Of a stretch of DNA of 64,000 bases, positions 1-64,000 are shown piece by piece; position 1 is the first letter of the stretch; each line of letters starts with the position of its first letter. Origin of the DNA: Thermoanaerobaculia bacterium. Its GTDB lineage: Bacteria > Acidobacteriota > Thermoanaerobaculia > Multivoradales > JAIOJS01. The notes below the pieces were generated by a model, which saw only the letters and a program-made list of their open reading frames with translations, was not told the DNA's origin and did no database searches. The position numbers were made by a program, and so were the translations under genes. The stretch lies in the NCBI GenBank assembly GCA_019911795.1, contig JAIOJS010000312.1, positions 3,864 through 67,863 of the forward strand, in the 5' to 3' direction.

Positions 1-266
1 GGGAGCTTCTCGAGCCGCTCGGCGGTTTGGCGGTTCTGGTCGAGGACCCAGGCCATCGCTCGTTCGCCGTCTATCTCCTCGAGCCAGAGGTAGGGGTCCT
101 GTATATCCTCGATGCCATCCTTCGGAGTCATGATCTTCTCCTCTCCGGTGGTTGCCACGGTCGGCGAGTCCTGTGCGACGGCGCTTTCCGGCGATCCGAT
201 GAGGGCCGCAAAGGTAGCGAGGGACAGGAGGGTGAGGGAGGGAAGGTACTTGGTCTTGTGTATCAT
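1..266 (-). CDS. Prolyl oligopeptidase (S9A) family, N-terminal fragment; the gene continues beyond the left edge of the window
   Basis: The reverse-strand reading frame starts with ATG at the complement of 264-266. Translation [32 protein letters not shown]... is a signal peptide, followed by the [22 protein letters not shown] motif typical of the N-terminus of prolyl endopeptidase and oligopeptidase B. It is absent from the ORF track because no stop codon lies inside the window. Confidence 0.45.
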
Positions 267-428
267 CAGGGTTCTCCGGTGGACGTTCTCGAGTTAGCGA
301 TCCTAGCGGATCGCTACGCCGGTTCGCGACGAACGACCGATGTCCTCCGAGGCATAGCCAACAAATACGACCCAACGACGACCGAACGATCGGATTCAAT
401 GCAGTCCGAGAATCTCTCAGGAGCCATC

Positions 429-944
429 ATGTCTAACCCAACTGCCGTCTTCGAAACCACTCTCGGTACCTTTGAGGCCGAGGTCCTCTTGGACTCCATG
501 CCGGTCACCGCCGGAAACTTCATCTCCCTTGCCAAGAGTGGTTTCTACGACGGTCTCCACTTCCATCGCGTCATCAAGGGCTTTATGTGCCAGTTCGGTT
601 GTCCCCACTCGAAGGATCCGTCGAGCCCCCAGGCGGGGACGGGGGGACCTCCACACGGAACGATCGCCGACGAGCACCCGGCCGATGCCCAGTTCTCCAA
701 CGAAGTAGGTACCCTGTCGATGGCCAACACCGGTCGCCCCAACTCGGGCGGGTCTCAGTTCTTCATCAATACCGCACACAACCACTATCTGGACTTCTTC
801 TCGCCGGGCCCCTCCAAGCATCCCGTTTTCGCGCGAATCACGAAGGGTATGGACATCATCGAAGCCATCGAGTCGACACCTACCGGTGCGGGCGACCGAC
901 CGAAGACTCCGGTGAAGATGATCTCGGTAACGATCAAGGACTAA
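429..944 (+). CDS. Peptidyl-prolyl cis-trans isomerase, cyclophilin type
   Basis: [57 protein letters not shown]...[20 protein letters not shown] are cyclophilin signatures. I moved the start from the 27-nt ORF to the internal ATG at 429, which gives the usual ~170 aa length. Confidence 0.85.
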
Positions 945-1099
945 GAAAGCGATCGAGAATCAAGTGACGCGAGGCCCCAATACGGCAATCCCGTACAGGC
1001 CGAACTGGCCGTTCCCTGTGTGCCGTTTCACTCAGCGTTGCGTGGTCGCGTGTTAGGCTCGCTCGAGATCTTGGGCTTGCTCACTTCGGAGGTCGGAAC

Positions 1100-3850
1100 A
1101 TGAGTCGGAACCGAATCCACTACCTAGCCTCGCGGTGCACGCTATTGGCTCTCCTCGGGGGGCTCTCGACCACGGCACTATGGGGCTATGAGTTGGTCTT
1201 CACGCCGCCCGACCCGAGCGTCTCCGAGGGCGCTGGCTCGTTACCAGTGCAGGTTACTCTGGTCGGCTGCTCCAGTCCGTCTAGCGACGTGACGATCGGG
1301 GTTAGTACGATCGGAATCGATGCGACTCAGGGGATGGATTTCAATCCACCCTCGCAGACGTTCCTGGTCCTTGGAGAGTCATCGGCTAGCGAAGTATTGA
1401 ACCTACCGATCCTCCAGGACGGATTGATCGAAGGGGACGAGACCTTCGAGATCCTCCTGGATGCTTCCAATGGTTTCGGTCTTGATTGCAACGGGAACGC
1501 GACCGATCCGAGTTCGAACTTCTTTCAAACCCTGGTCACCATCGTCGACGACGATGTGTCGACGTCACCGCCGACGATCTCGATCGGTGACGTGACGGTG
1601 GTGGAAGGGAACAACGGGACGACCGACGCTGTTTTCGACGTCGAACTTTCGGCTCCTTGGAGCGTACCCCTCTTCGCCATCGCGTCCACCCGTGACGGCA
1701 GCGCCCAAGCGGAATCGGATTATCTGCCCAACAGTGAGCTCTTGGCGTTTGCGGCGGGTCAAACCCATGGGACCTTTAGGGTTGCCATCTTCGGCGACCA
1801 AACGGTCGAGCCGGACGAGGACTTCTTCGTCGATCTCTCGGGGCTGGACGGACCTCTCCCCGGCGATCTCGAAGGGCGGGGAGTCATCGTCAACGACGAT
1901 GAAGGCGGGCCACCGCCACCGTCCGGGAGCCCCGAGCTTCGAATCAACAACACCAACCTTCTCGAAGGCAATGCAGGAGATCGTGACGCAACCTTCGTCG
2001 TCTCCCTCGATCGGGCGGCTCCCAACGGGGTCACGGTGGGCTACCGAACCGAGAACGGCTCGGCTCGAGCTGGCTTCGACTATGTAGCGACGAGCGGTTT
2101 CCTCTCCTTTGGACCCAACGATCTGAGCCGTACCCTCAGTGTGGCGGTGATTGGCGAGACCGTAGTAGAAAACGACGAAACCTTCTTCGTCGTGCTCGAG
2201 GGGCCGAACGGAGCGGTGATCGTCGATGGGCGAGGTCGCGGCACGATCCGCAACGACGACGAGGAGGTATCCGACGCCGAGATCTCGATTCGCGGCAACG
2301 GCGAGCTCACCGCCCGACCGGGCAGTGATGTGAGCTTCGAGGTTCTCGTTACCCAGAACGGTGCGCCCGCGCCGGAGGTCGTTGTGACCTGGACTCTTTC
2401 CGGTGACGCGACCCTGGTGGGCGGAGCCGGTTCCACTTCGGGCAGCGATGGTGTGGCCACCAAGACGGTGCGTCTCGGCGCGGAGAGTGGCGCGGTATCG
2501 GTCGTCGCCACCTTGCCGGGGGGAGCGTCCGCTACGTTCTCTATTCAGGTCCTTCGGCGCCTCGGCGATCTCTTCGAGGATCGACCCGCGGAACGCTCGG
2601 TCGCCGAGACGCTGGACGAGGCCTGCTCCTCCAGTCAGGGTTTGAACAGTCTCTGTCGCTACCTCGGTGGACTCGACGACGAGAACGCGCGGGCGGCCAT
2701 CTCGGAGTTGACGCTAAGAGAGGCGGCCTCGATGGGGACGGTTTCCCTGCTCGGAGCCCATGGCCAGCTGTCCAACGTTGCCAGCCATCTCTCGTCGGTA
2801 CGTCGTTCGGGACAGATCGGTGGCAGTCAGGTCGCTCTGGGTTTGGGGGATCACTCGTGGGAGCCGACGGCTCTGTGGCGCGCGGCCACCGGGCGTGATC
2901 GAAGTGGCCAGCTTCCTGGATTGGAGAGCGCGCTGAGTTTGGTTCCTATGGAGCCCCTGTCCCCACTCTCCGATGACGAGAGTGAACTGGACGAGCCGAC
3001 GCGCGGAGACGTTTTCATCAGCGGACGACTCTCGACGGGAGATCGTGCCGAGACCTCTCTCGAGAGCGGCTTCGACTTCGACACCCTGGGAATGACCTTG
3101 GGATACGACTACCGAGTTTCCCCGGGGATGGTCGTGGGCTTCGCCCTCGGCTACCTCGACACCTCGACCGATTTCAGCCGCGACGGTGGATCGCTCGATG
3201 TCGACGGCTACAGCCTGACTGGCTTCCTCACTCGCTACGGCAGGCACGCCTATCTCGACCTGGTCGGCAGTTGGGGCTCGAACGACTACTCGTTGACCCG
3301 GAACATCGACCTTCCCGTACCCTTCGAGGGGGCGACTCGGTATACCGCACAGGGCGATCCCAGTGGTGATCAGCTGGCCGTCGATCTGGCGGTAGGGGCA
3401 GAATGGGGAGGCGCCGCGACCTTTGGCCTTTTCGGTGGAGTCAGCTGGGTCGACGGGAGCATCGACGCATACTCCGAGTCCGGTGGAGGGGCAACCGCCC
3501 TCACTCTCGAAGAGCAATCGGTTGAGTCACTCCTCGCGGAGGCGGGGGTCGAACTCTCCTATGCGGCAAGTTTCTCCTGGGGTGTCCTACTGCCGCAGCT
3601 CCGGGTGTCCTACCTGCATGAAGCTCAGGACGACGCTCGTCTGATCCGTGGTCGGTTTTCGCTCGATCAGCAAGCGCATGAGTTCGTCATCCCTACCGAG
3701 GTGCCGGACCGTGACTACCTGAGTGTCGGCGCCGGGTTTACCGCGACTTTCGCCCGCGGGCGGTCCTTCTACCTCTTCTGGGAGAGTGATCTCGAGCGCG
3801 ACGACTTGGAGGCCGATCACATCTCGGGAGGCTTCCGCATCGAGCTGTGA
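1100..3850 (+). CDS. Autotransporter-type outer-membrane protein with a Calx-beta repeat passenger domain
   Basis: GGAGG-like ribosome-binding site before the ATG. N-terminal signal peptide. At least three Calx-beta-like repeats (DETFEILLD, DEDFFVDLSG, DETFFVVLEG, each followed by a D-rich ...VNDDE/VDDD segment). An Ig-like segment follows. The C-terminal ~270 aa look like a classical autotransporter beta-domain (GYDYRVSPGMVVGFALGY...YSLTGFL...ends GGFRIEL). Confidence 0.6.
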   Translation: MSRNRIHYLASRCTLLALLGGLSTTALWGYELVFTPPDPSVSEGAGSLPVQVTLVGCSSPSSDVTIGVSTIGIDATQGMDFNPPSQTFLVLGESSASEVLNLPILQDGLIEGDETFEILLDASNGFGLDCNGNATDPSSNFFQTLVTIVDDDVSTSPPTISIGDVTVVEGNNGTTDAVFDVELSAPWSVPLFAIASTRDGSAQAESDYLPNSELLAFAAGQTHGTFRVAIFGDQTVEPDEDFFVDLSGLDGPLPGDLEGRGVIVNDDEGGPPPPSGSPELRINNTNLLEGNAGDRDATFVVSLDRAAPNGVTVGYRTENGSARAGFDYVATSGFLSFGPNDLSRTLSVAVIGETVVENDETFFVVLEGPNGAVIVDGRGRGTIRNDDEEVSDAEISIRGNGELTARPGSDVSFEVLVTQNGAPAPEVVVTWTLSGDATLVGGAGSTSGSDGVATKTVRLGAESGAVSVVATLPGGASATFSIQVLRRLGDLFEDRPAERSVAETLDEACSSSQGLNSLCRYLGGLDDENARAAISELTLREAASMGTVSLLGAHGQLSNVASHLSSVRRSGQIGGSQVALGLGDHSWEPTALWRAATGRDRSGQLPGLESALSLVPMEPLSPLSDDESELDEPTRGDVFISGRLSTGDRAETSLESGFDFDTLGMTLGYDYRVSPGMVVGFALGYLDTSTDFSRDGGSLDVDGYSLTGFLTRYGRHAYLDLVGSWGSNDYSLTRNIDLPVPFEGATRYTAQGDPSGDQLAVDLAVGAEWGGAATFGLFGGVSWVDGSIDAYSESGGGATALTLEEQSVESLLAEAGVELSYAASFSWGVLLPQLRVSYLHEAQDDARLIRGRFSLDQQAHEFVIPTEVPDRDYLSVGAGFTATFARGRSFYLFWESDLERDDLEADHISGGFRIEL

Positions 3851-5808
3851 GTACCCGGGCGTTTCGCGACACCTACGAGGTCCTCGCCAAGATTGGCGAG
3901 GGCGGGATGGGGGCGATCTACAAGGTTCGCCACCGCCACCTCGACCAGCACCGCGTGATCAAGATCATGCGGCCGCATGTCTCGGGAGACGATGACTTCG
4001 AAGCCCGCTTCTTGCGCGAGGCCCGCCTCGAAGCCGAACTGCGCCACCCCAACATCGCGCAACTCTACGAGTTCGAGGTCGCCCCCGAGGGGTCCGCTTA
4101 CATCGTCATGGAGTTCATCGACGGGGTCACTCTCCGTCAGATCCTCGACGTAGCGGGGCCACCATCGCTGCCGTTTACCCTCTTTCTCGCCGACCAGGGG
4201 CTCGAAGCCCTCGCCTACCTTCATCGGAGGGGTTTCGTTCATCGCGACATCTCCCCCGACAACATCATGTTGGGAAGGGATACCGAAGGTCACCCGGTGG
4301 TGAAGGTGATCGATCTCGGCATCGCCAAGAAGACCGAAGAGTCGGACGACCGTCAGATTACTCGCACCGGTACCTTCATCGGTAAGGTCCAGTACGCGTC
4401 GCCGGAACAGTTCGGCAACACGCCGATCGACAGTCGCAGCGATCTCTACTCCTTCGGCATCGTTCTCTATGAAATGCTCACCGGGCTTTATCCGATCGAG
4501 GGTCACGACACCAATTCCTTGATCGGCGGTCACCTCTTCAAGCCGCCGGTGCCGTTCTCCCAGAGCGACCCTCGGGACGAGGTTCCGGAAGAGCTACGGA
4601 GTGCGGTCTTACGGAGCCTCTCGAAGACTCGAGAGGAGCGTTTCGATGGGGCCACGGAATTTCGCGAGGCACTCGCTGCCGTAGACCATAGGGAAGGCGA
4701 CAATGTCGAAGAGACGACTCGGCTCATCGGACTCTGTCAGACCGATCCCGAGACGGCGGCGCCCGGCGAGGATCTCGATATCTTCGGCACCGAAGAGACT
4801 CGGCTGCGCTCGGCGCGGATGCAACTCGAGACGTCGAGCACCACCGTGCTGCCTGGACCGATGGATCCCACCGTTTCGCTGGGGCCGCCGCCGTCGACGG
4901 GGATCCCCCGCTGGGCGCGCCTCGCCGCACCGCTTGCAGTGCTGCTTCTGCTTGCGACGATCTTCGTCGTGCTGCGCCAACAGAGAGTTGTCCCCGAGCC
5001 CGGTGGCCCCGAGGTCGTCGAGGACATCTTGCCGCGGCCCCTGCCCGCCGACCTCCACTTCGGTCGGTACTACGCCCTCGTCATTGGCAACAATGACTAT
5101 CGATCTCTGCCGCGGCTACGAACCGCGGTTGCCGATGCGGGGGCCGTTGGTGAGGTCCTGGCGGAGCGGTACGGCTTCGAGGTGACCACTCTCTACGACG
5201 GTACCCGCCGGCAGATCTACGAGTATCTCGAGGAGGTCGCGGCCAAGGTGGGCCCTGAGGACAGCCTACTGCTTTACTACGCAGGGCACGGGGCCCTCTA
5301 CACCGATAGGAGTCTGTACTGGCAGCCGGTCGATGCCGACCCCGATTCCACCGTCAACTGGCTATCCACCGAGGACGTGAGCGATTTGCTCCGTGAAGTC
5401 ACCGCCCGCAACGTCCTCGTCATCGCCGATTCGTGCTACGCCGGCGCCCTGGCCGGTGAACAGAGACCTCGTCCGCCTCCGACCGTCGACCGCTTGACCT
5501 TCGTCCGCAAGCAGTTGGAGAAGACGTCGCGGCTCGCCTTGACGTCCGGCGGGTTCTCACCCGTTGTCGATGCCGGCGCGGGAGGCACCCACTCAGTCTT
5601 TGCCAAGGCGCTCCTCGAACAGTTGGCGAACAATGAGATCGTTCTCGATGGGGGGCAACTCTACGACCATCTGGTCGATCCGGTAGAGCAGGGCGCGGCC
5701 AGTTTGGACGTCGTACAGCGTCCGGTGTACGCTCCTTTGAGTAGCGCCGGAGACCAAGGCGGGGAATTCTTCTTCGTACCGACCACGCTTAGGGAGGCGA
5801 ACTCATGA
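3847..5808 (+). CDS. Ser/Thr protein kinase fused through one transmembrane helix to a caspase-like (peptidase C14, orthocaspase) domain
   Basis: GTG start overlaps the upstream stop (GTGA). Hanks kinase motifs are present: IGEGGMGAIYKV (glycine loop), VIKI (lysine), HRDISPDNIML (catalytic loop), DLGIAK (DFG variant), SPEQ. The TM helix is WARLAAPLAVLLLLATIFVVL. The C14 domain is YALVIGNNDY...LLLYYAGHG (His)...NVLVIADSCYAG (Cys). Confidence 0.75.
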   Translation: MSTRAFRDTYEVLAKIGEGGMGAIYKVRHRHLDQHRVIKIMRPHVSGDDDFEARFLREARLEAELRHPNIAQLYEFEVAPEGSAYIVMEFIDGVTLRQILDVAGPPSLPFTLFLADQGLEALAYLHRRGFVHRDISPDNIMLGRDTEGHPVVKVIDLGIAKKTEESDDRQITRTGTFIGKVQYASPEQFGNTPIDSRSDLYSFGIVLYEMLTGLYPIEGHDTNSLIGGHLFKPPVPFSQSDPRDEVPEELRSAVLRSLSKTREERFDGATEFREALAAVDHREGDNVEETTRLIGLCQTDPETAAPGEDLDIFGTEETRLRSARMQLETSSTTVLPGPMDPTVSLGPPPSTGIPRWARLAAPLAVLLLLATIFVVLRQQRVVPEPGGPEVVEDILPRPLPADLHFGRYYALVIGNNDYRSLPRLRTAVADAGAVGEVLAERYGFEVTTLYDGTRRQIYEYLEEVAAKVGPEDSLLLYYAGHGALYTDRSLYWQPVDADPDSTVNWLSTEDVSDLLREVTARNVLVIADSCYAGALAGEQRPRPPPTVDRLTFVRKQLEKTSRLALTSGGFSPVVDAGAGGTHSVFAKALLEQLANNEIVLDGGQLYDHLVDPVEQGAASLDVVQRPVYAPLSSAGDQGGEFFFVPTTLREANS

Positions 5809-7499
5809 GCCAGCCGAAGTCGAAAACACAGGGCGGAGTCGTAGACTCTGCTTACTATTCACTTGTGCGTTCTCTCGGAGTCGTTACCGTAGTGGCGACC
5901 CTTGGCCTCGCCTCCACCTCAGCGGCAGAGGCCTTTTCGCCTCCGATCCCGGCCAAGGGTGACAGCGAAGTCGGACAGGCGGAGGACTTCCTCGTCGTCG
6001 ACTGCCTACTGCCGGGGAAGGTGCGACGCTTGGGGCGTCGCCAGACCTACCTGTCGGCTCGTCGCCCCCTGCGTACGACCGCGATCGACTGTCGGATCCG
6101 TGGTGGTGAGTACACCGCTTTCGATCGTGCGACCTACGAGTCTTCGATGCAGGTCTGGCTGGGCGGAGCGCGCGAAGGTGAGGCGGAGGCGCAGTTCTAC
6201 GTGGCCCAGATCTTCGAAAAGGGACTCGGTCGGGATCCTGACTACGCGGCCGCTGCCGATTGGTACCGCAAGGCGGCAGAGCAGGGTCATTCGGGAGCGC
6301 AGACCAGCCTTGGCTTCCTCTACGAGGTTGGCCTTGGAGTCGAGCGCGACCCGGTGGCGGCATTGAGTTGGTACCGCAAGGCGTCCGGACTCGATGAGGA
6401 ACTCGTCGTTCTCGAAGGAGCCGAGTACCGGGAACTACTGGAACGTCGGCAAGAGCTCGAGGAGCGCAATCGGGAACTCGAGGACCTGGAGCGTCGCCTA
6501 CGTGAGACCGAGAAGACGTTGCAGCAGAGTCGCGTCGAGCAGCAGCAGGATGATGTCGCCGAGGCTCGCCTTCAGGAGACCTTGAAGAAACTCCAGACGG
6601 AGCTCGAGGGACGTCGCCAAGATGTTTCGAGGTTGGAGTCCGAAGTCACTCGCCTGGCCGCCACCGAGGGGGCGTCCGTGGCCCCGGGGCCGGAGCATAA
6701 CGAGCCGGCCGGAGCCGTAGACTTCGGGCCTTACCATGCGCTGGTTATCGGAAACGGCGATTACCGCTCGCTTCCGGCGGTTGGCTCGGCTCCCGGCGAT
6801 GCTCGACGTCTCGCCGACCTGCTTCGGGACCGTTACGGATTCGAGGTTCGATTGCTCCTCGATGCGACGCGCTATCAGATCCTCGAGGCGCTCAACCGTC
6901 TGCGCGAGGATCTCACCGAGAAGGACAACCTGGTGCTCTTCTACGCCGGCCACAGTGAGGAGGACGAGGCGGGCTCGCGAGGCTGGTGGAAGCCGGTTGA
7001 CGCCGATCCCACCAGTCGGGCCAATTGGATCTCCCATCGAGTACTCGCAGATCACTTGGAAGTCGTGCCGGCGAAGCACGTGTTGGTGCTCGCCGAGGCT
7101 GCCTATGCCGCCACCCTGACTCGTTCGTCGATACCTCAGCTGCCGGTGGGTATGAGCCCGGCAAAGCGGCAGGAGTATCTGCGTGAGATGTCCGCGCGAC
7201 GGACCCGCCTGGTGTTGGCGTCCGGCGAGCGCAACACTTCGACGGGCGGCAGCGAGGGGGCGACGGCGCGCTTCTCCGACGCCCTCTTTGCCGTCCTGGA
7301 GAAGAACGAAGGAGTGCTTGGCGCCTCCTCGATGTACCGCGAACTCAACAAGTCACTCGCGGACTCGGGCGAGCCGGTCGAGTTTGCACCGATTCGCTGG
7401 TCGCGGCACGAAGGTGGTTCGGACTTCTTTTTCGTGGCCAAGACTCGTGTCAGTCAGGAGTCGCTGGCTTCGGAGCCAGTGGCCCAGCCTGGGAAGTAG
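5805..7499 (+). CDS. Secreted protein with Sel1 repeats, a coiled coil and a caspase-like domain that lacks the catalytic Cys (pseudo-orthocaspase)
   Basis: ATG overlaps the upstream stop (ATGA). Signal peptide VVTVVATLGLASTSAAEA. Sel1-like repeats (AQFYVAQIFEKGLGRDPDYAAAADWYRKAAEQGHSGAQTSLGFLYEVGLGVERD...WYRKAS). A long E/R/L-rich heptad region follows. The C14-like domain is YHALVIGNGDY...LVLFYAGHSEE (His retained)...HVLVLAEAAYAA (Ala at the Cys position). Confidence 0.65.
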   Translation: MSQPKSKTQGGVVDSAYYSLVRSLGVVTVVATLGLASTSAAEAFSPPIPAKGDSEVGQAEDFLVVDCLLPGKVRRLGRRQTYLSARRPLRTTAIDCRIRGGEYTAFDRATYESSMQVWLGGAREGEAEAQFYVAQIFEKGLGRDPDYAAAADWYRKAAEQGHSGAQTSLGFLYEVGLGVERDPVAALSWYRKASGLDEELVVLEGAEYRELLERRQELEERNRELEDLERRLRETEKTLQQSRVEQQQDDVAEARLQETLKKLQTELEGRRQDVSRLESEVTRLAATEGASVAPGPEHNEPAGAVDFGPYHALVIGNGDYRSLPAVGSAPGDARRLADLLRDRYGFEVRLLLDATRYQILEALNRLREDLTEKDNLVLFYAGHSEEDEAGSRGWWKPVDADPTSRANWISHRVLADHLEVVPAKHVLVLAEAAYAATLTRSSIPQLPVGMSPAKRQEYLREMSARRTRLVLASGERNTSTGGSEGATARFSDALFAVLEKNEGVLGASSMYRELNKSLADSGEPVEFAPIRWSRHEGGSDFFFVAKTRVSQESLASEPVAQPGK

Positions 7500-7576
7500 A
7501 TCGCAAGAGGTCTCCACGCTTCTTCGGGCGGTTTGCCTTAGATCATTCTAGAGTCAAACCACCAGGGGCCAGGCGG

Positions 7577-9526
7577 TCATGTTTTGGCTCGACGGCCACG
7601 CAACATGTGACGGTCGGCGTACGAGGCGATCTCGACCAACTGCTCGAGGGGTCCCTCGAGGCGAGGGTCGAGGGCGCTGCGTAGAACCACCTCCTTGGCA
7701 AACAGGAGGCTGAGGTAGCGCAACTTGACGGCAGGACGATCGTCAATATCCCGAAACTCCGTATGGCCGCTGTTGACCTCCCACCGCCCATCGACCAGGC
7801 GGGACCTCCAGGTCGCGCCTGGATCATCGATCAGGGTGGGTTCGGGGATACCGTCGCGGGAGGGGTGGTGCATCGGTTCGTCGAAGACCTCGATCGTCGC
7901 TACCGCCGACGCCTCTTCCGACTCGGTCCAGCCGAAGACGTTGAGCGTCGCTTCGCCCGCGACCTCGCCTGCGATGATCTGAACCTGCGGTCCCGCGGGA
8001 TCGACTTCGCTCAACTGGGCCGTCGCACCGACTAGGCGCCAGCGGAACGACACGTCGCCGTCGACCTCCCTCCCACTGCGGTCGACGGCTCGAGCGCGAA
8101 CGAGACGGCGCCCCCCCAGACGTAATCGCAGAGGAGACGGAGGTAGGGTGAGAGCGTGCAGCGGCCCCGGCGGGAAGGGGATGGTGGGTGAGATCGAGGG
8201 GCCAGAACTGGACAGAGATTCGGAATCCCGCTCCTGGTCCTGGACGTCGGTGCTCATCGGCACCGCTACCCCGGGTGCACTGCCGCTGCCGACCACGCCA
8301 TCTTCGTCGGTCCGGCCCGAGCCGAGGGTGGGATCATCGACCGGCAGGAGCCGATAACGCGGTCGTTCGCGAAAGAAGCCTTGGAAGGCACGCTGAAGAT
8401 CCTTGACGATTCTTTGATCGAGTTCGCGGCTTCGTCGTTCCTGGTCCTCTTCGAGAATCTCCATCAGTCTCGGCTCGAGCTCGCGGAGTCGATGAGCGAA
8501 GGTCTCCGCCGCCGCGTCGGGAACGACCCCTCGACGGCTGCCGGGGGGAATGCGCAGGCCGGGAAAGTCGATCATTCCGGTGAGGCGTGGGTGGGTCCAG
8601 GGTGAGTGAGCAAGATCAAGGGCTGACAGCTCGGCGAAGCTATCGCTGGCCAGAGTCCCGCCCGCGTAGAGCGCCACGTGGCTGGGACCCTCTTCGGTGC
8701 TCGGAGAGCGCAGGTAGAGTTCCAACTGCACGTCAGGGAAGCCCGCGATCGGCAAGCGGTGAAACTGCACGATCGGCTCCCCGAGGAAACGCCGTGGTTG
8801 TACCGGCAGGATCTTCTCCGCCCGTCCCCTCGACATGCGATCCTCGACGACCAGCTCCACGTCGCGATCGAGCAGCTGCCCCCGCAACTCGTCGGCGAGG
8901 AAGTCCGCCGCACGCCGCCCCACCAGTGCGGACTTCGCTTGGGGATGGAGGTCGACGACGACCACCTCGGTCCAACGGTCGTCGAACAGGTTGCGGCGTC
9001 GAATCTTCTCTATCGTGAACTCAGGACGGTCGCGGTGCAGTACGAGGCGGTGAGGGTGCTGTCCGGCAACGGCGCTGCGCATCTCGAGGATCTGGCCCAG
9101 GCTCCAGAAGCCGAGCAGGCCGATGCCGTACTGACCCTGCGTCATCAGGGTCAAGCGCTCCTCGGGGGAGAGGCGCCGCTTGCGGCTATGGCCGATATTG
9201 GTGGCGATGTACCGTAGTGCTTCCAGCCGATCCAACTCGGGCAGGACACCCTCGCCATCATCCAGGATCTTCAGGCAGGGGATGCCGCGCTCGCGGATCC
9301 GCGTCACCCGGATCCGCTGGGCCCCGGCGTCGAGGCTGTTCTGCACCAGCTCGGCGAGCGCCTTGCGAGGATCAGGCTGCGAGAGTGCGAGCCAGCGGAT
9401 CAGCTCGAAGGGATCGTGAACCTTGACTCGTCCCTTCACCACGGGAGAGGTACCCTTGGAGCGACGGCGGCTCCCCTTGGATCTCGACTTGGCCTCGGGG
9501 AAGAGTTCGTGATTGTCAGACATCAT
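7577..9526 (-). CDS. GHKL (Bergerat-fold) ATPase-domain protein with an Ig-like (Big_2-type) domain and a basic N-terminal tail
   Basis: N-box ELVQNSLDAGAQRIRV, G1 box LKILDDGEGV and G2 box GQYGIGLLGFWSLG resemble the Hsp90/MORC/MutL type. The N-terminus is basic (SRSKGSRRRSKG). The C-terminal half has an Ig-like beta segment (DVSFRWRLVGATAQLSEVDPAGPQVQIIAGEVAGEATLNVFG). There is no histidine-kinase H-box. Confidence 0.55.
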   Translation of the reverse strand: MMSDNHELFPEAKSRSKGSRRRSKGTSPVVKGRVKVHDPFELIRWLALSQPDPRKALAELVQNSLDAGAQRIRVTRIRERGIPCLKILDDGEGVLPELDRLEALRYIATNIGHSRKRRLSPEERLTLMTQGQYGIGLLGFWSLGQILEMRSAVAGQHPHRLVLHRDRPEFTIEKIRRRNLFDDRWTEVVVVDLHPQAKSALVGRRAADFLADELRGQLLDRDVELVVEDRMSRGRAEKILPVQPRRFLGEPIVQFHRLPIAGFPDVQLELYLRSPSTEEGPSHVALYAGGTLASDSFAELSALDLAHSPWTHPRLTGMIDFPGLRIPPGSRRGVVPDAAAETFAHRLRELEPRLMEILEEDQERRSRELDQRIVKDLQRAFQGFFRERPRYRLLPVDDPTLGSGRTDEDGVVGSGSAPGVAVPMSTDVQDQERDSESLSSSGPSISPTIPFPPGPLHALTLPPSPLRLRLGGRRLVRARAVDRSGREVDGDVSFRWRLVGATAQLSEVDPAGPQVQIIAGEVAGEATLNVFGWTESEEASAVATIEVFDEPMHHPSRDGIPEPTLIDDPGATWRSRLVDGRWEVNSGHTEFRDIDDRPAVKLRYLSLLFAKEVVLRSALDPRLEGPLEQLVEIASYADRHMLRGRRAKT

Positions 9527-9572
9527 TCTCAGACATCTCAGCGCCCCGCTAGCCGAAGGCGACAGAAGGCCA

Positions 9573-11120
9573 CTAGCGTCGCTTCTTGCGTCGAATCGTC
9601 AACTCCTTGAGCGCCTCGATCGGTCGGCGGTCAGGCGCCAGCAGGCGACTGGCCAGTCTCAGGTGGTCCTCGGCGTCCTCCCACTGTCCGTCGTCGCGGT
9701 CGAGGACCCCGAGGTAGTAGAACGCGAGTCCACACTTGCCGTCGATCCGGACCGCCTCTCGAATCTCATTGCGCGAGGCTTCCGCATACTGGGTCGGTGA
9801 GAGGCGGTAGCGACAGAACGCGGCCTCCGCTCGGTAGAGAGCATTCTGGGGGTCGACATCCGCGGCGAACTGCAAAAACTCGAGGGCTCGACGAAAGTTC
9901 TCGTTCTGCAGAAACTCGAGTCCCTTGCGATACTGGACGGCAGGATCGAGGAGATCGGTCGCGATCATGGGCTGGGTAGGACGGTTGGCGCGATCCCGAC
10001 GCGAGTTGCGTCTTCGCTCGAGAAGGATGCCGCGGCTCTCGGTATGGACGAGCTCGGCGTAAGCCTCCGCGCCCGCGAGAAAGAGGGCTCGCGCTTTCTC
10101 CGAAAGGTCACCCGGCGCTTGTGCCTCGAGGACCCATGGCGAGAACCGTCGCGCGTGTCGAAGGTAGGCGTGTTCGATCGTCTTCAGATCGGCCTCTTCG
10201 GACACTTCCAGAAGGTCGAAGGAATCCTTGCGTCGAAACGAAAGATAGGCTTCGAGGACTCGTCGCTTGAGACCCTCCAGCTCGCTCGCGTTCATCGCAT
10301 CCATCGCCGGTGGATGGATCAACACCTCGGTGGCCTGAACCGCCGAACGGACCCTACCCACCGCCGCCCCCGCCATGCCGCTTTGCGGCGCGAGAGAGCC
10401 GAGGAGGGCCAGCGCGTAGACCACCCGTCCCAGCGTATCCGAAGGAACGCCGCTGGTCAGGGCCAACTGATCGAGGGGTTGCGGTGCCGTGCGGGCGGCG
10501 GCGAGGACCCGCTTGGCGACGCCACCGATGATCAGGTCTGGCTCGTCGAACGGCGGCGCTGGATTGACCACCAGGGGCTCCCCGAGGAGAGGCTGAATTC
10601 CTTCCATGACGCTTTTCGACGGCGTGAGTTTGAGAATGCCGGTGAGGACGAGCTGTGGAGTACGGACTTCGAGGGTCGTTTCCGGCTTCTCGGTCACGTC
10701 GCGAAGTTCGAAATCCCCTTCCGACCAGGTGAAGGGGTCCAGAAGCTTGCGTGCGAGGTTCTGACGCAGCTGCCGATAGAGTTCGACCGCGTCGAGGATC
10801 TCCCTTTCCATCAGGATCTCACCGAGTGGAATCTCACGCTTGAGCGATTCTGGCAGGGCACTCTGTAGGGTCTGGTCATCGATCAGTCCGGCCGAGACCA
10901 GAAACCGTCCCAACGTCTCGTGGACCAGGTTGGAACGGCAGTCGACCGCGACTCCGTCCAGAAAGACGATCTGCTTCTCGACCGGCTTGCGGCTCAGGTG
11001 TAGCATGCCGGTCGTTCGGCTTCGTGCGAGTGCCGTGAGCAACACGGGATAGGGGATTTCCGCGATGTGGCCACGGCGCAGAGCCGAGATCTCAGCGAAG
11101 CGATCTACCGAAGGGATCAT
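9573..11120 (-). CDS. DUF4388-domain protein with a J-domain-like segment (no HPD motif) and a TPR-like C-terminus
   Basis: The N-terminus (FAEISALRRGHIAEIPYPVLLTALARSRTTGMLHLSRKPVEKQIVFLDGVAV) matches the DUF4388 pattern. The internal helix pair DLKTIEHAYLRHARRFSP resembles DnaJ helix II but has FSP where HPD would be. TPR-like helices occupy the C-terminus (ALEFLQFAADVDPQNALYRAEAAF...). Confidence 0.4.
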   Translation of the reverse strand: MIPSVDRFAEISALRRGHIAEIPYPVLLTALARSRTTGMLHLSRKPVEKQIVFLDGVAVDCRSNLVHETLGRFLVSAGLIDDQTLQSALPESLKREIPLGEILMEREILDAVELYRQLRQNLARKLLDPFTWSEGDFELRDVTEKPETTLEVRTPQLVLTGILKLTPSKSVMEGIQPLLGEPLVVNPAPPFDEPDLIIGGVAKRVLAAARTAPQPLDQLALTSGVPSDTLGRVVYALALLGSLAPQSGMAGAAVGRVRSAVQATEVLIHPPAMDAMNASELEGLKRRVLEAYLSFRRKDSFDLLEVSEEADLKTIEHAYLRHARRFSPWVLEAQAPGDLSEKARALFLAGAEAYAELVHTESRGILLERRRNSRRDRANRPTQPMIATDLLDPAVQYRKGLEFLQNENFRRALEFLQFAADVDPQNALYRAEAAFCRYRLSPTQYAEASRNEIREAVRIDGKCGLAFYYLGVLDRDDGQWEDAEDHLRLASRLLAPDRRPIEALKELTIRRKKRR

Positions 11121-11157
11121 TGAGGAGCGATCATATCGCGAGTTCGTGTAGTCCCGC

Positions 11158-12159
11158 CTACTCGTCAGGGGTTTCGGTCAACAGTTCCGTCTCGGGAAAG
11201 AGTTCTTCGAGCAGGACCGTGGCGTAACTCCCGGGTGGGAGGAGTACGCTAACCAGGACGACCCCGGGCTCGATGGTCGCTACTTCCAGGTCTCGAACCA
11301 CGATACGAAGAGGGCGACGTCCTCCCGACATATGGTGTCGGCGGAGCCTGGGCAGTTGGTAGATCCACGGCAGGTCGAGGTCGTGAGCGGCAGCCTTCTC
11401 CAGTTCCAGCGCCTTGCCCTTGGGGGCCCGCATCTTGTGACCGAGGATCGGACCGGTGGGACTCAGTTCGAGTTGATCGGCTAGTCCTTGATGGTCGGCG
11501 GCCCGGAGAACCGGGCGAAGGCCCTGCGTCTCGTGGTGCCAAGCGATGTCGCCATTCAGGAGAACGCCTAGGTCCGGTCCACGTCGCCGGAGGACCTCGT
11601 CGAAGAGAAGTGATTGCAGGGCGGAGAGGAACAGCCCCTCGCGGCGTCGGGGTCCCGACATGCGCTCACCGGCGAGGACGCGACGGCCGAGATCCGCGTT
11701 GTCGCCGTGTCGTCCGTAGCGCTGCCGTCCGAAGCGATTCGGCATCCCGTGGCGATGCATCGTCTCGACGCGGGTTGCGATCTGTTCGGGCCTGTCCTCG
11801 ACTTCGCGCACGGTGATCCGGAAGCGGTTTCCTTCGAGATCGCCGGGACGCAATGGATGGCGGTGTCTAAAGGCCTCCAGGACGGTCACCCCCTCGATAT
11901 CGAGTGCGGTTGCCTGATCGGGATCGAGGTCTGGGACCGACATCCACTGGCGGGTCACCGCTCGGCGATCCTTCCGCCCCGCGTAGCCCACCGCCCGCTC
12001 TTCGAGGCCGAGCCGCTCCGCGATCTCGGTAGCGACATCCTCCGAGTTGCGAAGACGCTTCTCGATGTGGAGAAGGGTGAACGGACCCTCCCCATGCGGT
12101 GGGTAGAGCGGAACTTCGTCAACGAGGAAGTCCTCGGGGGTCTGTCGGATCGTTGCCAT
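11158..12159 (-). CDS. truD: tRNA pseudouridine(13) synthase TruD
   Basis: The N-terminus RQTPEDFLVDEVPLY matches the TruD 'PEDFxVxE' signature. PNRFGRQRYG matches the 'PNYFGxQRFG' motif. Catalytic-region conservation is present and the length is ~333 aa. Confidence 0.75.
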   Translation of the reverse strand: MATIRQTPEDFLVDEVPLYPPHGEGPFTLLHIEKRLRNSEDVATEIAERLGLEERAVGYAGRKDRRAVTRQWMSVPDLDPDQATALDIEGVTVLEAFRHRHPLRPGDLEGNRFRITVREVEDRPEQIATRVETMHRHGMPNRFGRQRYGRHGDNADLGRRVLAGERMSGPRRREGLFLSALQSLLFDEVLRRRGPDLGVLLNGDIAWHHETQGLRPVLRAADHQGLADQLELSPTGPILGHKMRAPKGKALELEKAAAHDLDLPWIYQLPRLRRHHMSGGRRPLRIVVRDLEVATIEPGVVLVSVLLPPGSYATVLLEELFPETELLTETPDE

Positions 12160-12369
12160 CGGACCAGTGTAGTCGTTTCCAGGGACAATGCACTCGCGGA
12201 CGCCATCGTTTCGAGTTCGCTGTTCTGAGGATCGCAGCGATGAAGCGAACCGCCACTCTTTCTACCCAGCCGACATCCTCATCCCGCATCTGCTAGGGTC
12301 GCTGGCTACTCTCGACCCCGTGGTCGAGTTTCCCGATGAACACACTTTTCCGCCGAGAGGACTCTGTTC

Positions 12370-14079
12370 ATGCCCCAACTGATCACACCTCACGGTGGCG
12401 AGCTCGTCGACTTGCTCGCCTCCCCCGAACGTGCGGCCGAGCTTCGCAAGCAGGCGCGTGACCTCCCCTCCTGGACGCTCTCCTCGCGTCAGTTGTGTGA
12501 TCTCGAGATGCTGGCCTGCGGCTCCTTTTCCCCTCTCTGCGGTTTCATGGACCGTGCCACCACGCAGTCGGTGATGGACACGCTGCACCTTCCCGAGGGC
12601 ACTCTGTGGCCGATCCCGGTGACTCTCGACGTCACCGCAGAGGTGGCGGCGACCCTCGAAGTGGACGGACTCCTCGTCCTGCGGAATGAAGAGGGGCTGC
12701 CGCTCGCAGTGCTTCACGTAGCGGAGGTCTGGGAGCACGAGCGTGAGGCTGAGGCTCTGGCTGTCTATGGCACGAGCGATCGCTCCCACCCCGGCGTGGC
12801 TCACCTCCTAGAGCGGACCCACGAGATGTGCGTCGGGGGGAGGGTGGAAGCCCTTCGACTGCCTCCACACTATGATTTTTCGCAACTACGACAGACTCCG
12901 ACCGAGGTGCGTGAGCAGTTTGCCGCCGCGGGCTGGGATCGCGTCGTTGCCTTCCAGACTCGCAACCCGATGCATCGCGCTCACTACGAGCTGACCCGTC
13001 GGGCCGCGGAAGAGAACGGGGCGAAGCTGCTGATCCAGCCCGTCGTCGGCATGACCAAGCCTGGGGACCTCGATCACTACACCCGAGTTCGTTGCTATCG
13101 AGCCCTGCTGGGTCGCTACCCCGAGGGTTTGGCCAGTCTGTCGCTGTTGCCGCTCGCCATGCGCATGGCGGGCCCACGCGAGGCTCTACTCCACGCCATC
13201 GTGCGCAAGAACTACGGGTGCACCCACTTCATTGTGGGACGGGATCACGCCGGTCCCGGCAACGATTCCTCAGGGAAGCCCTTCTACGGACCGTACGAGG
13301 CGCAAGAAGCCATGCGCGCTCACCGTGACGAACTCGGCATCGAGTTGGTCCCCTTCAAGATGGTGAGCTACGTTGCTGCCGAGGGCCGCTACCGACCTGC
13401 CGACGAGATCGCACCCGGCACCGAGACGCTGCAGATCTCCGGGACGCAACTCCGTGAGCGCTTTACGATGGGACAGGAGATCCCGGAATGGTTTACCTTT
13501 CCCGAGGTGGCGCGGGAGCTTCGTCGGACCCATCCATCGCGCGACAAGGCGGGCTTCACTGTCTTCTTCACCGGACTCTCGGGATCCGGTAAATCGACCG
13601 TCGCCAACGTGCTCCTGGTGAAGTTCCTGGAGCTGGGAGGGCGTCCGGTGACCCTTCTCGACGGTGACATCGTCCGCACCGAGCTGTCGTCCGAGTTGGG
13701 TTTTTCCAAAGAACACCGGGACCTCAACGTCCGCCGTATCGGCTTCGTCGCGTCCGAGATCACCAAGAACGGTGGAGTGGCTATCTGCGCTCCCATCGCG
13801 CCGTATCTGGCGACCCGCCAACGGGTCCGCGAGACCATCGCTCCCCTCGGAGGCTTCGTTCTCGTCCACGTGGCGACGCCGCTCGAAGTCTGTGAGCGGC
13901 GCGACGTCAAGGGGCTCTACGCCAAGGCCCGCGCCGGAATCATCAAAGAGTTCACGGGCATCTCCGACCCATACGAGGTGCCAACCGACGCCGAAGTGGT
14001 TCTCGATACCAGCAAGCTCTCGCCGGAACAGGCGGCAGAGGTGGTGCTGAGCCGATTGCGGGAGGATGGGTACCTCTAG
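12370..14079 (+). CDS. sat: Bifunctional sulfate adenylyltransferase (ATP sulfurylase) / adenylylsulfate kinase
   Basis: The sulfurylase domain carries QTRNPMHRAHYEL and GRDHAGPG. The C-terminal APS kinase domain has the P-loop FFTGLSGSGKSTVANVL, plus FSKEHRDLNVRRIGFVASE and the LYAKARAG motif. Confidence 0.85.
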   Translation: MPQLITPHGGELVDLLASPERAAELRKQARDLPSWTLSSRQLCDLEMLACGSFSPLCGFMDRATTQSVMDTLHLPEGTLWPIPVTLDVTAEVAATLEVDGLLVLRNEEGLPLAVLHVAEVWEHEREAEALAVYGTSDRSHPGVAHLLERTHEMCVGGRVEALRLPPHYDFSQLRQTPTEVREQFAAAGWDRVVAFQTRNPMHRAHYELTRRAAEENGAKLLIQPVVGMTKPGDLDHYTRVRCYRALLGRYPEGLASLSLLPLAMRMAGPREALLHAIVRKNYGCTHFIVGRDHAGPGNDSSGKPFYGPYEAQEAMRAHRDELGIELVPFKMVSYVAAEGRYRPADEIAPGTETLQISGTQLRERFTMGQEIPEWFTFPEVARELRRTHPSRDKAGFTVFFTGLSGSGKSTVANVLLVKFLELGGRPVTLLDGDIVRTELSSELGFSKEHRDLNVRRIGFVASEITKNGGVAICAPIAPYLATRQRVRETIAPLGGFVLVHVATPLEVCERRDVKGLYAKARAGIIKEFTGISDPYEVPTDAEVVLDTSKLSPEQAAEVVLSRLREDGYL

Positions 14080-14145
14080 GGTCCTTTTTGGACCGATTCG
14101 CCGAGCCGGTAGTTGTGAGATCATCGCTGCGATGCGAGCAATGTC

Positions 14146-15375
14146 GTGGCGGTGGCAAGCGAAGAGATACTGGGGAGCCGTCGGCCGCGGGTCGGGATCT
14201 GTGCGGGCGGCGAAGGCAGAGTCTTGCGAGTAGGCTTCGTTTGGACAGGAGCGACCGCCGCGACTCATCTGTCGTTCCGATTCGAGTTGTACGTCGCGGG
14301 GATGGAGCGGCTCGGGCATGAGGGGTTGGTGGTGTGCGCGCCCCACGACGGATTGGCGCCGGTCCACTATCGATTGGAGGTCGCGGACTCCGAGGCGTCG
14401 TTGCGCTCTGCGGACTTCTGGCGGGGGTTGGGGCTGGACGTGGCGGTGGTCATCAGTTGGCACCGTCGAGTGGGGGTGCTGGCGGCCTTGCGGGAAGCCG
14501 GGGTGCGGACGGTAGCGATTGCCGACACCGATGGTCAGATGGGGCTGCGAACCTATCCGCTGCGGACGCTGGAGGAGATGCTGGTCTACCGCCAGGGGTG
14601 GTGGTCGCGACTGGGGTGCTTGAAGTATTGGCTGGGCCGCTACCTAGGTGACGGCCTAAGAGGTTCGCGGGAGGATGAGGAGTTCGTGGAGAGCACGCGG
14701 CTCTCGGATGCGGTGGTCTTTACCACCGAGGCTTCGGTCGCGGCTTTTACCCACTTCCTGCAGAGTCGAGGGCGGGAGGAGCTGATCGAGAGGTTGCATG
14801 CAGTGCCCTACGCGGTGCCCGATGCGTGTTGCGAGGGAGCGGTCGCGGTGGAGAGAACGGATCGAATGCTGGCGGCGGCGCGATGGGAGGACGAGCAGAA
14901 GAATCCCGGTTTGATGCTCGGTGCTCTCGACCACTTCCTACGCCGTCGACCAAGCACTGAGGTTTTCGTCTACGGAGCGGGGGGGGAACTGTTCTCCGCA
15001 TTGGCCGGTCGGTACGCTAGCCTGGTTGTCAAGGGGGTTCGCCCCTTGGCGGAACTCACGGCGGTCCTGGAAACCAGTCGGGCGATGGTCTTTTCGTCGC
15101 GCTGGGAATCTGGTCCTCACGCCGCGATGGAGGCGCTGGCCAGCGGGGCCTCGGTGGTGGGACCCCGCATCCCGAGCCTTGCCGGCTTCACTCAGGAAGG
15201 TCGGTTCGGGACCCTTTCGCGACCCCGTCCTAGGGCCCTGGCGCAAGCGATGATCGACGAGATGGAGTCTTGGGACAGCGGTCGTCGTGACGCGTTGCAG
15301 ATCGCGGCCTACTGGCGACCTCGACTCTCGGCCGAGGGAGTCTGTCGTGGACTCCTGGCGACGTTGGACTCCTAG
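14146..15375 (+). CDS. Glycosyltransferase family 4 (GT-B fold); start codon uncertain
   Basis: The C-terminal region VFSSRWESGPHAAMEALASGASVVGPRIPSLAGF matches the GT4 'S..EGFG..LEAMA.G.PVV' motif. The track ORF starts at GTG 14146. The real start may be downstream, for example at Met around 14299. Confidence 0.55.
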   Translation: MAVASEEILGSRRPRVGICAGGEGRVLRVGFVWTGATAATHLSFRFELYVAGMERLGHEGLVVCAPHDGLAPVHYRLEVADSEASLRSADFWRGLGLDVAVVISWHRRVGVLAALREAGVRTVAIADTDGQMGLRTYPLRTLEEMLVYRQGWWSRLGCLKYWLGRYLGDGLRGSREDEEFVESTRLSDAVVFTTEASVAAFTHFLQSRGREELIERLHAVPYAVPDACCEGAVAVERTDRMLAAARWEDEQKNPGLMLGALDHFLRRRPSTEVFVYGAGGELFSALAGRYASLVVKGVRPLAELTAVLETSRAMVFSSRWESGPHAAMEALASGASVVGPRIPSLAGFTQEGRFGTLSRPRPRALAQAMIDEMESWDSGRRDALQIAAYWRPRLSAEGVCRGLLATLDS

Positions 15376-15416
15376 GGGCCGATTCTGAAACCCAAGCCGG
15401 CGCCTTTGGGAGCGGG

Positions 15417-16193
15417 ATGGCTCGGAGTGGGACTGATAGAGTCCCGGCTGCCATGGGCAAGCCTCTTCGCCATCGACTTCGGGACGGCGTTCGCTACCGA
15501 TTGCTCGTTCCGCTGAACGTGCGGCGTAGCCGAGTCCTGGGCTGGTTCAAGCACCACGTTTGGCGACAGGTGCGAACCTTCCGTCCGACCGATCCGATTC
15601 GACTTCACATCGGGTCCGGACGGGTGGCGCTCGAGGGGTGGGTCAACTGCGACATCCAGACGTATTCCGAGGTCGATGTCGCCTTGGACGTTACGGGGGG
15701 ACTCCCCTACGGTGACGTCGAGTTCATCTTCGCGGAGCATTTTCTGGAGCACCTCGAGATCGAGTCAGCGCTCCGCTTCTTGGTGGACGCCAACACCGCC
15801 TTGAGGTCGGGAGGATGGCTGCGACTGACGACTCCCAACCTGGATTGGGTCTGGTCCCACGTCTACTCACCCAGTCCGGGAGGGCCGCGCATGGAGAACG
15901 CCCTGCATGCCAACCGGTCGTTCTACGGCTGGCGGCACCGCTTCTTGTGGAACCGCGAGATCCTGGAGGAGGCGCTCTTGGCGGCCGGCTTCGAAGAGGT
16001 TCGCTGGTGCGAATACGGGAAGAGCGAGATTCCGGAGCTAGCGGGTGTCGAATGCCACGAACGCTACCCCGACGGCGTTGACTGTCCTCATATTCTGATC
16101 GCCGAAGCGCGAACTGGCGTTGGATCGAAGGCAAGGCTGGAGCGCTTCCGGACGCTCGTCAAACGGGAGTTCCTATCCCATCTGGAGGATTGA
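15417..16193 (+). CDS. Class I SAM-dependent methyltransferase (Methyltransf_11-like)
   Basis: LHIGSGRVALEGWVNCDI...DVEFIFAEHFLEHL...LRSGGWLRLTTPN match motifs I, post-I and II/III of type 11 methyltransferases. Confidence 0.6.
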   Translation: MARSGTDRVPAAMGKPLRHRLRDGVRYRLLVPLNVRRSRVLGWFKHHVWRQVRTFRPTDPIRLHIGSGRVALEGWVNCDIQTYSEVDVALDVTGGLPYGDVEFIFAEHFLEHLEIESALRFLVDANTALRSGGWLRLTTPNLDWVWSHVYSPSPGGPRMENALHANRSFYGWRHRFLWNREILEEALLAAGFEEVRWCEYGKSEIPELAGVECHERYPDGVDCPHILIAEARTGVGSKARLERFRTLVKREFLSHLED

Positions 16194-16243
16194 TCGACCC
16201 GTTGCTCATGGGGTCTTGCCACGGCAGACGTGGCCGGACTGAC

Positions 16244-16717
16244 TTAGCCTCGAACCGGAGCTTCTCGTTTGCTGGACCTCCGGACGGTGCTGTCTAGGAC
16301 AACGTAGAGCAGCGTTCCGAGGACGACCCCGAGCGCGTCCGCAAGAGCGTCATCGACGCTGGCCCAGCGGGTAGGTACGGCCTTCTGCGATATCTCGTTG
16401 AGGACCCCGAATGCGATGCACAGGCTTGCAGTCGCGGCGTATCGGACTCGACGGCGGGGCGTCCACGGGGTAGCGGCCCACGCCCAGACCAGGGCGAGGA
16501 CTCCGAAGACGGGAAGGTGGAGTCCATTGAACAGGTTACGGACAAAGGGGCGGAGTTCGCTCTCGCCCCCCACCCAGTCGACGAGCGACTCCCGGAGCGG
16601 GCCCGAGATCGCTTTCGACACCACGTCAGCCGGCGCAGGAAGTCCCGACACGATCTGAATCAGGACCATCAATCCCAACGGAAGGAGGATCCACCGGCGC
16701 GAGGTTGGGGTCAGCAT
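16244..16717 (-). CDS. VanZ-like family membrane protein
   Basis: Small protein with 3-4 TM helices. The pattern (SGPLRESLVDWVGG...FNGLHLPVFGVLALVWAW...NEISQ...DALADALGVVLGTLLYVV) is consistent with VanZ-like proteins. Confidence 0.4.
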   Translation of the reverse strand: MLTPTSRRWILLPLGLMVLIQIVSGLPAPADVVSKAISGPLRESLVDWVGGESELRPFVRNLFNGLHLPVFGVLALVWAWAATPWTPRRRVRYAATASLCIAFGVLNEISQKAVPTRWASVDDALADALGVVLGTLLYVVLDSTVRRSSKREAPVRG

Positions 16718-16855
16718 CGAAGGGCGTCTCTGGTAAGGGATGGTCGTCGTTCTCGGAGTGGACCGAAGCCTATCTGAGGTCGTCGTTCATGTCCTGATTG
16801 GGGGTTGAAACATCCTACCTTTCTATGGTGGAATGGCTGGATGGTTTTACACTGC

Positions 16856-17548
16856 ATGTCGAGATCTACCCTGGCGGCCGACGTGACCCACGAACTAGAG
16901 CGCGTGATCGTTTCCGAAGAGTGGCCGGTGGGTACGAAGATTCCTTCGGAGCCGGAGCTGATGTCGAGTCTCGAGGTGAGTCGCAATACGGTTCGTGAGG
17001 CGGTGCGCGCGCTGACCCATCTTGGTCTTCTCGAAGCACGACCGGGCGACGGCACGTATGTCCGTTCGGTCAGTCCGCTGGCTTGCTCGCTCGGCCGCCG
17101 TCTCGAGGGATGCTCCCTCGAGGAGACCCTCGAGGCGCGTGAGTGCCTGGAGAGACAGGCGGCGCGATTGGCCGCTCAGCGACGAACGGAGGAGGATGTG
17201 GTGGCTCTTCGCGAGGGATTCCAGGCCCTATCGCGGGCATTCGATGGCAATGAGCCTACGGAGAGACTGATCGACCTCATTCGGCAACAGGAGCGGTGCC
17301 TAGCTCACGCGGGCGGCAATCAGCTCCTCGTCGAACTGTTCGAGGCGATCGCGGATCCGGTACGAGGGGCTCTTCGGACCCTCATCGACACGGTGCGGGA
17401 AACGGAGATCGATGGGGTAGGACCGCGGAGGTTACACGGGGAGTTGGTGGAGGCGATCGCGGCTCGCGATGTCGAGTCCGCCGATCGCCTCGTCTTGGAG
17501 AAATCGAGATTGGTGCGGAGCTGGGTAGTGAAAGAGGAGATGGCATGA
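16856..17548 (+). CDS. GntR-family transcriptional regulator (FadR/FCD subfamily)
   Basis: The winged-helix segment is KIPSEPELMSSLEVSRNTVREAVRALTHLGLLEARPGDGTYVRS. The C-terminus is an all-helical FCD-like domain. I moved the start to the ATG at 16856. Its stop overlaps the start of the downstream efflux gene. Confidence 0.75.
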   Translation: MSRSTLAADVTHELERVIVSEEWPVGTKIPSEPELMSSLEVSRNTVREAVRALTHLGLLEARPGDGTYVRSVSPLACSLGRRLEGCSLEETLEARECLERQAARLAAQRRTEEDVVALREGFQALSRAFDGNEPTERLIDLIRQQERCLAHAGGNQLLVELFEAIADPVRGALRTLIDTVRETEIDGVGPRRLHGELVEAIAARDVESADRLVLEKSRLVRSWVVKEEMA

Positions 17549-18768
17549 ACATTTGGCAATGGACTCAGGGTGACCTCGATAGCACTGTCGCAAAACGGCG
17601 GATCGAAGTGAGGCCCCTTCTGACGATGGTAGGCCTTGGAATGGCCAGTCTCTTGATCGCCTGTGGCGGTCCCGGTCAGGACGGAGGAGCTGCCCCGCCG
17701 CCGGTCCCTGCGGTCGGAGTCTTGAAGCCGGTACAGCAGCGAGTGACCGACTGGGAGGAGTTCAGCGGCCGGTTGTCGGCGGTCCAGTCGGTCGATGTGC
17801 GAGCGCGCGTCTCGGGATTCGTCGAGCGAGTTCACTTTACCGAGGGTTCGCTGGTCGAGGCGGGTGACCTCCTTTTTACTCTCGATCCGCGGACCTTCCG
17901 CGCCGAGCTGTCTCGCCTGGAAGCGCAGAAGCGAGAGGCGGATGTTCGGCTCGACCTTGCCCGCTCCGAGGCGGCCCGCGTCGAGCCGCTGATCGGTAGC
18001 CGGGCGGTGTCGGTAGAGGAGGTCGAGAAGCGGCGCCAGGACGTCGCCAGTGCCGAAGCTGCGGTAGGCGCGAGTCAGGCTGCCCTCGAGGGCGCACGCC
18101 TCAGCGTCGAGTTCTCGCGCATCGTCGCGCCGATCGCTGGTCGAGTGGGCCGGGCCCAGGTAACTCGGGGCAACCTGGTGAGCGGCGGCGCGGGGGACTC
18201 GACGGTCCTCACCACCCTGCGCTCGATCGATCCGATCTACTTCTACTTCACCCCGGACGAGCGCACCGCTCGTCGCATCCTCGATCCCAGCAAGCCCGGT
18301 ACCGAAGGGGTCGCCGTCGACCTCTTCGTCGGCGAGGGGGGCGAGAGCGCCCAACGCGGCGTCATCGATTTCTTCGACAATAGCGTCGATCCGTCCACCG
18401 GGACCCTGCGCCTACGGGCTGTTTTCCAGAACCCCGACGGTGCACTTCTGCCCGGTATGTTTGGTCGCCTGCGCGTCCGGATCGGCGAGCCTCACTCTGC
18501 TCTTCTGGTGCCGGATCGGGCGATAGGGCGCGACCAAACCCAGCAGTTGCTCTTCATCGTCGGCGATGACGGGATGGTCGAGCGTCGAGTGGTCACGACC
18601 GGAACTCTCGTCGATGGCTGGAGGGTGATCAACACGGGACTCGAAGCACACGAAGACGTTGTTGTCGATGGCATCCAGCGCGCGCGACCGGGCTCCAAGG
18701 TAGACCCGCAGCCGGCTGAACAAGCGACTCCAACCGGCTCGGACGCTCCCGGAGCTTCAGACTCGTGA
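17545..18768 (+). CDS. RND efflux membrane fusion protein (periplasmic adaptor subunit), probable lipoprotein
   Basis: ATG overlaps the GntR stop (ATGA). Lipobox LLIACGG. MFP barrel and lipoyl motifs are present (VDVRARVSGFVERVHFTEGSLVEAGDLLFTLDPRTFRAEL...VAPIAGRVG...GTLRLRAVFQNPDGALLPGMFGRLRV). The long upstream extension of the track ORF (from 17296) is rejected. Confidence 0.75.
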   Translation: MNIWQWTQGDLDSTVAKRRIEVRPLLTMVGLGMASLLIACGGPGQDGGAAPPPVPAVGVLKPVQQRVTDWEEFSGRLSAVQSVDVRARVSGFVERVHFTEGSLVEAGDLLFTLDPRTFRAELSRLEAQKREADVRLDLARSEAARVEPLIGSRAVSVEEVEKRRQDVASAEAAVGASQAALEGARLSVEFSRIVAPIAGRVGRAQVTRGNLVSGGAGDSTVLTTLRSIDPIYFYFTPDERTARRILDPSKPGTEGVAVDLFVGEGGESAQRGVIDFFDNSVDPSTGTLRLRAVFQNPDGALLPGMFGRLRVRIGEPHSALLVPDRAIGRDQTQQLLFIVGDDGMVERRVVTTGTLVDGWRVINTGLEAHEDVVVDGIQRARPGSKVDPQPAEQATPTGSDAPGASDS

Positions 18769-21700
18769 GGTTTGGTCACTTCTTCATCGATCGCCCGCGC
18801 TTCGCCGCGGTGATCTCGATCCTCATCGTCATGGTCGGAGGTTTGGCCTACTTTCAGCTTCCGATCACGCAGTACCCGGAGATCTCACCGCCGACGGTAC
18901 AGGTGAATCTAGTCTATCCAGGCGCCACCGCCGAGACGGTGTCCGAGACCGTCGCGGGTCCGATCGAGCAGGCTATCAACGGGGTCGAGGGGATGCTCTA
19001 TCTGAACTCCTCGGCGACGGCAGATGGTGCGCTGAGCATCTCCGTCGTGTTCGAGCTCGGGACCGATCTCGACACCGCCCAGATCCTGGTCCAGAACCGC
19101 ATCGCCGGGGTCGAGCCACGTCTCCCGGAAGAGGTCCGCCGCCTCGGTATCGCGGTGAGCAAGAGTTCCGCCGACTTCCTGATGGTGGTCCATCTGTTGT
19201 CGCCAGACGAAGTCTTCGACGAGCTCTACATCAGCAACTATGCGCTGCTGCGGGTGGCTGATTCCCTGCGTCGGATTCGCGGTGTAGGACAGCTGATCGT
19301 GTTCGGCGCCCGAGAGTACGGCATGCGGATCTGGCTCGATCCGGAACGTCTCGCGGCGCACGGGTTGACTGCGGGAGAGGTCGTTTCGGCCCTCCGCGCC
19401 CAGAACGTCCAGGTTTCTGCGGGTACCCTGGGCCAGCCACCGATGCCTCTCGGCAATGCCTTCCAGTTTACGGTGGGAGCACAGGGGCGGTTCGAAACGG
19501 TCGAGGAGTTCGAACAGGTGATCGTCAAGTCGGGTGAAGAAGGCCGGTTGACCCGAGTGGTGGACGTGGCCCGGGTAGAACTCGGGGCGCAGGACTACGT
19601 GCGCAACAGCTACCTCAATGGCCAGCAGGCCGCGGGAGTGGGTATCTTCCAGCGCCCCGGGAGCAATGCGCTCGCTACCGCCAAGGAGCTGCGCGAGACG
19701 ATCGCCGAACTCTCCAAGGATTTTCCCAAGGGGCTCGAGTACCGCATCGCCTACGACCCCACCGTTTTCGTGGAAGAGTCGGTGACTGCCCTCAATCACA
19801 CCATCTTTGAGGCCATTGCTCTCGTGGTGCTGGTCATAGTCCTCTTCCTGCAATCATGGAGGGCTGCAGTGATTCCCATCGTGGCCATTCCGGTCTCGCT
19901 GATCGGCACCTTTGCCGTCATGCAGGTCTTCGGCTTTTCACTCAACAGCCTGTCGCTCTTCGGTTTGGTCCTGGCCATTGGGATCGTCGTCGACGACGCC
20001 ATCGTGGTGGTGGAAGACATGGAGCGCAATCTGGAACGCGGGATGGAGTCGTGGCAGGCGGCCCGCCAGACCATGACCGAGGTCGGCTCGGCGCTGGTGT
20101 CGATGGCGTTGGTGTTGGTGGCCGTCTTCGTGCCGACGATCTTCCTCGGCGGTATCTCGGGACAGTTCTTCCGCCAGTTCGGCGTGACGGTGGCGGTGGC
20201 GACGGTGATCTCGGCCTTCAACTCTTTGACGCTCTCGCCCGCGCTCGGGGCGCTCTTGCTCCGCAGCCGCGAGAAGGCGGAGGACGGTTGGTTCGGACGG
20301 CTGTGGAACCGGGTTCTGGGTGGCCTATTCGGTGTTTTCAATCGTGGCTTCGAGCGCTTTAATCATGGTTACGGACGCACCATCCGTCGGATGCTGGGAC
20401 GCCCGGTGCTCGCGGTGTTCATCTTCCTCGTCCTCATCGCGGTGGGCGCCCTCCTCTTTACTGTCGCGCCGGCTGGGTTCATTCCCCACCAGGACCAAGG
20501 CTTTCTCATCGTAGCGGCCAGTCTGCCGCCCGCCTCCTCCTTGCAGCGCACAGACGCAGTCGTCCTCGAGGCGGATGCGCTCCTGCGTGCGCAGGAGGGG
20601 ATCAGCGACGTGGTGGGGATCGTCGGCTTCTCGGGAGCTACGTTCGCGACGGCATCCAACGCTGCGGCGATGTTCGTACTCCTGGATCCCATCGAGGAGC
20701 GGGGCAAGGAACTCTCCTCGACGAACCTCGCTCAGAGTCTGCAAGGCGTGCTCTCGCAGATTCGCGAAGCCCAGTTCTTCGTCATCGACCCGCCGCCGGT
20801 TCGCGGTCTCGGTGTCGGTGGTGGTTTCAAGATGATGGTGCAGGACCGGGCCGGCGGAGAGCTTCCCGCCCTCGAAGCCGCGACCTGGCAGCTGGCGGGA
20901 GCAGCCAACCAGGATCCGCGCATCAGTCAGGCCTTTACCACCTTCAACAATGCTCAGCCGCGGTATTGGGTCGACATCGACCGGGTTCGAGCTCAAGAGA
21001 TGGGGATACCCCTCAGCTCGATCTTCGACACGCTACAGATTCAACTGGGCGCTGCCTACGTCAACGATTTCAACCGATTCGGACGGACCTACCGGGTCAC
21101 CGCCCAGGCCGAGGCCCCTTTTCGACTCGACCCCGAAGACCTCAAGCGTCTCTACGTGCGGAATCGAGACGGTGAGATGGTGCCCTTGGGTTCCCTCGTG
21201 ACGATCCGTCAGGCGACTGGAACCGACCGCGTGGTGCGCTACAACCTTTACACTGCAGCCGAGCTGCAAGGGGCGGCGGCGCCCGGGTTTAGTTCCTCCG
21301 AGGCGATCGCGGCAATGGAGGAGTTGGCCGCGAAGCACCTACCTTCGGGCTACGGTTTCGAGTGGACCGAGATCGCGTTGCAGGAGAAGCTGGCCGGCAA
21401 CAGTGGCTTGTGGATCTTCCCCCTCTCCGTGCTCTTCGTCCTGCTCCTCCTGACCGCACAGTACGAGAGTTGGTCGCTGCCCATCGCGGTCATTCTCATC
21501 GTCCCACTCTGTGTCGTGTTTGCCCTCTTCGGCGTCTGGATCGCGGGCTATGAGAACAACATCCTGACCCAGATCGGTTTCGTGGTCCTCATTGGACTGG
21601 CTTGCAAGAACGCGATTCTGGTCGTGGAGTTCGCGCGTCAGAAGGAGGACCAGGGGATGGGGATCGTCGAGGCGGCGGCCGAAGCGGCTCGACTCCGACT

Positions 21701-21992
21701 ACGGCCGATCCTGATGACGGCGCTGGCCTTCATCCTAGGTGTGGTGCCGCTGGTCCTGGCCACGGGGTCGGGCTTCGAGATGCGACGCAACCTGGGCACA
21801 GCGGTATTCTCCGGGATGATTGGAGTGACTCTGAGTGGTCTCTTCCTCACCCCTGTCTTCTACGTCATCGTGCGCCGATTCGTCGGTGGCGACGGCGGCC
21901 GGGACCCCGGTAGCCGTGACCTCTCCGACCGTGAGACCGATCCAGCCATCGATCCCGAGCTGCTTCCTTCCTCCCCAGGGGTGCGGTCATGA
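18765..21992 (+). CDS. RND efflux permease, HAE1/AcrB family
   Basis: GTG overlaps the upstream stop (GTGA). The N-terminus MRFGHFFIDRPRFAAVISILIVMVGGLAYFQLPITQYPEISPPTVQV matches the canonical AcrB start. The protein is ~1075 aa with 12 TM helices and two large periplasmic loops. Confidence 0.9.
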   Translation: MRFGHFFIDRPRFAAVISILIVMVGGLAYFQLPITQYPEISPPTVQVNLVYPGATAETVSETVAGPIEQAINGVEGMLYLNSSATADGALSISVVFELGTDLDTAQILVQNRIAGVEPRLPEEVRRLGIAVSKSSADFLMVVHLLSPDEVFDELYISNYALLRVADSLRRIRGVGQLIVFGAREYGMRIWLDPERLAAHGLTAGEVVSALRAQNVQVSAGTLGQPPMPLGNAFQFTVGAQGRFETVEEFEQVIVKSGEEGRLTRVVDVARVELGAQDYVRNSYLNGQQAAGVGIFQRPGSNALATAKELRETIAELSKDFPKGLEYRIAYDPTVFVEESVTALNHTIFEAIALVVLVIVLFLQSWRAAVIPIVAIPVSLIGTFAVMQVFGFSLNSLSLFGLVLAIGIVVDDAIVVVEDMERNLERGMESWQAARQTMTEVGSALVSMALVLVAVFVPTIFLGGISGQFFRQFGVTVAVATVISAFNSLTLSPALGALLLRSREKAEDGWFGRLWNRVLGGLFGVFNRGFERFNHGYGRTIRRMLGRPVLAVFIFLVLIAVGALLFTVAPAGFIPHQDQGFLIVAASLPPASSLQRTDAVVLEADALLRAQEGISDVVGIVGFSGATFATASNAAAMFVLLDPIEERGKELSSTNLAQSLQGVLSQIREAQFFVIDPPPVRGLGVGGGFKMMVQDRAGGELPALEAATWQLAGAANQDPRISQAFTTFNNAQPRYWVDIDRVRAQEMGIPLSSIFDTLQIQLGAAYVNDFNRFGRTYRVTAQAEAPFRLDPEDLKRLYVRNRDGEMVPLGSLVTIRQATGTDRVVRYNLYTAAELQGAAAPGFSSSEAIAAMEELAAKHLPSGYGFEWTEIALQEKLAGNSGLWIFPLSVLFVLLLLTAQYESWSLPIAVILIVPLCVVFALFGVWIAGYENNILTQIGFVVLIGLACKNAILVVEFARQKEDQGMGIVEAAAEAARLRLRPILMTALAFILGVVPLVLATGSGFEMRRNLGTAVFSGMIGVTLSGLFLTPVFYVIVRRFVGGDGGRDPGSRDLSDRETDPAIDPELLPSSPGVRS

Positions 21993-23437
21993 GTCGCTTC
22001 GATCTTCGATCCTACGCACAGTTCGCCGCCTGGCCGGCGCCACGAACTCTCCTGGTACCGGTCTTGATGCTGGTCGGCGGCACGGGCTGTGTGGTGGGCC
22101 CCGACTACGAGACCCCAGCGACGACGCAGCCGGTCGTTTATTCGGAGGCCCAGAATCGGGCTGGCTTCGATGCGGCTACGGAGCCCGAAATCGAGTGGTG
22201 GAAGGGTCTCGAGGACCCGGTTCTTGTCGACCTCGTCGAACGAGCCCGACAGAACAACTTCGATCTCGCCGCCAGTGAGGCGCGCCTGCAAGCCGCCCGA
22301 GCCCTCCTCGGACTTCAGAAGTGGCAGCGCTGGCCGGGAGGCTCGGTGTCGGGATCAGTCGAGGAGCGGGACCTTGGCGAGTTCGCCGCCGTCGGCGGTT
22401 CGGATGGCTCGGATACGTACTACTCGGCCGGACTCGATGCCAGCTGGGAGGTCGACCTCTTCGGTCGGATTCGCCGATCGATCGAGGCTCAGGGGGCTAC
22501 CTATGAGGCGGCCGTCAATGACCGTCGCGCCGTCTTCGTTGCGGTGTCGAGCGAGGTGGGAAGGACCTATCTCGAGTTCCGCGGCCTGCAGAGTGCTCTC
22601 GAGGTTGCCCGCCTCACGATCTCCAACGAGGAGGAGAGTCTGGAGATCGTCGAGGCCCTGCAACGAGCCGGACGGGTCACTGACCTGGATGTCGAGCAGT
22701 CGCGCGAGCGGCTCGAGACCACCCGGGCCTTCGTTCCCGACCTGGAGTCGGCGGCGGGACGCGCTCGGCGACGACTTGCGGTGTTGGTGGGAGAGGAGCC
22801 GAGTGCTCTCGATTCTATCCTTACGCCTACCCGAGCCTTGCCTCCGATCCCTGACCGTATCGCTATCGGTGATCCGGCGAGCTTGTTGCGGCGTCGTCCT
22901 GACGTCGTGGCGGCGGAGCGCAGACTCGCCGCCGCGACCGCTCGTATCGGGGTGGCGACGGCGGATCTCTTCCCACGGCTCTCCCTGAACGCCTCCTTCA
23001 GTGCGTTGGCAACCTCACTCGACGACCTCACCAACAGTGGAGCCCAGACAACGCGATTCGGTCCCTTTCTCAGTTGGCCCCTTTTCGATCTCGGACGCGT
23101 TCGCCGCGCCATCGCGGTGACCGAGGCTGATGCCGACGCTCTCGTCGCGGACTATCAGTCCACCGTGCTGCGTAGCCTGGAGGAGACCGAGAACGCCCTG
23201 GAGCGACTCGACAACCATCGACGCCGTCAGGCGCATCGACGGCGAGCCCTAGAGGCCGCGAAGCGCGCTCTCGATCTGGCCAAGCAACGCTACGAGGCGG
23301 GCCTCACCGACTACTTGACCGTGCTCGTGACGGAGGATCGACACCTGGTCGCCGAGGACGCAGTAGTCCGGGGCGCGACCGAGATCGGTACTGCCTACGT
23401 CGCGCTGTACGAAGCCCTGGGAGGGGCCTGGCAGTAG
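21989..23437 (+). CDS. RND efflux outer-membrane factor lipoprotein, NodT family
   Basis: ATG overlaps the upstream stop. Lipobox LVGGTGC is followed by the NodT signature VVGPDY. Two TolC-like repeat halves and the WPLFDLGR motif are present. Confidence 0.8.
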   Translation: MSRFDLRSYAQFAAWPAPRTLLVPVLMLVGGTGCVVGPDYETPATTQPVVYSEAQNRAGFDAATEPEIEWWKGLEDPVLVDLVERARQNNFDLAASEARLQAARALLGLQKWQRWPGGSVSGSVEERDLGEFAAVGGSDGSDTYYSAGLDASWEVDLFGRIRRSIEAQGATYEAAVNDRRAVFVAVSSEVGRTYLEFRGLQSALEVARLTISNEEESLEIVEALQRAGRVTDLDVEQSRERLETTRAFVPDLESAAGRARRRLAVLVGEEPSALDSILTPTRALPPIPDRIAIGDPASLLRRRPDVVAAERRLAAATARIGVATADLFPRLSLNASFSALATSLDDLTNSGAQTTRFGPFLSWPLFDLGRVRRAIAVTEADADALVADYQSTVLRSLEETENALERLDNHRRRQAHRRRALEAAKRALDLAKQRYEAGLTDYLTVLVTEDRHLVAEDAVVRGATEIGTAYVALYEALGGAWQ

Positions 23438-23582
23438 GCGCCGAGAAGTTGGCAGGTCACCGGGCTCCCTCAGGATCTGAGGCGAGGTAGTTTCGGGTGT
23501 AGGGGACGTTCCCGCCACCGTTCCCCGGCGGACACCGTGGCTTTGAGGCCGGTTTCGTCTCCTGTAGACTGCCGTTCGTACA

Positions 23583-24404
23583 ATGGAAGCGAGTAGTCCC
23601 CTCAAGAAAACGACCCCGGCAATCGATGCTGCCCAGAGTCCGCCATCTGGTGTGGTTTTCCTCGCTGCCGGCCGAGGGACTCGCTTGTCGGAGCTCACTG
23701 AAACGACCCATAAGGCTCTCCTTCCAATAGGCGGACAGCCGGTTCTTCAGTATGCCGTCGATCGTGTCCTTGATGCTGGCGTGGAAGATGTCGTCGTTGT
23801 CACTGGGAGCAAAGCGGCGACGCTGGAGGAGTTTCTGCGAGCTAGGTACTCGGACCGAGTCACGCTCGTCTACAACGATCGATTTGCGACCGACACCAAT
23901 ATTCTTTCCACGGAGATCGGTGTCGGTGCCCTGAGACGGCCTGAAGAAGGCTATATGATCATCGAAGCGGACCTGGTGATCGAGCGCGAGGGCTGGTCGC
24001 GAGTTTTGGAGGTTGGTTCTGGGAGTGACTCCTTCTGGGTGACACAGAGCGTCTACGGAGTGAACCGAACCGGGGGAGCCGTGCGAACTGACGTTGCTGG
24101 GAATGTCCGCGACATCGTCTACTCGAACTCCTACAACCCTGCCTACGACGGATGGCGGAAGCTGATGGGTGTTCTCTTCGTGGGACCTAATCAAGTTGCG
24201 AACGATCGACGGCTTAGGCGGGAAGCGATCAGGCGCTCCATTGGACAGTACTACATGATGCCTTGGGTCGAGAACCTTGGCAGTCTTCCCTGCATGGCAA
24301 GGGACCTAGGTGACCTTTTCGCACGTACCTTCAACGATGCCGTCACCTACCAGCAGACAGCGGACGAGGTCAGCGAGTTTGAGAGGCTTGGAATCGCATG
24401 GTAG
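23583..24404 (+). CDS. Sugar/alcohol-phosphate nucleotidyltransferase (LicC-like cytidylyltransferase family)
   Basis: VVFLAAGRGTRLSELTETTHKALLPIGGQPVLQYAVDRVLDAGVEDVVVVTG is the N-terminal NTP_transferase motif (G-x-G-T-R). Confidence 0.6.
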   Translation: MEASSPLKKTTPAIDAAQSPPSGVVFLAAGRGTRLSELTETTHKALLPIGGQPVLQYAVDRVLDAGVEDVVVVTGSKAATLEEFLRARYSDRVTLVYNDRFATDTNILSTEIGVGALRRPEEGYMIIEADLVIEREGWSRVLEVGSGSDSFWVTQSVYGVNRTGGAVRTDVAGNVRDIVYSNSYNPAYDGWRKLMGVLFVGPNQVANDRRLRREAIRRSIGQYYMMPWVENLGSLPCMARDLGDLFARTFNDAVTYQQTADEVSEFERLGIAW

Positions 24405-24790
24405 TCGAGTTGGTCGATCCAGCGTCGCTGAGACACATCGAAGGCTATAGCGTCCGACGCGTGGAGTGGCTTCGGGCCAAGATCCTCGAGGAAGAACTCT
24501 GGACGAAGCCGGTCGCCTTGGACACCGACCACAATTTGGTCTTGGATGGTCAGCATCGGATGGAGGTAGCACTCTCGCTCGGCTTGAGTCGCCTCCCCGC
24601 CGTCAGATTCAACTACGCGAGCGTTGAAGTCTGGAGTCTCAGGCCGAAAAAGTACTCCTTTGGCTGGGACGACGTCGTCAGGCGGGTGTTAGGGGGAGAG
24701 ATCTATCCCTACAAGACGGTCAAGCATCGTTTCCCAGTGGAACTGCCTGCTTGTAGCTTCAGTCTCGAGGAGCTCCGTCGTGAAAGTTGA
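24398..24790 (+). CDS. ParB/sulfiredoxin-fold (ParB-like nuclease domain) small protein; candidate small-molecule kinase or CTP-binding protein
   Basis: The core is ALDTDHNLVLDGQHRMEVALSLGLSRLPAVRF (ParB N-domain 'DGxHR' box). It is 130 aa and has no HTH or dimerisation domain. It overlaps the upstream gene by 7 nt. Confidence 0.45.
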   Translation: MVVELVDPASLRHIEGYSVRRVEWLRAKILEEELWTKPVALDTDHNLVLDGQHRMEVALSLGLSRLPAVRFNYASVEVWSLRPKKYSFGWDDVVRRVLGGEIYPYKTVKHRFPVELPACSFSLEELRRES

Positions 24791-25445
24791 TCAGGCGATC
24801 ATCTTGGCCGCAGGTCGGGGGCACCAGGTGGACGGAATGGCCAAGGTCCTGATTCGACACCCCCGGACTGGACAGACCATTCTTGACCATGCTCGGGCAG
24901 CCTTCGGAGCCAAGAAGATCATCGTGGTGGTCGGGTATCGGGCTATCGAGGTCATGGAATCGGCGCCGGATCTCGAGTTTGTCGTCAACCGTGATTGGGC
25001 GCTGACGAACAATGCCATGAGCTTGGGGCTCGCACTGACGGATGAGCCGACCTATGTGGTGTCCGGTGACATCTTCTTTGGGAAGGACTTGATCGAGCAC
25101 CTCGACCACGGGCAGGATGATTTGGTCCTTACAGACGCCCGCGAGAACAGAACCTTGACCGCGGTCCATTGCGTTTTGCGAGGAGACGGAACCATTTCCG
25201 AGTCGTATCAGGGGCCAGTGCGGGATCCGAAGCATCCCGAGGCAGTGGGGCTCTTCAAGATCTCGGACCCGGACCTTCTTCGGCGTTGGAAACGCCTATG
25301 CATCGCCCATGGGAATCTCTTCGTAGGTCAGACCCTCCCGTGTGACGGTGCCCCGGTTCACTCGGCGTCGAAAGGTGGATACGAGTTCAATGAGATCAAC
25401 ACCCCGACGGACTACTTGCGACTGATGGAGCAGAGTAGAGAGTGA
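24780..25445 (+). CDS. Nucleotidyltransferase (MobA/LicC-like), second copy
   Basis: AIILAAGRGHQV...KVLIRHPRTGQTILDHA...KIIVVVGY matches the NTP_transferase N-terminal motif. It is paralogous to 23583..24404 and overlaps upstream by 11 nt. Confidence 0.55.
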   Translation: MKVDQAIILAAGRGHQVDGMAKVLIRHPRTGQTILDHARAAFGAKKIIVVVGYRAIEVMESAPDLEFVVNRDWALTNNAMSLGLALTDEPTYVVSGDIFFGKDLIEHLDHGQDDLVLTDARENRTLTAVHCVLRGDGTISESYQGPVRDPKHPEAVGLFKISDPDLLRRWKRLCIAHGNLFVGQTLPCDGAPVHSASKGGYEFNEINTPTDYLRLMEQSRE

Positions 25446-26674
25446 TTCGCTCGTTGACGATCGGCCTGCCTCTCGACGTCCTGTCGACGACCGAGATCGA
25501 AAGAACAGTCAAGGAGCTGCTGGGGGTAGCACGTAGGGAGTTCGACCAAAACTCCGTTTCGCCCCGTACGGTTCGCTTTACGCTTCCACCGAGCGGCAAG
25601 GACGGAGAGACCGACGGCGCTTTACTGTCTCGGCTCCGCTGGGTCGATGAGCTGGCCGCGAGCGAAGGGATTCGCTGGTTCTGCTGCCCAGTCGACCTTG
25701 TATCGGCCGGTTCTCCGAAGGTCCGATTGCCGGCTATTCTCGACGGGATTCTCCGCTTCGACCGAATGTTCGCGAATCTCATCCTTGCCCAGGATGGCCG
25801 GATTGCGGTCAATGCACTCTACGAGGCTGCGAAACTCGTTTTGAATCTCTCGCGGAAGAGCAACAATGGCTTCGATAATTTCCGACTGGGAGCCTCTTTC
25901 AACTGTCCCGCGAATGCACCGTTTTTTCCCTTCTCCAGGCATGAAGGGGGCAGGGTTTCGTTCAGTTTTGCACTCGAGACCACCCAGCTGGCTCACCAGA
26001 TCCTGGATGCGATGGGCGAACCTCCCGAACCGGCCTTAGCTAGAGATCGACTGGTGGAGGGGTTGGTACCCTCTTTGGCGCTTGTCGACGAACTTGGCCA
26101 AAGGACTGCGGAGGCTTCGTGCACAGAGTACAAAGGCCTCGATGCTTCACTGGCTCCGATGCCGGTCGATGATGTCTCGGTGGCGGGCCTCGTGGAGCGC
26201 TTGACCGGAGTTCCCGTAGGCAGCCATTCGACCCTGTTCGCGACCGCACTCCTTACTGATTCTCTGCGCACCGCGCTCGCCCAGAGTGGTGTTGCATCCG
26301 TCGGATTCAACGGTGTCATGTATTCCCTGCTCGAGGACCCTGTTCTGGCCGCCGCCAACAACAAGCGCCTCATTACGGTCGACACTCTCCACGCACTATC
26401 GTCCGTCTGTGCTTGCGGCTTAGACATGATCCCCGTGCCTGGGCTTTCCTTCCCGGAAGAGATCAGCGCTCTGATGCTGGACACCGCCGCCCTGTCGAGT
26501 GCCTTGCGAAAGCCACTCGGGGTTAGGTTGTTGCCTATTCCCCAGGGCCACGTGAACGAGTACACGAAATTCAATCTCGACTTCCTCTGCGATAGTCGGA
26601 TCGTGGGTTTGACGTCCAATGACCGACGCATCGCGACTGCGGAGGATCTTTTGGAGTTCCATACACCTCGCTGA
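25442..26674 (+). CDS. Conserved hypothetical protein, possibly UPF0210/DUF711-like
   Basis: The N-terminus MIRSLTIGLPLDVL resembles the 'IRTITMGI' start of UPF0210 proteins, and the ~410 aa length fits. There are no other recognisable catalytic motifs. The gene is translationally coupled (ATGA/GTGA overlaps) on both sides. Confidence 0.3.
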   Translation: MIRSLTIGLPLDVLSTTEIERTVKELLGVARREFDQNSVSPRTVRFTLPPSGKDGETDGALLSRLRWVDELAASEGIRWFCCPVDLVSAGSPKVRLPAILDGILRFDRMFANLILAQDGRIAVNALYEAAKLVLNLSRKSNNGFDNFRLGASFNCPANAPFFPFSRHEGGRVSFSFALETTQLAHQILDAMGEPPEPALARDRLVEGLVPSLALVDELGQRTAEASCTEYKGLDASLAPMPVDDVSVAGLVERLTGVPVGSHSTLFATALLTDSLRTALAQSGVASVGFNGVMYSLLEDPVLAAANNKRLITVDTLHALSSVCACGLDMIPVPGLSFPEEISALMLDTAALSSALRKPLGVRLLPIPQGHVNEYTKFNLDFLCDSRIVGLTSNDRRIATAEDLLEFHTPR

Positions 26675-26698
26675 AGCGGTTATCCGACTGGAGGGTCC

Positions 26699-27406
26699 AT
26701 GATCGACAAAGAGAAGGTCAAGGCGTTTTGGGACGCTAGGGCTAGAAAATACGGGGCCGTCCCCTACGACAGCATCGCAAATCTGGAGCAGGATGCCGAT
26801 AGCCTTGCTCTCAAGGTGGAACTGGAGACAGAGAAGGTCTTCGAGTTTCTGGGCTCGGTGGAGTCGAAGACAGTACTAGACCTAGGAGCGGGTGTCGGAC
26901 AGTGGTCCTTTCGATTCGTCGACCGTGGTGCCAAGGAAGTCTTGGCGGTGGAGTACTCCGCGGAACTTGCTGCGATCGGCCAATCAGAGGTCGAGGCAAG
27001 AGGAGTCTCGAACGTTCGCTTCGTAGTCAGCCCGGCCGAGCGCTTCTCGACGGACAGGACCTTCGACGTTGTCTTCATCTCGGGGCTCTTCGTCTATCTA
27101 ACGGACGACCAAGCCGACGAAGTCCTGAGCCGCTTGCCCGGGGTCTGTCATCCGGACACCATCGTGCTCCTTCGCGATGGCACCGGACTGGAGACTCGAC
27201 ACGAGATTGACGACCGTCTTTCGGGTCACCTGCAGACTCGTTACTCAGCAACCTATCGAACCGCTGCGGTGTACGAGAGACTGTTCGCGGACCATGGCTT
27301 TCGCCTCCTTCGGAGCGAGAACATGTTTGCCGAAGGATGCGTACTCAACAAGTATCCTGAAACTCGTCTCCGGATCTATGAGTTTTCTCTGGGTGGCAGC
27401 GATTGA
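26699..27406 (+). CDS. Class I SAM-dependent methyltransferase
   Basis: Motif I is VLDLGAGVGQWSFRFVDRGAKEVLAVEYS. It is followed by DVVFISGLFVYL and the ~235 aa length is typical of small-molecule methyltransferases. Confidence 0.6.
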   Translation: MIDKEKVKAFWDARARKYGAVPYDSIANLEQDADSLALKVELETEKVFEFLGSVESKTVLDLGAGVGQWSFRFVDRGAKEVLAVEYSAELAAIGQSEVEARGVSNVRFVVSPAERFSTDRTFDVVFISGLFVYLTDDQADEVLSRLPGVCHPDTIVLLRDGTGLETRHEIDDRLSGHLQTRYSATYRTAAVYERLFADHGFRLLRSENMFAEGCVLNKYPETRLRIYEFSLGGSD

Positions 27407-28173
27407 GTCCTAAGATTCTACCGGTCCACTCAGGGGTTGAGTGGCCGCTCAGCGAAGGTACTCTCGGGGTGGTGGGGGTGGCCCCTTGGGCAACCATCGA
27501 GTTCTGTCGCGTGCTGTATGGCGGCGTTCGAGCCTCGAAGGACTGGTGCTACCCCAGGGTCTTGATCGATATCAACACCAAAATCCCAAGCCGTGGGCGT
27601 CACCTGCAGCTCGGTGAGACGGATCCGTCGGCTGCGATCGCTGCCACCATCGAGGAGCTCGCCAGTCAGGGCGCCACGCTCGCTGTGGTCGTCTGCAATA
27701 CCGCCCATATTCTGTTTGATGGCTGGGGTAGGTCAGCGTCGATTCCGGTCCTCAATATCATCGACGAAACAGTTTCTGCCGCCCGAAGCCACGGAGCGCG
27801 GAAGGTCACCCCACTGGTATCGACGTCCCTGGCCAAGGCTGACCTGTACGGAAGTGCGGTGGAGTCTGTTGGACTGGAATGTACCCGCCTCGGTTCGGAG
27901 GACCAGGAGTTGGTTGGCGAGGTTATCGAGCAGATCAAGATTGAGGGCCAGATGGACAGCATCGTGACGGACCGGGTACGGGCCTTGTTGGAAGCGCTAC
28001 GTCTCCGGGGCGTTGACACGGTCCTTGGGGGATGTACTGAACTCTCCTCGCTCGGAGTCCATTGCCAGGATCTCGGGTTGGAGTTTGTCGACTCGAATGC
28101 CGCCTTGGCGAGATCGGCGCTGGCAGGGATCGGAGTCTCCACCGAGGGGACTTGTCTCGATCCTTCCTCCTAG
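27403..28173 (+). CDS. Asp/Glu/hydantoin racemase-family amino-acid racemase
   Basis: LGVVGVAPWATIEF (GGMGP-type N-motif), VVCNTAHILF (first catalytic Cys motif 'CNTAH') and VLGGCTELSSLG (second catalytic Cys motif 'GCTE'). Confidence 0.7.
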   Translation: MSPKILPVHSGVEWPLSEGTLGVVGVAPWATIEFCRVLYGGVRASKDWCYPRVLIDINTKIPSRGRHLQLGETDPSAAIAATIEELASQGATLAVVVCNTAHILFDGWGRSASIPVLNIIDETVSAARSHGARKVTPLVSTSLAKADLYGSAVESVGLECTRLGSEDQELVGEVIEQIKIEGQMDSIVTDRVRALLEALRLRGVDTVLGGCTELSSLGVHCQDLGLEFVDSNAALARSALAGIGVSTEGTCLDPSS

Positions 28174-30080
28174 GTGCCGTCTCGAATGCTGGATTGGCCC
28201 GGCGACTCCCAAGGCTCGTTCTCCACTTCTCTCCAGTTCTTCCGATCGTAGGGATCGCGATCAGTAAGGACCAGTTGTTTCCCGATCACGAAGGCGTTTC
28301 GCTTCTGCTGACTAAACTGCCAGGGGACGATAGAAACAACGAAGGGCTGGTCTCTTCCAAGGGTCTGCACTGGTTTGTCGTCCAAGTAGGGATTGACGCA
28401 ACCGCCAATCTCCTCGCAGACGATCCTTGGCACTTCAGCGTTGGTGAGGAATGCCTCAGAGGTTCTCAAGGGGCCTGAAGTACGAAGCTCTTTGACGAGG
28501 AGAACAGATCTCGAGCGCACAAAGACACTCGCCGTTGAACCTCCTCGAAGCGCGCGACTAGAGTGGTCTTCAACCGGACCGATGATGCCATGGTCGGAGA
28601 CGATCACGATCTTCGTGTTGTCGTAAACGCCAGCCTGCTTCATCCAGCGAAAGTAGTCGGAGACCAGGAGAAGACTACATCGCGCAGCGTTGGCGTGCTG
28701 CATCGCAAACATGCTCGCGTACCCCTCCTTCCGGAAAACCTCGGCGGGAACCTCGAACTGTACCGGCATTGGGTTGCAGTCCTTACTCAAGTAGTAGGGT
28801 TCGTGCGGCAAGATGTTCCACAGGAGGTTGAAGCTACTAGTCGTCGCTTCGCTGGATGTCAGAGTTGGAAGGGACTTGAGTTCGGCCCACTGACGGAAAG
28901 TCGTACCGGCGGAGTGATCGAGAAACGGTCTCCAAGGGCCGCGCTCGCTGAGCACCTCCTTGATTGCATAGGGCGAACTGCGCATCAGGCCGAGAAGAAC
29001 CAGAAGGTCCGCATAATTGGATCGCGAGAGCGCTTCGGTGGGAACCCCGAACTCCTCGGCTCGATCCATCGCCGTCGCCACCGGTATGTGAGAGCAAGTC
29101 ACGTCGTCCATCTCGAGGAAGGAACAGTCTCCCTTCATGGTGAACCCTAGGCCCCGAGGGTTCACCACATTGACGGTATAGCCGCTTCGAGAGAAGTTGT
29201 AGGGCAACAGGCGGTAAGCCTCTACCGAGATGTCTCGGAGGACTCCATTGCGGGAGTTCATTTCGGGCGGAGTGTAGTCGTAGCCGCCAAGAATTGGGTG
29301 CACACCCGAGATTGAGTTGTCGCCGGCGGCAACCGTCAGTGGATACCATTGGAAGCCATCCAATTCAGTCGCGAGTTGGGGTTCCTTCTCCAGGATCTCC
29401 TCTACAAAGCCCCCCATGAAGCGATCGAGGATCAAGATCAGGACATTGTTCTCGTGGCGTGAGAACTGTAGGGGCGCCTCGGTCCCAGCTTCGACACTTG
29501 TAGGCTCGGTTCCGGAGAGCGTGTCCCTTCTCACCTCCAGGATGCCGACGCTAGTGAGGATCACATTGACAAGAAGTATTGCCGTGACCAATCCCCGACC
29601 GCCGAGGTAGTTGATTGAGAGCGTGGTGGCGACAATGATCAAGACGAGAAGGATGGCATCCAGGGTGGTGCGAGCCGCCAGCTCCAGCGCCGTGATCGGA
29701 ATCTGCTCAAACATCAGCCCGTTCATTGCAGGGTAGCCGAGGGGGAGGATGAAGGAATAGAAAAGCGCGGTGAAGAGACCGGTGACTGCTGCCAGGGTCA
29801 GCAGGGTTCGCATGCGAGGAGAGATTGCGAGCGAATAGAGCACCCCGGCAAGATAGACCGCGACCATTGATTCGCCAACGTTGTTGTGAAGGAGGTAGTC
29901 GAGGTGCAAGTCGATCTCGCCGGGAGACGTAAGGAAGGTCATGATCGGTAGGTACACGTAGACAAGCAGGGCGACCGTACCCACTGATAGCAGGTAGGTG
30001 CTCAGCCGCCAGCGACCCAGGTCCTGAGCTACCGACACCATCGCGCCGTCCGAAAAACCAAGGGAGGCTATGCCGGTCAC
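28170..30080 (-). CDS. Membrane-anchored sulfatase-fold phosphotransferase (LTA-synthase / phosphoglycerol- or phosphoethanolamine-transferase-like)
   Basis: The N-terminus has ~5 TM helices. The C-terminal alkaline-phosphatase/sulfatase-fold domain has LILILDRFMGG (metal-binding Asp region) and KIVIVSDHG (conserved SDHG). It converges with the racemase gene with a 4-nt overlap. Confidence 0.6.
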   Translation of the reverse strand: MTGIASLGFSDGAMVSVAQDLGRWRLSTYLLSVGTVALLVYVYLPIMTFLTSPGEIDLHLDYLLHNNVGESMVAVYLAGVLYSLAISPRMRTLLTLAAVTGLFTALFYSFILPLGYPAMNGLMFEQIPITALELAARTTLDAILLVLIIVATTLSINYLGGRGLVTAILLVNVILTSVGILEVRRDTLSGTEPTSVEAGTEAPLQFSRHENNVLILILDRFMGGFVEEILEKEPQLATELDGFQWYPLTVAAGDNSISGVHPILGGYDYTPPEMNSRNGVLRDISVEAYRLLPYNFSRSGYTVNVVNPRGLGFTMKGDCSFLEMDDVTCSHIPVATAMDRAEEFGVPTEALSRSNYADLLVLLGLMRSSPYAIKEVLSERGPWRPFLDHSAGTTFRQWAELKSLPTLTSSEATTSSFNLLWNILPHEPYYLSKDCNPMPVQFEVPAEVFRKEGYASMFAMQHANAARCSLLLVSDYFRWMKQAGVYDNTKIVIVSDHGIIGPVEDHSSRALRGGSTASVFVRSRSVLLVKELRTSGPLRTSEAFLTNAEVPRIVCEEIGGCVNPYLDDKPVQTLGRDQPFVVSIVPWQFSQQKRNAFVIGKQLVLTDRDPYDRKNWREVENEPWESPGQSSIRDGT

Positions 30081-30296
30081 GACGACAAGGTAGAGAAGAC
30101 TTCCGACACTGCAGTTGATCCACAGGACGAAGCAGGCATCGGCAAAGACGATGAGTCCAAAGAGCGCACGTCGGCGGTAGGGCTGCCCGGCGACCAGGGA
30201 AGAGCGAGCACCGCGCCGGAGCGCCGCAATCAGTAGGACGGCATTGAAGACAAGGATGATGAGAGTGGGGATGTTTGACGGCTCCGCGTGGTTTAC

Positions 30297-31022
30297 TTAG
30301 CGTTGGTTGGCGACTTCTTGAATCCGAGCTCTCCATCGCGGTGGAATTCGAGGAGTGAGCTTTGACTCTGTGAGGTTTCGGACAAGAGAGAAGAGGTTGT
30401 TGCTTGTCCAGTAGAGAAGCAGGCCCGAAGGGCTGTTGTAGAGGAGGACGAGAAAAACAGCCGCGAGAATAAACGCTTGACGGCGCTTGGATCGGTCGGC
30501 ATCGTAGGCGAGGGCGGATGCCATATTGAAGACCGTCATCAGGAAAGGCAGGAAATTTGCGCCGAAAAGCAATTCGTCTGGTCTCGAGAGATCGGGGATC
30601 CCCAGATACGAGCTTCCCACAAGGGCTGGCATCTTCGATATGTAGTGGTAGACGGTTGCGAAGACGAGGATCTGCAGGTAGAGGTCTCCGGAGGAGAGGA
30701 CAGCAGAGATGGGCTTATAGCCGAAGGTGCGATGAACCGCACGAGTGTAGAAGTAGCGCTCACGTCCGCTGTAGGTTGCTTTGATGCGAGCAACTTCATC
30801 GTCGACGATCCTGCGCAGGGCGAGGCTCTTTCTACCGTTGATCTCCATCTGAAAATAGAGGGGGAGAAGTAGGAGATTCAACACGCAGCTGAATGCGATC
30901 AGCGCTGAGCCCGGCTCAGGAATGAGGACCAGGATGTGACGGAAGATCCAGTCGTAGATCACCGAAAGGGGCAGTAGGAAGATCGTTTCGAGGAGACTAG
31001 TCATGGTCAGCGAGGATCTCAC
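30297..31022 (-). CDS. Short YidC/Oxa1-family membrane protein insertase paralog
   Basis: It aligns by eye to the E. coli YidC C-terminal core: [22 protein letters not shown] vs [20 protein letters not shown], and the terminal signature [21 protein letters not shown] vs [20 protein letters not shown]. It has 5 TM helices and ~240 aa, like Gram-positive YidC1/2. Confidence 0.65.
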   Translation of the reverse strand: [241 protein letters not shown]

Positions 31023-32256
31023 TTAGCTGCCGTGCGGCGGCCTCGCCCGCTTGGCCGAAGTTGTAGACCAGCCCATCGCGAACTTTCGCCAACTCACTGC
31101 GGTCTTGCTCGAGGAGCTCGGCGAGCCGGTCGGCGAGAGATCCGATTTCTTCCGCCGCGATCGGTACTAGAAATTTGGAGGACTTGCTCTGCAGAGTACT
31201 GAGGCCACCAAATAGTTGACCATCCATGCCGCTGGCAGGCGATTGTCGTAGGAACACGACTGGCTTCTCGAGGATGAAAGCGAACTCGTGCATGATGCCC
31301 GAGATATCACTCAACAGAACATCGGCCTTGGCCATGGCGGGCATGGGGGTCTTCGAGATGTCGACTTCGACCTTGTCGAGTCCCAGAATTTCCTGATAGA
31401 GGACTGGCTGTGAGTGTCGCATCTGAGGATGTGGGCGGACGACGACCCGAAAGCTATCGGTCAGGGTCTCGAGGAACGAGGTGCCGAGGGTCTCGAAAAT
31501 GCTGAGCGGACCCCAACTCGGGGCCACGAGCACGACCGGCCTCTCGGTCGGTAGGTGAGTTGGCAACTCCGGGGACGGGGAAAGCGCCAGGAGTTCATCG
31601 TAGTGGGGCACACCGATCTCATAGAGATTTTTGTAGGGGAGTTTCCGCACAAACTCGATCTTCCTGATGTTGGTCCTTAGGGTTTCTCCACAGCAGAAAA
31701 TGGAGTCGAAGAAATCGTAGGAGTAGGGGCGGACGTAGAGGGCCTCACCCAGAGCGTGCTGAAGGTGAACGTAGTGCGCGACCGCCTTGGAGCGCCGGAA
31801 AGTCATCACGTCCAGTTGCGGTGTCGTTGTCGCCAGAACTCTGGCCCGAAGGTGACTCAGGTAGGAGTACCCGACCATGCCAGGTTCGATGGCGATGTGA
31901 GCGATGCCGCTGGGAAGCGGCTCAAAGTCCTGCGTCCTCTCATACATGGTGAAGTAGGTGGTCTCCACCCCCAACACTGCAAGTCCACGGAGAATGGGGA
32001 GGAAGGTAATCTCGTAGCGAGGGTCTTCCGAATGGATGGCGAGGTGGCAGGTGTGCTTCTTCGTACCGAGCCCAACAATCAGTTCTATGGAGCGGTGGTA
32101 GAGAGCCCGTGCGGCGAAGAAGAAGGACACGACCACTCCCGTAACCACGTAGACGAGAGCGCTGCCTGTTCCTGGGTCGATGTAGGCATGGCACGGAGAG
32201 GAACAGAGGGATAGCGCAATGAATACGAAAGCGACTCGGCGCGGTGCGTTCACCAT
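30997..32256 (-). CDS. CDP-glycerol glycerophosphotransferase family (TagB/TagF-like) with N-terminal membrane anchor
   Basis: The TagF-family catalytic domain has PVVLVAPSWG ('LxAPTWR' box), VVVRPHP (catalytic His region) and LLSDISGIMHEFAFILEKPVVF. I trimmed the start to Met at 32256 (MVNAPRRVAFVFIALSL...). The track ORF extends to 32445. Confidence 0.6.
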   Translation of the reverse strand: MVNAPRRVAFVFIALSLCSSPCHAYIDPGTGSALVYVVTGVVVSFFFAARALYHRSIELIVGLGTKKHTCHLAIHSEDPRYEITFLPILRGLAVLGVETTYFTMYERTQDFEPLPSGIAHIAIEPGMVGYSYLSHLRARVLATTTPQLDVMTFRRSKAVAHYVHLQHALGEALYVRPYSYDFFDSIFCCGETLRTNIRKIEFVRKLPYKNLYEIGVPHYDELLALSPSPELPTHLPTERPVVLVAPSWGPLSIFETLGTSFLETLTDSFRVVVRPHPQMRHSQPVLYQEILGLDKVEVDISKTPMPAMAKADVLLSDISGIMHEFAFILEKPVVFLRQSPASGMDGQLFGGLSTLQSKSSKFLVPIAAEEIGSLADRLAELLEQDRSELAKVRDGLVYNFGQAGEAAARQLSEILADHD

Positions 32257-32586
32257 TGTCCACTCAACGATCTCGCGCTGGCCTGCAGGTACATGCCTCC
32301 AATCCCTTCGCCATGTCGAAGGGCGGGCCGTAAGGCGTCCGAACTGAAGCGACTCGGTTGTGGGGTGGTTCCGGCTGTTGTCTCGGTCCGAAGACCTTTC
32401 CAGCGTTGCTCTCATTGGCTCCCGGGAATGCGGCGGTGAATGCATGTCTTTGAAGAGTCTGTCCCCGCGACGGCCACCGCAGGTGGGATTTTCTTGAGTG
32501 GATAGTCGATGATTCGAGGCTTCGGTATTCTAGCTGGTGGCAATGACCGACCCAGCCACCGAGAGGGCACGCCTCGAGTCTCGTTG

Positions 32587-34176
32587 TCAGGCGGCGTCGT
32601 GACGAACGATTCCAAGGTCGGTGAGGACCTCCATCGCCGCTCGCTCCCCGCTCTCGCAACCGCCCTCCATGTAGCCCTGAAAGTCGACCGAAGTGTGTTC
32701 ACCGGCGAAGTGGAGGTTGCCGACCCGTTCGCCCTCTGCGCCGCCGAAGGCGGTCCACTGACCAGGGCGGTAGCAGGAGTAGCTCCCACGGGTCCACGGG
32801 AAGGATGGCCAGTGAAAGCGCACCTGGTCGGTCACCAGGGATTCGGCACCGGGAAAGACTTGAGCGAAGGCGCGCGCAAACAGTTGTGCTTGTTCGGCCT
32901 CAGAGCCCAGCCCGACCTCCAGTCCGCGACGCCCCCCGGTATAGCCGACAACGATCCCCGGCCGACCGGCCTGGAGGCGGGTGGATTCCCAGGCCAACTG
33001 GAAAGGTAGATCGCCGAGAACACTGCCGTTCGATCCACCTTCGGTTCGCCAGATGCGCTCGGAGAAGCCAACCATCAGTTTGGCATTGGTGCCGTAGCCC
33101 AACTCGGAGATCGCTCGCTGCTTGACGGCGGGTAGCGGCACGGAAACGTCGACCTCGCGGAGGACGCTAAAGGGGAGAGTAAGGACCACGCGATCGGCTC
33201 GTACCTCGCGGGAGCTCGCGCCCTGGCGCAGGGTGACGAGGTAGCTACCGTCAGACGCCTGGGCGAGGGCTTCGAGCCTGGAATCGAGTTCGATCTGTCC
33301 CTGTAGGCCTTCGGCGAGGCGGGTCGGAACTTGATCGTTTCCTCCGCGGATGTGGAAGCGCTCGTCACTGTCGCCGAAGATGCGGAAGGGATCGGGTTCG
33401 CTGTCGATGAGCATCAGAAGGTTCCAGGCCGACTGTTGATCGATCTCCAGTCCGTACTCGGTGACGTAGCCGACCTCGAGGAGCCGACGGAACCAGCCAT
33501 CGCAATCGACGGAATCGAGCCATTCGGCGATCGACAGACGATCGATCTTCTCGCCACCGTTCGGCTCGCGGTAGGAGACCATGTCGCCGGACAGCGAAGC
33601 CCAGGCTTCGTCGATTTGACGGGCGATGGGGCGGAAGGCGGCCACGATCTCGTCGTCGCGGATTCTGCGGCCATCGAAGGCCCAGACATCGCGGGCGAGG
33701 CTGGGATCATCGGCGTCGAAGTCGTCGAGCTCGAGTCCGAGTTCCGTACACAACCCTCGCAACGCAAGGTGGTTGCTGTCGACGAGTTCTCCGCCGAGCT
33801 CACAAACCTGTCCGGCCGGGAAACGATCGCGGAGCGACCACATGCGCCCACCGACTCGCTTCTGGGCTTCGAAGATGCGGACAGGAACTCCCGCCTGATT
33901 GAGGCGATGTGCGCAGGTGAGGCCGGCCACGCCGGCGCCGATGACGACAACTTCCGACGCCCGGTCGACCGGCGAGGAGGGGCGCGGGGTCAGGGTTCGG
34001 CAGCCAAGGGCGACCCCGGCCGCGGTGACGGCGCTGCTCTTGATCAGGGCCCGGCGAGTCCACTCGGGGTCGAGTCTCGTGATGAGGTCCTCGCCGTGGT
34101 GGCCGGAAGTTTCCTCGAGCCTACGGGCCGCTTGCAGCGCCCGTCGCAGGGTACGGAAGAGCGGGGTTCGGGACAT
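32587..34176 (-). CDS. Tat-secreted FAD-dependent amine oxidase (flavin monoamine/polyamine oxidase family)
   Basis: The twin-arginine signal is TRRALIKSSAVTAAGVALG. The dinucleotide-binding motif is VVVIGAGVAGLTCAHRL...RIFEAQKRVGGR. The remainder is a typical amine-oxidase fold. Confidence 0.7.
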   Translation of the reverse strand: MSRTPLFRTLRRALQAARRLEETSGHHGEDLITRLDPEWTRRALIKSSAVTAAGVALGCRTLTPRPSSPVDRASEVVVIGAGVAGLTCAHRLNQAGVPVRIFEAQKRVGGRMWSLRDRFPAGQVCELGGELVDSNHLALRGLCTELGLELDDFDADDPSLARDVWAFDGRRIRDDEIVAAFRPIARQIDEAWASLSGDMVSYREPNGGEKIDRLSIAEWLDSVDCDGWFRRLLEVGYVTEYGLEIDQQSAWNLLMLIDSEPDPFRIFGDSDERFHIRGGNDQVPTRLAEGLQGQIELDSRLEALAQASDGSYLVTLRQGASSREVRADRVVLTLPFSVLREVDVSVPLPAVKQRAISELGYGTNAKLMVGFSERIWRTEGGSNGSVLGDLPFQLAWESTRLQAGRPGIVVGYTGGRRGLEVGLGSEAEQAQLFARAFAQVFPGAESLVTDQVRFHWPSFPWTRGSYSCYRPGQWTAFGGAEGERVGNLHFAGEHTSVDFQGYMEGGCESGERAAMEVLTDLGIVRHDAA

Positions 34177-34325
34177 GCTGGACTCCTTGTAGGGGTGACG
34201 CTAGCACACGAAGACCGATTGTTCTGAGGCGTTCGGCGAGGAGGCAATGGGGTTTCGCTATCGGTTCTGCGTGGTCGCGGGCCCAGGTCCGCTCATCCCT
34301 AGACGCCCCAGGTTAATATGCTCCG

Positions 34326-35558
34326 ATGTCGACTAGATCTATCTCTTCGTGCCGCTCGGACTTCCCTGCACTTCAGCGCTCCCACCAGGGTCGCCCTCTC
34401 GCTTACCTCGATGGTCCTGCCGGGAGTCAGGTTCCGCAGGTCGTCATCGATGCGGTGAGTGAGGTCTACCTCGGGAAGAACTCCAACACGCACGGGAGCT
34501 TTCCGGTGGGACACGATACCGACCGTCTCATGGAGTCGGCGAGAGAGAAGGTCGCTGCCTTCCTCGGGGCTGCGTCCGGCGACACTATTTCTTTCGGTCC
34601 CAGCATGACCGGCCTCGCCTTCTCCTTGAGTCGCGCCCTTGCCAGGGGTTGGTCGGCTGGCGACGAGGTGGTGATCACCGCCCTCGATCACGAAGCCAAC
34701 CGCGCTCCTTGGTTGAGGCTCGCCGATGAGGGTATCGTCGTTCGCGAGGTCGCGATTCGGCCGGACGGGTCCCTCGACACCGAGGACCTAGCGACCAAGG
34801 TTGGCCCCCGCACGCGTCTCCTCGCTATTGGCGCGGCCTCCAACGCCATGGGCTGGGTCAATGATCTGGTCCTGGCTCGCCGGCTTACCGATGCGGTGGG
34901 CGCGCGCCTCCTGGTCGATGCGGTGCACTCGGCACCCCACTTTTCCCTCGATGTAGAGGGTCTGGACCTCGACTTTCTGCTCTGTTCGGCCTACAAGTTC
35001 TACGGACCGCATGTAGGGATTCTCTATTGTCGACCGGGACTCCTCGACCAGCTCGATACCGACCGCCTGCGCACTCAGAGCCAAGAGGCTCCGCACCGCT
35101 GCGAGTTGGGGACCCAGAACCACGCCGCCATCAACGGAGTCGCCGCCGCGATCGACTACCTGGCCTCCTGGGGCGAGGGGGAGACTCTGAGAATGAGACT
35201 GATGTCTGCGCTCTCGTCTATCGGGCGGCAGGAGAGGGAGGTCGCCTCCCAGTACTATCGGGCGGTTCAGGAAATCCCTGGTGTCAGGATCTGGGGACCA
35301 GACTTCTCGAGCTCACACCGTGCGCCGACGGTTTCTTTGACCCTCGACGGCATGCCGGCCGCAGATCTAGCGGCTCGACTCGGCGACATGGGGATTCAGG
35401 TGTGGAGCGGGCACTTCTACGCCATCCGGGCTATCGAGGCTCTGGGGCTGGAGGGGCAGGGTGGTCTGTTGCGGGCGGGCTTTCTCATGTACAACACGGA
35501 GGAGGAGGCGGAGCGTCTGTCTCAGGCGATCTCCGACCTTGCCACTACCGCCCGATGA
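34326..35558 (+). CDS. Class V PLP-dependent aminotransferase/cysteine-desulfurase-like enzyme
   Basis: YLDGPAGSQVP, ITALDHEANRAPW and LLCSAYKFYGPHVGIL (Lys-containing 'SxxKxxG' PLP region) place it in the class V fold (SufS/CsdA-like subfamily). Confidence 0.7.
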   Translation: MSTRSISSCRSDFPALQRSHQGRPLAYLDGPAGSQVPQVVIDAVSEVYLGKNSNTHGSFPVGHDTDRLMESAREKVAAFLGAASGDTISFGPSMTGLAFSLSRALARGWSAGDEVVITALDHEANRAPWLRLADEGIVVREVAIRPDGSLDTEDLATKVGPRTRLLAIGAASNAMGWVNDLVLARRLTDAVGARLLVDAVHSAPHFSLDVEGLDLDFLLCSAYKFYGPHVGILYCRPGLLDQLDTDRLRTQSQEAPHRCELGTQNHAAINGVAAAIDYLASWGEGETLRMRLMSALSSIGRQEREVASQYYRAVQEIPGVRIWGPDFSSSHRAPTVSLTLDGMPAADLAARLGDMGIQVWSGHFYAIRAIEALGLEGQGGLLRAGFLMYNTEEEAERLSQAISDLATTAR

Positions 35559-36253
35559 AGCCTTTCGAGACCCTCGATTCGTTCGTCACTCCGGACGGTA
35601 AGGAACTGACCCTTCATCGGCGAGACCGCGAGGTAGCGATCTACCTGGACGGCGACGAGCTGATGGCCAATCGTTCCCCGGATTCGGAGAAGGCTTTGGC
35701 GACGTTGGCGCTGGCGGAGTTGACGAATCCGACGCCCCGCATCCTGATCGGAGGCCTGGGTCTCGGCTACACCTTGAGGGCGGCCCTCGAGACCTCACCA
35801 CGGGGCAGCGAGGTAGTGGTCGCTGAGTTCTTTGCCTGCGTCGAAGCGTGGGGCAAGACTCACCTCGCTGATCTCCACGGCGGAGCCTTCGCCGACCCGA
35901 GGGTGCGGATCGTGATCGACGACGTGAACCGGGTGATCGGCGAGACGAAAGGACGTTGGGATGCCATCTTGCTCGACGTCGACAACGGTCCCGACGCGTG
36001 GTGCCTGGGGAGCAACGGCCGCCTCTACGCTCGGCACGGACTCGATCGAATCCGAGAAGCGCTGGCGCCCGGTGGCATTCTCGCCGTTTGGTCCGCTCAT
36101 CAAGATACGAGCTTCGTCAGGCTGCTACGCAAGGCCGAATTCGAGGTCCGGACAGAGACGGTCAGGGCCTTTGCCGGCAAAGGGGCGCGGCATACGATCT
36201 TCTTGGCCAAGGTTCCGATGTCGAATCGTCGCCGCCGGCCCTCTCGCCGCTAG
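35555..36253 (+). CDS. Spermidine-synthase-like polyamine aminopropyltransferase family protein
   Basis: ATG overlaps the upstream stop (ATGA). IYLDGDELMANRS, RILIGGLGLGYTLRAAL (GGGDGG-type), VVVAEF, ADPRVRIVIDDVNRVI, DAILLDVDNGPDA and ALAPGGILAV match SpeE-fold motifs. The track ORF (35027..) is an out-of-frame overlap artefact upstream. Confidence 0.6.
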   Translation: MKPFETLDSFVTPDGKELTLHRRDREVAIYLDGDELMANRSPDSEKALATLALAELTNPTPRILIGGLGLGYTLRAALETSPRGSEVVVAEFFACVEAWGKTHLADLHGGAFADPRVRIVIDDVNRVIGETKGRWDAILLDVDNGPDAWCLGSNGRLYARHGLDRIREALAPGGILAVWSAHQDTSFVRLLRKAEFEVRTETVRAFAGKGARHTIFLAKVPMSNRRRRPSRR

Positions 36254-36361
36254 CAAGCGGGACAATCGCCGAGTTGGTGAGCCGAGTTGGCGCAGCGAGT
36301 CTCGTGGCGGCGCCCGGTTGTGCCGGGCGCCTCGGGATCGCGAGGGAAGGGCTAGCAGCCC

Positions 36362-37054
36362 CTACGAGACCCCAGCCGAGTCCTCGTCCACCATGGTGTC
36401 GTCAGCGGGGTCCATCGTCTCGTCGTCGGTCATGCTCGACGAGAGGTCGAGCTTGATCAGCACGTCATCGCGGATCAGATCATCCTTCTTCCCGGTAAAA
36501 GCGATGTCGAAGTCGAAACGCAGGATCGAGAACTCGGCCTTGGCCGTGTAGCCCTCGGCAGAGAGTGCAATGTCGGCGGGGAAGCTGATCTGCTTGGTGA
36601 TTCCGTGGAGAGAGAGGTTTCCGGTCACGGTGTAGGCCCCCTCGTCGCCGGCGGTGATCGAGGTCGATTCGAAGGTGGCAGTCGGGAAGGTCTCGACCGC
36701 GAAGAAGTCTTCACTCTTCAGGTGCTTGGTGAGCTTCTCGTTGTCGGCCCAGAGGGAGGTGGTGTCGATCGTGACCTTGACGCTCGAACCCTCGACCGTG
36801 TCACCGACGACGGAGACGGTGCCGGAGAAGTTCTCGAAGCCACCATCATGGGAGCCAGTGACCTTGGAGCCGACGAAGCCGATGCTTCCGGCTAGGGGGT
36901 ACTCGACGGCAGCGGTGGCGGGAGTCGGCGCAGTTTCGGGGGCTACATCGTTGACGACGGCTTTGGGAGCGTCGGCCGTGGGATCGGCGCAGCCGATCAT
37001 CGAGGCCGCGAGGGTGAGCGGGAGTGCACAGTAGATCAAGGAGAAGCGTCGCAT
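36362..37054 (-). CDS. YceI-like family lipoprotein
   Basis: Lipobox LAASMIGC. The YceI-like pattern is GSIGFVGSKVTGSHDGGFENFSGTV...DTTSLWADNEKLTKHLKSEDFF...TFPTATFESTSI...YTVTGNLSLHGITKQISF. Confidence 0.6.
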   Translation of the reverse strand: MRRFSLIYCALPLTLAASMIGCADPTADAPKAVVNDVAPETAPTPATAAVEYPLAGSIGFVGSKVTGSHDGGFENFSGTVSVVGDTVEGSSVKVTIDTTSLWADNEKLTKHLKSEDFFAVETFPTATFESTSITAGDEGAYTVTGNLSLHGITKQISFPADIALSAEGYTAKAEFSILRFDFDIAFTGKKDDLIRDDVLIKLDLSSSMTDDETMDPADDTMVDEDSAGVS

Positions 37055-37199
37055 GGGTGTTACCTCAGGTTGCTGTTGTGGAGTCGCCGAAGGCGCCGAA
37101 GCGACCGGTCATGGCCGCAGCGCACTCTCGACTGCAATGGACAATGATAGCTGAGGCATTGGAACAACGTAACCTACCGGCGTCTCCGTCGTCGAAAGT

Positions 37200-37787
37200 G
37201 TGATGAGCGAGAATCCCATCGATCTAGATCTGGAACGGGCCCGCCTTGGCGATCTCGAGGCCTTCCGCGTCTTGGTCGAGCGCCACAGTCGGGATGTCTT
37301 TGCCCTCGCATTTCGGATGACTCGGTGCGCTGACGATGCGGACGATGTGGTTCAAGAGACCTTCATGAAGGCCTGGCGCAAGCTTCCGGACTTCGAAGCG
37401 CGGGCAGCGTTCGGAAGTTGGCTCTATCGAATTGCAACCAACTGTTCTTACGACTTGCTCCGCCGTCGAAGCCGCCGGCTGCATCGAGAGACGCCCCTGG
37501 AGGTCTCGGCCGCGGGGGAGGTAGATCAGATTTCGGCTCCGGCGGGCTTGTCGCCCGAGGGGCGACTGGACATTCGACGCGACTTCGATCGCGAGCTGGG
37601 TCGCGCCCTCGAGGACCTAACGGGAGCCGAACGCACCGCTTTCGTGTTGCGCCATATCGAAGAGCGGTCGGTGGCTGAGATCGGAGAACTCCTGGGTATG
37701 AAGACCAACGCAGCGAAGCAGACCGTGTTTCGCGCCGTGCGGAAGGTGAGAAACCACCTCTCTCCGCTGATGGAGGCAACGCGATGA
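37200..37787 (+). CDS. ECF (sigma-24/sigma-70 group IV) RNA polymerase sigma factor
   Basis: Region 2 is FRVLVERHSRDVFALAFRMT...DADDVVQETFMKAWRKL...WLYRIATNCSYDLLRRR. Region 4 is RTAFVLRHIEERSVAEIGELLGMKTNAAKQTVFRA. Confidence 0.8.
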   Translation: MMSENPIDLDLERARLGDLEAFRVLVERHSRDVFALAFRMTRCADDADDVVQETFMKAWRKLPDFEARAAFGSWLYRIATNCSYDLLRRRSRRLHRETPLEVSAAGEVDQISAPAGLSPEGRLDIRRDFDRELGRALEDLTGAERTAFVLRHIEERSVAEIGELLGMKTNAAKQTVFRAVRKVRNHLSPLMEATR

Positions 37788-38563
37788 GCGAGCAAAGTGA
37801 GCACTGTAGTGAGGAAGAGTTCATGATGGCCTACTACGATGAGGCCACGGAGGCGACGCATCGACACTTGGCCGACTGCGAAGTGTGTCGTAGCGAAATG
37901 AACTCCTGGCGCCGAACCCTCGACGCGGCTCGAAAAGTCAAAGTACCCGACCCTGGTCCCGACTACGGGGCGGCCGTTTGGAATCGCATCAAGCCTCGAT
38001 TGGATTCCAGCTCTTGGGAGCGCCAAACCAGCCATCGTAGATCCTGGGGTTGGCTGGCCGCCGGACTGGCCCTGGCCGTGGCCGGTTACCTCGCCGGGAG
38101 CTGGGATCGGACCGGCACAGCGCCTCCCTCTATCGCCGAGTCGACGGTCGCTGCGGCGACTCCCGACGCGATCCTGCGATTTGCTTTGGCGCAACACCTG
38201 GAGCGCAGCGAACGACTGCTTCGCGATGTCGCCAACGTTCAGGGCGTTCGGTCGACAGACGAAGACTCCACGATCCCGGCGCGCGCCGATCGCTTGCTGG
38301 CCAACAATCGCTTGATGCGGATGGCTCTGATACAGGGGGCCGATCCGGCCCTCGGTCGCACTCTCGAGGAGCTCGAACGATGGCTGCTCGATGTGGCCCA
38401 TCTCGGTCCTAGGACCGCGTCGCTCGAGGAGGCACAGCTGCGGCTGCGGCAGCGCGGCCTTCTACTGAAACTCGACATTCTCAAAACCAAACTGGATCTG
38501 CGGAACTCACCCGGGGGACCGACCAAGCCAGCGACAGGAGACGACAATGGAATCTCGGTCTAG
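37784..38563 (+). CDS. Anti-sigma factor (zinc-finger N-domain, single TM helix)
   Basis: ATG overlaps the sigma factor stop. The HRHLADCEVCRS (HxxxCxxC) zinc-binding anti-sigma domain is followed by the TM helix WGWLAAGLALAVAGYLAGSW and a periplasmic C-terminal domain. Confidence 0.6.
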   Translation: MSEQSEHCSEEEFMMAYYDEATEATHRHLADCEVCRSEMNSWRRTLDAARKVKVPDPGPDYGAAVWNRIKPRLDSSSWERQTSHRRSWGWLAAGLALAVAGYLAGSWDRTGTAPPSIAESTVAAATPDAILRFALAQHLERSERLLRDVANVQGVRSTDEDSTIPARADRLLANNRLMRMALIQGADPALGRTLEELERWLLDVAHLGPRTASLEEAQLRLRQRGLLLKLDILKTKLDLRNSPGGPTKPATGDDNGISV

Positions 38564-40142
38564 AACTCACTTGAACTTGAATCGCATGGATCTCGCTCCG
38601 CTCTTCAGGAGGACTCTTCGAGCTCTCATGCTGGCGGCACTCTTGGCCCCAACCCTGTCCGCCGCCGCCATGGCTCCGCTAGAACCCGAGTCGCCCGCCT
38701 ACCGAGAGGGGCGTGAGGCGCTCGACAAGCGGGACTGGCGGACTGCCGAGGCGGCATTTCAGCGGGCGACCGAGATTGACGCTGAGCCGGATGGCGCTTT
38801 CTACTGGCTGGCCTACAGCCAGGCCAAACGTGGGCGAACCACGGCGGCGTTGGCAACTATCGACCAGTTGATGTTGCAGTGGCCCAAGAGCCCCTGGCGT
38901 GACGACGCTGAGGCGCTGCGCATCGAGCTTCGCGGCGGGAAGACTGTCGCCACTGGAATTGAGGGCGGCGTGGATGATGAACTCAAGCTGATGGCCCTGG
39001 CGGGCTTGGCACAGTCAGATCCTCAGCGCGCCCTTCCCATGATCGAGAAGATCCTCGCCGGACCGGGCTCCACCGAGTTGAAGGAGCAAGCTCTCTTCGT
39101 CGCCGGCCAGATGGGCGGCGAGGCGGGAGCCGAGATGCTGGTACGGGCCGCCCGAGACAGCCGCGATCCAGAGATTCAGGAGTCCGCCATCCAGTACCTC
39201 GGTGTGCTCGGCGGGGACCGGCATCTGGCGACTCTCGACGAGCTCTTTCGCAGTGATATCTCCCGTGACGCCAAGGAGTCGATCCTCGAGGCCTACATGA
39301 TCGCGGGCTCACGAGACCGGCTGTTGGCGGCTGCACGTGGCGGAAGTGATGTCGATCTGAGAGCGGAAGCCGCCCAACTTCTCGGAACCCAAGGAGCGGT
39401 CGACGAGCTGTGGCAGCTTTACCAGACGGAGTCTTCGACCGAGGTTCGAGAGTCCATTCTCCAGGGCTTCATGATCAGTGGCGACGGCCGGCATCTGCGG
39501 GAAGTGGCTCGAGACTCGAGCGACGAGGAACTCCAGCAGGAGGCGATTCAGCTGCCCGGGGTGATGGGAGAGCACGAGTTCCTGCTCGAGATTCTGGCCG
39601 AGGCTCGGAGCACCGAGGCCAAGACGGAGATCGTTGAAGCTCTGGGCATTTCGGGGCGTCTCGAGGACCTGGAGGCCTTGGCGGGCGACCGATCACAGCC
39701 GCTCGAGGTTCGGGAGGCAGCGATCGAAGGATTGGGTATTCACGGTGGAGGCGAAGTGTTGTGGAGGCTCTTCCAAACCGCCGATTCCGCCCTGAATGAG
39801 GCCCTGGTCGAGGGTCTGGCGTTGGCGGGCCAAGGCGATCGGCTTCTCTCCGTAGTCAAGGACCGCTCCCGTCCGGTGGCGGTTCGAGAAGAGGCGCTCG
39901 GGGCGCTCATCATTGTCGGTCCCGATCCCGAGGTCGTGATGGGGCTGTATAGGGACCTCGAAGAGCACTCGCTGCGCGAGGGGGCTTTGGAACTGCTGTT
40001 TACCCGTGGAGCTGCGGAAGAGCTCATCACCATCGTGCGCACTGAGACCGACCCGGGGCTTCGAGCAGCGGCCGTGCAGTTCTTGGGTCTGACCGGATCG
40101 CCGCTCGCTGCGGATGTCCTGGAATCCATTCTCACCGAGTGA
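38547..40142 (+). CDS. Secreted HEAT/PBS-lyase-repeat protein with TPR-like N-terminus
   Basis: Signal peptide LRALMLAALLAPTLSAAAMA. There are multiple ~30-aa repeats of the form ...D.EV/IRE.A...LG..G (DPEIQESAIQYLGVLGG, SSTEVRESILQGFMISGD, PLEVREAAIEGLGIHGGG, VAVREEALGALIIVG). Confidence 0.6.
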   Translation: MESRSRTHLNLNRMDLAPLFRRTLRALMLAALLAPTLSAAAMAPLEPESPAYREGREALDKRDWRTAEAAFQRATEIDAEPDGAFYWLAYSQAKRGRTTAALATIDQLMLQWPKSPWRDDAEALRIELRGGKTVATGIEGGVDDELKLMALAGLAQSDPQRALPMIEKILAGPGSTELKEQALFVAGQMGGEAGAEMLVRAARDSRDPEIQESAIQYLGVLGGDRHLATLDELFRSDISRDAKESILEAYMIAGSRDRLLAAARGGSDVDLRAEAAQLLGTQGAVDELWQLYQTESSTEVRESILQGFMISGDGRHLREVARDSSDEELQQEAIQLPGVMGEHEFLLEILAEARSTEAKTEIVEALGISGRLEDLEALAGDRSQPLEVREAAIEGLGIHGGGEVLWRLFQTADSALNEALVEGLALAGQGDRLLSVVKDRSRPVAVREEALGALIIVGPDPEVVMGLYRDLEEHSLREGALELLFTRGAAEELITIVRTETDPGLRAAAVQFLGLTGSPLAADVLESILTE

Positions 40143-40187
40143 TGGAACCGTACGAGTAGATCTGACCGTGATCGAGAAGGAGAACTG

Positions 40188-41204
40188 ATGAAGAAGAAAC
40201 GATGGATCGCAGTGGCCTTGGCTTTGATCTCGACGGCATCGTGGGCGAGCAACGGATTCGAGATCGAGGGCTCGCCCCGCGAACGCGATGTGGAGTCTTT
40301 GGAGACGGCCTGGGTCGAAGTCTCCGCAAGCCGAGGTCCGTTGTGGATCGCTTGGGTAGTCGATGCGACGCCGCGGAATGGAACCGACAGCCGCTGCCGG
40401 CTGGAGCTTGGCGAGGGTCAGATGCATTGGAGAGGTGGTTCGGGAGTCGTCACCGACAATTCGCGCGCCATGATCTTCTTGGAGCTTCGGGACGGCCGTC
40501 TGCGCGACATCACCGTGGTGCGTGGTGATTGCCAGATCGACGCTCGGGGTGTCGACCTGGAACTCTGGCGCGGAGCTTCTACGGCGGCTACCTTCGAGCT
40601 TCTCGAACGCATAGCCCTCGGGTCTTCCGACGCCGAACTGCGGGAGGAAGGACTGGCGGCAGTGGCGATTCTCCGTCTCTCACAAGTCGATGCTCTCCTC
40701 GAGCGCTTGGCCACGGACGACCGCAGCGAGGACGTGCGACACGCGGCTCTCTTCTGGCTGGGGGAGGCGCGCGAGACGGCGGGGTTCTTGGCTCTACGTA
40801 GGTTGGAGGAGAGAGTGCCGGAGGAAGACTTGGAGGAGGCCTTGGTTTTTGCGTACTCCGTGAATGAGGATCCAAGGTCGGTTCAGCGGCTTCTAGAGCT
40901 AGCGCGCGGGCACCAATCGGCGGCGATTCGTGGGTCCGCTCTCTTCTGGGTGGCACAGGAAGCGGGTGAAGTCGCCACCGCGACTTTGGAGCGGGCGGTG
41001 GTGGAAGATCCGGACCGCGAGGTCCGTGAACAGGCAGTCTTCGGACTCAGTCAGTTGCCGGCCGAACGCGGTGTTCCGGCCCTCATCAAGGTAGCGAGAA
41101 CCCATCGGGACCCGGAGGTTCGCGAGGCAGCCTTCTTTTGGTTGGGCCAGAGCAATGATCCGCGGGCTCTCGATCTCTTCGCCGAAGTCCTAGGCGTCCG
41201 CTAG
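40188..41204 (+). CDS. Secreted HEAT-repeat protein (second copy)
   Basis: Signal peptide MKKKRWIAVALALISTASWA. HEAT/PBS-type repeats include DVRHAALFWLGEAR, AAIRGSALFWVAQEAG, REVREQAVFGLSQL and PEVREAAFFWLGQSNDPRALDL. Confidence 0.6.
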   Translation: MKKKRWIAVALALISTASWASNGFEIEGSPRERDVESLETAWVEVSASRGPLWIAWVVDATPRNGTDSRCRLELGEGQMHWRGGSGVVTDNSRAMIFLELRDGRLRDITVVRGDCQIDARGVDLELWRGASTAATFELLERIALGSSDAELREEGLAAVAILRLSQVDALLERLATDDRSEDVRHAALFWLGEARETAGFLALRRLEERVPEEDLEEALVFAYSVNEDPRSVQRLLELARGHQSAAIRGSALFWVAQEAGEVATATLERAVVEDPDREVREQAVFGLSQLPAERGVPALIKVARTHRDPEVREAAFFWLGQSNDPRALDLFAEVLGVR

Positions 41205-41252
41205 AAGCTGGACCTCGAACCGCCTCGGCTCGCTTCGAAGCGGTGGGTGCGA

Positions 41253-43997
41253 TCAACCCCCTGGGTTCTCTTCTGAAGGAAGGACGAAGCCGGCTTTGCG
41301 GGAGAGCTCGAGAAACCCGCGGTGGGCCCACTGGCGGGTGAGTAGGGCCTCGGCGAGCGGCCGAGCCTCCTCGAGACGATCTAGGGCAACCAACGCACGA
41401 ACGCGAGTGTCGAGGAGGTACAGGTGGTCTGAATCGATCGTCGCCACCTCGGTGACCTCGACGCAACGCTGCCAGGCAGCGATGGCATCTCCGCCGACTT
41501 TCGACCTCGCATTGGCAAGTTGGAGGTAGGCCAGGGCCAGAATGTAGCGACGCTCGAAATTCTCGGGGTCGGCGGCGCTACGTTCCTCCATCTCCGGAAG
41601 GACAGCTTCGACTTGCCGGATCGCCTGCTCTGGGTGCCCGGCAGCCACCAGGGTTTCGGCGATCAGGCCCTGCTGAAAGGCGGTGCTGTCGATCAGGAAG
41701 GACTTCTCTGGATGGTTCATCACGTCGACTGCGAACATCGCTTCAGCGCGCCGATGGAGAGCGAGGGCTTCGTCGTAGCGCTCGAGGTCAGTCAGGGTGA
41801 CCGCTTCCCGGAAGACTATCCCGGCGAGAGTGCCTGGCCCGAGGACCGTCCCTTCGGCCACCAGGCGTTCGCCCTGCAAGCGGGCTTCCCGAAAGAGACC
41901 GGCGGCGCCTTCGAGGTCCCCTTGGTCGTAGCGAACGATGGCGGTGTTGTCGAGAGCGTTCAGGAGAACTTCCAGCGCGCCATCCTCGTCAGGATGTTCC
42001 CGCAGACGAAGGCGGGCCTGGTCAGCGACATCCCTGTTGGTGGCAAGCGCGTCTTCCTGGCGGCCACTGTCGGCTAGGGCAATGCCGAGACCCAAGAGGG
42101 CTTGGCTTCTTTCGGTCCACGTCAAGGCATCGAAGGGGGCGGTGTCGTCGAGACGGTCGAAGTCGGCCAGAGCCTGCCGGTAGGCCTCGATCGCGGACTC
42201 CTTGTTGCCTTGGAGATGAAGCACCTGGCCGACGGCGGCTGAAGTACGGGCGCGACTGAGTCGCTCGCCGGGGGCCAGTTCCTCGTTGCGTCGAGTTTGG
42301 TAGTGCTCGTGCACGCGCTGGGCCAGAGGGGAAAGAAGGTCGGTGCGTTCCGATGAAACGAGATTCTCCCACAGGTTCGTGATCATGAAGTCAGCGAGCT
42401 CCTCAGCTCTCTTTCGCTCCTTGAGAGCGCTATCTCTCTCGTTCCGCAGACGTTCGGATGCGAGACTCTGCTCGTTGAGATAAAACAGTGCGCCCACGGC
42501 GAGCAGCGCGGTCAGGATCGAGGATGCCACTAGGGCTAGCCGCCGCTGTCGATGGCGGCGCCGAGTCTCATCCTCAGCTGTGTTCAGTCGCTCGCGGAGG
42601 ATTTCGCGGTCGGCGCTTGGCTCCATCGTTTCGAAGTGCAGTCGGGCCAGTCGGAGGTCGCCCTGCACGAGTGCGGCGGCAACATAAGAAGCCAGAACTC
42701 GCACCCTGAGGCCGGCCTCCTCGGGGTTGTCCGGCCACAACCCCTGAGCCCGCTCGAGGTCGGCGAGGGCTTCCGCGTGGGCAGCGTAGCCGTCGCCGAG
42801 CTGCCGAAGGCGAGTCGAGACCTTTGCCGTCAGGCGAAGTGAGTCCGCCTGGCGCGACGCTCGGTCGAGGTACGCTTCGATCTCCCCGACGAAGTAGGCG
42901 AGATCGTGCAGTCGGTCCTCGATGCTAGGAACGAGAGCGGACTGGGCGAGAAGAGACAGTTCAGCCGGGATCGGTGCGCCTGGAGATCTCAGCTCGGGAG
43001 CCTCGACGTGGCCGTCGGACGCTAACTCAAAGGCTGCGGCGGAGGACTCGGCGGCGTGGGGAGGAGATCCGGTAAGAAGGTAGTAGAGGGTGCCACCCAG
43101 GAGGTAGATGTCGGTCCAGGGTCCGACCCTCGTCGCGGTAGGTAGGGTCTGCTCGGGAGCCATGAAGACTGGAGTTCCGGCGGGCGAAGAGGCGGTCGCT
43201 GGGCTGGGGAGCTCGGTCTCCCGGGCACCTTCCGGGATCTCGACTTCCGTCCGGTCGAAGGAAAGGGCGAGTCCCCAGTCCATCAGAAGGACCTCGCCGA
43301 ACGACCCGACCATGACCTGAGAGGGCTTGAGGTCTCGGTGAAGGACGCCTCGAGAGTGGGCGAAGGCGATCGCCTTGACCACTTGCACAAGGACCGGGAG
43401 GTGCTGCGCGAGGAGGTCGCTGAGGGGGTGCGAGCGCGACTCCCTGATCAGCTGACTCCAGGGTCGACCCCGGACCAGCTTCATGGCGAGGAGGGGGCGA
43501 CCCTCGTCGTCGTAGTCCAGGTTGTAGACGGGGAGGATATTGGGGTGTTCGAGTCGGGCAGCCGTCAGGGCTTCGAGTCGAAACTGCTGAAGCCGCGGGG
43601 GACCGGATCGGGAGTGAGCTTCTGGAACCTCTTCGGTGGTGGGCAGTTTGACGGCGACCTCGCGTTGCAGCGAGATCTGCCAGGCATTCCAGACCTCTCC
43701 GAAACCGCCGGTGGCGATCCGCTCGATGAGCCTCAGGTCCTTGGAGCCGCGGGATGTCGTTGGCGATGCCACATCCCCCTCGGGAAGGGTGGGACTTTCG
43801 CTCTCAGAGAGCTCCGTCTGGGATCGCTCGGCCCTGGGTGAGAGGTAGCCGAGGATGGTCTCGGGTTCGACGGTGCCTCCGGCTGGCCCGGACTCGTTCC
43901 TTCTCTCTGAGGGTGCCTGGCTGCGACGCGGGTCGTAGGACAGAGCTGGGTCCTCAGGTAGGGAGGCCGGGGGCTCTCGTTCTGGCCGATGATTCAT
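41253..43997 (-). CDS. Ser/Thr protein kinase with a single TM helix and a long C-terminal TPR-repeat region
   Basis: The kinase core is RIATGGFGEVWNAW...VAVKL...HPNILPVYNL...HSRGVLHRDLKPSQVMV...DWGLA...APEQ. The TM helix is RRLALVASSILTALLAVGALFYL. There are >10 TPR-like helical repeats. I placed the start at Met MNHRPEREPP (43997). The track ORF runs to 44432 through a low-complexity region containing a C9 tract. Confidence 0.65.
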   Translation of the reverse strand: MNHRPEREPPASLPEDPALSYDPRRSQAPSERRNESGPAGGTVEPETILGYLSPRAERSQTELSESESPTLPEGDVASPTTSRGSKDLRLIERIATGGFGEVWNAWQISLQREVAVKLPTTEEVPEAHSRSGPPRLQQFRLEALTAARLEHPNILPVYNLDYDDEGRPLLAMKLVRGRPWSQLIRESRSHPLSDLLAQHLPVLVQVVKAIAFAHSRGVLHRDLKPSQVMVGSFGEVLLMDWGLALSFDRTEVEIPEGARETELPSPATASSPAGTPVFMAPEQTLPTATRVGPWTDIYLLGGTLYYLLTGSPPHAAESSAAAFELASDGHVEAPELRSPGAPIPAELSLLAQSALVPSIEDRLHDLAYFVGEIEAYLDRASRQADSLRLTAKVSTRLRQLGDGYAAHAEALADLERAQGLWPDNPEEAGLRVRVLASYVAAALVQGDLRLARLHFETMEPSADREILRERLNTAEDETRRRHRQRRLALVASSILTALLAVGALFYLNEQSLASERLRNERDSALKERKRAEELADFMITNLWENLVSSERTDLLSPLAQRVHEHYQTRRNEELAPGERLSRARTSAAVGQVLHLQGNKESAIEAYRQALADFDRLDDTAPFDALTWTERSQALLGLGIALADSGRQEDALATNRDVADQARLRLREHPDEDGALEVLLNALDNTAIVRYDQGDLEGAAGLFREARLQGERLVAEGTVLGPGTLAGIVFREAVTLTDLERYDEALALHRRAEAMFAVDVMNHPEKSFLIDSTAFQQGLIAETLVAAGHPEQAIRQVEAVLPEMEERSAADPENFERRYILALAYLQLANARSKVGGDAIAAWQRCVEVTEVATIDSDHLYLLDTRVRALVALDRLEEARPLAEALLTRQWAHRGFLELSRKAGFVLPSEENPGG

Positions 43998-44117
43998 GGG
44001 GGCTCGCGGATTCCCATCGAGTTCCGAGGCAATTTGCGGCGGTGTCGGAACTGAGACACCGAATGTGCTTTTGCGACGTAGTATCGATGATAGCAGCCCC
44101 TCTAGGCGTTGCCCTTT

Positions 44118-44126
44118 GGGGGGGGG
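44118..44126. repeat. G9 (C9 on the coding strand) homopolymer tract upstream of or within the 5' region of the kinase-TPR gene
   Basis: Seen directly: ccctttGGGGGGGGGccagcc. Confidence 0.5.
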
Positions 44127-44397
44127 CCAGCCGCTGCCTTGGAAGCACAGATGTGGCTTCGCAGCCCTCACGACAAATAGCGGGGAGGCGGGGGACAGGC
44201 GGTTTTCGCGCCAATCGCTGCCCGATGGGCTGGTTCGGTTACAATGATAGGGCCTTGGCGGTTCATCCACTGGGGCTGAGCGGGGCGCGGGGATCGAGGA
44301 ACGGTACTGGAGCCCAGGTTCTTGCTGGACGTCTCCAGGGGAGTTTCGGTGATTGTCCACCCCGAGTCCATCCTTCCAACTCCGGTGAGCAAGGGCA

Positions 44398-45147
44398 ATG
44401 AAATTGGCGGAACCCGGCGACCAGGGCGACAAGGTCGTTGAAGCACTCGGTCAACTGAAGTCGCTTCTCGATGACGCTGGGCAACTCGCCCAGGTTCTCG
44501 AATCGAGCGCGAAGTTGGTCGTGCCTCGCCCCGCCAATGCGAGCCAGGTCGAGGCACTGGAGACGCGGTTGAGGGCGGCCGAGAACGATCAGGAGGAGCT
44601 CATCGCTCAGCTCATCGAGGCCGAACGGCAGGCGGGGAAACTGACTAGTCTCTATGTCGCTACCTATCAGCTGCACGTCAGTCTCGACCCGCGCGAGGTT
44701 CAGAGTGCGATCGCCGAGATCACCCGAGATCTACTCGGAGCGGCCAGCTTCGTTCTTCTCATCAAGGAGGAGAACGAGGGTGAGTGTGAAGTTGCGTTGT
44801 CCTTCGGCGTCGACGACGCTACCTCGCGATTCGCCGATGGGACATACCGTGGAGGCGATTCTCTCGTCGATGCGACCCTGACTGATGGCCTGCTTCGTCT
44901 CGAACCGGAGCCCAATTCCGAGGCGACGGCGGTGGTCCCGCTGAGAGTCGAGGATTCGATCGTGGGTGCGCTCGTTATTCTCCGCATGCTCGGCCACAAA
45001 TCAACCCCCCTTTCCGAGGACCGAGACATCCTGGAGCTGTTGGCAGCCCATGCAGCATCGGCCCTTTTCGCCGCAAGGGTCTATTCGCGAACCGACCGCA
45101 AGTTGAAGACGCTACAGGGCCTCGTCAACCTCATTCGCGGTACCTAG
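44398..45147 (+). CDS. Coiled-coil + GAF-domain protein
   Basis: The N-terminus has ~90 aa of heptad-like repeats. A GAF-like fold follows (SLDPREVQSAIAEITRDLLGAASFVLLI...AVVPLRVEDSIVGALVIL). Confidence 0.45.
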   Translation: MKLAEPGDQGDKVVEALGQLKSLLDDAGQLAQVLESSAKLVVPRPANASQVEALETRLRAAENDQEELIAQLIEAERQAGKLTSLYVATYQLHVSLDPREVQSAIAEITRDLLGAASFVLLIKEENEGECEVALSFGVDDATSRFADGTYRGGDSLVDATLTDGLLRLEPEPNSEATAVVPLRVEDSIVGALVILRMLGHKSTPLSEDRDILELLAAHAASALFAARVYSRTDRKLKTLQGLVNLIRGT

Positions 45148-45246
45148 CGTGAGTAGGATGGCCCAGCTGGTGCGTTGGGAGTTTGGCTGCCATCGCTCCC
45201 GATCGTTGCAGCGGAGTCACTCTCGTAGGCGCGAAAGGCGGCCAGC

Positions 45247-46902
45247 TTGAGCCTGGCGGGACGCCTAGAGGATGTGCCCCTCTCCGACGTTATGCAGTTT
45301 GTCCACCTCGGAAGGCGATCCGGCACGCTGTCGGTAGAGCAAGGTGAGCGCGGCGCCCAGATCCTCTTCCATCTGGGAGCGATTGTCGGAGCCCATCTGG
45401 TTCCGGGCGCGCGGATCGGCGAGTACCTGATCGAGATGGGGGTGCTGCCGGTCCCCACCCGTGACCGAGCCTTGGCGCACCAGGCCGAGGAGGCTCACGA
45501 CCGCACCCTCGGGCAGGTGCTTTTGGACTGGGAGGCGATCGATCTCGACCAGGTGCGAGCAGCCATTCGCCTTCAGATCGAACGCACGATCTATGAGGTC
45601 GTGACCTGGAGTTTCGGCACTTTCGAGTTCTCCCTCGACCGACTCGATCCGGTGGATGACATTGCCTTTCTTCCCGAAGACCTTCTACCGACGCTCGACC
45701 TCAATACCCAAATGGTGCTCCTGGAGGCCGCGAGGATCTTCGATGAGCGCAGTCTGGACGAGGGCGGTCTCGAGGGAGCTAGCTTCGAGAACCGTCTGAC
45801 AGGCACTTCGGCGGTGGAACCGTTTTCGACGTTCTCGCAGCATCGGTCCGATCAGGCGGCCGACCTTTTCGACGATACGCATCCGGGTTTTCACTTCGAA
45901 GAGGACGAAGCAGCCTTGGGATCGGACGGGGACGAGGATGGAGAGGCCGAGCTTCTCGACACGGCTGACCACAGCGTCACCGGCCGCCCTGCTCTCCTCT
46001 TCGTGTCGGCGGGGGGAGATCTGTTGGAACGAGCCCGGGAGGTCTTCGAGACTTCCGGAGAGGAACTCGAACCCTTACCCCACGACATCGCGGCCGGCGA
46101 AATGTCGAGCCGGGCTATCGTGGCCTTCGAGTACGTCGAAGGGGTGACGTCCTTGGCGGGTCTGGCAGAGATCTGCAGTGGGAATCCCGGCCTCACCGTT
46201 ATTTGCGTCCTCGAGGATGTCGCTCGTACTGCTGATGCCTACATGGCGGGAGCCGCGGCAGTCGTCCCTCCCGAGCCCCATGCGATCCTCGGCTGCTTCC
46301 GCAGTCTCACCAAGTTCCGGCGTCTCGCCTCTCCAACCGCTAACCCGACTACCCCCTACGGATTCGAGAAGCTGCGGCGGGTTGTCTCCGAACTGCGATC
46401 TGGCGTGTTCTCGGCGAGCGTGGCTCTGAGTCTGATGAAGGTGATCAGCGAGTCGGTGGAACGCGCTGTTCTCTTTCTGGTGCAGAAAGATGTGCTGGTC
46501 GCGGTCGGAGCGTTTGGTTTCGACGGCGAACGGCGTCCTCTCGCCCAGCGGACTCGGGGATTGAGGCTTCAGTTGCCGGGGGGCGATGGTCTGTCGAGGG
46601 CGATCGAAGCGGGGCGGGCGACGACCCTGGGCTTCGAGGAGGCTGCGCTACCTGCTGCCCTGGCTCGTGTGATCGGCCGGCCGGTACACGAGGAGATCGT
46701 TATCTTCCCGGTGCTCGGCACCGACCGAGTGATCCTGGTGGTCTACACCGACAACGGGACGGTGGATCGACCGATCGAGGAGGTCGATATTCTCGACCTG
46801 GCCGCGGCAGAGGTCGGTATTGCCTTCGAGAACGAGGTGCTGCGTCGGCAGCTCTCGGAAGGCTCAGGCAGTCGTGACCTGTCGGCTCTGACAGAGCCCT
46901 AG
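45247..46902 (+). CDS. DUF4388-domain protein (second paralog) with C-terminal GAF-like region
   Basis: TTG start in the track. GRLEDVPLSDVMQFVHLGRRSGTLSVEQGERGAQILFHLGAIVGA matches the DUF4388 'G.L....L.D.LQ....G..G.L.V' pattern. The C-terminal part has GAF-like motifs (LFLVQKDVLVAVGAFG...). Confidence 0.5.
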   Translation: MSLAGRLEDVPLSDVMQFVHLGRRSGTLSVEQGERGAQILFHLGAIVGAHLVPGARIGEYLIEMGVLPVPTRDRALAHQAEEAHDRTLGQVLLDWEAIDLDQVRAAIRLQIERTIYEVVTWSFGTFEFSLDRLDPVDDIAFLPEDLLPTLDLNTQMVLLEAARIFDERSLDEGGLEGASFENRLTGTSAVEPFSTFSQHRSDQAADLFDDTHPGFHFEEDEAALGSDGDEDGEAELLDTADHSVTGRPALLFVSAGGDLLERAREVFETSGEELEPLPHDIAAGEMSSRAIVAFEYVEGVTSLAGLAEICSGNPGLTVICVLEDVARTADAYMAGAAAVVPPEPHAILGCFRSLTKFRRLASPTANPTTPYGFEKLRRVVSELRSGVFSASVALSLMKVISESVERAVLFLVQKDVLVAVGAFGFDGERRPLAQRTRGLRLQLPGGDGLSRAIEAGRATTLGFEEAALPAALARVIGRPVHEEIVIFPVLGTDRVILVVYTDNGTVDRPIEEVDILDLAAAEVGIAFENEVLRRQLSEGSGSRDLSALTEP

Positions 46903-46994
46903 GCCCCTTCCCCAGCGATCGCTCGGAGGGTGCACGAGGTGGGCTAGGATGGGAGAGCGATAAGTCGAGTGCACCAGCATCAAGGAGCCCGCGA

Positions 46995-48473
46995 GTGATC
47001 CGACCGACGATGATGAAATGTGGAGCGGTTGTGTGGATGTTCCTCGCGGTGCCGATGTTGGCCGAGGTGATTGCAGTGCCCGGCGACAGTGGCACGATTC
47101 AGGGAGCGCTCGACGCCGCCCAGCCCGGCGACGTCGTGGAGGTTGCCACGGGTACCTACTTCGAGAAGGTCGTGTTTCCGAGGAGCGGAACCCTTGGACA
47201 ACCCATCGTGTTGCGGGCCGGTGATGGTGCCCAAGTCGTTCTCGACGGGACTGGTGTCGGGGGAGAGAACATGGTCCTCATCGAATCACGAAGTCACGTG
47301 CAGCTGATCGGTTTCGAGATCCGCAACAATTTGGCGGTCACCGATGGTTCGGGAGTCCGTATTGTGGGCGCGGCGAGTGGGGTAGAGATTCGCAACAACT
47401 CCATCCATGAGATCCGCGGAGAGAATGCGATGGGGATCACGGTGTACGGGACCGAAACGGCTCCCATCGAAGACCTGGTGATTCAGGGCAATGAGATCTT
47501 TGACTGTGAGCCGGCGCCGAGCGAGGCCCTGACCCTCAACGGCAACGTGACGGATTTCGAGGTCAGCGGAAACTTCGTTCACGACGTAGACAACATCGGC
47601 ATCGATTTCATCGGTGGCGAGACCGACATTCAGCCCAATCCCGCCCTGGTGGCTCGCAATGGTGTGGTCCGTGGCAACACCGTGCTCAGGGCTAATTCGA
47701 TCTACGAGGGTGGCTACGCGGGTGGTATTTACGTCGACGGGGGACGCGACATCCTGATCGAGAACAATCGAGTGGGAGAATCCGACCTGGGGATAGAGAT
47801 CGGTGCCGAGAACGCGGGGCTCGTCACCACCGGAATCGTCGTTCGCAACAATGTGCTGCATCACAACGAGCGCGCCGGCATCGTTTTCGGCGGCTACGAG
47901 GCGGCGGTGGGACGGGCCAACGGCAACTCGTTCACCGGCAATACGCTGTTCGCCAACAATACGGTCGGAGAGAACGGTACGGGAACTCACTTCGTGGGCG
48001 GTGGTATCGGCGAGATCTGGGTCCAGTTCGCGGCCGACAATGTCGTCTCTGGCAACATCGTCTTCGCCGGTCCAGAAAACGTCTTCGTCGGATCTTTCGA
48101 TGCCGGCAGCAGTCTGAACAACGCTTTTGACTACAACCTCTATTTCGGCTCCGAGAATGTTTCCGAGGGCGAGTTTAGTCACAACGGGACTGGCTTCGTC
48201 GGTCTCCCGGACTGGCAGTCGGGGACGGGACTCGACTCGAATTCGTTGGCTGCGGATCCACTCCTCGTCGACCCGACCTCGTCGGACTGGCAGCTGGGGT
48301 CTGGTTCGCCGGCCATCGACCGGGGAGACCCCAGTTATGTGGTGAGTCCCGGTGAGTCTGACTTCGGAGGAGGATCCCGGGTGGCCGGGGGACGCATCGA
48401 TATTGGAGCGGAAGAGGTTGATGTTGTCCTGTTCGCCGACGGTTTCGAGACGGGCGACCTATCGGCCTGGTAG
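46995..48473 (+). CDS. Secreted right-handed parallel beta-helix (pectate-lyase-fold) protein ending in a conserved DGFETGDLSAW tail
   Basis: Signal peptide MMKCGAVVWMFLAVPMLAEVIA. Repeated beta-helix rungs of the pattern ...NN.I/V...G..GI.V (IRNNLAVTDGSGVRIVGAASGVEIRNNSIHEI...VRGNTVL...IENNRVGES...VRNNVLHHNERAGIVF). The C-terminal residues are LFADGFETGDLSAW. Confidence 0.6.
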   Translation: MIRPTMMKCGAVVWMFLAVPMLAEVIAVPGDSGTIQGALDAAQPGDVVEVATGTYFEKVVFPRSGTLGQPIVLRAGDGAQVVLDGTGVGGENMVLIESRSHVQLIGFEIRNNLAVTDGSGVRIVGAASGVEIRNNSIHEIRGENAMGITVYGTETAPIEDLVIQGNEIFDCEPAPSEALTLNGNVTDFEVSGNFVHDVDNIGIDFIGGETDIQPNPALVARNGVVRGNTVLRANSIYEGGYAGGIYVDGGRDILIENNRVGESDLGIEIGAENAGLVTTGIVVRNNVLHHNERAGIVFGGYEAAVGRANGNSFTGNTLFANNTVGENGTGTHFVGGGIGEIWVQFAADNVVSGNIVFAGPENVFVGSFDAGSSLNNAFDYNLYFGSENVSEGEFSHNGTGFVGLPDWQSGTGLDSNSLAADPLLVDPTSSDWQLGSGSPAIDRGDPSYVVSPGESDFGGGSRVAGGRIDIGAEEVDVVLFADGFETGDLSAW

Positions 48474-48559
48474 AACCCTCGAGTTGGTAGGAGCGTCTGC
48501 AGGTCGAACGGAGGTCCGAGGGTCCCTGTGGTACATTTCGCCTCTAGCGAAAAACTGCC

Positions 48560-50041
48560 ATGTCGGATCCCTCTGCTCGCCTACGTTTCATCCTTGGCCT
48601 CAAGCTGAAGCAGCTGCGCAGCGAGCACGGCTGGACTCTCAAGGAGGCGGCTTCTCGAGCCGGACTTTCCTTCTCCTACCTCAGTGAGATCGAGAAGGGG
48701 AAGAAATACCCGACCCCGTCCAAACTGTTGGAACTCGCCGAAACCTACGGAGTTCCGTTCGACGATCTCGTCTCGCTGCGCTTGAGCGACGATCTCGCTC
48801 CGATCCAGGAGATTCTCGGATCGGATCTGTTGCGCGAGTTCCCACTCGAGATGTTTGGCCTGCGTCGAGAGGATCTCCTGTCGCTCGCCACCGATGCGCC
48901 CGACAAGGCGGGCGCCCTTGTTGGGGCTCTGCTCGACGTGGGGCGAACGTATGACCTTCAGGTAGAACACTTCCTCCTCGCTGCACTTCGTTCCTACCAA
49001 CAGACTCACCGGAACTACTTTGCCGATCTCGAGGCGGCGGCGCTCGATCTCCGCAAGACCCTGGGTTGGGGACTCGAAGAACCCTTGGATCTTCCGATGC
49101 TTCGTCGCCATCTCGAAGAGCAGTTCGGATTGGCGATAGATACTGACGCACTGTCCGAGGATCCCGACCTCTCAGGTTTTCGGTCAGTGTTTCTGGCGGG
49201 TCCTCCGGCCCGATTGTTGGTCAATGGACGACTCCTGGCGTCGCAGCAGAGGTTTGTCCTCGCTCGTGAGCTCGGCTATCGAGTCCTGAACCTACCCGAG
49301 TACGCTCCGACCTCGTCCTGGCTCCGTATCGAGTCCTTTGAACAGCTCCTCAGCAACTTCAGAGCGTCCTACTTTGCGGGTGCCCTGCTCATGCCGGAGG
49401 AACCGGCGAGGCTGGGGATTCAGCGTCTCTTCGACGCGGCGACCTGGGAACCCGCTCGGGTTCGGGATCTGCGAAGGGAGTTCGACGTCACGCCCGAGAT
49501 GTTGGCCTATCGTCTCACCCAGCTCGCGCCGCGACACCTTGGTCTCGAAGAGCTCTTTTTCCTACGGTTCGCTCGACGCCGCACGACCGGCAGCTACCGA
49601 CTGACCAAGGTGTTCAATCTTTCGCGGGTGCCGGTTCCCCACGGCCTGGGACGGCATGAGCACTATTGCCGCCGCTGGCCAGCGATGCGGCTGCTCGGTC
49701 AGGAGGCCACGGCGGCGTCAGCCGACGTCACCTTGCAGCGAAGTCACTTCGTTACCGAGGACGCAGAGTTCCTTATCCTGACCCAGTCCCGTCCCTTGGC
49801 CCTCAGTGACGACGCGGAGTCCGCAGTGTCGGTGGGCTTTCTGGTCGACCGGTCGTTGCGCTCTCGAGTGAAGTACCTCGAAGACGCCAGCATCCCTAGA
49901 TTCGAGGTGGGTCTAACCTGTGAACGGTGTCCGCTTTCAGAAAGCGACTGCTCGGAGCGGGTTGCTGAGCCGACGCTGCTGCGCGCGAGGCTCCTTCGAG
50001 AAAGGCAGGAACAAGCGTTGATCCGCCTCGGTGTAGTTTAG
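48560..50041 (+). CDS. XRE-family HTH regulator with ImmA/IrrE-like and DUF2083-like C-terminal region (RamB/ScfR-like regulator of acetate metabolism)
   Basis: The N-terminal Cro/C1 HTH is LKQLRSEHGWTLKEAASRAGLSFSYLSEIEKGKKYPTPSKLLELAETYGV. A large ~400-aa C-terminal domain follows. It lies immediately upstream of malate synthase and isocitrate lyase, as for RamB. Confidence 0.65.
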   Translation: MSDPSARLRFILGLKLKQLRSEHGWTLKEAASRAGLSFSYLSEIEKGKKYPTPSKLLELAETYGVPFDDLVSLRLSDDLAPIQEILGSDLLREFPLEMFGLRREDLLSLATDAPDKAGALVGALLDVGRTYDLQVEHFLLAALRSYQQTHRNYFADLEAAALDLRKTLGWGLEEPLDLPMLRRHLEEQFGLAIDTDALSEDPDLSGFRSVFLAGPPARLLVNGRLLASQQRFVLARELGYRVLNLPEYAPTSSWLRIESFEQLLSNFRASYFAGALLMPEEPARLGIQRLFDAATWEPARVRDLRREFDVTPEMLAYRLTQLAPRHLGLEELFFLRFARRRTTGSYRLTKVFNLSRVPVPHGLGRHEHYCRRWPAMRLLGQEATAASADVTLQRSHFVTEDAEFLILTQSRPLALSDDAESAVSVGFLVDRSLRSRVKYLEDASIPRFEVGLTCERCPLSESDCSERVAEPTLLRARLLRERQEQALIRLGVV

Positions 50042-50120
50042 GGTTGCTGGTCGGTTTTGGCTTTCTGGCGTCAGCGAAATTTCGCTTGACACGAAGTTTC
50101 TCTCATGAGAGAGTGTCGCC

Positions 50121-51845
50121 ATGCCGCAATCAGCCAAGCCATCTCTCGCCCTCGGCGAGGCCATCGCTCCGCCTTCCGGGGTAGAGCTCCCGGCGCTCTT
50201 TCGAACCGAAGCTGCATCTCGGGTTCTCGATGTCGAGACCCTCGGACGGTTGGAGCGCCTACACCGAAAGCTGGAACCCATTCGACGGGAGCTTCTCTTC
50301 TGTCGGACGGAGCGACAGCGGCATTGGGATCAAGGTGGGTTGCCCGCTGCTCCCTCTGATGCCGAGGCACGGGCGGGTCGAGATTCTGAGTGGCAGATCG
50401 CGCCTCTGCCGCCAGACCTCCTGAGACGTCGGGTGGAGATCACCGGGCCCGTCGACGACGCCAAGATGGTTCTCAACATGCTCTCGGAGGGCGCCGATGG
50501 TCTGATGGCCGACGCGGCGATGCTCGATTTCGAGGACTCCATGCGACCGACCTGGGCCAACGTTCTGCGCGGACACGAGAACCTTCTGGCCGCGGTGGAG
50601 GGCACTCTCGAGTATCGACGACCGGCCACCACCTCTCGGCCGGCCAAGACCTACCGACTCGACTCCTCTCGAACTCCTACCTTGATGGTGCGATGTCGCG
50701 GACTTCATCTGGATGAGCCGCACGTTCTCGTCGATGGTCAGCCCCTCTCGGCGGGGCTCTTCGACATGGCCCTGGCCTTCCTGCGGTGTGGGCGAACGCT
50801 CGTCGCCCAGGGACGCACCCCAGCCTTCTACGTTCCCAAAATAGAGAGCCACCAGGAAGCCGGCTGGTGGTCTAGCCTCTTTCGTGAGCTGGAGGTAATG
50901 GAGGGATTGCCGACCGGTACCTTGCGGGCCACCTTCTTGATCGAGACCCTACCCGCAGCAATGCAGATGGAAGAGATCCTCTATCGGGTTCGGCTCCATG
51001 CCGCAGGACTGAATGTCGGCCGCTGGGACAAGATCTTCTCGGACATCAGGGTACTCATGGAGCACCCTGATCGGGTCCTGGGAGACCGTGCCACGTTGAC
51101 GATGGACCGTCGTTGGATGCATGGCTATGCCCAGCGACTGATCAACGTTTGTCATCGGCGCGGTGCCTTCGCCATGGGGGGGATGTCGGCGTTGACTCCC
51201 GGACAATCGGGGCAGAAGCGCGAGGCGCAGAGAGCGGGAGTGCTGGCCGACAAGCAGTCCGAAGCGGCGCTGGGCCATGATGGTTGCTGGGTCAGTCATC
51301 CCTACTTCATCGGGACTGCCTTGGCCGCCTTCTCCGACGACCATCAGTTGGACCGGATACCTGAGGCGCCTCCGTTGGATGTCCTGCTGCCAGAGGGAGG
51401 AGGACCGTACACCCTCGAGGGCCTGCGGGAGAATGTTCGCGTCGGCATCGCCTACCTCGAAGGTTGGGAACGCGGCCGGGGCTGCGTTGCCTGGGATGAT
51501 CGGATGGAAGACCTCGCGACGCTCGAGATATCCAGAGTTCAAACCCTGCAGTGGCTACGGCATGCCGTCACCCTGCAAGATGGCCGGACCGTCGATCGCT
51601 CGCTGGTCGAGGAGGTCTTTGCGAAGGAGACGGAGTCGATCCTCGACCCACTCGTGGCAACGGGTGCTTCGAGCCATGCCATCAAGCGTTTTCGTCGGGC
51701 CGCCGCCACCGCCGTCGCCCTCTACACCGAGACACCCCCGAGACCCTTTCTGTCGCTCCTCGAGGACGGAAGGGTAGAGATCGAACCTGTTTCCTGGGGG
51801 GCAGTCTCCCGCAACATTCACTTGGACCACGAGGAGAGGACATGA
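50121..51845 (+). CDS. aceB: Malate synthase A
   Basis: [39 protein letters not shown] contains the catalytic 'DFEDS' region. The protein is ~570 aa. Its stop overlaps the ICL start (ATGA). Confidence 0.8.
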
Positions 51846-53137
51846 CGAACAGGACAAACATCGAATCACCCAACTGCGACGGAGCCATCGAGAGCGGGAC
51901 TGGCGACCGTTGGGCTGGAGTCCAACGTCCATACAGCGCACAGGATGTCTCCCGTCTGTCGAACTCATTCGAGATCGAACACAGCCTGGCGCGGCGTGGT
52001 GCCGAGCGTCTCTGGGCGCTTCTCCATGAGCGCAACTATGTGCCCGCTCTCGGCGCTCTGACCGGCAATCAAGCGATGCAACAAGTCAAAGCCGGACTCG
52101 AGGCGATCTACCTTTCGGGTTGGCAGGTGGCGGCAGACGCCAACCTTGCCGGACAGATGTACCCCGACCAGAGTCTCTACCCGGCCAACTCGGTTCCGGA
52201 GGTGGTTCGAAGGATTAACCGTACACTGATGCGTGCGGACCAGATCGACCGCGCCGAGGGGAGCCATGACGATACCTACTGGATGGCGCCGATCGTCGCT
52301 GATGCGGAAGCGGGATTCGGTGGCGCTCTGCACGCTTTTGAGCTCACCAAGGCGTTGATCGAGGCGGGAGCGGCTGGAATCCACTTCGAGGATCAGCTCG
52401 CCGCCGAGAAGAAGTGTGGACACCTTGGGGGCAAAGTGCTGGTACCAACACAGCAGTTCATCGCGACCCTGACGGCTGCTCGCCTGGCGGCGGATGTCTC
52501 CGGGGTTCCGACCGTTCTGATCGCCCGCACCGATGCGGACAGTGCACGACTGATGACCTCCGACATCGATCCCCGCGATCGTCCCTTCCTGACCGGAGAG
52601 CGCACTCCGGAGGGTTTCTTCAGAACCACGGGAGGAATGGAGGTCGCGATTGCTCGCGGCCTGGCCTACGCTCCTTATGCTGACCTCTTGTGGTGCGAAA
52701 CCTCCAGACCAGACCTCGAGCAGGCGCGGCGCTTTGCCGAGGCGATCCACGATCGGTTTCCTGGCAAGCTCCTCGCTTACAATTGCTCCCCGTCGTTCAA
52801 CTGGAGAAGCAATCTGGACGAAGTCACCATCCGTCGCTTCCAACGGGAGCTGGGTGCGATGGGATACAAGTTCCAGTTTGTGACCTTGGCCGGCTTCCAC
52901 GCCCTCAATTTCGGCATGTTCAGCCTCGCCCACGAGTATCGACGCCGTGGAATGGAAGCCTACTCTGATCTCCAGGAATCGGAGTTTGCGGCCGAGAGCC
53001 TCGGGTATACCGCAACGCGGCATCAACGTGAGGTCGGTACGGGTTACTTCGACCAGGTGCGACAGGTGATCAACGGAGGCGAAGCCACCACTACGGCGAT
53101 GGCGGAGTCGACCGAGACGGCTCAGTTCTCGGTCTAG
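51842..53137 (+). CDS. aceA: Isocitrate lyase
   Basis: The ICL hallmark [13 protein letters not shown] (K-K-C-G-H) is present, with [21 protein letters not shown] and [15 protein letters not shown] moved the start to the ATG at 51842 ([10 protein letters not shown]...), which gives 431 aa. The upstream part of the track ORF overlaps aceB and is rejected. Confidence 0.9.
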
Positions 53138-53228
53138 GCCGTCGAAGTCCTCACGAGAGGCGCGAACACACCACGGCTCGAGTGAGGGTCCCGTTTCTTT
53201 GTCGGTAGCCTCCGTGTACGATTGCCGG

Positions 53229-54437
53229 ATGAGCGAGAACCAAGACTTCGCATCAATGCTGGCTGCTTTCGATCAGGAGCAGGCCGAGGTGCGTCGACCG
53301 GCGCCCAAGGTCGGCGCCAAGATTTCGGGTACCGTTCTGTCTATCGGAGCTGAGGTGGCCTTTGTCGACATCGGCGATAAGGCGGAGGGTGTCCTACCCG
53401 TCGACGAGATGTGCGACGCCGAAGGAGACCTCGCCTACGCGGTGGGGGATTCGATCGAAGCGTTGGTCAGCGGACAGGACCCGGCGGGTGCCTGGCTTCT
53501 CCGCTTGCGGCCGGGACGGGGAGAAACTCTGCCTGAGGAGATTCGGGCGGCTCAGGAGCACGGTCTCCCGGTCGAAGGGATGGTAACGGGCGTCAACAAG
53601 GGCGGTGCCGAGGTGCAAGTTGCCGGCATGCGTGCCTTCTGTCCGATCTCTCAGCTGGATTCCCGCTACGTCGAAGACCCGGCGGTCTTCGTCGGGCAGC
53701 GCCTGCGGTTTCGGGTCACCAAGTTCGAGGCGGGCGGACAGGGTCGTTCGGCCAATCTCGTCCTTTCGCGTCGAGCGCTCCTCGAGGAGGAGGCAGCCAA
53801 GCTGGCGGAGGAGACTCGCAAGACCCTGAAGGCAGGGGTCGTAGTCCGCGGAACCATCACCTCGATCGCTTCGTTCGGCGCTTTTGTCGACCTCGGTGGC
53901 ATCGATGGACTGCTCCACGTCAGCGAAATGAGCTACCAGCGGGTGGAGGATCCGAAGGAGCTCTTCACCGTGGGGCAGGAGGTTGAGGTTCAGGTCGTCA
54001 AGATCGAACGCCGTGAGGCGGGGGACGAGGAGCGCATCTCCCTATCTCTGAAGGCCCTCAAACCCGACCCCTGGTCCACTGCGGCCGAACTATTTCGCGT
54101 GGGATCAGCCGTGAGTGGGACCGTGGTGAAGCTCGAGCCCTTCGGCGCCTTTATCGAGGTCGCGCCGGGAATTCAGGGCCTCGCTCATGTCAGCGAACTG
54201 GGACAGTCGCAGAGGGTTCACCACGCACGGGACGTACTGTCGGTAGGTCAACGGGTCGAAGCCAAAGTGCTCGATATCGACCTCGAGCGCAAGCGTCTTT
54301 CGCTCTCCCTCGGTGCCCTACGGGCCGACGCGGCGGCCGCAGCGGAGGCTGCCGACAAGCAAGCCTTCGAACAGCGGCAAGAGGGAAGTGGCGGATTCGG
54401 CTCCTTGGCTGACTTCTTCCCCGACAACAAGTCCTAG
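53229..54437 (+). CDS. S1 RNA-binding-domain protein (ribosomal protein S1-like, four S1 domains)
   Basis: Four tandem S1 domains of ~70 aa each have the pattern G..V.G.V..I..FGAFV.L.GGIDGLLHVSE (for example GVVVRGTITSIASFGAFVDLGGIDGLLHVSEMS). It is shorter than canonical 6-domain RpsA. I placed the start at the ATG at 53229. Confidence 0.65.
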   Translation: MSENQDFASMLAAFDQEQAEVRRPAPKVGAKISGTVLSIGAEVAFVDIGDKAEGVLPVDEMCDAEGDLAYAVGDSIEALVSGQDPAGAWLLRLRPGRGETLPEEIRAAQEHGLPVEGMVTGVNKGGAEVQVAGMRAFCPISQLDSRYVEDPAVFVGQRLRFRVTKFEAGGQGRSANLVLSRRALLEEEAAKLAEETRKTLKAGVVVRGTITSIASFGAFVDLGGIDGLLHVSEMSYQRVEDPKELFTVGQEVEVQVVKIERREAGDEERISLSLKALKPDPWSTAAELFRVGSAVSGTVVKLEPFGAFIEVAPGIQGLAHVSELGQSQRVHHARDVLSVGQRVEAKVLDIDLERKRLSLSLGALRADAAAAAEAADKQAFEQRQEGSGGFGSLADFFPDNKS

Positions 54438-54462
54438 GGAGCGAAGCTCCGCTAGCGACTCG

Positions 54463-54496
54463 AACTAGGTGTCCTCGGGAACTAGGTGTCCTCGGG
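54463..54496. repeat. Perfect 17-bp tandem direct duplication (aactaggtgtcctcggg x2) in the convergent S1/PilZ intergenic region
   Basis: Seen directly: gAACTAGGTGTCCTCGGGAACTAGGTGTCCTCGGG. A GGAGC-GAA-GCTCC hairpin at 54438..54450 lies just after the S1 stop codon. Confidence 0.6.
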
Positions 54497-54889
54497 CTTC
54501 TTCTCGGTGATGAATCGAACCTCGGTCGTCTCCCGGGAGACTTCGAACAGTCCGCTCAAGATCTCGTGATCCTCGGGGGCGATGTCGAGAAACTCGATGC
54601 CGACGTCGAACTCCCCGTTGGGAAGTGGAGTTTGGTACACCACCCGACCCTTGGCGCTGAAGGCCCGGGGACGCACCGAGATCATCAACTCGACCACTCC
54701 GCCGATGCCGAGGGGGTGGCTCGAGGAAATGCCGCAGCCGCCCAGCCCGACCGTATGGGTCTTGACGAAGCGATCCAATCGCTCTCCCTCGACGGCAGTC
54801 ACCAAGACGGTGTGTCTGGACGCGATCCTCGGGTAGCGGCGGGGTCGACTGTTCATCGAAATCCTCGTGGAGTTTGCTTGATCGTTCAT
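54482..54889 (-). CDS. PilZ-domain (c-di-GMP-binding) protein
   Basis: RPRRYPRIA (RxxxR) followed by VGLGGCGISSSHPLGIGGVVELMISV (D/NxSxGG) form the bipartite PilZ c-di-GMP-binding motif. Confidence 0.55.
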   Translation of the reverse strand: MNDQANSTRISMNSRPRRYPRIASRHTVLVTAVEGERLDRFVKTHTVGLGGCGISSSHPLGIGGVVELMISVRPRAFSAKGRVVYQTPLPNGEFDVGIEFLDIAPEDHEILSGLFEVSRETTEVRFITEKKPEDT

Positions 54890-54948
54890 CGTACCATCGG
54901 CTGGCCTGGTCCGTCAGACCCACTGCAGCCCACTTCTGCCACAGACTC

Positions 54949-55563
54949 CTACGGAGTACGTACTTCGTCCCCCTCGAAGGTCAGCCGAGGATCACTTAGC
55001 TCCAAGAGATCGCCGAGTTCGTAGACGTTCTGATAGCCATAGGTCCACAAGGTGATGAAGGTCGGGATGTTCAGAGCGGCCGCGGGCGCTTTCGTCGCGA
55101 AGGGTGCTCGTCCATCGGAGAAGTTGTTGTTGCAGTAGATCAGGACCGTCTTCGAGGGGTCGCCGATGACCCGGCGCAGACTCTGTTCGGTGAGGTCTGA
55201 GAGGTTCAGGTGCACGGCACCCGCAAGGTGCATCGAGGCGTAGGCGGGGCCGCTGCGGGTGTCGATGAGGATCGTGTCGGGCTCTTGGGCGAGTTCTAGG
55301 AAAGCCTCCACCGGCAGTAAGCGGGCCTCTCTCACCGATTGAACCTCGGCCGAGACTTCGAGAAACGACTGGAAATCGATGGTCTTGGCGGTGGTCTCCG
55401 CCGAGGCGAATGAAGTGACCAAGAACGAAGTAAGGAAGAGGATCGAGAGCAGAGATTGGCGATGCGGGTTTGACATGGTTAGGCCTCCTTGCCTAGAGAG
55501 ATGCAAGGCGCGAGCCACTTTTCTTGTCGGAGACCGAATCGAATGCACCGATCCACCGTCCAC
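54949..55563 (-). CDS. Secreted rhodanese-domain (sulfurtransferase-like) protein
   Basis: Signal peptide LLSILFLTSFLVTSFASA. The rhodanese fold has DTILIDTRSGPAYASMHLAGAVHL and the active-site loop TVLIYCNNNF (Cys). Confidence 0.6.
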   Translation of the reverse strand: MDGGSVHSIRSPTRKVARALHLSRQGGLTMSNPHRQSLLSILFLTSFLVTSFASAETTAKTIDFQSFLEVSAEVQSVREARLLPVEAFLELAQEPDTILIDTRSGPAYASMHLAGAVHLNLSDLTEQSLRRVIGDPSKTVLIYCNNNFSDGRAPFATKAPAAALNIPTFITLWTYGYQNVYELGDLLELSDPRLTFEGDEVRTP

Positions 55564-55600
55564 CGTGGACCGGTGGAGGACAAGCTCCCCCGACCCAGGC

Positions 55601-58600
55601 CTAGCGAATCGCGCCGGGGGCGCCGGTTTCGATCGGCGGGTCGGGTATCACAAGGGGCAGGGGAGGAGCCGCCTCGAGGGCTTCGAGGAGGAGTCGCACT
55701 CCGGCCTCTAGCGAAGGATCTTCGCCGGCCGCCACCTGATCGGGACGGTCCAGGACCTCGACGTCCGGAGCGACGCCCTCATTCTCGACCGCCCATTCGC
55801 CCGCAGGATTGAGGAACCGGAACCGAGGTACGAGGACGGCACCGCCATCCATCAGGTCGGGGTTGCCCGAGATTCCGATCAAGCCGCCCCATGTTCTGGT
55901 GCCGACTAGCTTGCCGAGGCCTTGCTGGCGGAAGTAGTACGGGAAAGCGTCTCCACCGGAGGAGCTATAGCCGTTGATGAGGACCGCTTTCGGCCCCTGG
56001 TGGGAGAAACCGGGAGTGGGAAAGGGAGCCGAGTTGCGCTGGGCCCAATAAGAAAGCAGGGGGCGCTGCAGGAGTTCGATCATCTGGAACGGGATGAAGC
56101 CTCCGCCGTTATAGCGCGCGTCGAGAAGGAGGGCATCCTTGTTGGACTGACCGTAGAAGCCCTTGAACATCTCCCGGTTGCCCTCGATGGCGGTGTTGGG
56201 AAGGTGGATGTAGCCGATGCGACCGCCGGAGAGATCGTTGACCCGCTGGCGTCGCGAAGCGACCCAGTCGAGGTATCGGAGGTTCGTTTCGCTGGCCACC
56301 GGTCGCACCTGCTCTAGCCGTTTCGCGCTAGACCCCGCAGACTGGACCTGAAGGGTGACGACCTGTCCGGCCCGGTTCTCGAGGAGGCGATAGAAGTTAT
56401 CAACCCCGAGGGTGGAGACACCGTCGACCGCCAGGATCAGATCTCCCACGGCGACTCTCACTCCGGGCTCGGTGAGGGGCGACCGAAGGTCGGCATGCCA
56501 GTTCTCGCCGGGGAAGATGTGGTCGATGCGGAAGGCGCCCGAGGTTGAGTCCCTCGTGATCTCCGCGCCGAGAAGACCATTGTCGCGACGCTCGATGCTT
56601 GCATCCGGGGAGCTCTGAACATAGGAGTGTCCCGCATTGAGTTCACCGATCAACTCGCCGAAGATGTAGTCGAGGTCACCCCGATGCCGCACGTGGGCGA
56701 CGAGGGGTTCGTACTTCTCGCGTATCGACAGCCAGTCGAGGCCGTGCATAGCGGGGTCGTAGAACCAGTCACGAGCAATGCGCCAAACGTCGACAAACTC
56801 CTGCGCCCACTCCGCCCGAGGCTCGATCCGTGTCTCGAGACCGTCGAGATTGATGGCGTCCGTAGCGAGGCTCTGTCCGGCGACGAGGTCGATCACCGAC
56901 ACCGTGTCGCCCTTCACCACCACTGCCTTGGTGCCGTTCGCAGAGATCTCATAGCCCCCGGCATCGGGCAGGACCGTGACCTCCTGTCGGCTCTCGAAGT
57001 CGTAGGTGCGCAAGGACGTCATGCCCTCGGCGGTCTTGAGGAAAGCGACGCCATTGGCGAGTCCCTCGAGCGAACGGTAGCTCCCCGACCCACCCGGAAG
57101 AGCCAGGATTCGCCGTTCGAAGCCTTCAACGTCGATCCGTACCGTAGGGATTGCGTCCGAGTTCCCCTCCACGGATGAGGGAACCGAGGTTGGAGCTGCA
57201 GAGGAGGTGGCGGTCACCTCGGGCGGACTGGACTCGGCCGGCTCCTCGTCACTCTCCGGTCGCAGGGGTGCTTCGCCGTCGGCCGAGAGTATCGCGACGT
57301 AGACGCGGGTGGGGTCGGTGTAGAGGAAGTCGAACTCGAAGTCGCTCTGAGTGAGGTTGAAGTCTCGGTTGGAGGTGAAGTACAGGTAGCGCCCCTGACG
57401 ACCCCAGGCGGGATCGCCTTCCTGGGTTTCATCGGAGGTGAGCCGAGCGGTGTTCCCTTGGGTGACATTCCAGACCCACAGGCTCTGCAGTCGAGTGGAC
57501 CCGGTCTTGAGGTAGACCAACCACTCGCTGTCAGGAGACCAGCGGTAGGTGGTGGGATCGGTAAATGGATCACGATCGATCTCGGTGATCTCGCCGCTTG
57601 CTATCTCGAGGACGCGGAGGCGGGCGGTGCGGTCGGCGAAGGCGAGTCTCTTACCATCGGGAGACCACTCGACGGCGTAGCTCCAGGTGGGGTTCTCGGC
57701 ACCATCCCGAGTGATTTGTCGCGGACTCCCGTTGCCGTCGGCGCTACGCAGCCACAGCTCGTATTCTCCCGTCTGATCACTCCAGTAGGCGATCCATCGG
57801 CCGTCGGGAGACCATGCCGGATCTCTCTCGCGAACTCCAGGGGTGCGGGTCAGGTTGCGGATCTCACCTTTCTTGGCCGGGGCGGAGAAGATCTCGCCGC
57901 GGGCTTCGATGGCGACCCGACTGCCGGTCGGAGAGATCGACGCCGAAGCGAGGTTGCCGACGACGTTGCGCCACTGCGGAAGAGCGGAGCCAAAATCGGC
58001 TGCGGCCCTGATGGGGATGCGGCGAGTCTCTCCCGACGACGGTTCGAAGCGCCAGATCCAGCCCCCCGCTTCGTAGACGATGGCATCGCGCCCCGCCGAG
58101 GGCCAGAGCACATCCCACGTTTGGTGAAACGTGACCTGGGTGGGCTCGGTGGCGCCGGGTCCGAGCGACCAGAGGTTGAGAGTTCCGCTGCGGTCGGAGG
58201 TGAAGTAGAGGGTGTCGGCAACCCACAGCGGCTGGTTGTCCGTTCCGATGAAGGAGGTCTTTCGTTCGGCCTTCTTCGACCCGATATCCCAGACCCAAAC
58301 ATCCTGGGCTCGCCCCCCTCGGTATCGCTTCCAGGTCCGATACTCACGGCTGATCGGGGTGTAGACGAACTGGGTGCCGTCGGGAGAGAGCATGCCACCG
58401 CCGCTCTCGGGGGGGCCGAGGGGTGTTTCCATACCGCCACTCGCATCGATCGTGAACGGACGGGTCATCCGCGGTCCCCAGGGGAGGCGATTGCCGAGGA
58501 ACACGATCCGCTGACCGTCGGGAGTCCAGTCGAGCACGCGGTAGTCCCAGCCACCACGTGGTGGCATCGGCCCCACGTCGTTGTACCAGGTCAGCTGGCG

Positions 58601-58945
58601 CAGGTCGCCACCCGCGATGGGCAGAGTGTAGAGCTGGCGATTGCCACCGTACTCGGCCGAGAAGGCCACGGTCTTTCCGTCAGGGGACAGCTTGGGGAAG
58701 ATCTCGAGGCCGGCGTCGGAGGTCAGGCGACGGGCTTCGCCTCCGTTCCGGTCGACCACCCAGATGTCGCCACCGTAGACGAAGGACACGGTGTCGCCCT
58801 CGATATCGGGCATACGGAGGAGTCGAGTCAATCCCTCGGGAGCCGAGGTGGCGTCGGGATCGGTTTGAGCCCAGGATGCGGCGGGCAGAGCGCCGACGAG
58901 AAAAATGGAGGCCAGAAGGAGCCTCGAGACGGTGATTGCAAGCAT
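55601..58945 (-). CDS. Tricorn-protease-like secreted peptidase: N-terminal beta-propellers (TolB/PD40 repeats) plus a C-terminal S41 (C-terminal processing peptidase) domain
   Basis: Signal peptide MLAITVSRLLLASIFLVGALPAASWA. There are multiple PD40 repeats (LSPDGKTVAF, SPDGRWIAYWSD, WSPDGKRLAF). The C-terminal S41-like region has GYIHLPN...LLLDARYNGGG...VLINGYSSSGGDAF. The 1114 aa length matches tricorn core protease. Confidence 0.6.
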   Translation of the reverse strand: MLAITVSRLLLASIFLVGALPAASWAQTDPDATSAPEGLTRLLRMPDIEGDTVSFVYGGDIWVVDRNGGEARRLTSDAGLEIFPKLSPDGKTVAFSAEYGGNRQLYTLPIAGGDLRQLTWYNDVGPMPPRGGWDYRVLDWTPDGQRIVFLGNRLPWGPRMTRPFTIDASGGMETPLGPPESGGGMLSPDGTQFVYTPISREYRTWKRYRGGRAQDVWVWDIGSKKAERKTSFIGTDNQPLWVADTLYFTSDRSGTLNLWSLGPGATEPTQVTFHQTWDVLWPSAGRDAIVYEAGGWIWRFEPSSGETRRIPIRAAADFGSALPQWRNVVGNLASASISPTGSRVAIEARGEIFSAPAKKGEIRNLTRTPGVRERDPAWSPDGRWIAYWSDQTGEYELWLRSADGNGSPRQITRDGAENPTWSYAVEWSPDGKRLAFADRTARLRVLEIASGEITEIDRDPFTDPTTYRWSPDSEWLVYLKTGSTRLQSLWVWNVTQGNTARLTSDETQEGDPAWGRQGRYLYFTSNRDFNLTQSDFEFDFLYTDPTRVYVAILSADGEAPLRPESDEEPAESSPPEVTATSSAAPTSVPSSVEGNSDAIPTVRIDVEGFERRILALPGGSGSYRSLEGLANGVAFLKTAEGMTSLRTYDFESRQEVTVLPDAGGYEISANGTKAVVVKGDTVSVIDLVAGQSLATDAINLDGLETRIEPRAEWAQEFVDVWRIARDWFYDPAMHGLDWLSIREKYEPLVAHVRHRGDLDYIFGELIGELNAGHSYVQSSPDASIERRDNGLLGAEITRDSTSGAFRIDHIFPGENWHADLRSPLTEPGVRVAVGDLILAVDGVSTLGVDNFYRLLENRAGQVVTLQVQSAGSSAKRLEQVRPVASETNLRYLDWVASRRQRVNDLSGGRIGYIHLPNTAIEGNREMFKGFYGQSNKDALLLDARYNGGGFIPFQMIELLQRPLLSYWAQRNSAPFPTPGFSHQGPKAVLINGYSSSGGDAFPYYFRQQGLGKLVGTRTWGGLIGISGNPDLMDGGAVLVPRFRFLNPAGEWAVENEGVAPDVEVLDRPDQVAAGEDPSLEAGVRLLLEALEAAPPLPLVIPDPPIETGAPGAIR

Positions 58946-59109
58946 GGGACTTCTCCGTAGGGTTCCGGGAGATCTGGGAGGAGACCCTGCCAGGTCCTAG
59001 AGCCACTGGGATCGCGCATCGTCGCGTTGATGGTGTGGAACAGCACGTCGGAATGACCCGCCGGGCCGAGGTCTGACTCTACCGTATCCTCGTTGATCAA
59101 CCTCGCTGT

Positions 59110-59544
59110 CTACGGAGGGCAGCCCACGGTAGTCTGGCCTTCGAGTCGCTGCCGGAGGGCAGGGAGGACGGGCCGATCGGCGGGCGCCCACGCGAGGGAG
59201 TCGATGTCGCTAGCCTCGATCCAACGCGAAGCCGAGTGCTCGGCCAACTCCAAGGAACCTCCCGTCACCGAGGCGACATAGATGTCCAGGGTCACGATTC
59301 CTACGACGCCACGACCGAGGTAGTCGCCAACCTCGATTCGTAGCGAGAGTTCTTCGGCGATCTCGCGCGCGAGGGCGAAGCGTGGATCTTCGCCGGCCTC
59401 GACCTTGCCGCCGGGAAACTCCCACGCCAGCGGCAAAGACATGGCGGGTCCCCGTTGCGCGACGAGGCATCGTCCGTCGGCGAGGATGGCGGCGCCGACC
59501 ACGTGCAGTCGAGTTTGAGGAGGAGGTGGCTTCAAAGTTGGCAT
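59110..59544 (-). CDS. NUDIX hydrolase (MutT-like)
   Basis: The Nudix box is GGKVEAGEDPRFALAREIAEELSL (GX5EX7REUXEEXGU). Confidence 0.7.
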   Translation of the reverse strand: MPTLKPPPPQTRLHVVGAAILADGRCLVAQRGPAMSLPLAWEFPGGKVEAGEDPRFALAREIAEELSLRIEVGDYLGRGVVGIVTLDIYVASVTGGSLELAEHSASRWIEASDIDSLAWAPADRPVLPALRQRLEGQTTVGCPP

Positions 59545-59664
59545 CGGAGACCCCAGACTCTACCTTGGGCGGCCGGTTGCAGGCTCCCATGGAAGAGGAG
59601 TCTGGGGAGCTTCCGCGTGAGAACCGCTTCACAGATGGGATGCGGTCGTCTGGAGTAGGGTTCG

Positions 59665-61008
59665 ATGATGAATGCAGGGATAGAGGGACGAAGGCATTCC
59701 CAGGTATGCGGCTCTCTGGTCGGAACTTTGATGTTGTTCGGGCTGGCTCCTGGAGCTGAAGCGCAGCGCTCCTGTCCACCACTCCCGGCTCCTTCGGGCC
59801 CGACGATCGAGGTGATGCCGAACCAGGCGGACCAACTGCGGAGTGTGGTGGCAGGGGCGGCGACCGGTACGACCATTCTGCTCCACGACGGCTACTACGC
59901 GATGGATCAGGGGGACGCTACCTCCCGACTGATCTTCACAGTCGATGGGGTGACCCTGAGGTCGCTCTCCGGGAACCGGGGAGCGGTGGTCCTCGACGGC
60001 GCCTACGCCACCGACGAGCTGGTCTCGATCCAGGCCTCTGATGTTGTCATCGCTTCGATCACGCTAACCCGTGCTTACAACCATCCCATCCACATCTCAG
60101 GCGGGTCCGGTCCGATCGATGGCGTCGTACTCCACGACTTGCATGTCGTCGATGCGGGCGAGCAGGCGATCAAAATCAACCCGGTAGGCGAGGGCTGGGT
60201 CGACGACGGGGTCGTAGAGTGCAGTTTCATCGAATTGACGGATGCCGGACGGCCGCACATTCGCAACAACTGTTACACCGGAGGGGTTGATGCCCATGCG
60301 GCTCAGGGTTGGTGGATCCGGCGCAATAGCTTCCGCGGTTTCTGGTGTCCAGCTGGCCTGTCGGAGCACGCGGTGCATTTCTGGAAGGGGAGTCGAGATA
60401 CGGTGGTCGAGGAGAACCTGATTCTCGACTGTGGACGGGGTATTGGGCTGGGATTGGGTCAGAGCGGTGACGGCCGGAGCTATCCCGACAATCCTTATCC
60501 CGGCGTCGGGTACCTGGGCCACATCGATGGTGTTGTTCGCAACAATTTCATCGCGGCGGCCGATGCCGGTCTCTTCGGATCCGCCGCTGGCTTCGACGCT
60601 GGGATCACTCTCGACCAGGCTCGGATGCCCCTTGTGGTCCACAACACCGTGGCCTCCACCACGGCCCCCTTCTCTTCGATCGAGTGGCGCTTCGGGAACA
60701 CTCTCATCGATCTTGCCAACAACCTCGTAACCCACAACCTGAGGCCCCGCGACGGTGCTCAGGCGATCCTAACCGGGAACCTGGAGGGTGCTCCGCTCCA
60801 ATACTTCGCCGATGTAGCGAGCGCAGACCTCCACCTAGTGACTGGGGATGAGATGCCGGTGGGAATGGGAAGTGCCCTCCCCGCGGGTCAGGCCGACTTC
60901 GACTTCGATGGTCATACTCGCGGAGTGCCGCGTGATGTTGGCGCCGACGAGTGGAGCGAGGCGCTGTTCGCCGACGGTTTCGAGAGTGGCGACACCACCG
61001 CTTGGTAG
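59665..61008 (+). CDS. Secreted parallel beta-helix protein ending in a conserved DGFESGDTTAW tail
   Basis: Signal peptide GSLVGTLMLFGLAPGAEA (the exact start is uncertain). Beta-helix rungs include VVIASITLTRAYNHPIHISGGSGPIDGVVLHDLHVVDAGEQAIKIN and VVRNNFIAAADAGLF. The C-terminal residues are LFADGFESGDTTAW. Confidence 0.55.
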   Translation: MMNAGIEGRRHSQVCGSLVGTLMLFGLAPGAEAQRSCPPLPAPSGPTIEVMPNQADQLRSVVAGAATGTTILLHDGYYAMDQGDATSRLIFTVDGVTLRSLSGNRGAVVLDGAYATDELVSIQASDVVIASITLTRAYNHPIHISGGSGPIDGVVLHDLHVVDAGEQAIKINPVGEGWVDDGVVECSFIELTDAGRPHIRNNCYTGGVDAHAAQGWWIRRNSFRGFWCPAGLSEHAVHFWKGSRDTVVEENLILDCGRGIGLGLGQSGDGRSYPDNPYPGVGYLGHIDGVVRNNFIAAADAGLFGSAAGFDAGITLDQARMPLVVHNTVASTTAPFSSIEWRFGNTLIDLANNLVTHNLRPRDGAQAILTGNLEGAPLQYFADVASADLHLVTGDEMPVGMGSALPAGQADFDFDGHTRGVPRDVGADEWSEALFADGFESGDTTAW

Positions 61009-61122
61009 GCGGCAGCCGAGTCCAAGCTGCCGGTCGACCGGTCATTCCTTTCGCCCCCCAGCTGGCCCTGACGCCTTAGGCGCCGAAGCGCCTGGGGTAG
61101 AAGGGTCAGGTCGGCTCGGGGC

Positions 61123-62595
61123 TCAGTTCCAGGCACCGATATCACCCGACTCGAAGCCGTCGACAAAGAGGGCCGTCCCATTCCAGAAGCAGCCGTCGCC
61201 GTTGTGGATGCAGTCGATCCGGCTCGAAGGGCCGCGGATGATGTAGAGCTCGCCGATGGAATCCTCAGCCAGGCCGTAAGTGCCGTGGTAGCCGCTCGCC
61301 CAGCACTCCGAGGCGATGGCGGACGGGTTGGCGGGATCGAGGGTCGTGGTCTTCCACAGCTGACCACAGGCAGGGTCGCCGTAGATGTAGTCACCGGCTA
61401 GCGAGGGAACGAAGCTGCCTCGGTATCGGTAGCCGCCCATGATCGAGTCCCAGCCGCCGTTGTAGTGGCAGAGGACCGGGTCCCAGTGGTTGATCGAGTT
61501 GATTCCGGTCTTGCGCGGGAAGAGGCAGCTGGTGCCGGTGTCCATGGGGCAGCCCCCGGTCGCACAGGACGATTCATCATTTGCGGCGGTTTCACAGCCC
61601 TCGCGACAGACCCAGCCGAAATTGACGGGGGCCGGAGTCGACACCGCCTTGAGGTTGATCTCCTCCCACTTGTTCTGTCCGACGTCTCCGATGTACAGGT
61701 CACCGGTCGAACGGTCGAAGCTGAAGCGGAAGGGATTGCGGAGTCCAAGCGACCAGACCTCGTCGCAGCTCGCCGCTCCCTGGCCGGTGAAGGGGTTGGT
61801 AGAGGGCACGGTGTACGGACCCCCAGCGCCGACGCCACAGTTGTCGGGAGCGGTGGCCGAACCGTCGATCCCACGGACGTCGATCCGCAGCATTTTGCCC
61901 GCGAGGGTGTCGATCCGTTGGCCGTCGCCGTTGGCGCCGGCGCCATTGTCGCAACTGCTGCCGCCGTCGCCGGTCGAGATGTAGAGGAACCCGTCCGGTC
62001 CGAAGGCGAGCCAGCCACCGTTGTGGTTCGAGGCCGGATGATCGATGACGAGGAGAAGGGTCGCTGATCCGAGATTGCCGACATCGGGGTCGCCGGCCGA
62101 GCGTTCGTAGCGGGCGATGACCACATCGCCTTGTTCGCTTCCGGCTCCGGCCCGGGTGTAGAAGACGTAGATCCTGCCGTTCATTGAATAGTCGGGGTCC
62201 ATGGCGAGGGCGAGAAGACCCCTCTCACCGCCGGCGAGGACTGGACCGCCGATGTCGTCACGGAGGTCGAGAAAGGGAGTCGGGAGCATGGCGCCCGCGG
62301 CGCCGTCCCAGACTAGGATGGCGCCCTCCTGGGTGGCGATCAGGTAGCGTCCCCTACCGTCGGCGGGGTCGACAAAGGCGATGGGAGTGTCCATTCCGGC
62401 CGGGAAGTCTCCGGACTCGACGAGGGGGGAGATGGTGACGGGAGCCGATGGCGTGCAGGTGGCACTGCAGTTGTCGGTGTAGCAACTCGTCTCCGCGAGA
62501 CCGGGGGAGGCGATTCCCGAAGTCCCGGCGAGGAAGGCGACGAGGGCGAGAACGTGGGGACGAAGGATGTGAGAGTAGAGCTGCTTGCTGACCAT
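61123..62595 (-). CDS. Secreted PQQ-dependent sugar-dehydrogenase-like beta-propeller (soluble glucose/sorbosone dehydrogenase family) ending in a conserved DGFESGDIGAWN tail
   Basis: Signal peptide LALVAFLAGTSGIASPGLA. The SGDH signature is HNGGWLAFGPDGFLYISTGDGG, with RGLLALAMDPDY and GDLYIGDVGQNKWEEIN. The C-terminal residues are LFVDGFESGDIGAWN. Confidence 0.6.
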   Translation of the reverse strand: MVSKQLYSHILRPHVLALVAFLAGTSGIASPGLAETSCYTDNCSATCTPSAPVTISPLVESGDFPAGMDTPIAFVDPADGRGRYLIATQEGAILVWDGAAGAMLPTPFLDLRDDIGGPVLAGGERGLLALAMDPDYSMNGRIYVFYTRAGAGSEQGDVVIARYERSAGDPDVGNLGSATLLLVIDHPASNHNGGWLAFGPDGFLYISTGDGGSSCDNGAGANGDGQRIDTLAGKMLRIDVRGIDGSATAPDNCGVGAGGPYTVPSTNPFTGQGAASCDEVWSLGLRNPFRFSFDRSTGDLYIGDVGQNKWEEINLKAVSTPAPVNFGWVCREGCETAANDESSCATGGCPMDTGTSCLFPRKTGINSINHWDPVLCHYNGGWDSIMGGYRYRGSFVPSLAGDYIYGDPACGQLWKTTTLDPANPSAIASECWASGYHGTYGLAEDSIGELYIIRGPSSRIDCIHNGDGCFWNGTALFVDGFESGDIGAWN

Positions 62596-62695
62596 GTCGA
62601 TGAGACTCCTCGAAGTTGTCTTTGGAGGAGCGAGCCTAGCATCCAGCCAGGTCGATGGGACCAGACATGCAGACCCTTCGGAAGTCAGGTTAGTC

Positions 62696-63997
62696 TCACG
62701 AGGCTTGCCGGGCGACCTCTCTCACGGTCGGAAGTGCTTCCTCGGTCGCCGCTTCCGGACGATGTCCCACGACGACGAGCGAGACGTCGTCGAGGGGATC
62801 TTCGTCGCCGAGAAAGCGCGAATGATCGTCGACGATCCGGCGATGAATTTCGCTGGGACTGCCCCCGGGGGCCATGAGGGTCCGTAATCGTTCGAAACCA
62901 AAGGACTCACCGGAACTGCGCACCGACTCCGGGAAACCGTCGCTGTAGAGCAGCAGCATGTCGCCACGGTTTAGGCGGGCGGACTCCGTCGCCCAGGATT
63001 CCTGCGGGCGGAGGCCGAGAGGGAGCGAGCCGGTTCCGAGTTCCTCGATGCGACCGCCTGTCCTTCTGAGCAGAGGAAAGGGGTGCCCGGCACAGATGTA
63101 GTCGAGGTGACCAGTCGTCGGTTCGAGAAGCCCGTAGAACAGAGTCATGAAGGCGCGGGAACCACCGGTGCCACAGAGGGCCCGGTTGAGGAGCCCAACG
63201 ACCTTGGAGGGTTCAGGGTCGCCATCGATGGCCAGCTTGAGGGTAGAGCTGGCGATGACCATCAACAGGCCGGCGGCGATGCCGTGACCACTGGCGTCGC
63301 CGGCGATCAGGACCAGGCGTCCGTCCGAGGTGGGGATGAAGTCGTAGTAGTCGCCTCCGATCGCCTGCGCGGTGGTGTAGGAGTGGGCGAAGGCGTATCC
63401 CGGGGTCGGTGGCGCTTCGTGCGGCAGGATCTCACGCTGCAACTGACGGGCGATCTCCAGTTCGTCTCGGATCTTGACCCGATCCACCAGTTCGAGAGCG
63501 AGCAGGAAGGCCAGCCCCAGGATGGCGAGTAGGTGGAACGTGGGTTGAGAGTCGATACTCGGAAACCCGGGTAGCAAGTTGATCGTCCACTCGAAAAGGC
63601 CCAAGAAGGTGAAGATCATCGTGGTGCAAAAAAGCACCCTTCGCGCCGGTCCCAGGTGGAAGGACATGCCTAAGAAGAGGCGCTTGATGCGCGCTAGAGC
63701 GCCGTGTTTCAGGGTGGGATCCTGATCCCGAGTCAGGACGCTATAGGCTTGCGCCGCGTCGCGAGAGAATAGACGCGTGAGATCCTGCGACTGCAGGTCG
63801 CCGGCGTAGTCACGGAGGATCTGACGGGTTTTATGCGCACGTTTTCCCACGTGCCTTGTACGGACGGCGGAGAAGATTGTTCCGGCGTGGGATTCTGACC
63901 CTGGCAGATCAGTTCTGAGAGTGCAGCTTTCTCGATCCACCACGGAGTTGGTCGACGATACCCACCAGCACCATGCCAAAGAGGGTTCCTGCGGCAA
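62696..63997 (-). CDS. PP2C-family (SpoIIE/RsbU-like) serine phosphatase with N-terminal membrane region; the 5' end may extend past the window edge
   Basis: PP2C motifs are IGGDYYDFIP...LVLIAGDASGHGIAAGLLM...RAFMTLFYGLLEP...LYSDGFPE. Two TM helices lie upstream (LFCTTMIFTFLGLF, FHLLAILGLAFLLALEL). The first Met of the ORF is 4 nt from the window end. Confidence 0.65.
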   Translation of the reverse strand: MPQEPSLAWCWWVSSTNSVVDRESCTLRTDLPGSESHAGTIFSAVRTRHVGKRAHKTRQILRDYAGDLQSQDLTRLFSRDAAQAYSVLTRDQDPTLKHGALARIKRLFLGMSFHLGPARRVLFCTTMIFTFLGLFEWTINLLPGFPSIDSQPTFHLLAILGLAFLLALELVDRVKIRDELEIARQLQREILPHEAPPTPGYAFAHSYTTAQAIGGDYYDFIPTSDGRLVLIAGDASGHGIAAGLLMVIASSTLKLAIDGDPEPSKVVGLLNRALCGTGGSRAFMTLFYGLLEPTTGHLDYICAGHPFPLLRRTGGRIEELGTGSLPLGLRPQESWATESARLNRGDMLLLYSDGFPESVRSSGESFGFERLRTLMAPGGSPSEIHRRIVDDHSRFLGDEDPLDDVSLVVVGHRPEAATEEALPTVREVARQAS

Positions 63998-64000
63998 AGA

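Follow-up and report, generated by a model that had tools for sequence, protein, structure and literature searches.

Three open reading frames on the forward strand, here called g1, g2 and g3, lie end to end in the window (the whole 64-kb stretch of DNA that was analysed) and encode an autotransporter (AT), a kinase fused to a caspase-like domain and a predicted secreted protein that ends in a second caspase-like domain (Table 1). All of the open reading frames, overlaps, domains, g2 kinase and caspase residues, and the missing g3 Cys, as listed in the original prediction, were confirmed on checking. The genes had also been proposed to be translationally coupled: the 4-nt overlaps invoked for this, GTGA at 3847-3850 between g1 and g2 and ATGA at 5805-5808 between g2 and g3, are both present in the sequence, but coupling is not a conserved feature among relatives, and gaps of 64-100 nt occur in three of their loci (L001, L004 and L005). 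Such overlaps are ordinary in operons and, taken alone, carry little information; what exceeds chance is the conserved linkage of the genes and not their overlaps. The GTG start of g2 is forced, because no earlier start is available in its frame and the kinase domain already starts at residue 10, and the ATG codons of g1 (position 1100) and g3 (position 5805) each have a ribosome-binding motif 7 nt upstream, GGAGG and the Shine-Dalgarno sequence GGGAGG, respectively. As a terminator, the weak hairpin 3' of g3 is only suggestive, since such sites are about as numerous as expected by chance. The locus is surrounded by housekeeping genes and vertically conserved, the entire neighbourhood being syntenic in near relatives; it is not a variable island.

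Table 1. Features of the three-gene locus (positions in the window; res, residues of the encoded protein)
Feature	Position	Strand	Basis
g1, type Va autotransporter, 916 aa	1100..3850	+	ORF, Pfam, GGAGG upstream of ATG
g1 beta-barrel domain, res 638-892	3011..3775	+	Pfam PF03797, 1e-48, 166.7 bits, profile positions 1-252 of 255
g2, Hanks Ser/Thr kinase - single TM helix - caspase-like (C14) domain, 653 aa	3847..5808	+	ORF, Pfam
g2 kinase domain, res 10-266, predicted cytoplasmic	3874..4644	+	Pfam Pkinase, 5e-43, 147.8 bits
g2 transmembrane (TM) helix, res 358-376, RLAAPLAVLLLLATIFVVL	4918..4974	+	Kyte-Doolittle 19-residue mean 2.47, sole such segment
g2 caspase-fold domain, res ~405-650, predicted periplasmic	5059..5796	+	Pfam C14 409-614, AF2, Foldseek
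g2 catalytic His481	5287-5289	+	YYAGHG motif
g2 catalytic Cys530	5434-5436	+	DSCYAG motif
g3, predicted secreted Sel1 - coiled coil - pseudo-caspase protein, 564 aa	5805..7499	+	ORF, Pfam
g3 leader / signal peptide, res 1-43, hydrophobic core 20-38, AEA|F at 41-44	5805..5933	+	hydrophobicity heuristic
g3 N-module, res ~60-110, small Arg-rich beta-domain, two invariant Cys (C67, C96)	5982..6134	+	conservation, model
g3 Sel1 repeats, res 111-194	6135..6386	+	Pfam Sel1 x2, 1.5e-17; helices 111-194 in model
g3 antiparallel coiled-coil hairpin, res 205-287	6417..6665	+	structure model
g3 pseudo-caspase domain, res ~308-545	6726..7439	+	Pfam Peptidase_C14 311-520, 3e-15
g3 former Cys position, res 433 = Ala	7101-7103	+	LAEAAYAAT; His383 kept in FYAGHS
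Weak terminator-like hairpin, 3' of g3, before convergent gene	7517..7530	+	consensus scan and sequence

The g1 protein satisfies the definition of a type Va autotransporter, a C-terminal 12-strand beta-domain (PF03797) following a passenger, and its description as a Calx-beta autotransporter holds, with both Pfam families matched. A signal-like N-terminus (residues 1-29) is followed by a passenger (residues ~30-485) with three Calx-beta domains (4.8e-38) and a weak Big_1 match, then by a linker and the barrel. The N-terminus, MSRNRIHYLASRCTLLALLGGLSTTALWG, resembles a signal peptide by a hydrophobicity heuristic only, and surface display of the passenger is inferred. The length of the passenger ranges across loci from ~100 to ~1900 aa and the barrel is constant, so that the barrel is, by sequence comparison, the conserved part of the AT partner.

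The g2 protein is identical to an NCBI entry named "protein kinase [Thermoanaerobaculia bacterium]", and more than 6500 homologs share its Pkinase-C14 architecture. Its N-terminal part qualifies as a Hanks-type kinase by profile match, by its Gly-rich loop (GEGGMG) and by its catalytic residues: K39, E58, H132-R133-D134, N139, D156-L-G and S-P186-E187 are invariant in 19 homologs, and loss of the catalytic Asp, which would have weakened the original prediction, is thus not seen. The single TM helix that had been claimed is found, and a helix occupies the equivalent place in every kinase-C14 homolog. The kinase is predicted to be cytoplasmic and the caspase domain periplasmic, on hydrophobicity heuristics only. 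The latter domain fulfils the C14 profile criterion (PF00656, 3.4e-20, 73.2 bits against a cutoff of 21.4), adopts a caspase-hemoglobinase fold in an AF2 model (pLDDT 91.2) whose Foldseek matches are MALT1 (E 2.5e-13), metacaspase-9, metacaspase-4 and Yca1, and has an intact His-Cys dyad (YYAGH481G and ADSC530YAG), AGHG and ADSC both being invariant in sets of 19 and of 60 homologs. The Asp two residues before the Cys is likewise invariant; in metacaspases this is an S1-pocket residue (compare TbMCA2). The domain is probably catalytically competent and Arg/Lys-specific, although proteolysis is inferred and the specificity rests on this Asp alone. As far as alignments can tell, purifying selection acts on the kinase domain and on the caspase domain of g2, their catalytic residues being invariant in 19-60 homologs.

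The g3 family is large, with more than 2200 homologs and 499 loci in species-representative genomes. A hydrophobic leader is present throughout, about 30 proteobacterial homologs carrying a lipobox instead. The module that follows, which consists of four strands and one helix in the model, has no Pfam annotation; its motif, VVDCLLPGKVRRLGRR...DCRIRGGEYT, is invariant or nearly so, and it was found in 927 representative clusters (the family comprises more than 900 clusters at 50% identity), always within the g3 architecture. PDB sequence matches of the Sel1 region are to Sel1 proteins, AlgK and MotX. A coiled coil of ~100 aa had been announced for the next segment; a coiled coil is indeed there, but the model makes it an antiparallel hairpin of ~83 residues (205-244 / 250-287). 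The C-terminal domain fulfils the fold and profile criteria of the C14 family but not that of an active enzyme, the catalytic Cys being replaced by Ala433 as had been noticed, and on this evidence from its residues g3 is a pseudo-caspase and not an active C14 member. The His is retained in 84 of 89 g3 homologs; at the Cys position the acidobacterial partners have Ala, Val, Ser, Ile, His or Glu, and Leu is also among the replacements in the family.

Structure models bear out that the C-terminal domains of g2 and g3 are both caspase/C14 folds, nearest in each case to MALT1, which is activated by dimerisation. The two domains are 39% identical (E 3e-47) and, judged from this similarity, are paralogs. 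Their complementary catalytic states, already part of the original prediction, recur: wherever the kinase carries an active C14 domain, the g3 partner is Cys-less (19 of 19 loci), and a Cys-bearing g3 beside a kinase-C14 protein was never observed. An argument of the Rosetta-stone type comes from Proteobacteria, where the partner kinase lacks the C14 domain and has only a periplasmic tail of ~120 aa, and where the Sel1-C14 protein usually retains its Cys (DSCY[AS]G in 29 loci). An acidobacterial locus (L047) with a g2-like kinase without C14, a Cys-bearing g3 partner and an AT is an intermediate state. Seven loci combine a Cys-less g3 with a C14-less kinase, five of them in type VI secretion system (T6SS) clusters, and the Cys was lost at least three times independently in the g3 family with retention of the fold and of the His. 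Because loci without any active caspase exist and the fold survives these independent losses, the data favour a binding or adaptor role for g3, catalysis being dispensable in some lineages. It should be kept in mind that the complementary Cys pattern largely follows phylogeny and reflects few independent events.

The synteny of the nearest relatives is uninformative, because the whole neighbourhood is collinear there. The trio recurs, however, at 37-48% identity amid unrelated flanks, with gene order and orientation shuffled (AT, K and S denoting the autotransporter, kinase and Sel1-C14 genes: AT-K-S; S-AT with K divergent; AT with K-S divergent; AT-S-K), and the position of the autotransporter as first gene, to which the original prediction had drawn attention, is not a conserved trait. 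A Sel1-C14 gene is adjacent in 11 of 12 loci anchored on a kinase-C14 gene, and a kinase or an AT barrel lies within 2 kb of the g3 homolog in 42 of 45 loci (those with at least 4 kb on both flanks among the best 80 of the 499 g3-family loci); g1 homologs adjoin g3 homologs in 36 of 78. Against the local background, 44 kinases were observed around g3 loci for 2.8 expected (15-fold), and 36 AT barrels for 1.7 (21-fold). The tightest link in Acidobacteriota is that between AT and g3 (gaps of 0-130 nt), which are often the only pair present, and many acidobacterial loci have no kinase within 10 kb; many proteobacterial loci consist of kinase and g3 without AT. The trio is thus a module conserved across many bacteria and not a case of local synteny. 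We found no description of it in the literature, in line with the suspicion that the system was undescribed.

About 12 proteobacterial loci have the g3 homolog and its kinase within T6SS clusters, beside TssM, TagF-PP2C and Fha, and there occupy the place of PpkA. The 64-kb window and the flanking regions of the acidobacterial relatives contain no TssA/B/C/J/K/M, TagF, Fha or PP2C. The proteobacterial partner kinases score 64-100 bits against the g2 kinase domain, versus 75-136 bits for unlinked kinases; because the linked kinases are no closer to g2 than the unlinked ones, g2 is not demonstrably orthologous to T6SS-linked kinases, and the analogy with T6SS regulation rests on the g3 family and not on kinase orthology.

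We think that the three genes form a trans-envelope signalling module controlling a eukaryote-type Ser/Thr kinase, and would give this reading a probability of roughly 0.55. The envelope-spanning unit originally imagined is supported by the conserved synteny, the caspase folds, the invariant kinase residues and the conserved pairing of active and inactive domains. There is no experimental datum for any member, and the physical contacts, the direction of signalling, the stimulus and the substrates of protease and kinase are all inferred. The g1 barrel would anchor the system in the outer membrane, with its variable, Ca-binding Calx-beta passenger facing outward, and g2 would sit in the inner membrane, its cytoplasmic catalytic domain connected by one TM helix to a periplasmic paracaspase/metacaspase-like fold. 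The g3 protein would be a secreted adaptor, with a disulfide-type N-module and Sel1 docking end, a coiled-coil hairpin as spacer and the Cys-less caspase paralog at the other end. c-FLIP pairs with caspase-8, and MALT1 forms dimers; the pseudo-caspase of g3 might likewise pair with the g2 caspase domain, or compete at it (a heterodimer is a hypothesis only), and so control the oligomerisation or proteolysis of g2 in the periplasm and, through it, the activity of the kinase. With the opposite end of g3 contacting the outer membrane or the g1 barrel, a cue at the surface or outer membrane could be converted into cytoplasmic phosphorylation.

A different function, in autotransporter maturation or quality control, is in our opinion unlikely: the caspase-like protease, recruited by the Sel1/pseudo-caspase adaptor, would process either the AT, at its passenger, at its linker or as a stalled intermediate, or other proteins of the envelope, and the kinase would merely report or tune proteolysis. 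The close AT-g3 adjacency in Acidobacteriota fits this, as do the invariance of the g2 dyad and of the Asp preceding the Cys, and the existence of Sel1/TPR proteins that dock on outer-membrane barrels (AlgK is among the matches). However, AT-g3 pairs without a nearby kinase-C14 gene encode only a Cys-less caspase-like protein, leaving no protease beside the supposed substrate; the numerous proteobacterial loci devoid of AT and the seven devoid of any active caspase also speak against it, and a passenger of 100 to 1900 aa is a better fit to a sensor or adhesin than to a dedicated substrate. Neither the constant association with a kinase nor, in some loci, that with T6SS phospho-regulators is explained.

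Caspase-containing NTPase conflict systems and kinase-based defence genes offer precedents for a conflict, defence or programmed-cell-death module, in which a caspase-like effector and a kinase would act against phage or competitors. Both C14 domains resemble the NCBIfam "caspase, EACC1-associated type", albeit below threshold (90 and 47 bits against a cutoff of 140), the g2 kinase domain matches the PADLOC PD-T4-6 and mad6 kinase models, relatives lie in clusters for an interbacterial weapon, the T6SS, and DdvA, an architectural precedent, regulates a defence island (PMC11506125). We nevertheless regard this explanation as improbable. Death effectors are cytoplasmic, whereas both caspase domains are predicted to lie outside the cytoplasm; the PADLOC-DB matches amount to generic Hanks-kinase similarity for g2, none for g1 and a partial match at 1.5e-6 for g3, so that no known anti-phage system is specifically matched; no NTPase, nuclease or other effector is linked, and the locus, as described, stands among housekeeping genes. 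Finally, that three envelope genes merely share an operon in this lineage, their caspase-like domains being independent ligand-binding sensors or relics, could be argued from the frequency of 4-nt overlaps in compact operons and from the collinearity of the nearest relatives, but is already contradicted by a linkage that persists across phyla where no flanking synteny is left and the genes have been rearranged several times, by the 15- to 21-fold enrichment and by the complementary catalytic states of the two paralogous domains.

Returning to the signalling module, a bolder version can be offered only tentatively, and we would not put it at even odds: an undescribed, widespread periplasmic caspase/pseudo-caspase switch in which an AT barrel or a lipid would tether a Sel1-coiled-coil-caspase-fold protein to the outer membrane and this protein would gate transmembrane Hanks kinases by heterodimerisation or limited periplasmic proteolysis, including PpkA-type kinases that fire the T6SS in several gammaproteobacterial lineages. 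If true, prokaryotes would have a counterpart of the regulation of caspase-8 by c-FLIP, one that works outside the cytoplasm and has nothing to do with cell death. Homologs of caspases are numerous in bacteria, yet to our knowledge hardly any has an established role, and cell death is the usual frame in which they are considered; the genomic evidence given here connects a large caspase-fold family with extracytoplasmic Ser/Thr kinase signalling. The family provides a natural experiment in the pairing of enzyme and pseudo-enzyme, a new conserved two-Cys domain (the g3 N-module), a possible role of AT barrels as signalling anchors and, for lineages without TagQRST, a candidate input module, so far missing, of the T6SS phosphorylation switch. 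The hypothesis is testable, since hosts of relatives are in culture (Halomonas, Billgrantia, Nitrococcus mobilis Nb-231, Cellvibrio, Pseudoteredinibacter and HTCC2080).

Among known systems, orthocaspases such as MaOC1 share membership in Peptidase_C14, and prokaryotic metacaspases have Sel1 among their most frequent partner domains (PMC3501461), but the orthocaspase and metacaspase domain catalogues describe neither a linkage to kinase, autotransporter or T6SS nor the N-module. In the pseudo-orthocaspases of cyanobacteria, linked to photosynthesis, the p20 domain has His replaced by Tyr and Cys by Ser (Klemencic et al. 2019, PMC6426788); g3 is not of this type, its His being kept and its Cys replaced by Ala, Val or Leu. 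AlgK-AlgE resembles the module in that a Sel1/TPR-like protein docks on an outer-membrane barrel, but this pair and the HlyD/MacA-type adaptors have no homology past the repeat or hairpin, export polymers or substrates, and have neither kinase nor caspase fold. DdvA-type TPR-CHAT anti-sigma factors come closer as single-pass transducers with cytoplasmic output, one TM helix, and periplasmic repeats with a caspase-superfamily His/Cys dyad domain; they form dimers with active sites facing the interface, trans-autoproteolysis being the proposed trigger (PMC11506125). The trio does not belong to this type, defined by a cytoplasmic zinc anti-sigma domain and a periplasmic CHAT domain: DdvA releases a sigma factor instead of acting through a kinase, carries CHAT and not C14, has repeats and protease on one chain (in the module the repeats are on a separate pseudo-enzyme paralog), lacks an AT partner and is narrowly distributed. 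With caspase-8/c-FLIP and MALT1 the module shares a catalytically dead paralog, Cys lost and fold kept, encoded alongside an active one, but here identity is only ~20%, the compartment is the bacterial periplasm and the output a fused Ser/Thr kinase.

PpkA is driven by outer-membrane or periplasmic partners acting on its periplasmic domain, namely TagQ/TagR, RtkS and TssW (PMC13584744, PMC6082577, PMC12607579). A 2026 review of T6SS accessory factors mentions no caspase, Sel1 or autotransporter components. The formal criterion for TagQRST-PpkA-PppA-Fha, a kinase in a T6SS cluster with Fha and PppA, is unmet in the window and met only in the ~12 proteobacterial relatives. TagR has an FGE-sulfatase-like domain; g1 and g3 show no FGE-sulfatase-type or Lol-like domain that would relate them to TagQ/TagR/TagS/TagT, only Autotransporter/Calx-beta and Sel1/C14. 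The likeness to TagQ/TagR(/TagS/TagT)-PpkA-PppA-Fha1 of Pseudomonas aeruginosa, RtkS-PpkA of Serratia and TssW-PpkA of Acidovorax citrulli lies in the layout, in which an outer-membrane-associated component and a periplasmic partner act on a single-pass Hanks kinase through its periplasmic domain, and the kinase then phosphorylates cytoplasmic targets. We think that the trio is best read as a functional analogue of TagQ/TagR-PpkA that would have been assembled from non-homologous parts: an AT barrel and a Sel1/coiled-coil/caspase-fold protein, joined in Acidobacteriota by a caspase domain that the kinase itself carries.

The three same-strand reading frames described in the original prediction, with their GTGA and ATGA junctions (g1/g2 and g2/g3, respectively) and their Pfam domains, are correctly identified (see table). 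The DNA comes from a Thermoanaerobaculia (Acidobacteriota) metagenome-assembled genome, and an NCBI protein of that origin is identical to the kinase-caspase protein, g2. The start of g2 is forced, since its frame has no start codon before GTG 3847, which lies only nine codons ahead of the kinase domain, and GGAGG/GGGAGG is found seven nucleotides upstream of the starts of the autotransporter gene (g1) and of the Sel1-pseudo-caspase gene (g3). The N-terminus of g1 is signal-like; g2 has a single strong transmembrane segment (residues 358-376) between its kinase and C14 (caspase-like) domains; g3 begins with a hydrophobic leader ending in AEA, the next residue being F. No sigma-70-like promoter was found in a promoter scan, and a terminator scan returned terminator-like sites at the number expected by chance, both of which are uninformative for an acidobacterium.

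Coordinates of the genes under study and of neighbouring or related features
Sequence	Positions	Strand	Feature
Window	1100-3850	+	g1, 916 aa: Calx-beta x3, weak Big_1, Autotransporter beta-domain
Window	3847-5808	+	g2, 653 aa: Pkinase, Peptidase_C14
Window	5805-7499	+	g3, 564 aa: Sel1 x2, Peptidase_C14
Window	7577-9526	-	HATPase_c_3 (GHKL ATPase) protein, 649 aa, between g3 and the DUF4388/TPR gene
Window	9573-11120	-	DUF4388 (PatA_N) + TPR protein, convergent to the trio
Window	28170-30080	-	ORF, 636 aa, no Pfam match at E <= 1e-5
Window	41253-44432	-	Second Hanks kinase, with TPR repeats, 1059 aa
L001 (close relative)	4902-7646	+	Autotransporter homolog, one ORF of two, 914 aa
L001 (close relative)	7708-8004	+	Autotransporter homolog, other ORF, 98 aa
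L007 (soil metagenome contig)	9824-11683	+	7TMR-DISM hybrid histidine kinase / response regulator, 4-nt overlap with 3' end of kinase-C14 gene
L052 (Nitrococcus mobilis Nb-231)	5784-7292	+	TagF N-terminal domain-PP2C phosphatase fusion, 502 aa, immediately upstream of T6SS kinase
L052 (Nitrococcus mobilis Nb-231)	9068-9961	-	Lipoprotein of the ~270-297-aa type
L085	9024-9836	-	Lipoprotein of the ~270-297-aa type

The trio is flanked by housekeeping genes (cyclophilin, TruD, ATP-sulfurylase, RND pump). The GHKL ATPase gene next to g3, whose product has no match in PADLOC, is a lineage-specific insertion, because it is absent at that position in the syntenic relatives (L001, L002/L003), and the DUF4388/TPR gene, which keeps its place in these close relatives and not in distant ones, probably lies outside the module for that reason. 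The second Hanks kinase is unrelated to the module, its kinase domain matching that of g2 only at E 3e-13.

We do not rely on the 4-nt overlaps as evidence of a module, since the junctions vary among relatives, nor on the nearest relatives (66-68% identity), where the conservation of the trio proves nothing because the entire neighbourhood is likewise conserved. In distant genomes (37-48% identity) the flanks are entirely different, all three genes are retained, and their arrangement varies: the gene order is that of the window (L005), or the autotransporter gene is divergent from the kinase gene, which the Sel1-C14 gene follows (L004), or Sel1-C14 precedes the autotransporter with the kinase divergent (L006), or the order is autotransporter, Sel1-C14, kinase (L007, L008). 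One further genome has the kinase-C14 gene alone (L009), with Sel1-C14 and autotransporter pairs elsewhere (L018, L020), one of them about 45 kb away. A metagenome scan anchored on g2 gave a mixed yield of kinase-only and C14-only matches and just four usable kinase-C14 loci, all four with a g3 gene; with these included, the Sel1-C14 gene is adjacent at 11 of 12 kinase-C14 loci. Frameshift, pseudogene or assembly error would each account for the split autotransporter gene of L001, and the hybrid histidine kinase of L007 could, in that lineage, be a partner acting downstream.

Another scan, anchored on g3 and limited to one genome per species, confirmed 499 loci, the best 80 of which were analysed by profile searches of six-frame ORFs. 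Among the 45 of these 80 that are flanked on each side by 4 kb or more, a Hanks kinase or an autotransporter barrel lies within 2 kb of the g3 homolog at 42 (a kinase at 33, a barrel at 20), and both lie within 4.5 kb at 14. Taking as expectation how densely such genes occur beyond 5 kb at the same loci, there are 44 kinases against 2.8 expected and 36 barrels against 1.7, counts that are phylogenetically non-independent. Many acidobacterial loci have the autotransporter and g3 only. The barrel of this partner is constant, while its passenger varies from about 100 to about 1900 residues and is Calx-beta-like in Acidobacteriota and made of thrombospondin-type-3 repeats in one gammaproteobacterium, both being calcium-binding domain types. 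The two-Cys N-terminal domain of g3 (N-module) has no Pfam model; its 927 representative clusters always have the architecture of g3, with a spacer of about 100 to about 800 residues. Some proteins (P0260, P0335, P0367; 160-181 aa) consist of nothing but two tandem N-module copies, and the family extends up to 1267 aa (P0349), with very long spacers; one member has an SH3_3 domain.

The kinase residues of g2 (K39, E58, HRD, N139, DLG, SPE) and its caspase dyad (AGH481G, ADSC530) are invariant in 19, then 60 homologs. In g3 the His is kept almost always (23, 66, then 89 homologs), and the Cys position is occupied in all acidobacterial members by Ala or Val, rarely Ser, Ile, His or Glu (Ala433 in the window). 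The model of the g2 periplasmic domain (pLDDT 91) has MALT1 (E 2.5e-13) and metacaspases as its best Foldseek matches; the AlphaFold2 model of g3 (pLDDT 81, pTM 0.80) comprises a small four-stranded N-domain (64-99), Sel1 helices (111-194), an antiparallel coiled-coil hairpin (205-287) and an alpha/beta domain (310-545). From their sequences (39% identity over 249 residues, E 3e-47, with long idiosyncratic motifs in common), the two C14 domains are paralogs.

The g3 family reaches Gamma- and Alphaproteobacteria (Cellvibrionaceae, Pseudoteredinibacter, Halomonas, Billgrantia, Nitrococcus mobilis, Wenzhouxiangella, HTCC2080, Novosphingobium and others), with one locus each assigned to Flavobacteriales and Methylomirabilota. 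The neighbouring proteobacterial kinase lacks the caspase domain and ends, after its transmembrane segment, in a helical tail of about 120 residues; these tails form two small families, unrelated to C14 and without a counterpart in g2. The Sel1-C14 protein usually retains DSCY[AS]G there, and often carries a lipobox. We considered lipobox and adjacent autotransporter as alternative anchors, and rejected this for want of clean exclusivity, as both occur together at several loci. About a dozen of the proteobacterial loci are type VI secretion (T6SS) clusters, for instance in Nitrococcus (TssM/IcmF, TagF-PP2C, kinase, small lipoprotein, Sel1-caspase) and in HTCC2080, where TssA/B/C, TssJ, Fha and TssK genes flank the kinase/Sel1-caspase pair. 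In these clusters the kinase takes the place of PpkA, the kinase of the T6SS threonine phosphorylation pathway. We make no claim of orthology between g2 and PpkA: the proteobacterial kinases linked to g3 resemble the g2 kinase no more than unlinked ones do, and orthology of the kinase domains from one phylum to another is not demonstrable. A lipoprotein gene (about 270-297 aa) is present at 25 of the 80 g3 loci, directly adjoining the Sel1-caspase gene in many Proteobacteria and at two acidobacterial-type loci (L026, L028); Pfam gives a weak alpha/beta-hydrolase match in one member and none in another. This lipoprotein, which the window lacks, is likely a fourth component of the module as found in Proteobacteria.

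When the Cys state of each g3 homolog is tabulated against its nearest kinase, Cys is present beside a kinase without C14 at 29 loci and absent beside a kinase with active C14 at 19; the combination of Cys with a C14-bearing kinase never occurs (0 loci), and both are lacking at 7, five of them in T6SS clusters. Of the cultured hosts with a T6SS link, Halomonas and Billgrantia have a partner without the Cys, Cellvibrio and Nitrococcus one that bears it. A nearest-neighbour analysis points to three or more independent losses of Cys (Acidobacteriota, a Halomonas/Ectothiorhodospiraceae clade and one Halieaceae genome). The simplest history would start from an active periplasmic Sel1-caspase whose partner was a membrane kinase; a duplicate of the caspase domain would then have been joined to the kinase in Acidobacteriota, after which the free copy may have lost the nucleophile and kept fold, His and partners. 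One acidobacterial locus (L047) looks like the pre-fusion state: its kinase domain is g2-like (287 bits) and has no C14 attached, the partner bears the Cys, and an autotransporter is present. Such fusions are classical evidence for two proteins acting physically together.

We think, with a probability of about 0.55, that the trio is a trans-envelope signalling unit, a reading that goes beyond the observed linkage and residue states in that topology, contacts, stimulus and substrates are inferred, without a heterodimer model. The autotransporter would be the outer-membrane anchor or sensor; g3 may serve as adaptor, the hairpin acting as a spacer between the N-module and Sel1 repeats on one side and the pseudo-caspase on the opposite side; and g2 would be a receptor kinase whose caspase domain, in the periplasm, would be under the control of the pseudo-caspase pairing with it. 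That the nucleophile was lost repeatedly and everything else kept speaks for binding rather than cleavage as the core activity of the family, and the invariant g2 dyad speaks for a continuing importance of proteolysis in this lineage. As substrates we can name the linker of g2, the Arg-rich N-module of g3 and g1, each of them speculative. The kinase output in this lineage is unknown, since no T6SS, FHA or PP2C genes are found in the window or around the acidobacterial relatives.

That the caspase serves to process the autotransporter is suggested by the tight adjacency of autotransporter and g3 genes, but we consider it unlikely, because some loci have no active caspase and others no autotransporter. 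A role in defence or cell death is more doubtful still: its profile support is generic or sub-threshold only (PADLOC gives generic kinase similarity, and we rejected a defence-system assignment), and the caspase domains are predicted to be extracytoplasmic. A merely coincidental operon is contradicted by the linkage data and can hardly be entertained.

As to known systems, no curated NCBIfam model reaches its cutoff for g1, g2 or g3, so that no name can be transferred to them. We found no description of the module in the literature, where Sel1-metacaspases are mentioned in domain catalogues only; catalogues of prokaryotic metacaspases include Sel1-metacaspase and transmembrane-containing architectures and not this module (PMC3501461, PMC4933709). 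Those pseudo-orthocaspases that have been described belong to the Tyr/Ser type and are linked to photosynthesis (PMC6426788). That partners in the outer membrane or periplasm activate PpkA by way of its periplasmic domain is established for TagQ/TagR, RtkS and TssW, in papers that mention no caspase, Sel1 or autotransporter components (PMC13584744, PMC6082577, PMC12607579). The nearest architectural precedent is DdvA, in which an anti-sigma domain is followed by a transmembrane segment and a periplasmic TPR-CHAT part (PMC11506125). Trans-envelope inputs to Hanks kinases are known as a kind; what we regard as new, the mechanism being inferred, is such an input built from unrelated parts, with a caspase/pseudo-caspase pair.

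Follow-up and report, generated by a model that had tools for sequence, protein, structure and literature searches.

A caspase-like domain that has lost its catalytic cysteine is encoded by the gene adjoining that of an intact one in the window, i.e., the whole 64,000-nucleotide stretch of DNA that was analysed. The protein carrying the dead domain, ORF B, is a real and selectively maintained pseudo-protease, predicted to be exported. It represents a widespread protein type, here without the Cys, in which an N-terminal beta domain precedes Sel1 repeats, a long helix and finally the caspase-like part. The live domain belongs to ORF A, a receptor-type Ser/Thr kinase. The arrangement of these two genes with the gene for an autotransporter suggests a cell-envelope signalling module that has not been described previously.

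Results

The second caspase-like domain lacks the nucleophile

ORF A and ORF B are neighbours in the ORF list, and BLASTP aligns their C14 domains (residues 405–647 of ORF A and 307–547 of ORF B) with 39% identity (E 5e-41) and without gaps around both catalytic motifs. The first-pass annotation had paired three motifs by eye: YALVIGNNDY with YHALVIGNGDY, LLLYYAGHG with LVLFYAGHSEE, and NVLVIADSCYAG with HVLVLAEAAYAA. All three pairs are present letter for letter. Both domains pass the PF00656 cut-off of 21.4 bits, ORF A with 73 and ORF B with 57 bits. The C14 domain spans positions 3–213 of the 233-position Pfam C14 profile; in active members its C-terminal half holds a loop with the pattern SGG..PV.D....HS. 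The interval named by the annotation (6730–7230) falls into the caspase-like domain but covers only its N-terminal two thirds, the whole domain running from about 6732 to 7439.

The catalytic columns were assigned via a profile built from 26 active family members. This profile places the motifs YYAGHG and DSC onto LLYYAGHG and LLDMC of MALT1 (E ~1e-12), which anchors the two catalytic columns on H415 and C464. ORF B retains the histidine, followed by Ser384 instead of glycine; in the nucleophile region Asp, Ser and Cys of ORF A are replaced by Glu431, Ala432 and Ala433, and Ala433 occupies the column of MALT1 C464. The proposed retention of His with Ala-Ala at the site of the nucleophile was right. 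The His-Cys dyad of active C14 proteases, located at the ends of strands β3 and β4, is present in ORF A and incomplete in ORF B. ORF B keeps D332, has Glu431 at the second S1 column and lacks the downstream conserved loop. A sequencing error is excluded, since the stretch VLAEAAYAATL is identical in the three homologues P0001–P0003, which are 90%, 77% and 74% identical to ORF B.

Pseudo-orthocaspases have been defined as prokaryotic p20 homologues with at least one substituted dyad residue (PMC6426788), and ORF B is one by this definition. For these domains "orthocaspase" is a loose label, because the paracaspase MALT1 is the closest among the solved structures.

Table 1. Location of the features of the apparent operon in the window; amino acid positions refer to the respective protein.
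Feature	Position (nt)	Strand	Evidence and remarks
Autotransporter gene, 916 aa	1100..3850	+	Pfam PF03797 (E 1e-48), PF03160 (E 5e-38), PF02369
ORF A, receptor-type Ser/Thr kinase with intact caspase-like outer domain, 653 aa	3847..5808	+	Pfam, hydropathy, motifs
ORF A Pkinase, aa 10-266	3874-4644	+	Pfam; motifs VIK37, HRD132, DLG156
ORF A TM helix, ~aa 355-379	4909-4983	+	Hydropathy
ORF A Peptidase_C14, aa 409-614	5071-5688	+	Pfam, E 3e-20
ORF A Asp430	5134-5136	+	Aligns with MALT1 S1-pocket D365
ORF A catalytic His481 (CAC), within YYAGHG	5287..5289	+	Profile-aligned to MALT1 H415
ORF A Asp528	5428-5430	+	Aligns with MALT1 S1-pocket D462
ORF A catalytic Cys530 (TGC), within IADSCYAG	5434..5436	+	Profile-aligned to MALT1 C464
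ORF A/ORF B junction	5791..5808	+	Sequence read; Shine-Dalgarno AGGGAGG 5791-5797, 7-nt spacer, ATGA 5805-5808
ORF B, predicted exported Sel1/coiled-coil/pseudo-caspase protein, 564 aa	5805..7499	+	ORF list, Pfam, AlphaFold
ORF B predicted signal sequence, aa 1-42	5805..5930	+	Hydropathy and inspection
ORF B family-specific N-terminal beta domain, aa 55-110	5967..6134	+	Motifs DCLLPG...CRIRGGEY
ORF B Cys67	6003-6005	+	One of two invariant Cys of the N-terminal domain
ORF B Cys96	6090-6092	+	The other invariant Cys of the N-terminal domain
ORF B Sel1 repeats, ~aa 111-194	6135..6386	+	PF08238, E 1.5e-17
ORF B single 77-residue helix, aa 205-281	6417..6647	+	DSSP on model; read as coiled-coil spacer
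ORF B pseudo-caspase domain, aa 310-545, caspase-hemoglobinase fold	6732..7439	+	PF00656 E 3e-15 (aa 311-520), model, Foldseek
ORF B His383 (CAC), right after strand β3, then Ser384	6951..6953	+	Alignment, model, codon
ORF B Glu431-Ala432-Ala433 (GAG GCT GCC), replacing Asp-Ser-Cys	7095..7103	+	Alignment, model, codons
ORF B Ala433 (GCC), catalytic Cys column, right after strand β4 (aa 425-431)	7101..7103	+	Alignment, model, codon

ORF B has a caspase fold and is predicted to be exported

The AlphaFold model of ORF B has a mean pLDDT of 75, which rises to approximately 90 over residues 310–545. Foldseek with this model found MALT1 first (E 2e-11), followed by metacaspases and GSU0716; the domain is indeed caspase-like, as had been claimed. 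The Sel1 part matches Sel1-repeat proteins of the PDB with E-values down to 3e-78, and its helices have pLDDT values of about 90–97. The long helix is followed by a disordered linker (residues 282–309), with pLDDT below 50 at residues 280–302.

The N-terminus of ORF B contains a hydrophobic core (residues 19–38) and then ...ASTSAAEA followed by F, without a lipobox cysteine; gammaproteobacterial homologues have lipoboxes. According to this signal peptide, called from hydropathy and by eye, and to the order of kinase, TM helix and caspase domain in ORF A, ORF B is predicted to be exported and both caspase domains to be extracytoplasmic. The first-pass annotation mentions neither the extracytoplasmic location nor the fusion of the active domain to a receptor-type Ser/Thr kinase, whose outer part it forms.

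The Cys-less clade is monophyletic and constrained

The loss of the cysteine is common to the orthologues: in the Acidobacteriota Sel1-caspase clade none of 124 sequences has Cys at the nucleophile column, where V (48) and A (39) are the commonest residues, ahead of S (15), L (7), H (6), I (4) and others. An NJ tree shows the clade as monophyletic. The histidine is retained in 89% of its members, the glycine following it in only 51%. Several columns with 100% conservation among the 91 active sequences have loosened in the Cys-less ones (in ORF A numbering: D430 71%, G482 51%, D528 81%, S529 41%), and the SGG..PV.D....HS loop is mostly deleted. We found no conserved Cys inside the ORF B caspase domain; the only invariant cysteines of the protein are C67 and C96.

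More than 100 full-length ORF B orthologues were found, and 47 columns are invariant over 37 orthologues. The mean pairwise divergence of the dead domain (0.521) is the same as that of the live partner (0.525) in the same 14 genomes. Along the protein, the N-terminal and Sel1 parts are conserved with 55–67% identity versus 40–50% for the caspase part. Judged from these alignments, the loss of the cysteine is old and selected and the dead domain is still under constraint.

ORF A keeps the dyad and acidic residues at the columns of the MALT1 S1 pocket

ORF A is 100% identical to P0121, "MAG: Thermoanaerobaculia bacterium, protein kinase". His and Cys are kept in all 121 kinase-caspases (120 listed homologues and ORF A). 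D430 and D528, which align with D365 and D462 of MALT1, are invariant (100%) within the KIN and ACT groups. Acidic residues at these S1-pocket columns predict cleavage after Arg/Lys, and the caspase-like domain of ORF A is, on this sequence criterion, probably Arg/Lys-specific.

A role in anti-phage defence was considered and rejected. For ORF A, PADLOC reported only kinase-domain matches of a generic kind (kinase models of PD-T4-6 and mad6). ORF B matched a "caspase" model with 26 bits and, over its coiled coil, JetC with 16 bits; the neighbouring genes matched nothing. With the NCBIfam model NF047832 ("caspase, EACC1-associated type"; caspase_w_EACC1) both proteins remained below the curated cut-off of 140 bits (ORF A 90.1, ORF B 46.7).

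The kinase-caspase gene is paired with the Cys-less Sel1 gene

The apparent operon begins with the autotransporter gene. The encoded protein has a signal peptide, a passenger with three Calx-beta domains, one Big_1 domain and, at its C-terminus, an autotransporter beta-barrel. The stop of this gene overlaps the start of ORF A in the sequence GTGA (3847–3850, sequence read), and the start of ORF B overlaps the stop of ORF A in ATGA (5805–5808). As the first-pass annotation had stated, the active and the inactive partner are encoded in adjacent genes; these overlap by 4 nt, and the pairing recurs at 17 loci.

In all 17 loci in which a kinase-caspase has a Sel1 neighbour, the two genes adjoin and the Sel1 protein is Cys-less; 14 loci come from the genome scan and three of three were reached starting from the kinase. 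Adjacency is kept throughout although three gene orders occur: kinase then Sel1, Sel1 then kinase with an overlap of 1–4 bp, and convergent. One genome contains both genes 4 Mb apart. The kinase and Sel1 trees show mirrored subclades (Mantel r = 0.93, p = 2e-4). In the genome scan caspase-bearing kinases had a Cys-less Sel1 partner in 14 cases and an intact one in none; kinases without caspase domain had a Cys-less partner in six cases (five, if L022 is left out, where the kinase is cut by the contig end) and an intact one in 31. The paired loci share one ancestor, and therefore the 2×2 association and the mirrored trees reflect one event followed by vertical descent and not independent replication; neither the Mantel nor the Fisher test was taken as independent support.

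A linked active caspase is not required for the loss of the cysteine, as is evident from five loci at which a Cys-less Sel1 gene neighbours a kinase without caspase domain (L011, L043, L047, L053, L071), and from the Acidobacteriota subclade L003–L006 and L012, in which no kinase was found within the flanks of up to 7 kb. In Proteobacteria the cysteine was lost independently in three lineages (L038/L043/L053; L047; L071) with no caspase-bearing kinase nearby. Other proteobacterial relatives keep the cysteine and are paired with kinases lacking a caspase domain, sometimes beside T6SS genes. At L028 a kinase of the same orthogroup (53% identical) has no caspase domain and lies beside a Sel1 protein that keeps His and Cys. 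Cultured carriers of the active version include Nitrococcus mobilis, Halomonas salifodinae, Zhongshania, Steroidobacter, Povalibacter and Marinagarivorans.

The most constant neighbour of the Sel1-caspase gene, above the kinase, is the autotransporter gene. Its family (f2) is found at 49 of 81 loci and additionally at L082–L087, and a homologue adjoins the Sel1-caspase gene in nearly all Acidobacteriota and many proteobacterial loci. Neither this partner nor the Cys-keeping proteobacterial relatives were part of the first-pass annotation.

In several proteobacterial relatives tssM, tagF-PP2C and a kinase lie beside the module, and the gene set of the T6SS phosphorylation pathway was found only in the proteobacterial relatives L033, L042, L043, L053, L061, L067 and L082. 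Among the 39 of 45 predicted ORFs of the window that were scanned with Pfam, there were no T6SS, FHA or PP2C genes; the surroundings are housekeeping genes, and a T6SS context for the window was rejected. The convergent genes downstream, HATPase_c_3 (7577–9526), DUF4388 (9573–11120) and TruD (11158–12159), were likewise discarded as members of the module: tblastn detected no homologue of them in any related locus.

Discussion

In Thermoanaerobaculia and related Acidobacteriota, ORF B is inherited together with the autotransporter and with ORF A, a kinase with a single membrane pass. We propose that the autotransporter, ORF B and ORF A might form one envelope module. With its Sel1 and N-terminal domains and its helix of approximately 11 nm, ORF B would connect the autotransporter in the outer membrane with the kinase in the inner membrane, and its dead caspase domain would bind the live one of ORF A. 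Such a contact could be a heterodimer or that of a non-cleaving substrate or ligand adaptor, and it would gate proteolysis at the outer face of the kinase and thereby kinase signalling. We give this proposal an even chance of being correct; the physical interaction, heterodimerisation, the direction of regulation, the substrate and the Arg/Lys specificity are what we infer in it. A heterodimer is plausible from the paralogous origin and the retained fold of the two domains. MALT1 is Arg-specific and activated by dimerisation, and metacaspases and orthocaspases are often monomeric; heterodimerisation is therefore an analogy with MALT1 and caspase-8/cFLIP only.

ORF B could instead be a Sel1-based periplasmic adaptor or chaperone for the autotransporter, with a caspase-like domain that is structural or ligand-binding and for which catalysis is dispensable; the kinase-caspase would then be a parallel component that ORF B does not regulate. 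The autotransporter is present where no kinase was seen (L003–L005, L012, L084) and across phyla, the independent proteobacterial losses occurred without a caspase-bearing kinase nearby, and the N-terminal and Sel1 parts are the best conserved ones. Since the autotransporter gene accompanies the Sel1-caspase gene more consistently than the kinase gene does, the autotransporter may be the main target or partner of ORF B, and the Cys-less loci without a kinase-caspase suggest that the core task of the Sel1 protein may never have required catalysis or a caspase partner. However, among kinase-caspases with a Sel1 neighbour not one partner is intact, the pair stays adjacent in all gene orders, and the constraint on the dead domain equals that on the live one. 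We regard the adaptor function as a possible but rather doubtful alternative.

It is unlikely that ORF B is a substrate or decoy of ORF A, cut in the loop T-R440-S-S or in its Arg-rich N-terminal domain so that a part is released or activated, as cFLIP-L is by caspase-8. R440 is shared by 96% of the Cys-less sequences; its loop (residues 439–441) has pLDDT values under 50 and takes the position of the caspase intersubunit linker. RR and RxR motifs are abundant in the N-terminal domain, and the acidic S1 columns of ORF A predict cleavage after Arg/Lys. But TRSS is also present in the closest active Sel1-caspases (L028, L035, P0101, P0106, P0115, P0117), and the motif was thus rejected as specific for the pseudo-clade. 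Moreover, the Cys-less subclade in which no kinase-caspase is linked retains TRSS as well.

Hydrolysis by another nucleophile, either Ser in place of Cys as in the sister subclade (ADASYVGD) or a different Ser together with His383, is very improbable. The high retention of His, Ser at the Cys column in 15 of 124 sequences and at loci L085–L087, the invariance of S441 in 37 orthologues and the conservation of S508 in 91% of the clade would fit such an activity. ORF B itself, however, has Ala-Ala at the Ser-Cys positions, and the column is as variable as an unconstrained site (V, A, S, L, H, I, E, Q, P, M). The SGG..PV.D....HS loop decays alongside, as do the Asp residues of the S1 pocket and the glycine after His; the domain has no conserved Cys, and S441 lies in a disordered loop common to active relatives. 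A pseudo-specific His425 at the start of β4 was rejected as part of an alternative site since it is located at the end opposite to the former active site. Among the conserved Cys and Ser of the domain, a nucleophile supplied from another position was not found. That ORF B is a decaying, functionless duplicate and the pairing leftover synteny is scarcely credible: the catalytic residue is gone and nearby positions are relaxed, but the conservation effectively refutes decay, with more than 120 intact full-length orthologues in open frames down to about 40% identity, the 47 invariant columns, a divergence rate equal to that of the active partner, overlapping start and stop codons, a strong Shine-Dalgarno sequence and a confident fold prediction.

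Several known systems come close to this one. Cytosolic, Asp-specific caspase-8 is driven by death domains and heterodimerises with the Cys-less cFLIP-L. As there, a Cys-less paralogue is encoded alongside an active protease of the caspase fold; unlike there, both domains are predicted to be extracytoplasmic, the predicted specificity is basic, and a kinase carries the active copy. A dead copy that regulates or scaffolds the live one in the manner of cFLIP, as the first-pass annotation suggested, is an analogy only, with no homology beyond the common fold. MALT1 is the best profile and fold match, with YYAGHG and D-x-C in common; its acidic S1 residues D365 and D462 align with D430 and D528 of ORF A. 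In contrast to MALT1, with which they share only ~20% identity, the proteins studied here are bacterial, predicted to be periplasmic and without death, Ig and CARD-associated domains, and ORF B lacks the Cys.

ORF B is a variant within the already known theme of pseudo-orthocaspases. Like these it has a prokaryotic C14 fold without an intact dyad that is conserved as a clade and presumed to be non-catalytic. In the survey of Klemencic et al. (2019; PMC6426788), Alphaproteobacteria and Cyanobacteria account for 90% of the pseudo-variants, whose dyads are typically of the Tyr-Ser or Tyr-Asn type; a search of the text found Acidobacteria and Sel1 unmentioned. The ORF B clade differs in that it keeps His and loses only Cys (His-Ala, His-Val, His-Ser), and in that the protein, predicted to be exported, combines the domain with Sel1 repeats and a long helix and is coupled to a kinase-fused active caspase and an autotransporter. 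The comparison also took in SyOC of Synechocystis (PMC7889975). Asplund-Samuelsson et al. (2012; PMC3501461) list Sel1 (6%) as one of the four domains most often combined with bacterial caspase homologues, and many of these proteins have an N-terminal helix that is possibly a signal peptide; that pseudo copies might regulate active paralogues was already raised there. The work is a catalogue only, dyad-lacking sequences were dropped in HMM building, and a search of its text gave no passage on kinase-caspase fusions, a link to autotransporters or a Cys-less Sel1 clade.

The logic of an exported protein that binds and controls the periplasmic domain of an inner-membrane kinase is known from ExoR with ChvG/ExoS and from TagQ/TagR and TssW with the T6SS kinase PpkA. 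ExoR is a Sel1-repeat protein whose proteolysis frees the kinase (PMC3460628). None of these has a caspase fold and ChvG is a histidine kinase; it is the system logic that is alike, not the family. The literature searched, including T6SS papers, contains no description of a caspase/Sel1/autotransporter/kinase module, which is weak evidence for novelty as the library was incomplete.

In a wider and more tentative reading, to which we give clearly less than an even chance, autotransporter, Sel1-(pseudo)caspase and Ser/Thr kinase would constitute an unrecognised trans-envelope signalling system in several phyla, in which a Sel1/coiled-coil/caspase-fold protein spanning the periplasm links an outer-membrane beta-barrel to an inner-membrane eukaryotic-like kinase. 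In Proteobacteria it would sometimes feed the T6SS phosphorylation switch; in Thermoanaerobaculia protease activity would have shifted to the kinase, and the old protease would have become a dedicated non-catalytic partner, so that bacteria would have their own extracytoplasmic equivalent of caspase-8/cFLIP.

Bacteria encode many caspase homologues, but a role is known for few of them, and to our knowledge no partner has been assigned to the pseudo-variants, which come mainly from Cyanobacteria and Alphaproteobacteria. The present pair is a natural experiment, in which a dead and a live copy lie side by side and are co-inherited across a clade, the live one wired to a kinase and both predicted to face the periplasm. 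The case bears on whether prokaryotic pseudo-caspases pair with active ones, on whether receptor kinases can employ a caspase-fold protease as their sensory or outer part, and on the role of the recurrent pair of autotransporter and Sel1-caspase, which in some Proteobacteria lies beside a T6SS kinase switch.

Two caspase-like domains in adjacent genes

Two caspase-like (Peptidase_C14) domains are encoded in the last two of three ORFs read from the window sequence, which run in one direction and overlap at their ends. ORF A, the kinase-TM-caspase protein (653 aa), carries a Ser/Thr kinase domain (aa 10-266, motifs VIK37, HRD132 and DLG156), one hydrophobic helix at approximately aa 355-379 and the Peptidase_C14 domain (aa 409-614). 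ORF B, the Sel1/pseudo-caspase protein (564 aa), has a signal-like N-terminus, followed by a small conserved beta domain, Sel1 repeats, a 77-residue helix and the Peptidase_C14 domain (aa 311-520). ORF A is 100% identical to P0121, a homologue from a Thermoanaerobaculia NCBI MAG annotated there only as 'protein kinase'; the closest protein-collection match to ORF B is 90% identical.

The two C14 domains share 39% identity (E 5e-41) and align without gaps near both motifs, pairing YYAGHG and IADSCYAG of ORF A with FYAGHS and LAEAAYAA of ORF B. A profile built from 26 active members of the family places these motifs on LLYYAGHG (H415) and LLDMC (C464) of MALT1, and D430 and D528 of ORF A align with D365 and D462 of MALT1 (MALT1 residue numbers derived from the chain offset in the profile alignment). 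The AlphaFold model of the ORF B caspase-like domain has a pLDDT of approximately 90 and places His383 directly after strand beta3 and Ala433 directly after strand beta4. The top structural matches of this domain are the MALT1 paracaspase, metacaspases and GSU0716. Pairwise alignment, profile comparison with MALT1 and AlphaFold model agree, confirming the by-eye alignment of the first-pass annotation: in ORF B the His is retained and Ala (codon GCC) occupies the nucleophile position. Its placing of putative active and inactive partners in adjacent, coupled genes also holds; the two genes overlap as ATGA, and the pairing recurs in other loci.

Genomic surroundings

The remaining window contains ordinary chromosomal genes (PPIase, TruD, ATP sulfurylase, RND efflux pump, glyoxylate shunt, tricorn-like protease), and a scan of 39 of the 45 predicted window ORFs revealed no T6SS, FHA or PP2C genes. 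The gene convergent with ORF B encodes a protein of 649 aa that starts with a HATPase_c_3 domain (GHKL/MutL-like ATPase; N-terminal) and shows a weak likeness, far under the model cut-off, to a BbrUII/HgiDII-type restriction enzyme model; its adjacency to the module is not conserved in other loci. The window also encodes two DUF4388-containing proteins and another Ser/Thr kinase, which carries TPR repeats; none of the three has homologues in the related loci.

A stretch with a G+C content of 0.57-0.59 (vs approximately 0.63 elsewhere) carries genes for DUF711, methyltransferase, Asp/Glu racemase and glycerophosphotransferase-like proteins and could represent a cell-surface polymer cluster that was acquired. 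Elsewhere, the malate synthase and isocitrate lyase genes of the glyoxylate shunt come after a gene for an XRE-HTH/Peptidase_M78 regulator. The longest ORFs of the two shunt genes overlap by approximately 295 nt, and thus the true isocitrate lyase start probably lies further downstream.

Features of the window and of related loci in other genomes
Location	Feature	Coordinates	Strand	Description
Window	Apparent three-gene operon	1100-7499		
Window	Autotransporter	1100-3850		Three Calx-beta, one Big_1, PF03797 beta-barrel (Pfam)
Window	ORF A	3847-5808		GTG start overlapping autotransporter stop as GTGA
Window	ORF B	5805-7499		ATG start overlapping ORF A stop as ATGA; AGGGAGG 7 nt upstream
Window	Ala433 codon	7101-7103		
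Window	HATPase_c_3 protein	7577-9526	-	
Window	DUF4388 protein	9573-11120	-	TPR matches too, sub-threshold
Window	Low-G+C stretch	24000-32000		
Window	636-aa ORF	28170-30080	-	Inside low-G+C stretch; no Pfam match
Window	TPR kinase	41253-44432	-	
Window	DUF4388 protein	45247-46902	+	
Window	Regulator and glyoxylate-shunt genes	48560-53137		
L033	Active Sel1-caspase lipoprotein module	3-8722		
L033	Alpha/beta-hydrolase-like gene	6068-6961		
L045	Alpha/beta-hydrolase-like gene	5917-6720		
L082	Alpha/beta-hydrolase-like gene	6001-6975		
L085	Alpha/beta-hydrolase-like gene	3654-4427		
L081	Separated kinase-caspase locus	4319-5523, 8001-9941		Transposase_mut fragments and toxin-antitoxin genes beside the kinase-caspase gene

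Age and constraint of the cysteine loss

Orthologues in other genomes share the loss. Among the 120 best of more than 2,000 relatives found with ORF B, the Cys is absent from every full-length orthologue, and DSC is kept only in matches that span 40-61% of the query. A genome scan with one genome per species gave 80 loci; pooled with the protein matches, the caspase-like domains were sorted into three groups. All kinase-linked (n = 14) and all Sel1-linked active domains (n = 77) have the His-Cys dyad. The third group, Sel1-linked Cys-less domains (n = 124), has V, A, S, L, H, I and others in the former Cys column, never C. Residues present in 100% of the 91 active sequences are relaxed in the Cys-less group, namely D430 (71%), the Gly after the His (51%), D528 (81%) and S529 (41%), and the SGG..PV.D....HS loop is mostly deleted. 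No conserved Cys was found in the dead domain. The variable Cys column, the relaxed active-site positions and the lack of a conserved Cys argue against a relocated nucleophile, and the Cys-to-Ala reading therefore stands.

In a neighbour-joining tree, the Cys-less sequences of Acidobacteriota group as a single clade. The dead domain has a mean pairwise divergence of 0.521 across 14 genomes, vs 0.525 for the active partner domain, and 47 columns are invariant across 37 ORF B orthologues. Judged from these sequence comparisons, the dead domain is not decaying despite the Cys loss, and the loss is ancient, concerted and selected.

Pairing of kinase-caspase and Cys-less Sel1 genes

The genome scan shows the kinase-TM-caspase gene next to a Sel1 gene of the Cys-less type in the window as well as in 13 further loci (L001, L002, L007-L010, L013, L015, L016, L019-L021, L026); in L022 the neighbouring kinase is cut off at the contig end. 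The kinase gene precedes the Sel1 gene in the window and L007, follows it with a 1-4 bp overlap in, for example, L013, L016, L021 and L085-L087, and is convergent with it in L001, L002 and L008-L010. Linkage that persists through such rearrangement normally points to a functional tie. For reverse sampling, three kinase-caspase proteins were picked from long contigs, blind to the Sel1 gene; all three loci contain an autotransporter, a Sel1-C14 (His-Ser) and a kinase-C14 (His-Cys) gene, in that order. The dyad is intact in ORF A and in all 120 homologues among the matches listed.

In a 'Candidatus Multivoradales' MAG (L081, 5.2-Mb contig), the kinase-caspase gene lies approximately 4 Mb from the Sel1-pseudocaspase and autotransporter genes, yet the kinase-caspase and Sel1 genes are both retained. 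The Transposase_mut fragments and toxin-antitoxin genes beside the kinase-caspase gene suggest relocation by a mobile element.

In the tree, the kinase-linked domains fall into subclades that match the subclades of the partner Sel1 proteins. The correlation between both sets (Mantel r = 0.93, p = 2e-4) shows long joint vertical inheritance and is no proof of co-adaptation, since it is expected of any two genes inherited vertically.

The type of kinase is associated with the state of the Sel1 protein. Where the neighbouring kinase has a caspase domain, the Sel1 protein is Cys-less in 14 cases and His-Cys in none; where it has no caspase domain, the numbers are 6 and 31. One of the six is the truncated L022, which leaves five (L011, L043, L047, L053, L071). 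The Fisher p of 3e-8 reflects one evolutionary event and is not independent replication. The informative locus L028 (Acidobacteriota) combines a His-Cys Sel1 protein with a kinase that is 53% identical to the ORF A kinase domain and lacks a caspase domain. The simplest history would start from an ancestral module made up of an autotransporter, a catalytically active Sel1-caspase and a kinase; the outer face of the kinase would have gained a caspase domain and the Sel1 protein would have lost catalysis, in either order.

Active relatives in other phyla

The Sel1-caspase architecture, including the N-terminal domain DCLLPG...CRIRGGEY, is also present in Gammaproteobacteria and a small number of other groups, usually with a lipobox and an intact His-Cys. 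In the genome scan, 52 of 78 Sel1-linked domains are His-Cys. Typical neighbours there, as in the active lipoprotein module of L033, are a TM Ser/Thr kinase without caspase domain, an alpha/beta-hydrolase gene and usually a short autotransporter. Six loci (L033, L042, L043, L053, L061, L067) have T6SS genes directly next to the module, namely tssM/icmF and a gene for a tagF-PP2C fusion; in L082 its neighbours are vgrG, DUF2169 and FHA genes. The L083 kinase has an FGE-sulfatase (TagR-like) domain. Among cultured Proteobacteria, Halomonas salifodinae (His-Val by nature) and Nitrococcus mobilis (His-Cys) have the module next to T6SS genes. The proteobacterial module may feed into the T6SS phosphorylation switch as an input so far overlooked; caspase, Sel1 and autotransporter components go unmentioned in a 2026 review of T6SS accessory factors.

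Across phyla, an autotransporter gene is conserved beside the Sel1-caspase gene. In the window its product has a Calx-beta/Big_1 passenger; the proteobacterial protein (approximately 420-510 aa) has a much shorter passenger without Pfam domain. A frequent fourth gene, found in proteobacterial loci, L082 and L085 and absent from the window operon, codes for an alpha/beta-hydrolase-like protein of approximately 260-320 aa with weak Pfam matches, mostly under family cut-offs.

Topology and possible function

The domain order of ORF A (kinase, single TM helix, caspase domain) and the signal-like start of ORF B (...ASTSAAEA|F) lead to the prediction, from hydropathy and inspection only, that both caspase-like domains face the periplasm. 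If straight, the 77-residue helix of ORF B would span approximately 11 nm by our estimate. We propose that ORF B could be a non-catalytic adaptor that would link the outer-membrane autotransporter to the kinase, its dead domain binding the live domain of ORF A. We infer the ORF A-ORF B interaction, as well as the substrate and the direction of control. MALT1, the closest solved relative, is activated by dimerisation, and caspase-8/cFLIP illustrates that a dead paralogue is able to gate a live one. Exported regulators acting via the periplasmic domain of a membrane kinase have precedents in ExoR-ChvG (PMC3460628) and TssW-PpkA (PMC12607579).

The most constant neighbour of the Sel1-caspase gene is the autotransporter. 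It is the only partner close by, within the flank examined, in an Acidobacteriota subclade (L003-L006, L012), and Cys was lost independently in three proteobacterial lineages (L038/L043/L053, L047, L071), with no caspase-bearing kinase seen nearby. ORF B might thus act chiefly with the autotransporter, the caspase fold perhaps always having been mainly a binding module, which we consider possible but unlikely. That ORF B is a substrate or decoy is rather improbable: it is suggested by R440, a conserved residue of a disordered loop, yet active relatives have the TRSS motif too. Residual hydrolase activity of ORF B is very improbable and its neutral decay scarcely credible, both being poorly supported.

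Relation to known caspase homologues

Pseudo-orthocaspases are an established category, comprising 8.6% of bacterial caspase homologues, 90% of them in Alphaproteobacteria and Cyanobacteria (PMC6426788); text searches of this survey for Acidobacteria and for Sel1 gave no matches. Sel1 has been catalogued among the partner domains of bacterial caspase homologues, and possible regulation of active copies by Cys-less ones has already been suggested (PMC3501461). By its dyad substitution in a prokaryotic C14 domain, ORF B is, at the sequence level, a pseudo-orthocaspase, although the 'ortho' vs 'meta' or 'para' label is loose; it belongs to no curated NCBIfam or PADLOC family. The interpretation given in the first-pass annotation is supported as far as sequence goes.

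The survey papers, the T6SS review and targeted searches yielded no description of the Cys-less Sel1 clade, of the kinase-caspase fusion and its pairing with a Cys-less Sel1 protein, or of the autotransporter link and occasional T6SS-gene adjacency of the module. As literature coverage is incomplete, their novelty is probable, not certain. A pair of dead and live caspases is in itself unsurprising in principle. What makes this a well-defined, testable system is its predicted extracytoplasmic location, the tether to a kinase, the conservation of the autotransporter and the reciprocity seen across phyla.

Follow-up and report, generated by a model that had tools for sequence, protein, structure and literature searches.

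The stretch of DNA analysed here, referred to as the window, comprises 64,000 nucleotides from a genome of the Thermoanaerobaculia (Acidobacteriota) and contains nine genes, g1 to g9, which lie in two convergent operons. All nine open reading frames were confirmed at the positions proposed in an initial annotation, which had also described the arrangement correctly. On the plus strand g1 and g2 overlap by 7 nt, g2 and g3 by 11 nt, g3 and g4 by 4 nt, and g5 and g6 by 4 nt, only the junction of g4 and g5 showing a gap, of 24 nt; the two operons meet with a 4-nt overlap at 28170-28173. Each of the nine reading frames is supported by a family or profile match or by homologues, and they are therefore real genes rather than chance reading frames. 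The block is also set apart by its composition. It is low in GC, with 57-59% as compared to 63-66% in the flanks. Measured in 500-bp windows its GC content is 0.54-0.61 as compared to 0.62-0.67 in both flanks, and this dip, which extends from 23500 to 32499 and has no strand, matches the block of nine genes exactly. A search for tRNA genes across the whole window found none. Genes for an RND pump and an outer-membrane factor adjoin the block, and the host is a diderm, as had been suspected from the sequence.

The plus-strand cassette

The first gene (g1, 23583-24404, 273 amino acids) encodes a LicC-like nucleotidyl(cytidylyl)transferase with the canonical signature LAAGRGTRL...K, which is kept in five copies of the cassette. 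It scores 50.8 bits with Pfam NTP_transf_3 and 42.8 bits with NTP_transferase, and its best relative of solved structure is the CTP:phosphocholine cytidylyltransferase LicC (1jyk, E=7.6e-12). It is followed by a ParB/Srx-fold protein (g2, 24398-24790, 130 amino acids), which is homologous to the free serine kinases SerK/SbnI but minimal in size. Two stretches of it match free serine kinase structures in the PDB (5x0b/5x0e), and the DGxHR motif of g2 retains the residue aligned with histidine 72 of SerK, which we take to be catalytic. The protein has half the length of SerK, and its score with the NCBIfam SerK model (23.7 bits) is far under the equivalog cut-off. Full-length homologues of g2 (33-39% identity) adjoin sbnA and sbnB, whose products consume O-phosphoserine, in Ralstonia, Agrobacterium vitis, and Aureimonas. 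A domain homologous to g2 (E=3e-10) also forms the C-terminal part of a TagD-like cytidylyltransferase in a different cassette (cassette A), there with an asparagine at the position aligned with histidine 72. The third gene (g3, 24780-25445, 221 amino acids) encodes a second, MobA-like protein of the nucleotidyltransferase fold (Pfam NTP_transf_3, 33.4 bits), the signature of which is degenerate (AAGRGxQ versus GxGxR) in all five cassette copies.

The protein of 410 amino acids which had been listed as unknown (g4, 25442-26674) could be assigned to DUF711/UPF0210 (Pfam DUF711, 187 bits; PDB 2ha9, E=6e-16), a family with an RNR/PFL-like ten-stranded barrel fold; it is still without a known function, and a literature search on the function of DUF711/UPF0210 found none. 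Its subfamily (50-67% identity) occurs in many metagenomes. The gene is always found within the same six-gene cassette. A class I SAM methyltransferase (g5, 26699-27406, 235 amino acids; Pfam Methyltransf_25, 56.8 bits) comes next, the proposed head-group N-methyltransferase, with the phosphoethanolamine N-methyltransferases of plants and nematodes (5wp4/5wp5, E=4e-11) as best solved relatives. The cassette ends with a two-cysteine Asp/Glu-type amino acid racemase (g6, 27403-28173, 256 amino acids), which scores 88 bits with Pfam Asp_Glu_race and 106.6 bits with TIGR00035 (cut-off 93.1). Both catalytic cysteines, in the motifs CNTAH and GCTELS, are kept in five cassette copies. The best family match of g6 is the cysteate racemase CuyB (140.6 bits, under its cut-off of 190), and as cysteate resembles phosphoserine in shape this match argues for a head group of the phosphoserine type.

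The minus-strand trio

The distal gene of the minus strand (g7, 28170-30296) encodes a protein with several transmembrane segments and a domain of the alkaline phosphatase superfamily of the LtaS/EptA/PbgA type. Its reading frame with a canonical start covers 28170-30080; the frame is open from 30296, immediately past the stop of g8 and in the same frame as g8, and the additional stretch encodes two more transmembrane helices that correspond by homology to the N-terminal parts of relatives, with no ATG, GTG, or TTG start between 30296 and 30080. Hundreds of homologues share 50-58% identity with g7. Foldseek searches with an AlphaFold2 model (pLDDT 82) returned PbgA/YejM, LtaS, and MCR-1, and the membrane-anchored sulfatase-fold enzyme of the initial annotation is borne out by these structure matches. 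Aspartate 219, serine 256, and the pair aspartate 496-histidine 497 are invariant, so that g7 retains the arrangement of metal ligands and nucleophile known from enzymes of the LtaS/EptA type; a CxPxR motif is absent. The catalytic domain is predicted to be periplasmic from the hydropathy pattern and the positive-inside rule.

Upstream lies a member of the YidC/Oxa1 family (g8, 30297-31022, 241 amino acids), the start of which is probably at 31004. It reaches 60.7 bits with Pfam 60KD_IMP (cut-off 35). When aligned to the YidC proteins of T. maritima and B. halodurans it has an asparagine (Asn49) in place of the conserved groove arginine of the first transmembrane helix, and in the alignment of the g8 family asparagine occupies this position in most members and arginine in none.

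The first gene of the operon (g9, 30997-32256) encodes a TagF-like GT-B phosphotransferase (Pfam Glyphos_transf, 25.6 bits, cut-off 22.1). Its open reading frame reaches 32445, which had been taken as the start; the start is most likely at 32256 (419 amino acids), in agreement with the NCBI record P0121 and with homologues. The top fold matches of its AlphaFold2 model (pLDDT 84) are TagF (3l7k) and Cps3D (8qoy), and invariant residues are present in the family alignment. The N-terminus consists of a leader ending in AxA, a short acidic loop, one transmembrane helix, and a basic flank, and carries an invariant YIDPGTGS motif; this topology is that of M13 procoat, the classical YidC-only substrate. 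The protein is membrane-anchored, with a catalytic domain predicted to be cytoplasmic. The domain calls made earlier for g1, g2, g8, and g9 were essentially right, as judged from Pfam and fold comparisons.

Conservation of the trio and exchange of cassettes

About 17 loci, spread over four phyla or classes, carry the TagF-like, YidC-like, and phosphatase-fold genes, and wherever a locus has sufficient flanking sequence their order is the same. All 10 long relatives sampled from a wider family of 989 clusters (E<=1e-30) are fusions of the YidC-like domain with the phosphatase-fold enzyme, and one relative also has a carbohydrate-binding NPCBM domain. A TagF-like gene adjoins in five of eight fused-type loci, one of them with a phosphonate cassette. 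The invariant gene order, the fusion, and the adjacent TagF-like gene suggest that the trio works as one machine.

The trio is flanked by interchangeable head-group cassettes. The six plus-strand genes of the window (cassette B) are found in identical order next to the trio in two further loci, L006 and L017, in the latter with cassette and trio all on one strand. The co-conservation of the two strands, which had been named earlier as a check, is modular only: the window, L006, and L017 are 3 of about 17 loci, most trio loci carry other cassettes, and cassette B also occurs without the trio within polysaccharide clusters (L036-L038), in L038 directly followed by a classical Glyphos_transf gene. 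Cassette B is, as its genomic distribution indicates, a portable donor module. Type IV pilin and polysaccharide genes are frequent neighbours.

Proposed pathway and alternatives

We propose, with a probability of roughly 45%, that the block is a horizontally acquired system of two modules by which a small phospho-head group of zwitterionic character is attached to the envelope, drawn from a CDP-linked, N-methylated, and probably D-configured derivative of phosphoserine. The plus-strand module would prepare the activated donor in the cytoplasm, for which the LicC relationship of g1, the N-methyltransferase relatives of g5, and the cysteines of g6 argue. Free serine would be phosphorylated to O-phosphoserine by g2, and g6 would invert the alpha-carbon of serine, phosphoserine, or the CDP conjugate to the D-form, in line with the D-amino acid head group suggested initially. 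With CTP, g1 would form the CDP-amino acid, which g5 would N-methylate with SAM; the degenerate g3 and the DUF711 protein g4 may carry out some further tailoring step. The minus-strand module would then install the head group at the membrane. The cytoplasmic GT-B domain of g9 would take it from the CDP donor, releasing CMP, and place it on a hydroxyl of an acceptor or carrier in the membrane. The hydrophilic groove of g8 would hold the g9 anchor or flip the charged lipid-linked intermediate, or both, and the periplasmic domain of g7 would take the phospho-head group on serine 256 and hand it to the final target in the envelope, possibly type IV pilin in some relatives. Flipping by g8 is plausible, as lipid scrambling has been reported for insertases, YidC among them (PMC11047089). 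The sequence from kinase to CDP activation and phosphotransfer, already drawn in the initial annotation, would be preserved in this scheme. Against the proposal weigh the shortness and low SerK score of g2, the asparagine of cassette A at the position of histidine 72, and the presence of cassette B in only 3 of the about 17 trio loci.

g3 and DUF711 could alter the head group substantially, for instance if a decarboxylation turned it into one of the ethanolamine or choline type. DUF711, alone or together with g3, would then decarboxylate the serine phosphorylated by g2, and the product would be N-methylated by g5, activated by g1 to CDP-choline or CDP-N-methylethanolamine, and installed by g9 and g7. 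Such a route would fit the solved proteins to which g1 and g5 are closest, a nucleotidyltransferase fused to a CobD-like phospho-amino acid decarboxylase in cassette E (L023) indicates that decarboxylated head groups do accompany the trio, and Neisseria PptA puts phosphoethanolamine and phosphocholine on pilin (PMC4010543). We nevertheless regard it as unlikely, since the strictly conserved two-cysteine racemase would be left without a role once decarboxylation destroys the stereocentre, no decarboxylase activity is known for DUF711, no candidate for such an enzyme is present in cassettes A, C, and D, and the methyltransferase demonstrated experimentally in the closest pathway acts on a CDP-amino acid. 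Doubtful to a similar degree is a reading of g8 as a dedicated insertase or chaperone for g7, with its 5-7 transmembrane segments, and for the g9 anchor, in which g9 and g7 would serve separate substrates such as a cytoplasmic lipid-linked glycan and a phospholipid head group. g8 does belong to the 60KD_IMP family, g9 has the procoat-like topology, and in Firmicutes there are accessory YidC paralogues that serve special clients. A catalyst needed only once would, however, hardly account for a permanent fusion of insertase and client across hundreds of clusters, no aligned family member has the groove arginine, and the strict synteny of the three genes beside exchangeable donor cassettes argues for a dependence of g7 on the g9 product.

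Two further readings are considerably less probable. In a Kennedy-style reaction g9 might combine diacylglycerol with the CDP head group into a new membrane phospholipid resembling phosphatidyl-N-methylserine, which g8 would equilibrate between the leaflets and g7 would remodel or degrade with no onward transfer. The anchoring and predicted orientation of g9 and the scrambling reported for YidC-type proteins would agree with this, as would the finding that no acceptor-specific gene is conserved beside the trio in the window, L002, and L006. The complete transferase nucleophile and metal-site pattern of g7, the NPCBM domain of one relative, and the frequent pilin and polysaccharide neighbours point instead to a final acceptor that is not a lipid, and we consider it improbable. 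Least probable, by a narrow step, is a teichoic-acid-like polymer, for which g9 would use a CDP donor to build a chain of alditol phosphate or alcohol phosphate units, with g7 as LtaS-type polymerase or ligase. TagF is the best fold match of g9, the family profile of which matches TarL weakly, over stretches read as TagF-family motifs, and the best fold matches of g7 include LtaS and LtaP. Against it, the nine genes and their immediate neighbours include no TagD-type glycerol-3-phosphate cytidylyltransferase, ribitol pathway, TagO/TagA/TagB primers, or TagGH exporter. The head groups of all partner cassettes are of the amine or phosphonate type and offer no free hydroxyl from which a chain could grow; a phospho-amino acid head group, likewise without a free hydroxyl, cannot be polymerised.

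Comparison with known systems

The teichoic-acid or lic-type logic assumed initially did not hold: a tag/tar locus was rejected as TagD, TagGH, and TagO are missing, and a lic-type locus as LicA, LicB, and LicD are missing. An LPS-core or capsule assignment, raised as a check at the time, was likewise found not to apply, and the block belongs to none of these four types of loci. The transfer proposed for g7 resembles the action of LtaS, EptA, and PptA with phosphatidylglycerol or phosphatidylethanolamine. With the trio, an uncharacterised and widely conserved three-protein membrane module emerges which includes an apparently repurposed YidC-like protein.

The closest known system, which the initial annotation had not considered, is the Fta pathway of C. 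difficile and P. aeruginosa, leading from CDP-threonine via N-methylation to a TagF-like transfer; the likeness of the nine-gene block to it is one of domains and logic. In C. difficile CDP-threonine is the predicted product of FtaB; its N-methylation by FtaC and the transfer of phospho-N-methylthreonine to a sugar hydroxyl by FtaD, a TagF-like enzyme, have both been demonstrated. g5 is the positional analogue of FtaC, and the FtaD precedent implies that TagF-like enzymes can be transferases of a single addition, which again speaks against a polymer. The trio itself is flanked, in the loci L016 and L042 (the latter from Hydrogenophaga sp. H7), by the set of domains that makes up ftaC, ftaA, and ftaB, namely a methyltransferase, an HAD enzyme resembling SerB/ThrH, and a nucleotidyltransferase.

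The nine-gene block and its surroundings

The locus is best described as a module for a CDP-amino-acid donor resembling the Fta system of flagellin modification, joined to an undescribed, widespread trio of a TagF-like, a YidC-like and an LtaS/EptA-like protein. All nine open reading frames which had been claimed for it by the initial annotation were found at the stated coordinates in an ORF check of the window. On the plus strand six genes (g1–g6, 23583–28173) encode a LicC-like nucleotidyltransferase, a small SerK-like protein, a degenerate nucleotidyltransferase, a DUF711 protein, a SAM methyltransferase and a racemase. The minus strand carries the trio, composed of the phosphatase-fold protein g7 (28170–30296), the YidC-like g8 (30297–31022) and the TagF-like g9 (30997–32256). 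Overlaps of 7 nt (g1/g2), 11 nt (g2/g3), 4 nt (g3/g4) and 4 nt (g5/g6) join the plus-strand genes, a gap of 24 nt separates g4 from g5, and the two convergent gene sets overlap by 4 nt at 28170–28173. As each of the nine has a family match or many conserved homologues, they are genuine genes. The product of g7 matches with 100% identity a protein encoded on a 74.5-kb contig of a Thermoanaerobaculia MAG (Acidobacteriota).

The GC content is 0.54–0.61 across 23500–32499 as compared to 0.62–0.67 in both flanks (500-bp windows). Since this drop of about 6 percentage points extends exactly over the nine genes, they form one compositionally foreign block, and the shared dip suggests that they were acquired as a single island. 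An adjacency of the two operons by chance was considered and rejected, as they are likewise convergent in the related locus L006, co-directional in L017, and share the GC dip in the window. No integrase was seen at the borders of the 23500–32499 block, the window contains no tRNA gene, so that no integration site was identified, and an Rfam scan of the block yielded neither a riboswitch nor any other RNA. The two genes directly upstream of the block (18765–23437), which overlap by 4 nt, encode an RND efflux transporter of 1075 aa and an outer-membrane factor of the NodT type with 482 aa; this pair is consistent with the diderm host proposed earlier. A flavin amine oxidase with a twin-arginine-type signal (TRRALIK) is encoded on the minus strand just outside the low-GC block (32587–34176) and is not kept next to the trio in other loci.

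The starts of the minus-strand genes needed revision. According to the NCBI record and the homologues, a start of g9 at 32256 (419 aa) is most likely, and from the alignment g8 probably starts at a methionine seven codons in, at 31004. The 216 nt between g8 and g7 (30081–30296, minus strand) are open over 72 codons in phase with both genes. This upstream frame of g7 opens directly after the TAA stop of g8 with GTA as the first codon, contains no ATG, GTG or TTG, and encodes two hydrophobic/transmembrane helices which have homologous counterparts at the N-termini of g7 relatives. The lack of a usual start codon may reflect initiation at a non-canonical codon, an error in the assembly with GTA in place of GTG, or a genuine truncation of the 5' end.

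The conserved trio

Loci with the trio were gathered by exact-protein look-ups and a metagenome scan with an alignment query; a scan of genome contigs with one protein query yielded 3 loci. The order TagF-like, YidC-like, phosphatase-fold is kept in every locus with enough flank, amounting to about 17 distinct loci, and the hosts are Myxococcota, Steroidobacteraceae/Povalibacter, Hydrogenophaga sp. H7 and Acidobacteriota. In distant relatives (25–30% identity) the YidC-like and the phosphatase-fold part are a single polypeptide, and a TagF-like gene adjoins five of eight such fused-type loci. An exhaustive profile search yielded 989 clusters (50% identity) at E<=1e-30, and among the matches listed below about 290 bits most are 830–1250 aa long. 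All ten sampled long relatives have an N-terminal 60KD_IMP domain, and nine of them a Sulfatase match. One of the ten, the fusion protein P0408 (1247 aa), a relative of g7, additionally carries at its C-terminus an NPCBM/NEW2 domain for carbohydrate binding, which suggests a glycan acceptor in that lineage. With about 1,000 sequence clusters the module of a TagF-like, a YidC-like and an LtaS/EptA-like protein is widespread and undescribed; no literature joining YidC, a glycerophosphotransferase and a sulfatase was found.

The TagF-like g9 matches the Pfam family PF04464 (Glyphos_transf) with 25.6 bits, a narrow pass of the cut-off of 22.1 confined to residues 267–398, and precomputed matches to this family are available for many of its homologues. 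Its AlphaFold2 model (pLDDT 84) shows a GT-B fold for which Foldseek returned TagF (3l7k, E=9e-12) as the top hit, then Cps3D (8qoy), and TarL at rank 29. A single-sequence search of the PDB with g9 yielded nothing, a tblastn search against plasmids gave no match, and the profile of the g9 family led to a weak alignment with TarL (E=0.099), in which the stretches GxPxxD, APT/SW, R-P-H-P (HP) and SDxSG...E are what we take to be motifs of the TagF family. Invariant in the g9 family are H161 and H167 (QHALGE) as well as R274-P-H276-P, the latter being aligned, if weakly, with the HP motif of TarL; these residues are candidates for the counterparts of the catalytic histidines His444 and His584 of TagF. 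The N-terminus of g9 (32080–32256) is common to all homologues in the related loci L002–L035 and consists of a hydrophobic leader ending in AxA, the peptide Y(I/L)DPG(T/S)GS, which is invariant across the family, one transmembrane helix and a basic flank. Such a procoat-like topology is typical of YidC-dependent substrates. From hydropathy and the positive-inside rule the catalytic domain of g9 is predicted to be cytoplasmic and that of g7 to be periplasmic. The enzyme g9 is probably a single-addition enzyme.

The second protein, g8, is a clear member of the YidC/Oxa1 family (PF02096 60KD_IMP, 60.7 bits, cut-off 35) and was aligned to the YidC of T. maritima with E=7e-7. Its Asn49 aligns with the arginine of the TM1 groove in T. 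maritima and B. halodurans YidC. Among 24 aligned members of the g8 family Asn predominates at this position; the others have Thr, Cys, Ile or Val there, and Arg does not occur. The fusion of the YidC-like domain to a sulfatase-fold enzyme suggests a specialised role for g8, in which the YidC-like part would be a working component of the enzyme and not a transient biogenesis factor. Since YidC-type insertases are reported as lipid scramblers (PMC11047089), a flipping role for g8 is conceivable.

For g7 a sequence search of the PDB gave no detectable relative, and profile searches with g7 and g9 against the PDB gave motif-level matches only; a tblastn search of g7 against plasmids had no match. 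In Pfam it yields a weak match to DUF229 and does not reach PF00884 (Sulfatase), which is matched by several homologues of 52–57% identity and by the fused relatives already mentioned, in most cases above the cut-off. The AlphaFold2 model (pLDDT 82) and a fold search place a sulfatase/alkaline-phosphatase fold behind an N-terminal multi-transmembrane domain, matching PbgA/YejM over its full length as well as LtaS, MCR-1 and sulfatases. Of these PbgA/YejM is non-catalytic. In g7, D219, S256 and D496-H497 are invariant among 29 sequences of the family, and S256, assigned by motif position, is the first residue of helix 256–269, which is the nucleophile position in the superfamily. That g7 is a true sulfatase was rejected because the C/S-x-P-x-R motif is missing and the nucleophile region reads GDNSISGVHP.

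The six-gene cassette

The window and the related loci L006, L017, L036, L037 and L038 share one and the same gene order, namely nucleotidyltransferase, ParB-like protein, second nucleotidyltransferase, DUF711, methyltransferase and racemase. In L036–L038 the cassette is found among glycosyltransferases with the trio being absent, and in L038 a classical Glyphos_transf gene (562 aa) directly follows it, which marks the cassette as a portable donor-synthesis module feeding TagF-like transferases. The nucleotidyltransferase g1 has the canonical signature and LicC as its best solved relative; in g3 the signature is degenerate, and it is kept so across the cassette copies. The best solved relatives of g5 are phosphoethanolamine N-methyltransferases.

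The protein g2 (130 aa) has the ParB/Srx fold and a DGxHR motif which is invariant in five cassette copies. It was aligned with structures of free serine kinases, where its H53 corresponds to His72 of the 5x0b chain, presumably the catalytic histidine of SerK. Residues of about 105–205 of SerK are missing in g2, and it scores 23.7 bits with the SerK equivalog NF053625, the cut-off of which is 380. Proteins of about 145 aa which are homologous to g2 over nearly the full length are encoded beside sbnA/sbnB in L041 (8935–9375, Ralstonia solanacearum megaplasmid), L039 (7983–8426) and L040 (8001–8435). The contexts of these genes are the staphyloferrin B cluster of Ralstonia and plasmids of Agrobacterium vitis and Aureimonas, with sbnA/sbnB-type genes for L-Dap synthesis. 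Annotated merely as 'ParB N-terminal domain-containing protein' or 'transcriptional regulator', they are probably unrecognised mini serine kinases. SbnA consumes O-phospho-L-serine, and together with the sbnA/sbnB context this supports a serine kinase role of g2. No literature on CDP-serine was found.

The DUF711 protein g4 is a structural relative of the RNR/PFL barrel. A tblastn search against plasmids retrieved canonical 'PFL family' UPF0210 genes only (30–36% identity), and no functional literature on DUF711/UPF0210 was found. For this family, a structure of which has been solved, the cassette supplies a defined biochemical context of six genes. The racemase g6 matches PF01177 with 88 bits and TIGR00035 with 106.6 bits, above the cut-off of 93.1; its closest family is cysteate racemase (CuyB) with 140.6 bits, below the cut-off of 190. 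Both catalytic cysteines, in CNTAH and GCTELS, are conserved, and on account of their presence an arylmalonate-decarboxylase-type enzyme was rejected.

Partner cassettes and possible acceptors

A strict co-conservation of both strands, as implied by the initial annotation, was not borne out: the trio occurs with alternative cassettes, and the cassette occurs without the trio in L036–L038. At least five alternative small cassettes adjoin the trio. A TagD-like cytidylyltransferase fused to a SerK/SbnI-like ParB domain together with a methyltransferase of 197 aa (cassette A) is found in seven loci and in Povalibacter. The six genes of the window (cassette B) recur in L006 and L017, in the latter all on one strand. 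Cassette C, consisting of a methyltransferase, a SerB/ThrH-like HAD enzyme and an IspD-like nucleotidyltransferase, is found in L016 and in the Hydrogenophaga sp. H7 locus L042 (GCA_002025745.1), and cassette D, a methyltransferase and a nucleotidyltransferase, in L008/L022. Cassette E (L023, 9850–12788) has an opine-dehydrogenase-like protein and a nucleotidyltransferase fused to a CobD-like phospho-amino-acid decarboxylase, the product of which could be a CDP-activated N-(carboxyalkyl)aminoalcohol phosphate. Beside the fused YidC-sulfatase relatives phosphonate cassettes are located (L028, 1626–5735; L030; L032, 1002–12636), which contain fusions of PEP mutase and cytidylyltransferase (Ppm-PntC), phosphonopyruvate decarboxylase (Ppd) and an aminotransferase or Fe-ADH; in L032 a TagF-like gene is also adjacent to the fused relative. 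The installing system that is missing for CMP-activated phosphonates may be this module. All partner cassettes are predicted to yield a nucleotide-activated small head group bearing an amine or a phosphonate, and given this common character the trio appears to be a general device for installing them. MFS-spermidine-synthase-like fusions are encoded near the trio in two unrelated loci (L006, 4194–6872, 892 aa; L014, 7393–10530, 1045 aa), and L006 also has a PAP2 phosphatase and a UbiA prenyltransferase nearby.

Major-pilin genes of type IV, recognised by the N-termini of their products, lie at most 10 kb from the trio in eight related loci (L004/L005, L012, L013, L015, L016, L023, L042 and L043) which comprise three cassette types. 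Some of these also carry pilB/pilC, pilR/pilS or extra sulfatase-family membrane proteins of 695–740 aa; extra membrane proteins of the PF00884 family are present in three of the pilin-adjacent loci and in L014. This neighbourhood across cassette types hints at a phospho-form modification of pilin. PptA of Neisseria, which belongs to the same superfamily as g7, attaches phosphoethanolamine or phosphocholine to pilin (PMC4010543), and the pilin-adjacent copies hint at new phospho-forms of pilin beyond these. No pilin-type gene is found in the 64-kb window, which leaves the idea of a pilin acceptor without support for this genome. Other relatives of the trio are neighboured by polysaccharide genes, so the acceptor may differ between lineages.

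Proposed mechanism

The succession of a kinase, CDP activation and phosphotransfer with a D-amino-acid head group, which had been suggested at the outset, proved to be right in outline; which substrates, carrier and acceptor are involved, and what g3, g4 and g8 do, we infer. A tentative joint reading, to which we assign a probability of about 0.3, connects these elements. The YidC/Oxa1 domain would no longer serve as an insertase and would have been recruited as a permanent subunit of a machine for envelope decoration, fused to the enzyme in most family members. Its groove, devoid of the canonical arginine, would dock the procoat-like anchor of the cytoplasmic TagF-like g9 and would conduct a lipid intermediate charged with the head group across the inner membrane to the LtaS/EptA-like g7. 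By this relay exchangeable CDP- or CMP-activated zwitterionic groups such as D-amino-acid phosphates, opine-type amines and phosphonates might be installed on pilins, glycans or lipids of diderm bacteria, and the DUF711 protein g4 might be a tailoring enzyme acting on the CDP-linked amino acid.

If true, this would be a previously unrecognised and widespread relay of three components. The trio offers a concrete and testable case of a YidC paralogue acting beyond general protein insertion, and it is a candidate for the route by which periplasmic targets receive CMP-phosphonates and other activated head groups.

Comparison with known systems

The filing of the locus under teichoic-acid or lic systems does not hold. 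TagD/TarIJ, the priming enzymes TagO/A/B and the TagGH exporter are encoded neither in the block nor by the genes next to it, those of the RND pump and the amine oxidase, and family-profile searches detected no genes for CDP-glycerol or CDP-ribitol synthesis in the block and no match to LicA, LicB or LicD among the nine proteins. With the Lic pathway the window shares the LicC-like g1, the logic of kinase, activation and transfer, and, as proposed, a zwitterionic surface phospho-form; it lacks the choline kinase LicA, the transporter LicB and the transferase LicD, and instead has a putative kinase of ParB/Srx fold and transferases of TagF-like and sulfatase-fold type. A capsule or LPS-core locus was rejected as well, since Kps/Wzx/Waa-type genes are missing and the family libraries gave no name of such a pathway.

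Individual proteins have relatives in several systems. TagF/TarL and Cps3D are similar to g9 in their GT-B fold, with TagF as the best structural match. The identity is about 15%, however, the procoat-like anchor with its invariant YIDPGTGS motif sets g9 apart, and g9 is accompanied neither by CDP-glycerol/CDP-ribitol genes nor by an ABC exporter. SerK of Thermococcus and SbnI of Staphylococcus share with g2 the ParB/Srx fold, the DGxHR motif and a C-terminal GE.Y.PKT..H-like stretch, but they are 242–254 aa long as compared to 130 aa for g2, which lacks the central part, and they serve cysteine or siderophore synthesis whereas head-group synthesis is proposed for g2. PntC pathways make CMP-2-aminoethylphosphonate for cell-surface phosphonates (PMC6697681), and the published PntC papers name LicD-like transferases and no TagF-like or YidC-like partners. 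The distant fused YidC-sulfatase and TagF-like modules adjoin Ppm-PntC fusions, Ppd and an aminotransferase or Fe-ADH, which suggests that the trio type may also install CMP-activated phosphonates; the window itself has no PEP mutase.

As to the layout of the trio, ArnC/ArnEF/ArnT and CsbB/GtcA/YfhO are three-component systems in which a lipid carrier is charged by a cytoplasmic enzyme, flipped by a small membrane protein and unloaded onto the envelope target by an enzyme at the periplasmic face. The overall layout is similar, but all three protein families differ, and a sugar is moved there while a phospho-head group is proposed here. The known enzymes that come closest to the proposed periplasmic step are LtaS, EptA/MCR-1, PptA, BcsG and OpgB, which carry phospho-head groups from phospholipids to envelope targets. 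Like g7, LtaS/LtaP, EptA/MCR-1/EptC, PptA, BcsG, OpgB, GacH and PbgA/YejM have a multi-transmembrane N-terminus followed by an extracytoplasmic sulfatase fold. Enzymes of the LtaS/EptA type further resemble g7 in having a conserved Asp, a nucleophile of Ser/Thr type where a helix begins, and the DH metal pair; the ping-pong mechanism proposed for g7, in which a lipid donor would supply the phospho-head group, would match theirs, and PptA has a pilin-locus context as do relatives of g7. The sequence likeness is confined to the ...YDNT..V.SDHG motif, though, and the coupling or fusion of the enzyme with a YidC-like domain and with a cytoplasmic TagF-like enzyme dedicated to it, as in the case of g7, is found in no described member.

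By domains and logic, the closest precedent for the plus strand is the Fta system. A 2026 preprint reports that the Type A modification of C. difficile flagellin uses CDP-threonine, which is N-methylated by FtaC, that the TagF-like FtaD transfers phospho-N-methylthreonine to GlcNAc, and that FtaA (HAD) and FtaB (a nucleotidyltransferase) are predicted to make the donor. The genes PA1088–PA1091 of P. aeruginosa are analogous to ftaABCD (cd0241–cd0244) of C. difficile, with phospho-N-methylthreonine on flagellin glycans. The logic leading from a phospho-amino acid via the CDP-amino acid and SAM-dependent N-methylation to TagF-like transfer to a hydroxyl is shared, and the window combines the corresponding nucleotidyltransferase g1, small SAM methyltransferase g5 and TagF-like g9 in one locus. 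Cassette C, which adjoins the trio in L016 and L042, has the domain set of FtaC, FtaA and FtaB as well. The FtaD precedent makes donors other than CDP-glycerol or CDP-ribitol possible for TagF-like enzymes. In contrast to Fta, the window has a SerK-like kinase of ParB/Srx fold in place of the HAD enzyme FtaA, it adds a racemase, a DUF711 protein and a second protein of nucleotidyltransferase fold, its TagF-like enzyme is membrane-anchored and coupled to YidC-like and periplasmic LtaS/EptA-like partners, and its hosts are environmental diderms with no flagellin context in the window. CDP-amino acids have been shown to be real metabolites only in the 2026 preprint, and there for the flagellin glycans of two pathogens; the present locus suggests that CDP-amino-acid chemistry is widespread in environmental diderms, with a different kinase and probably including D-amino acids.
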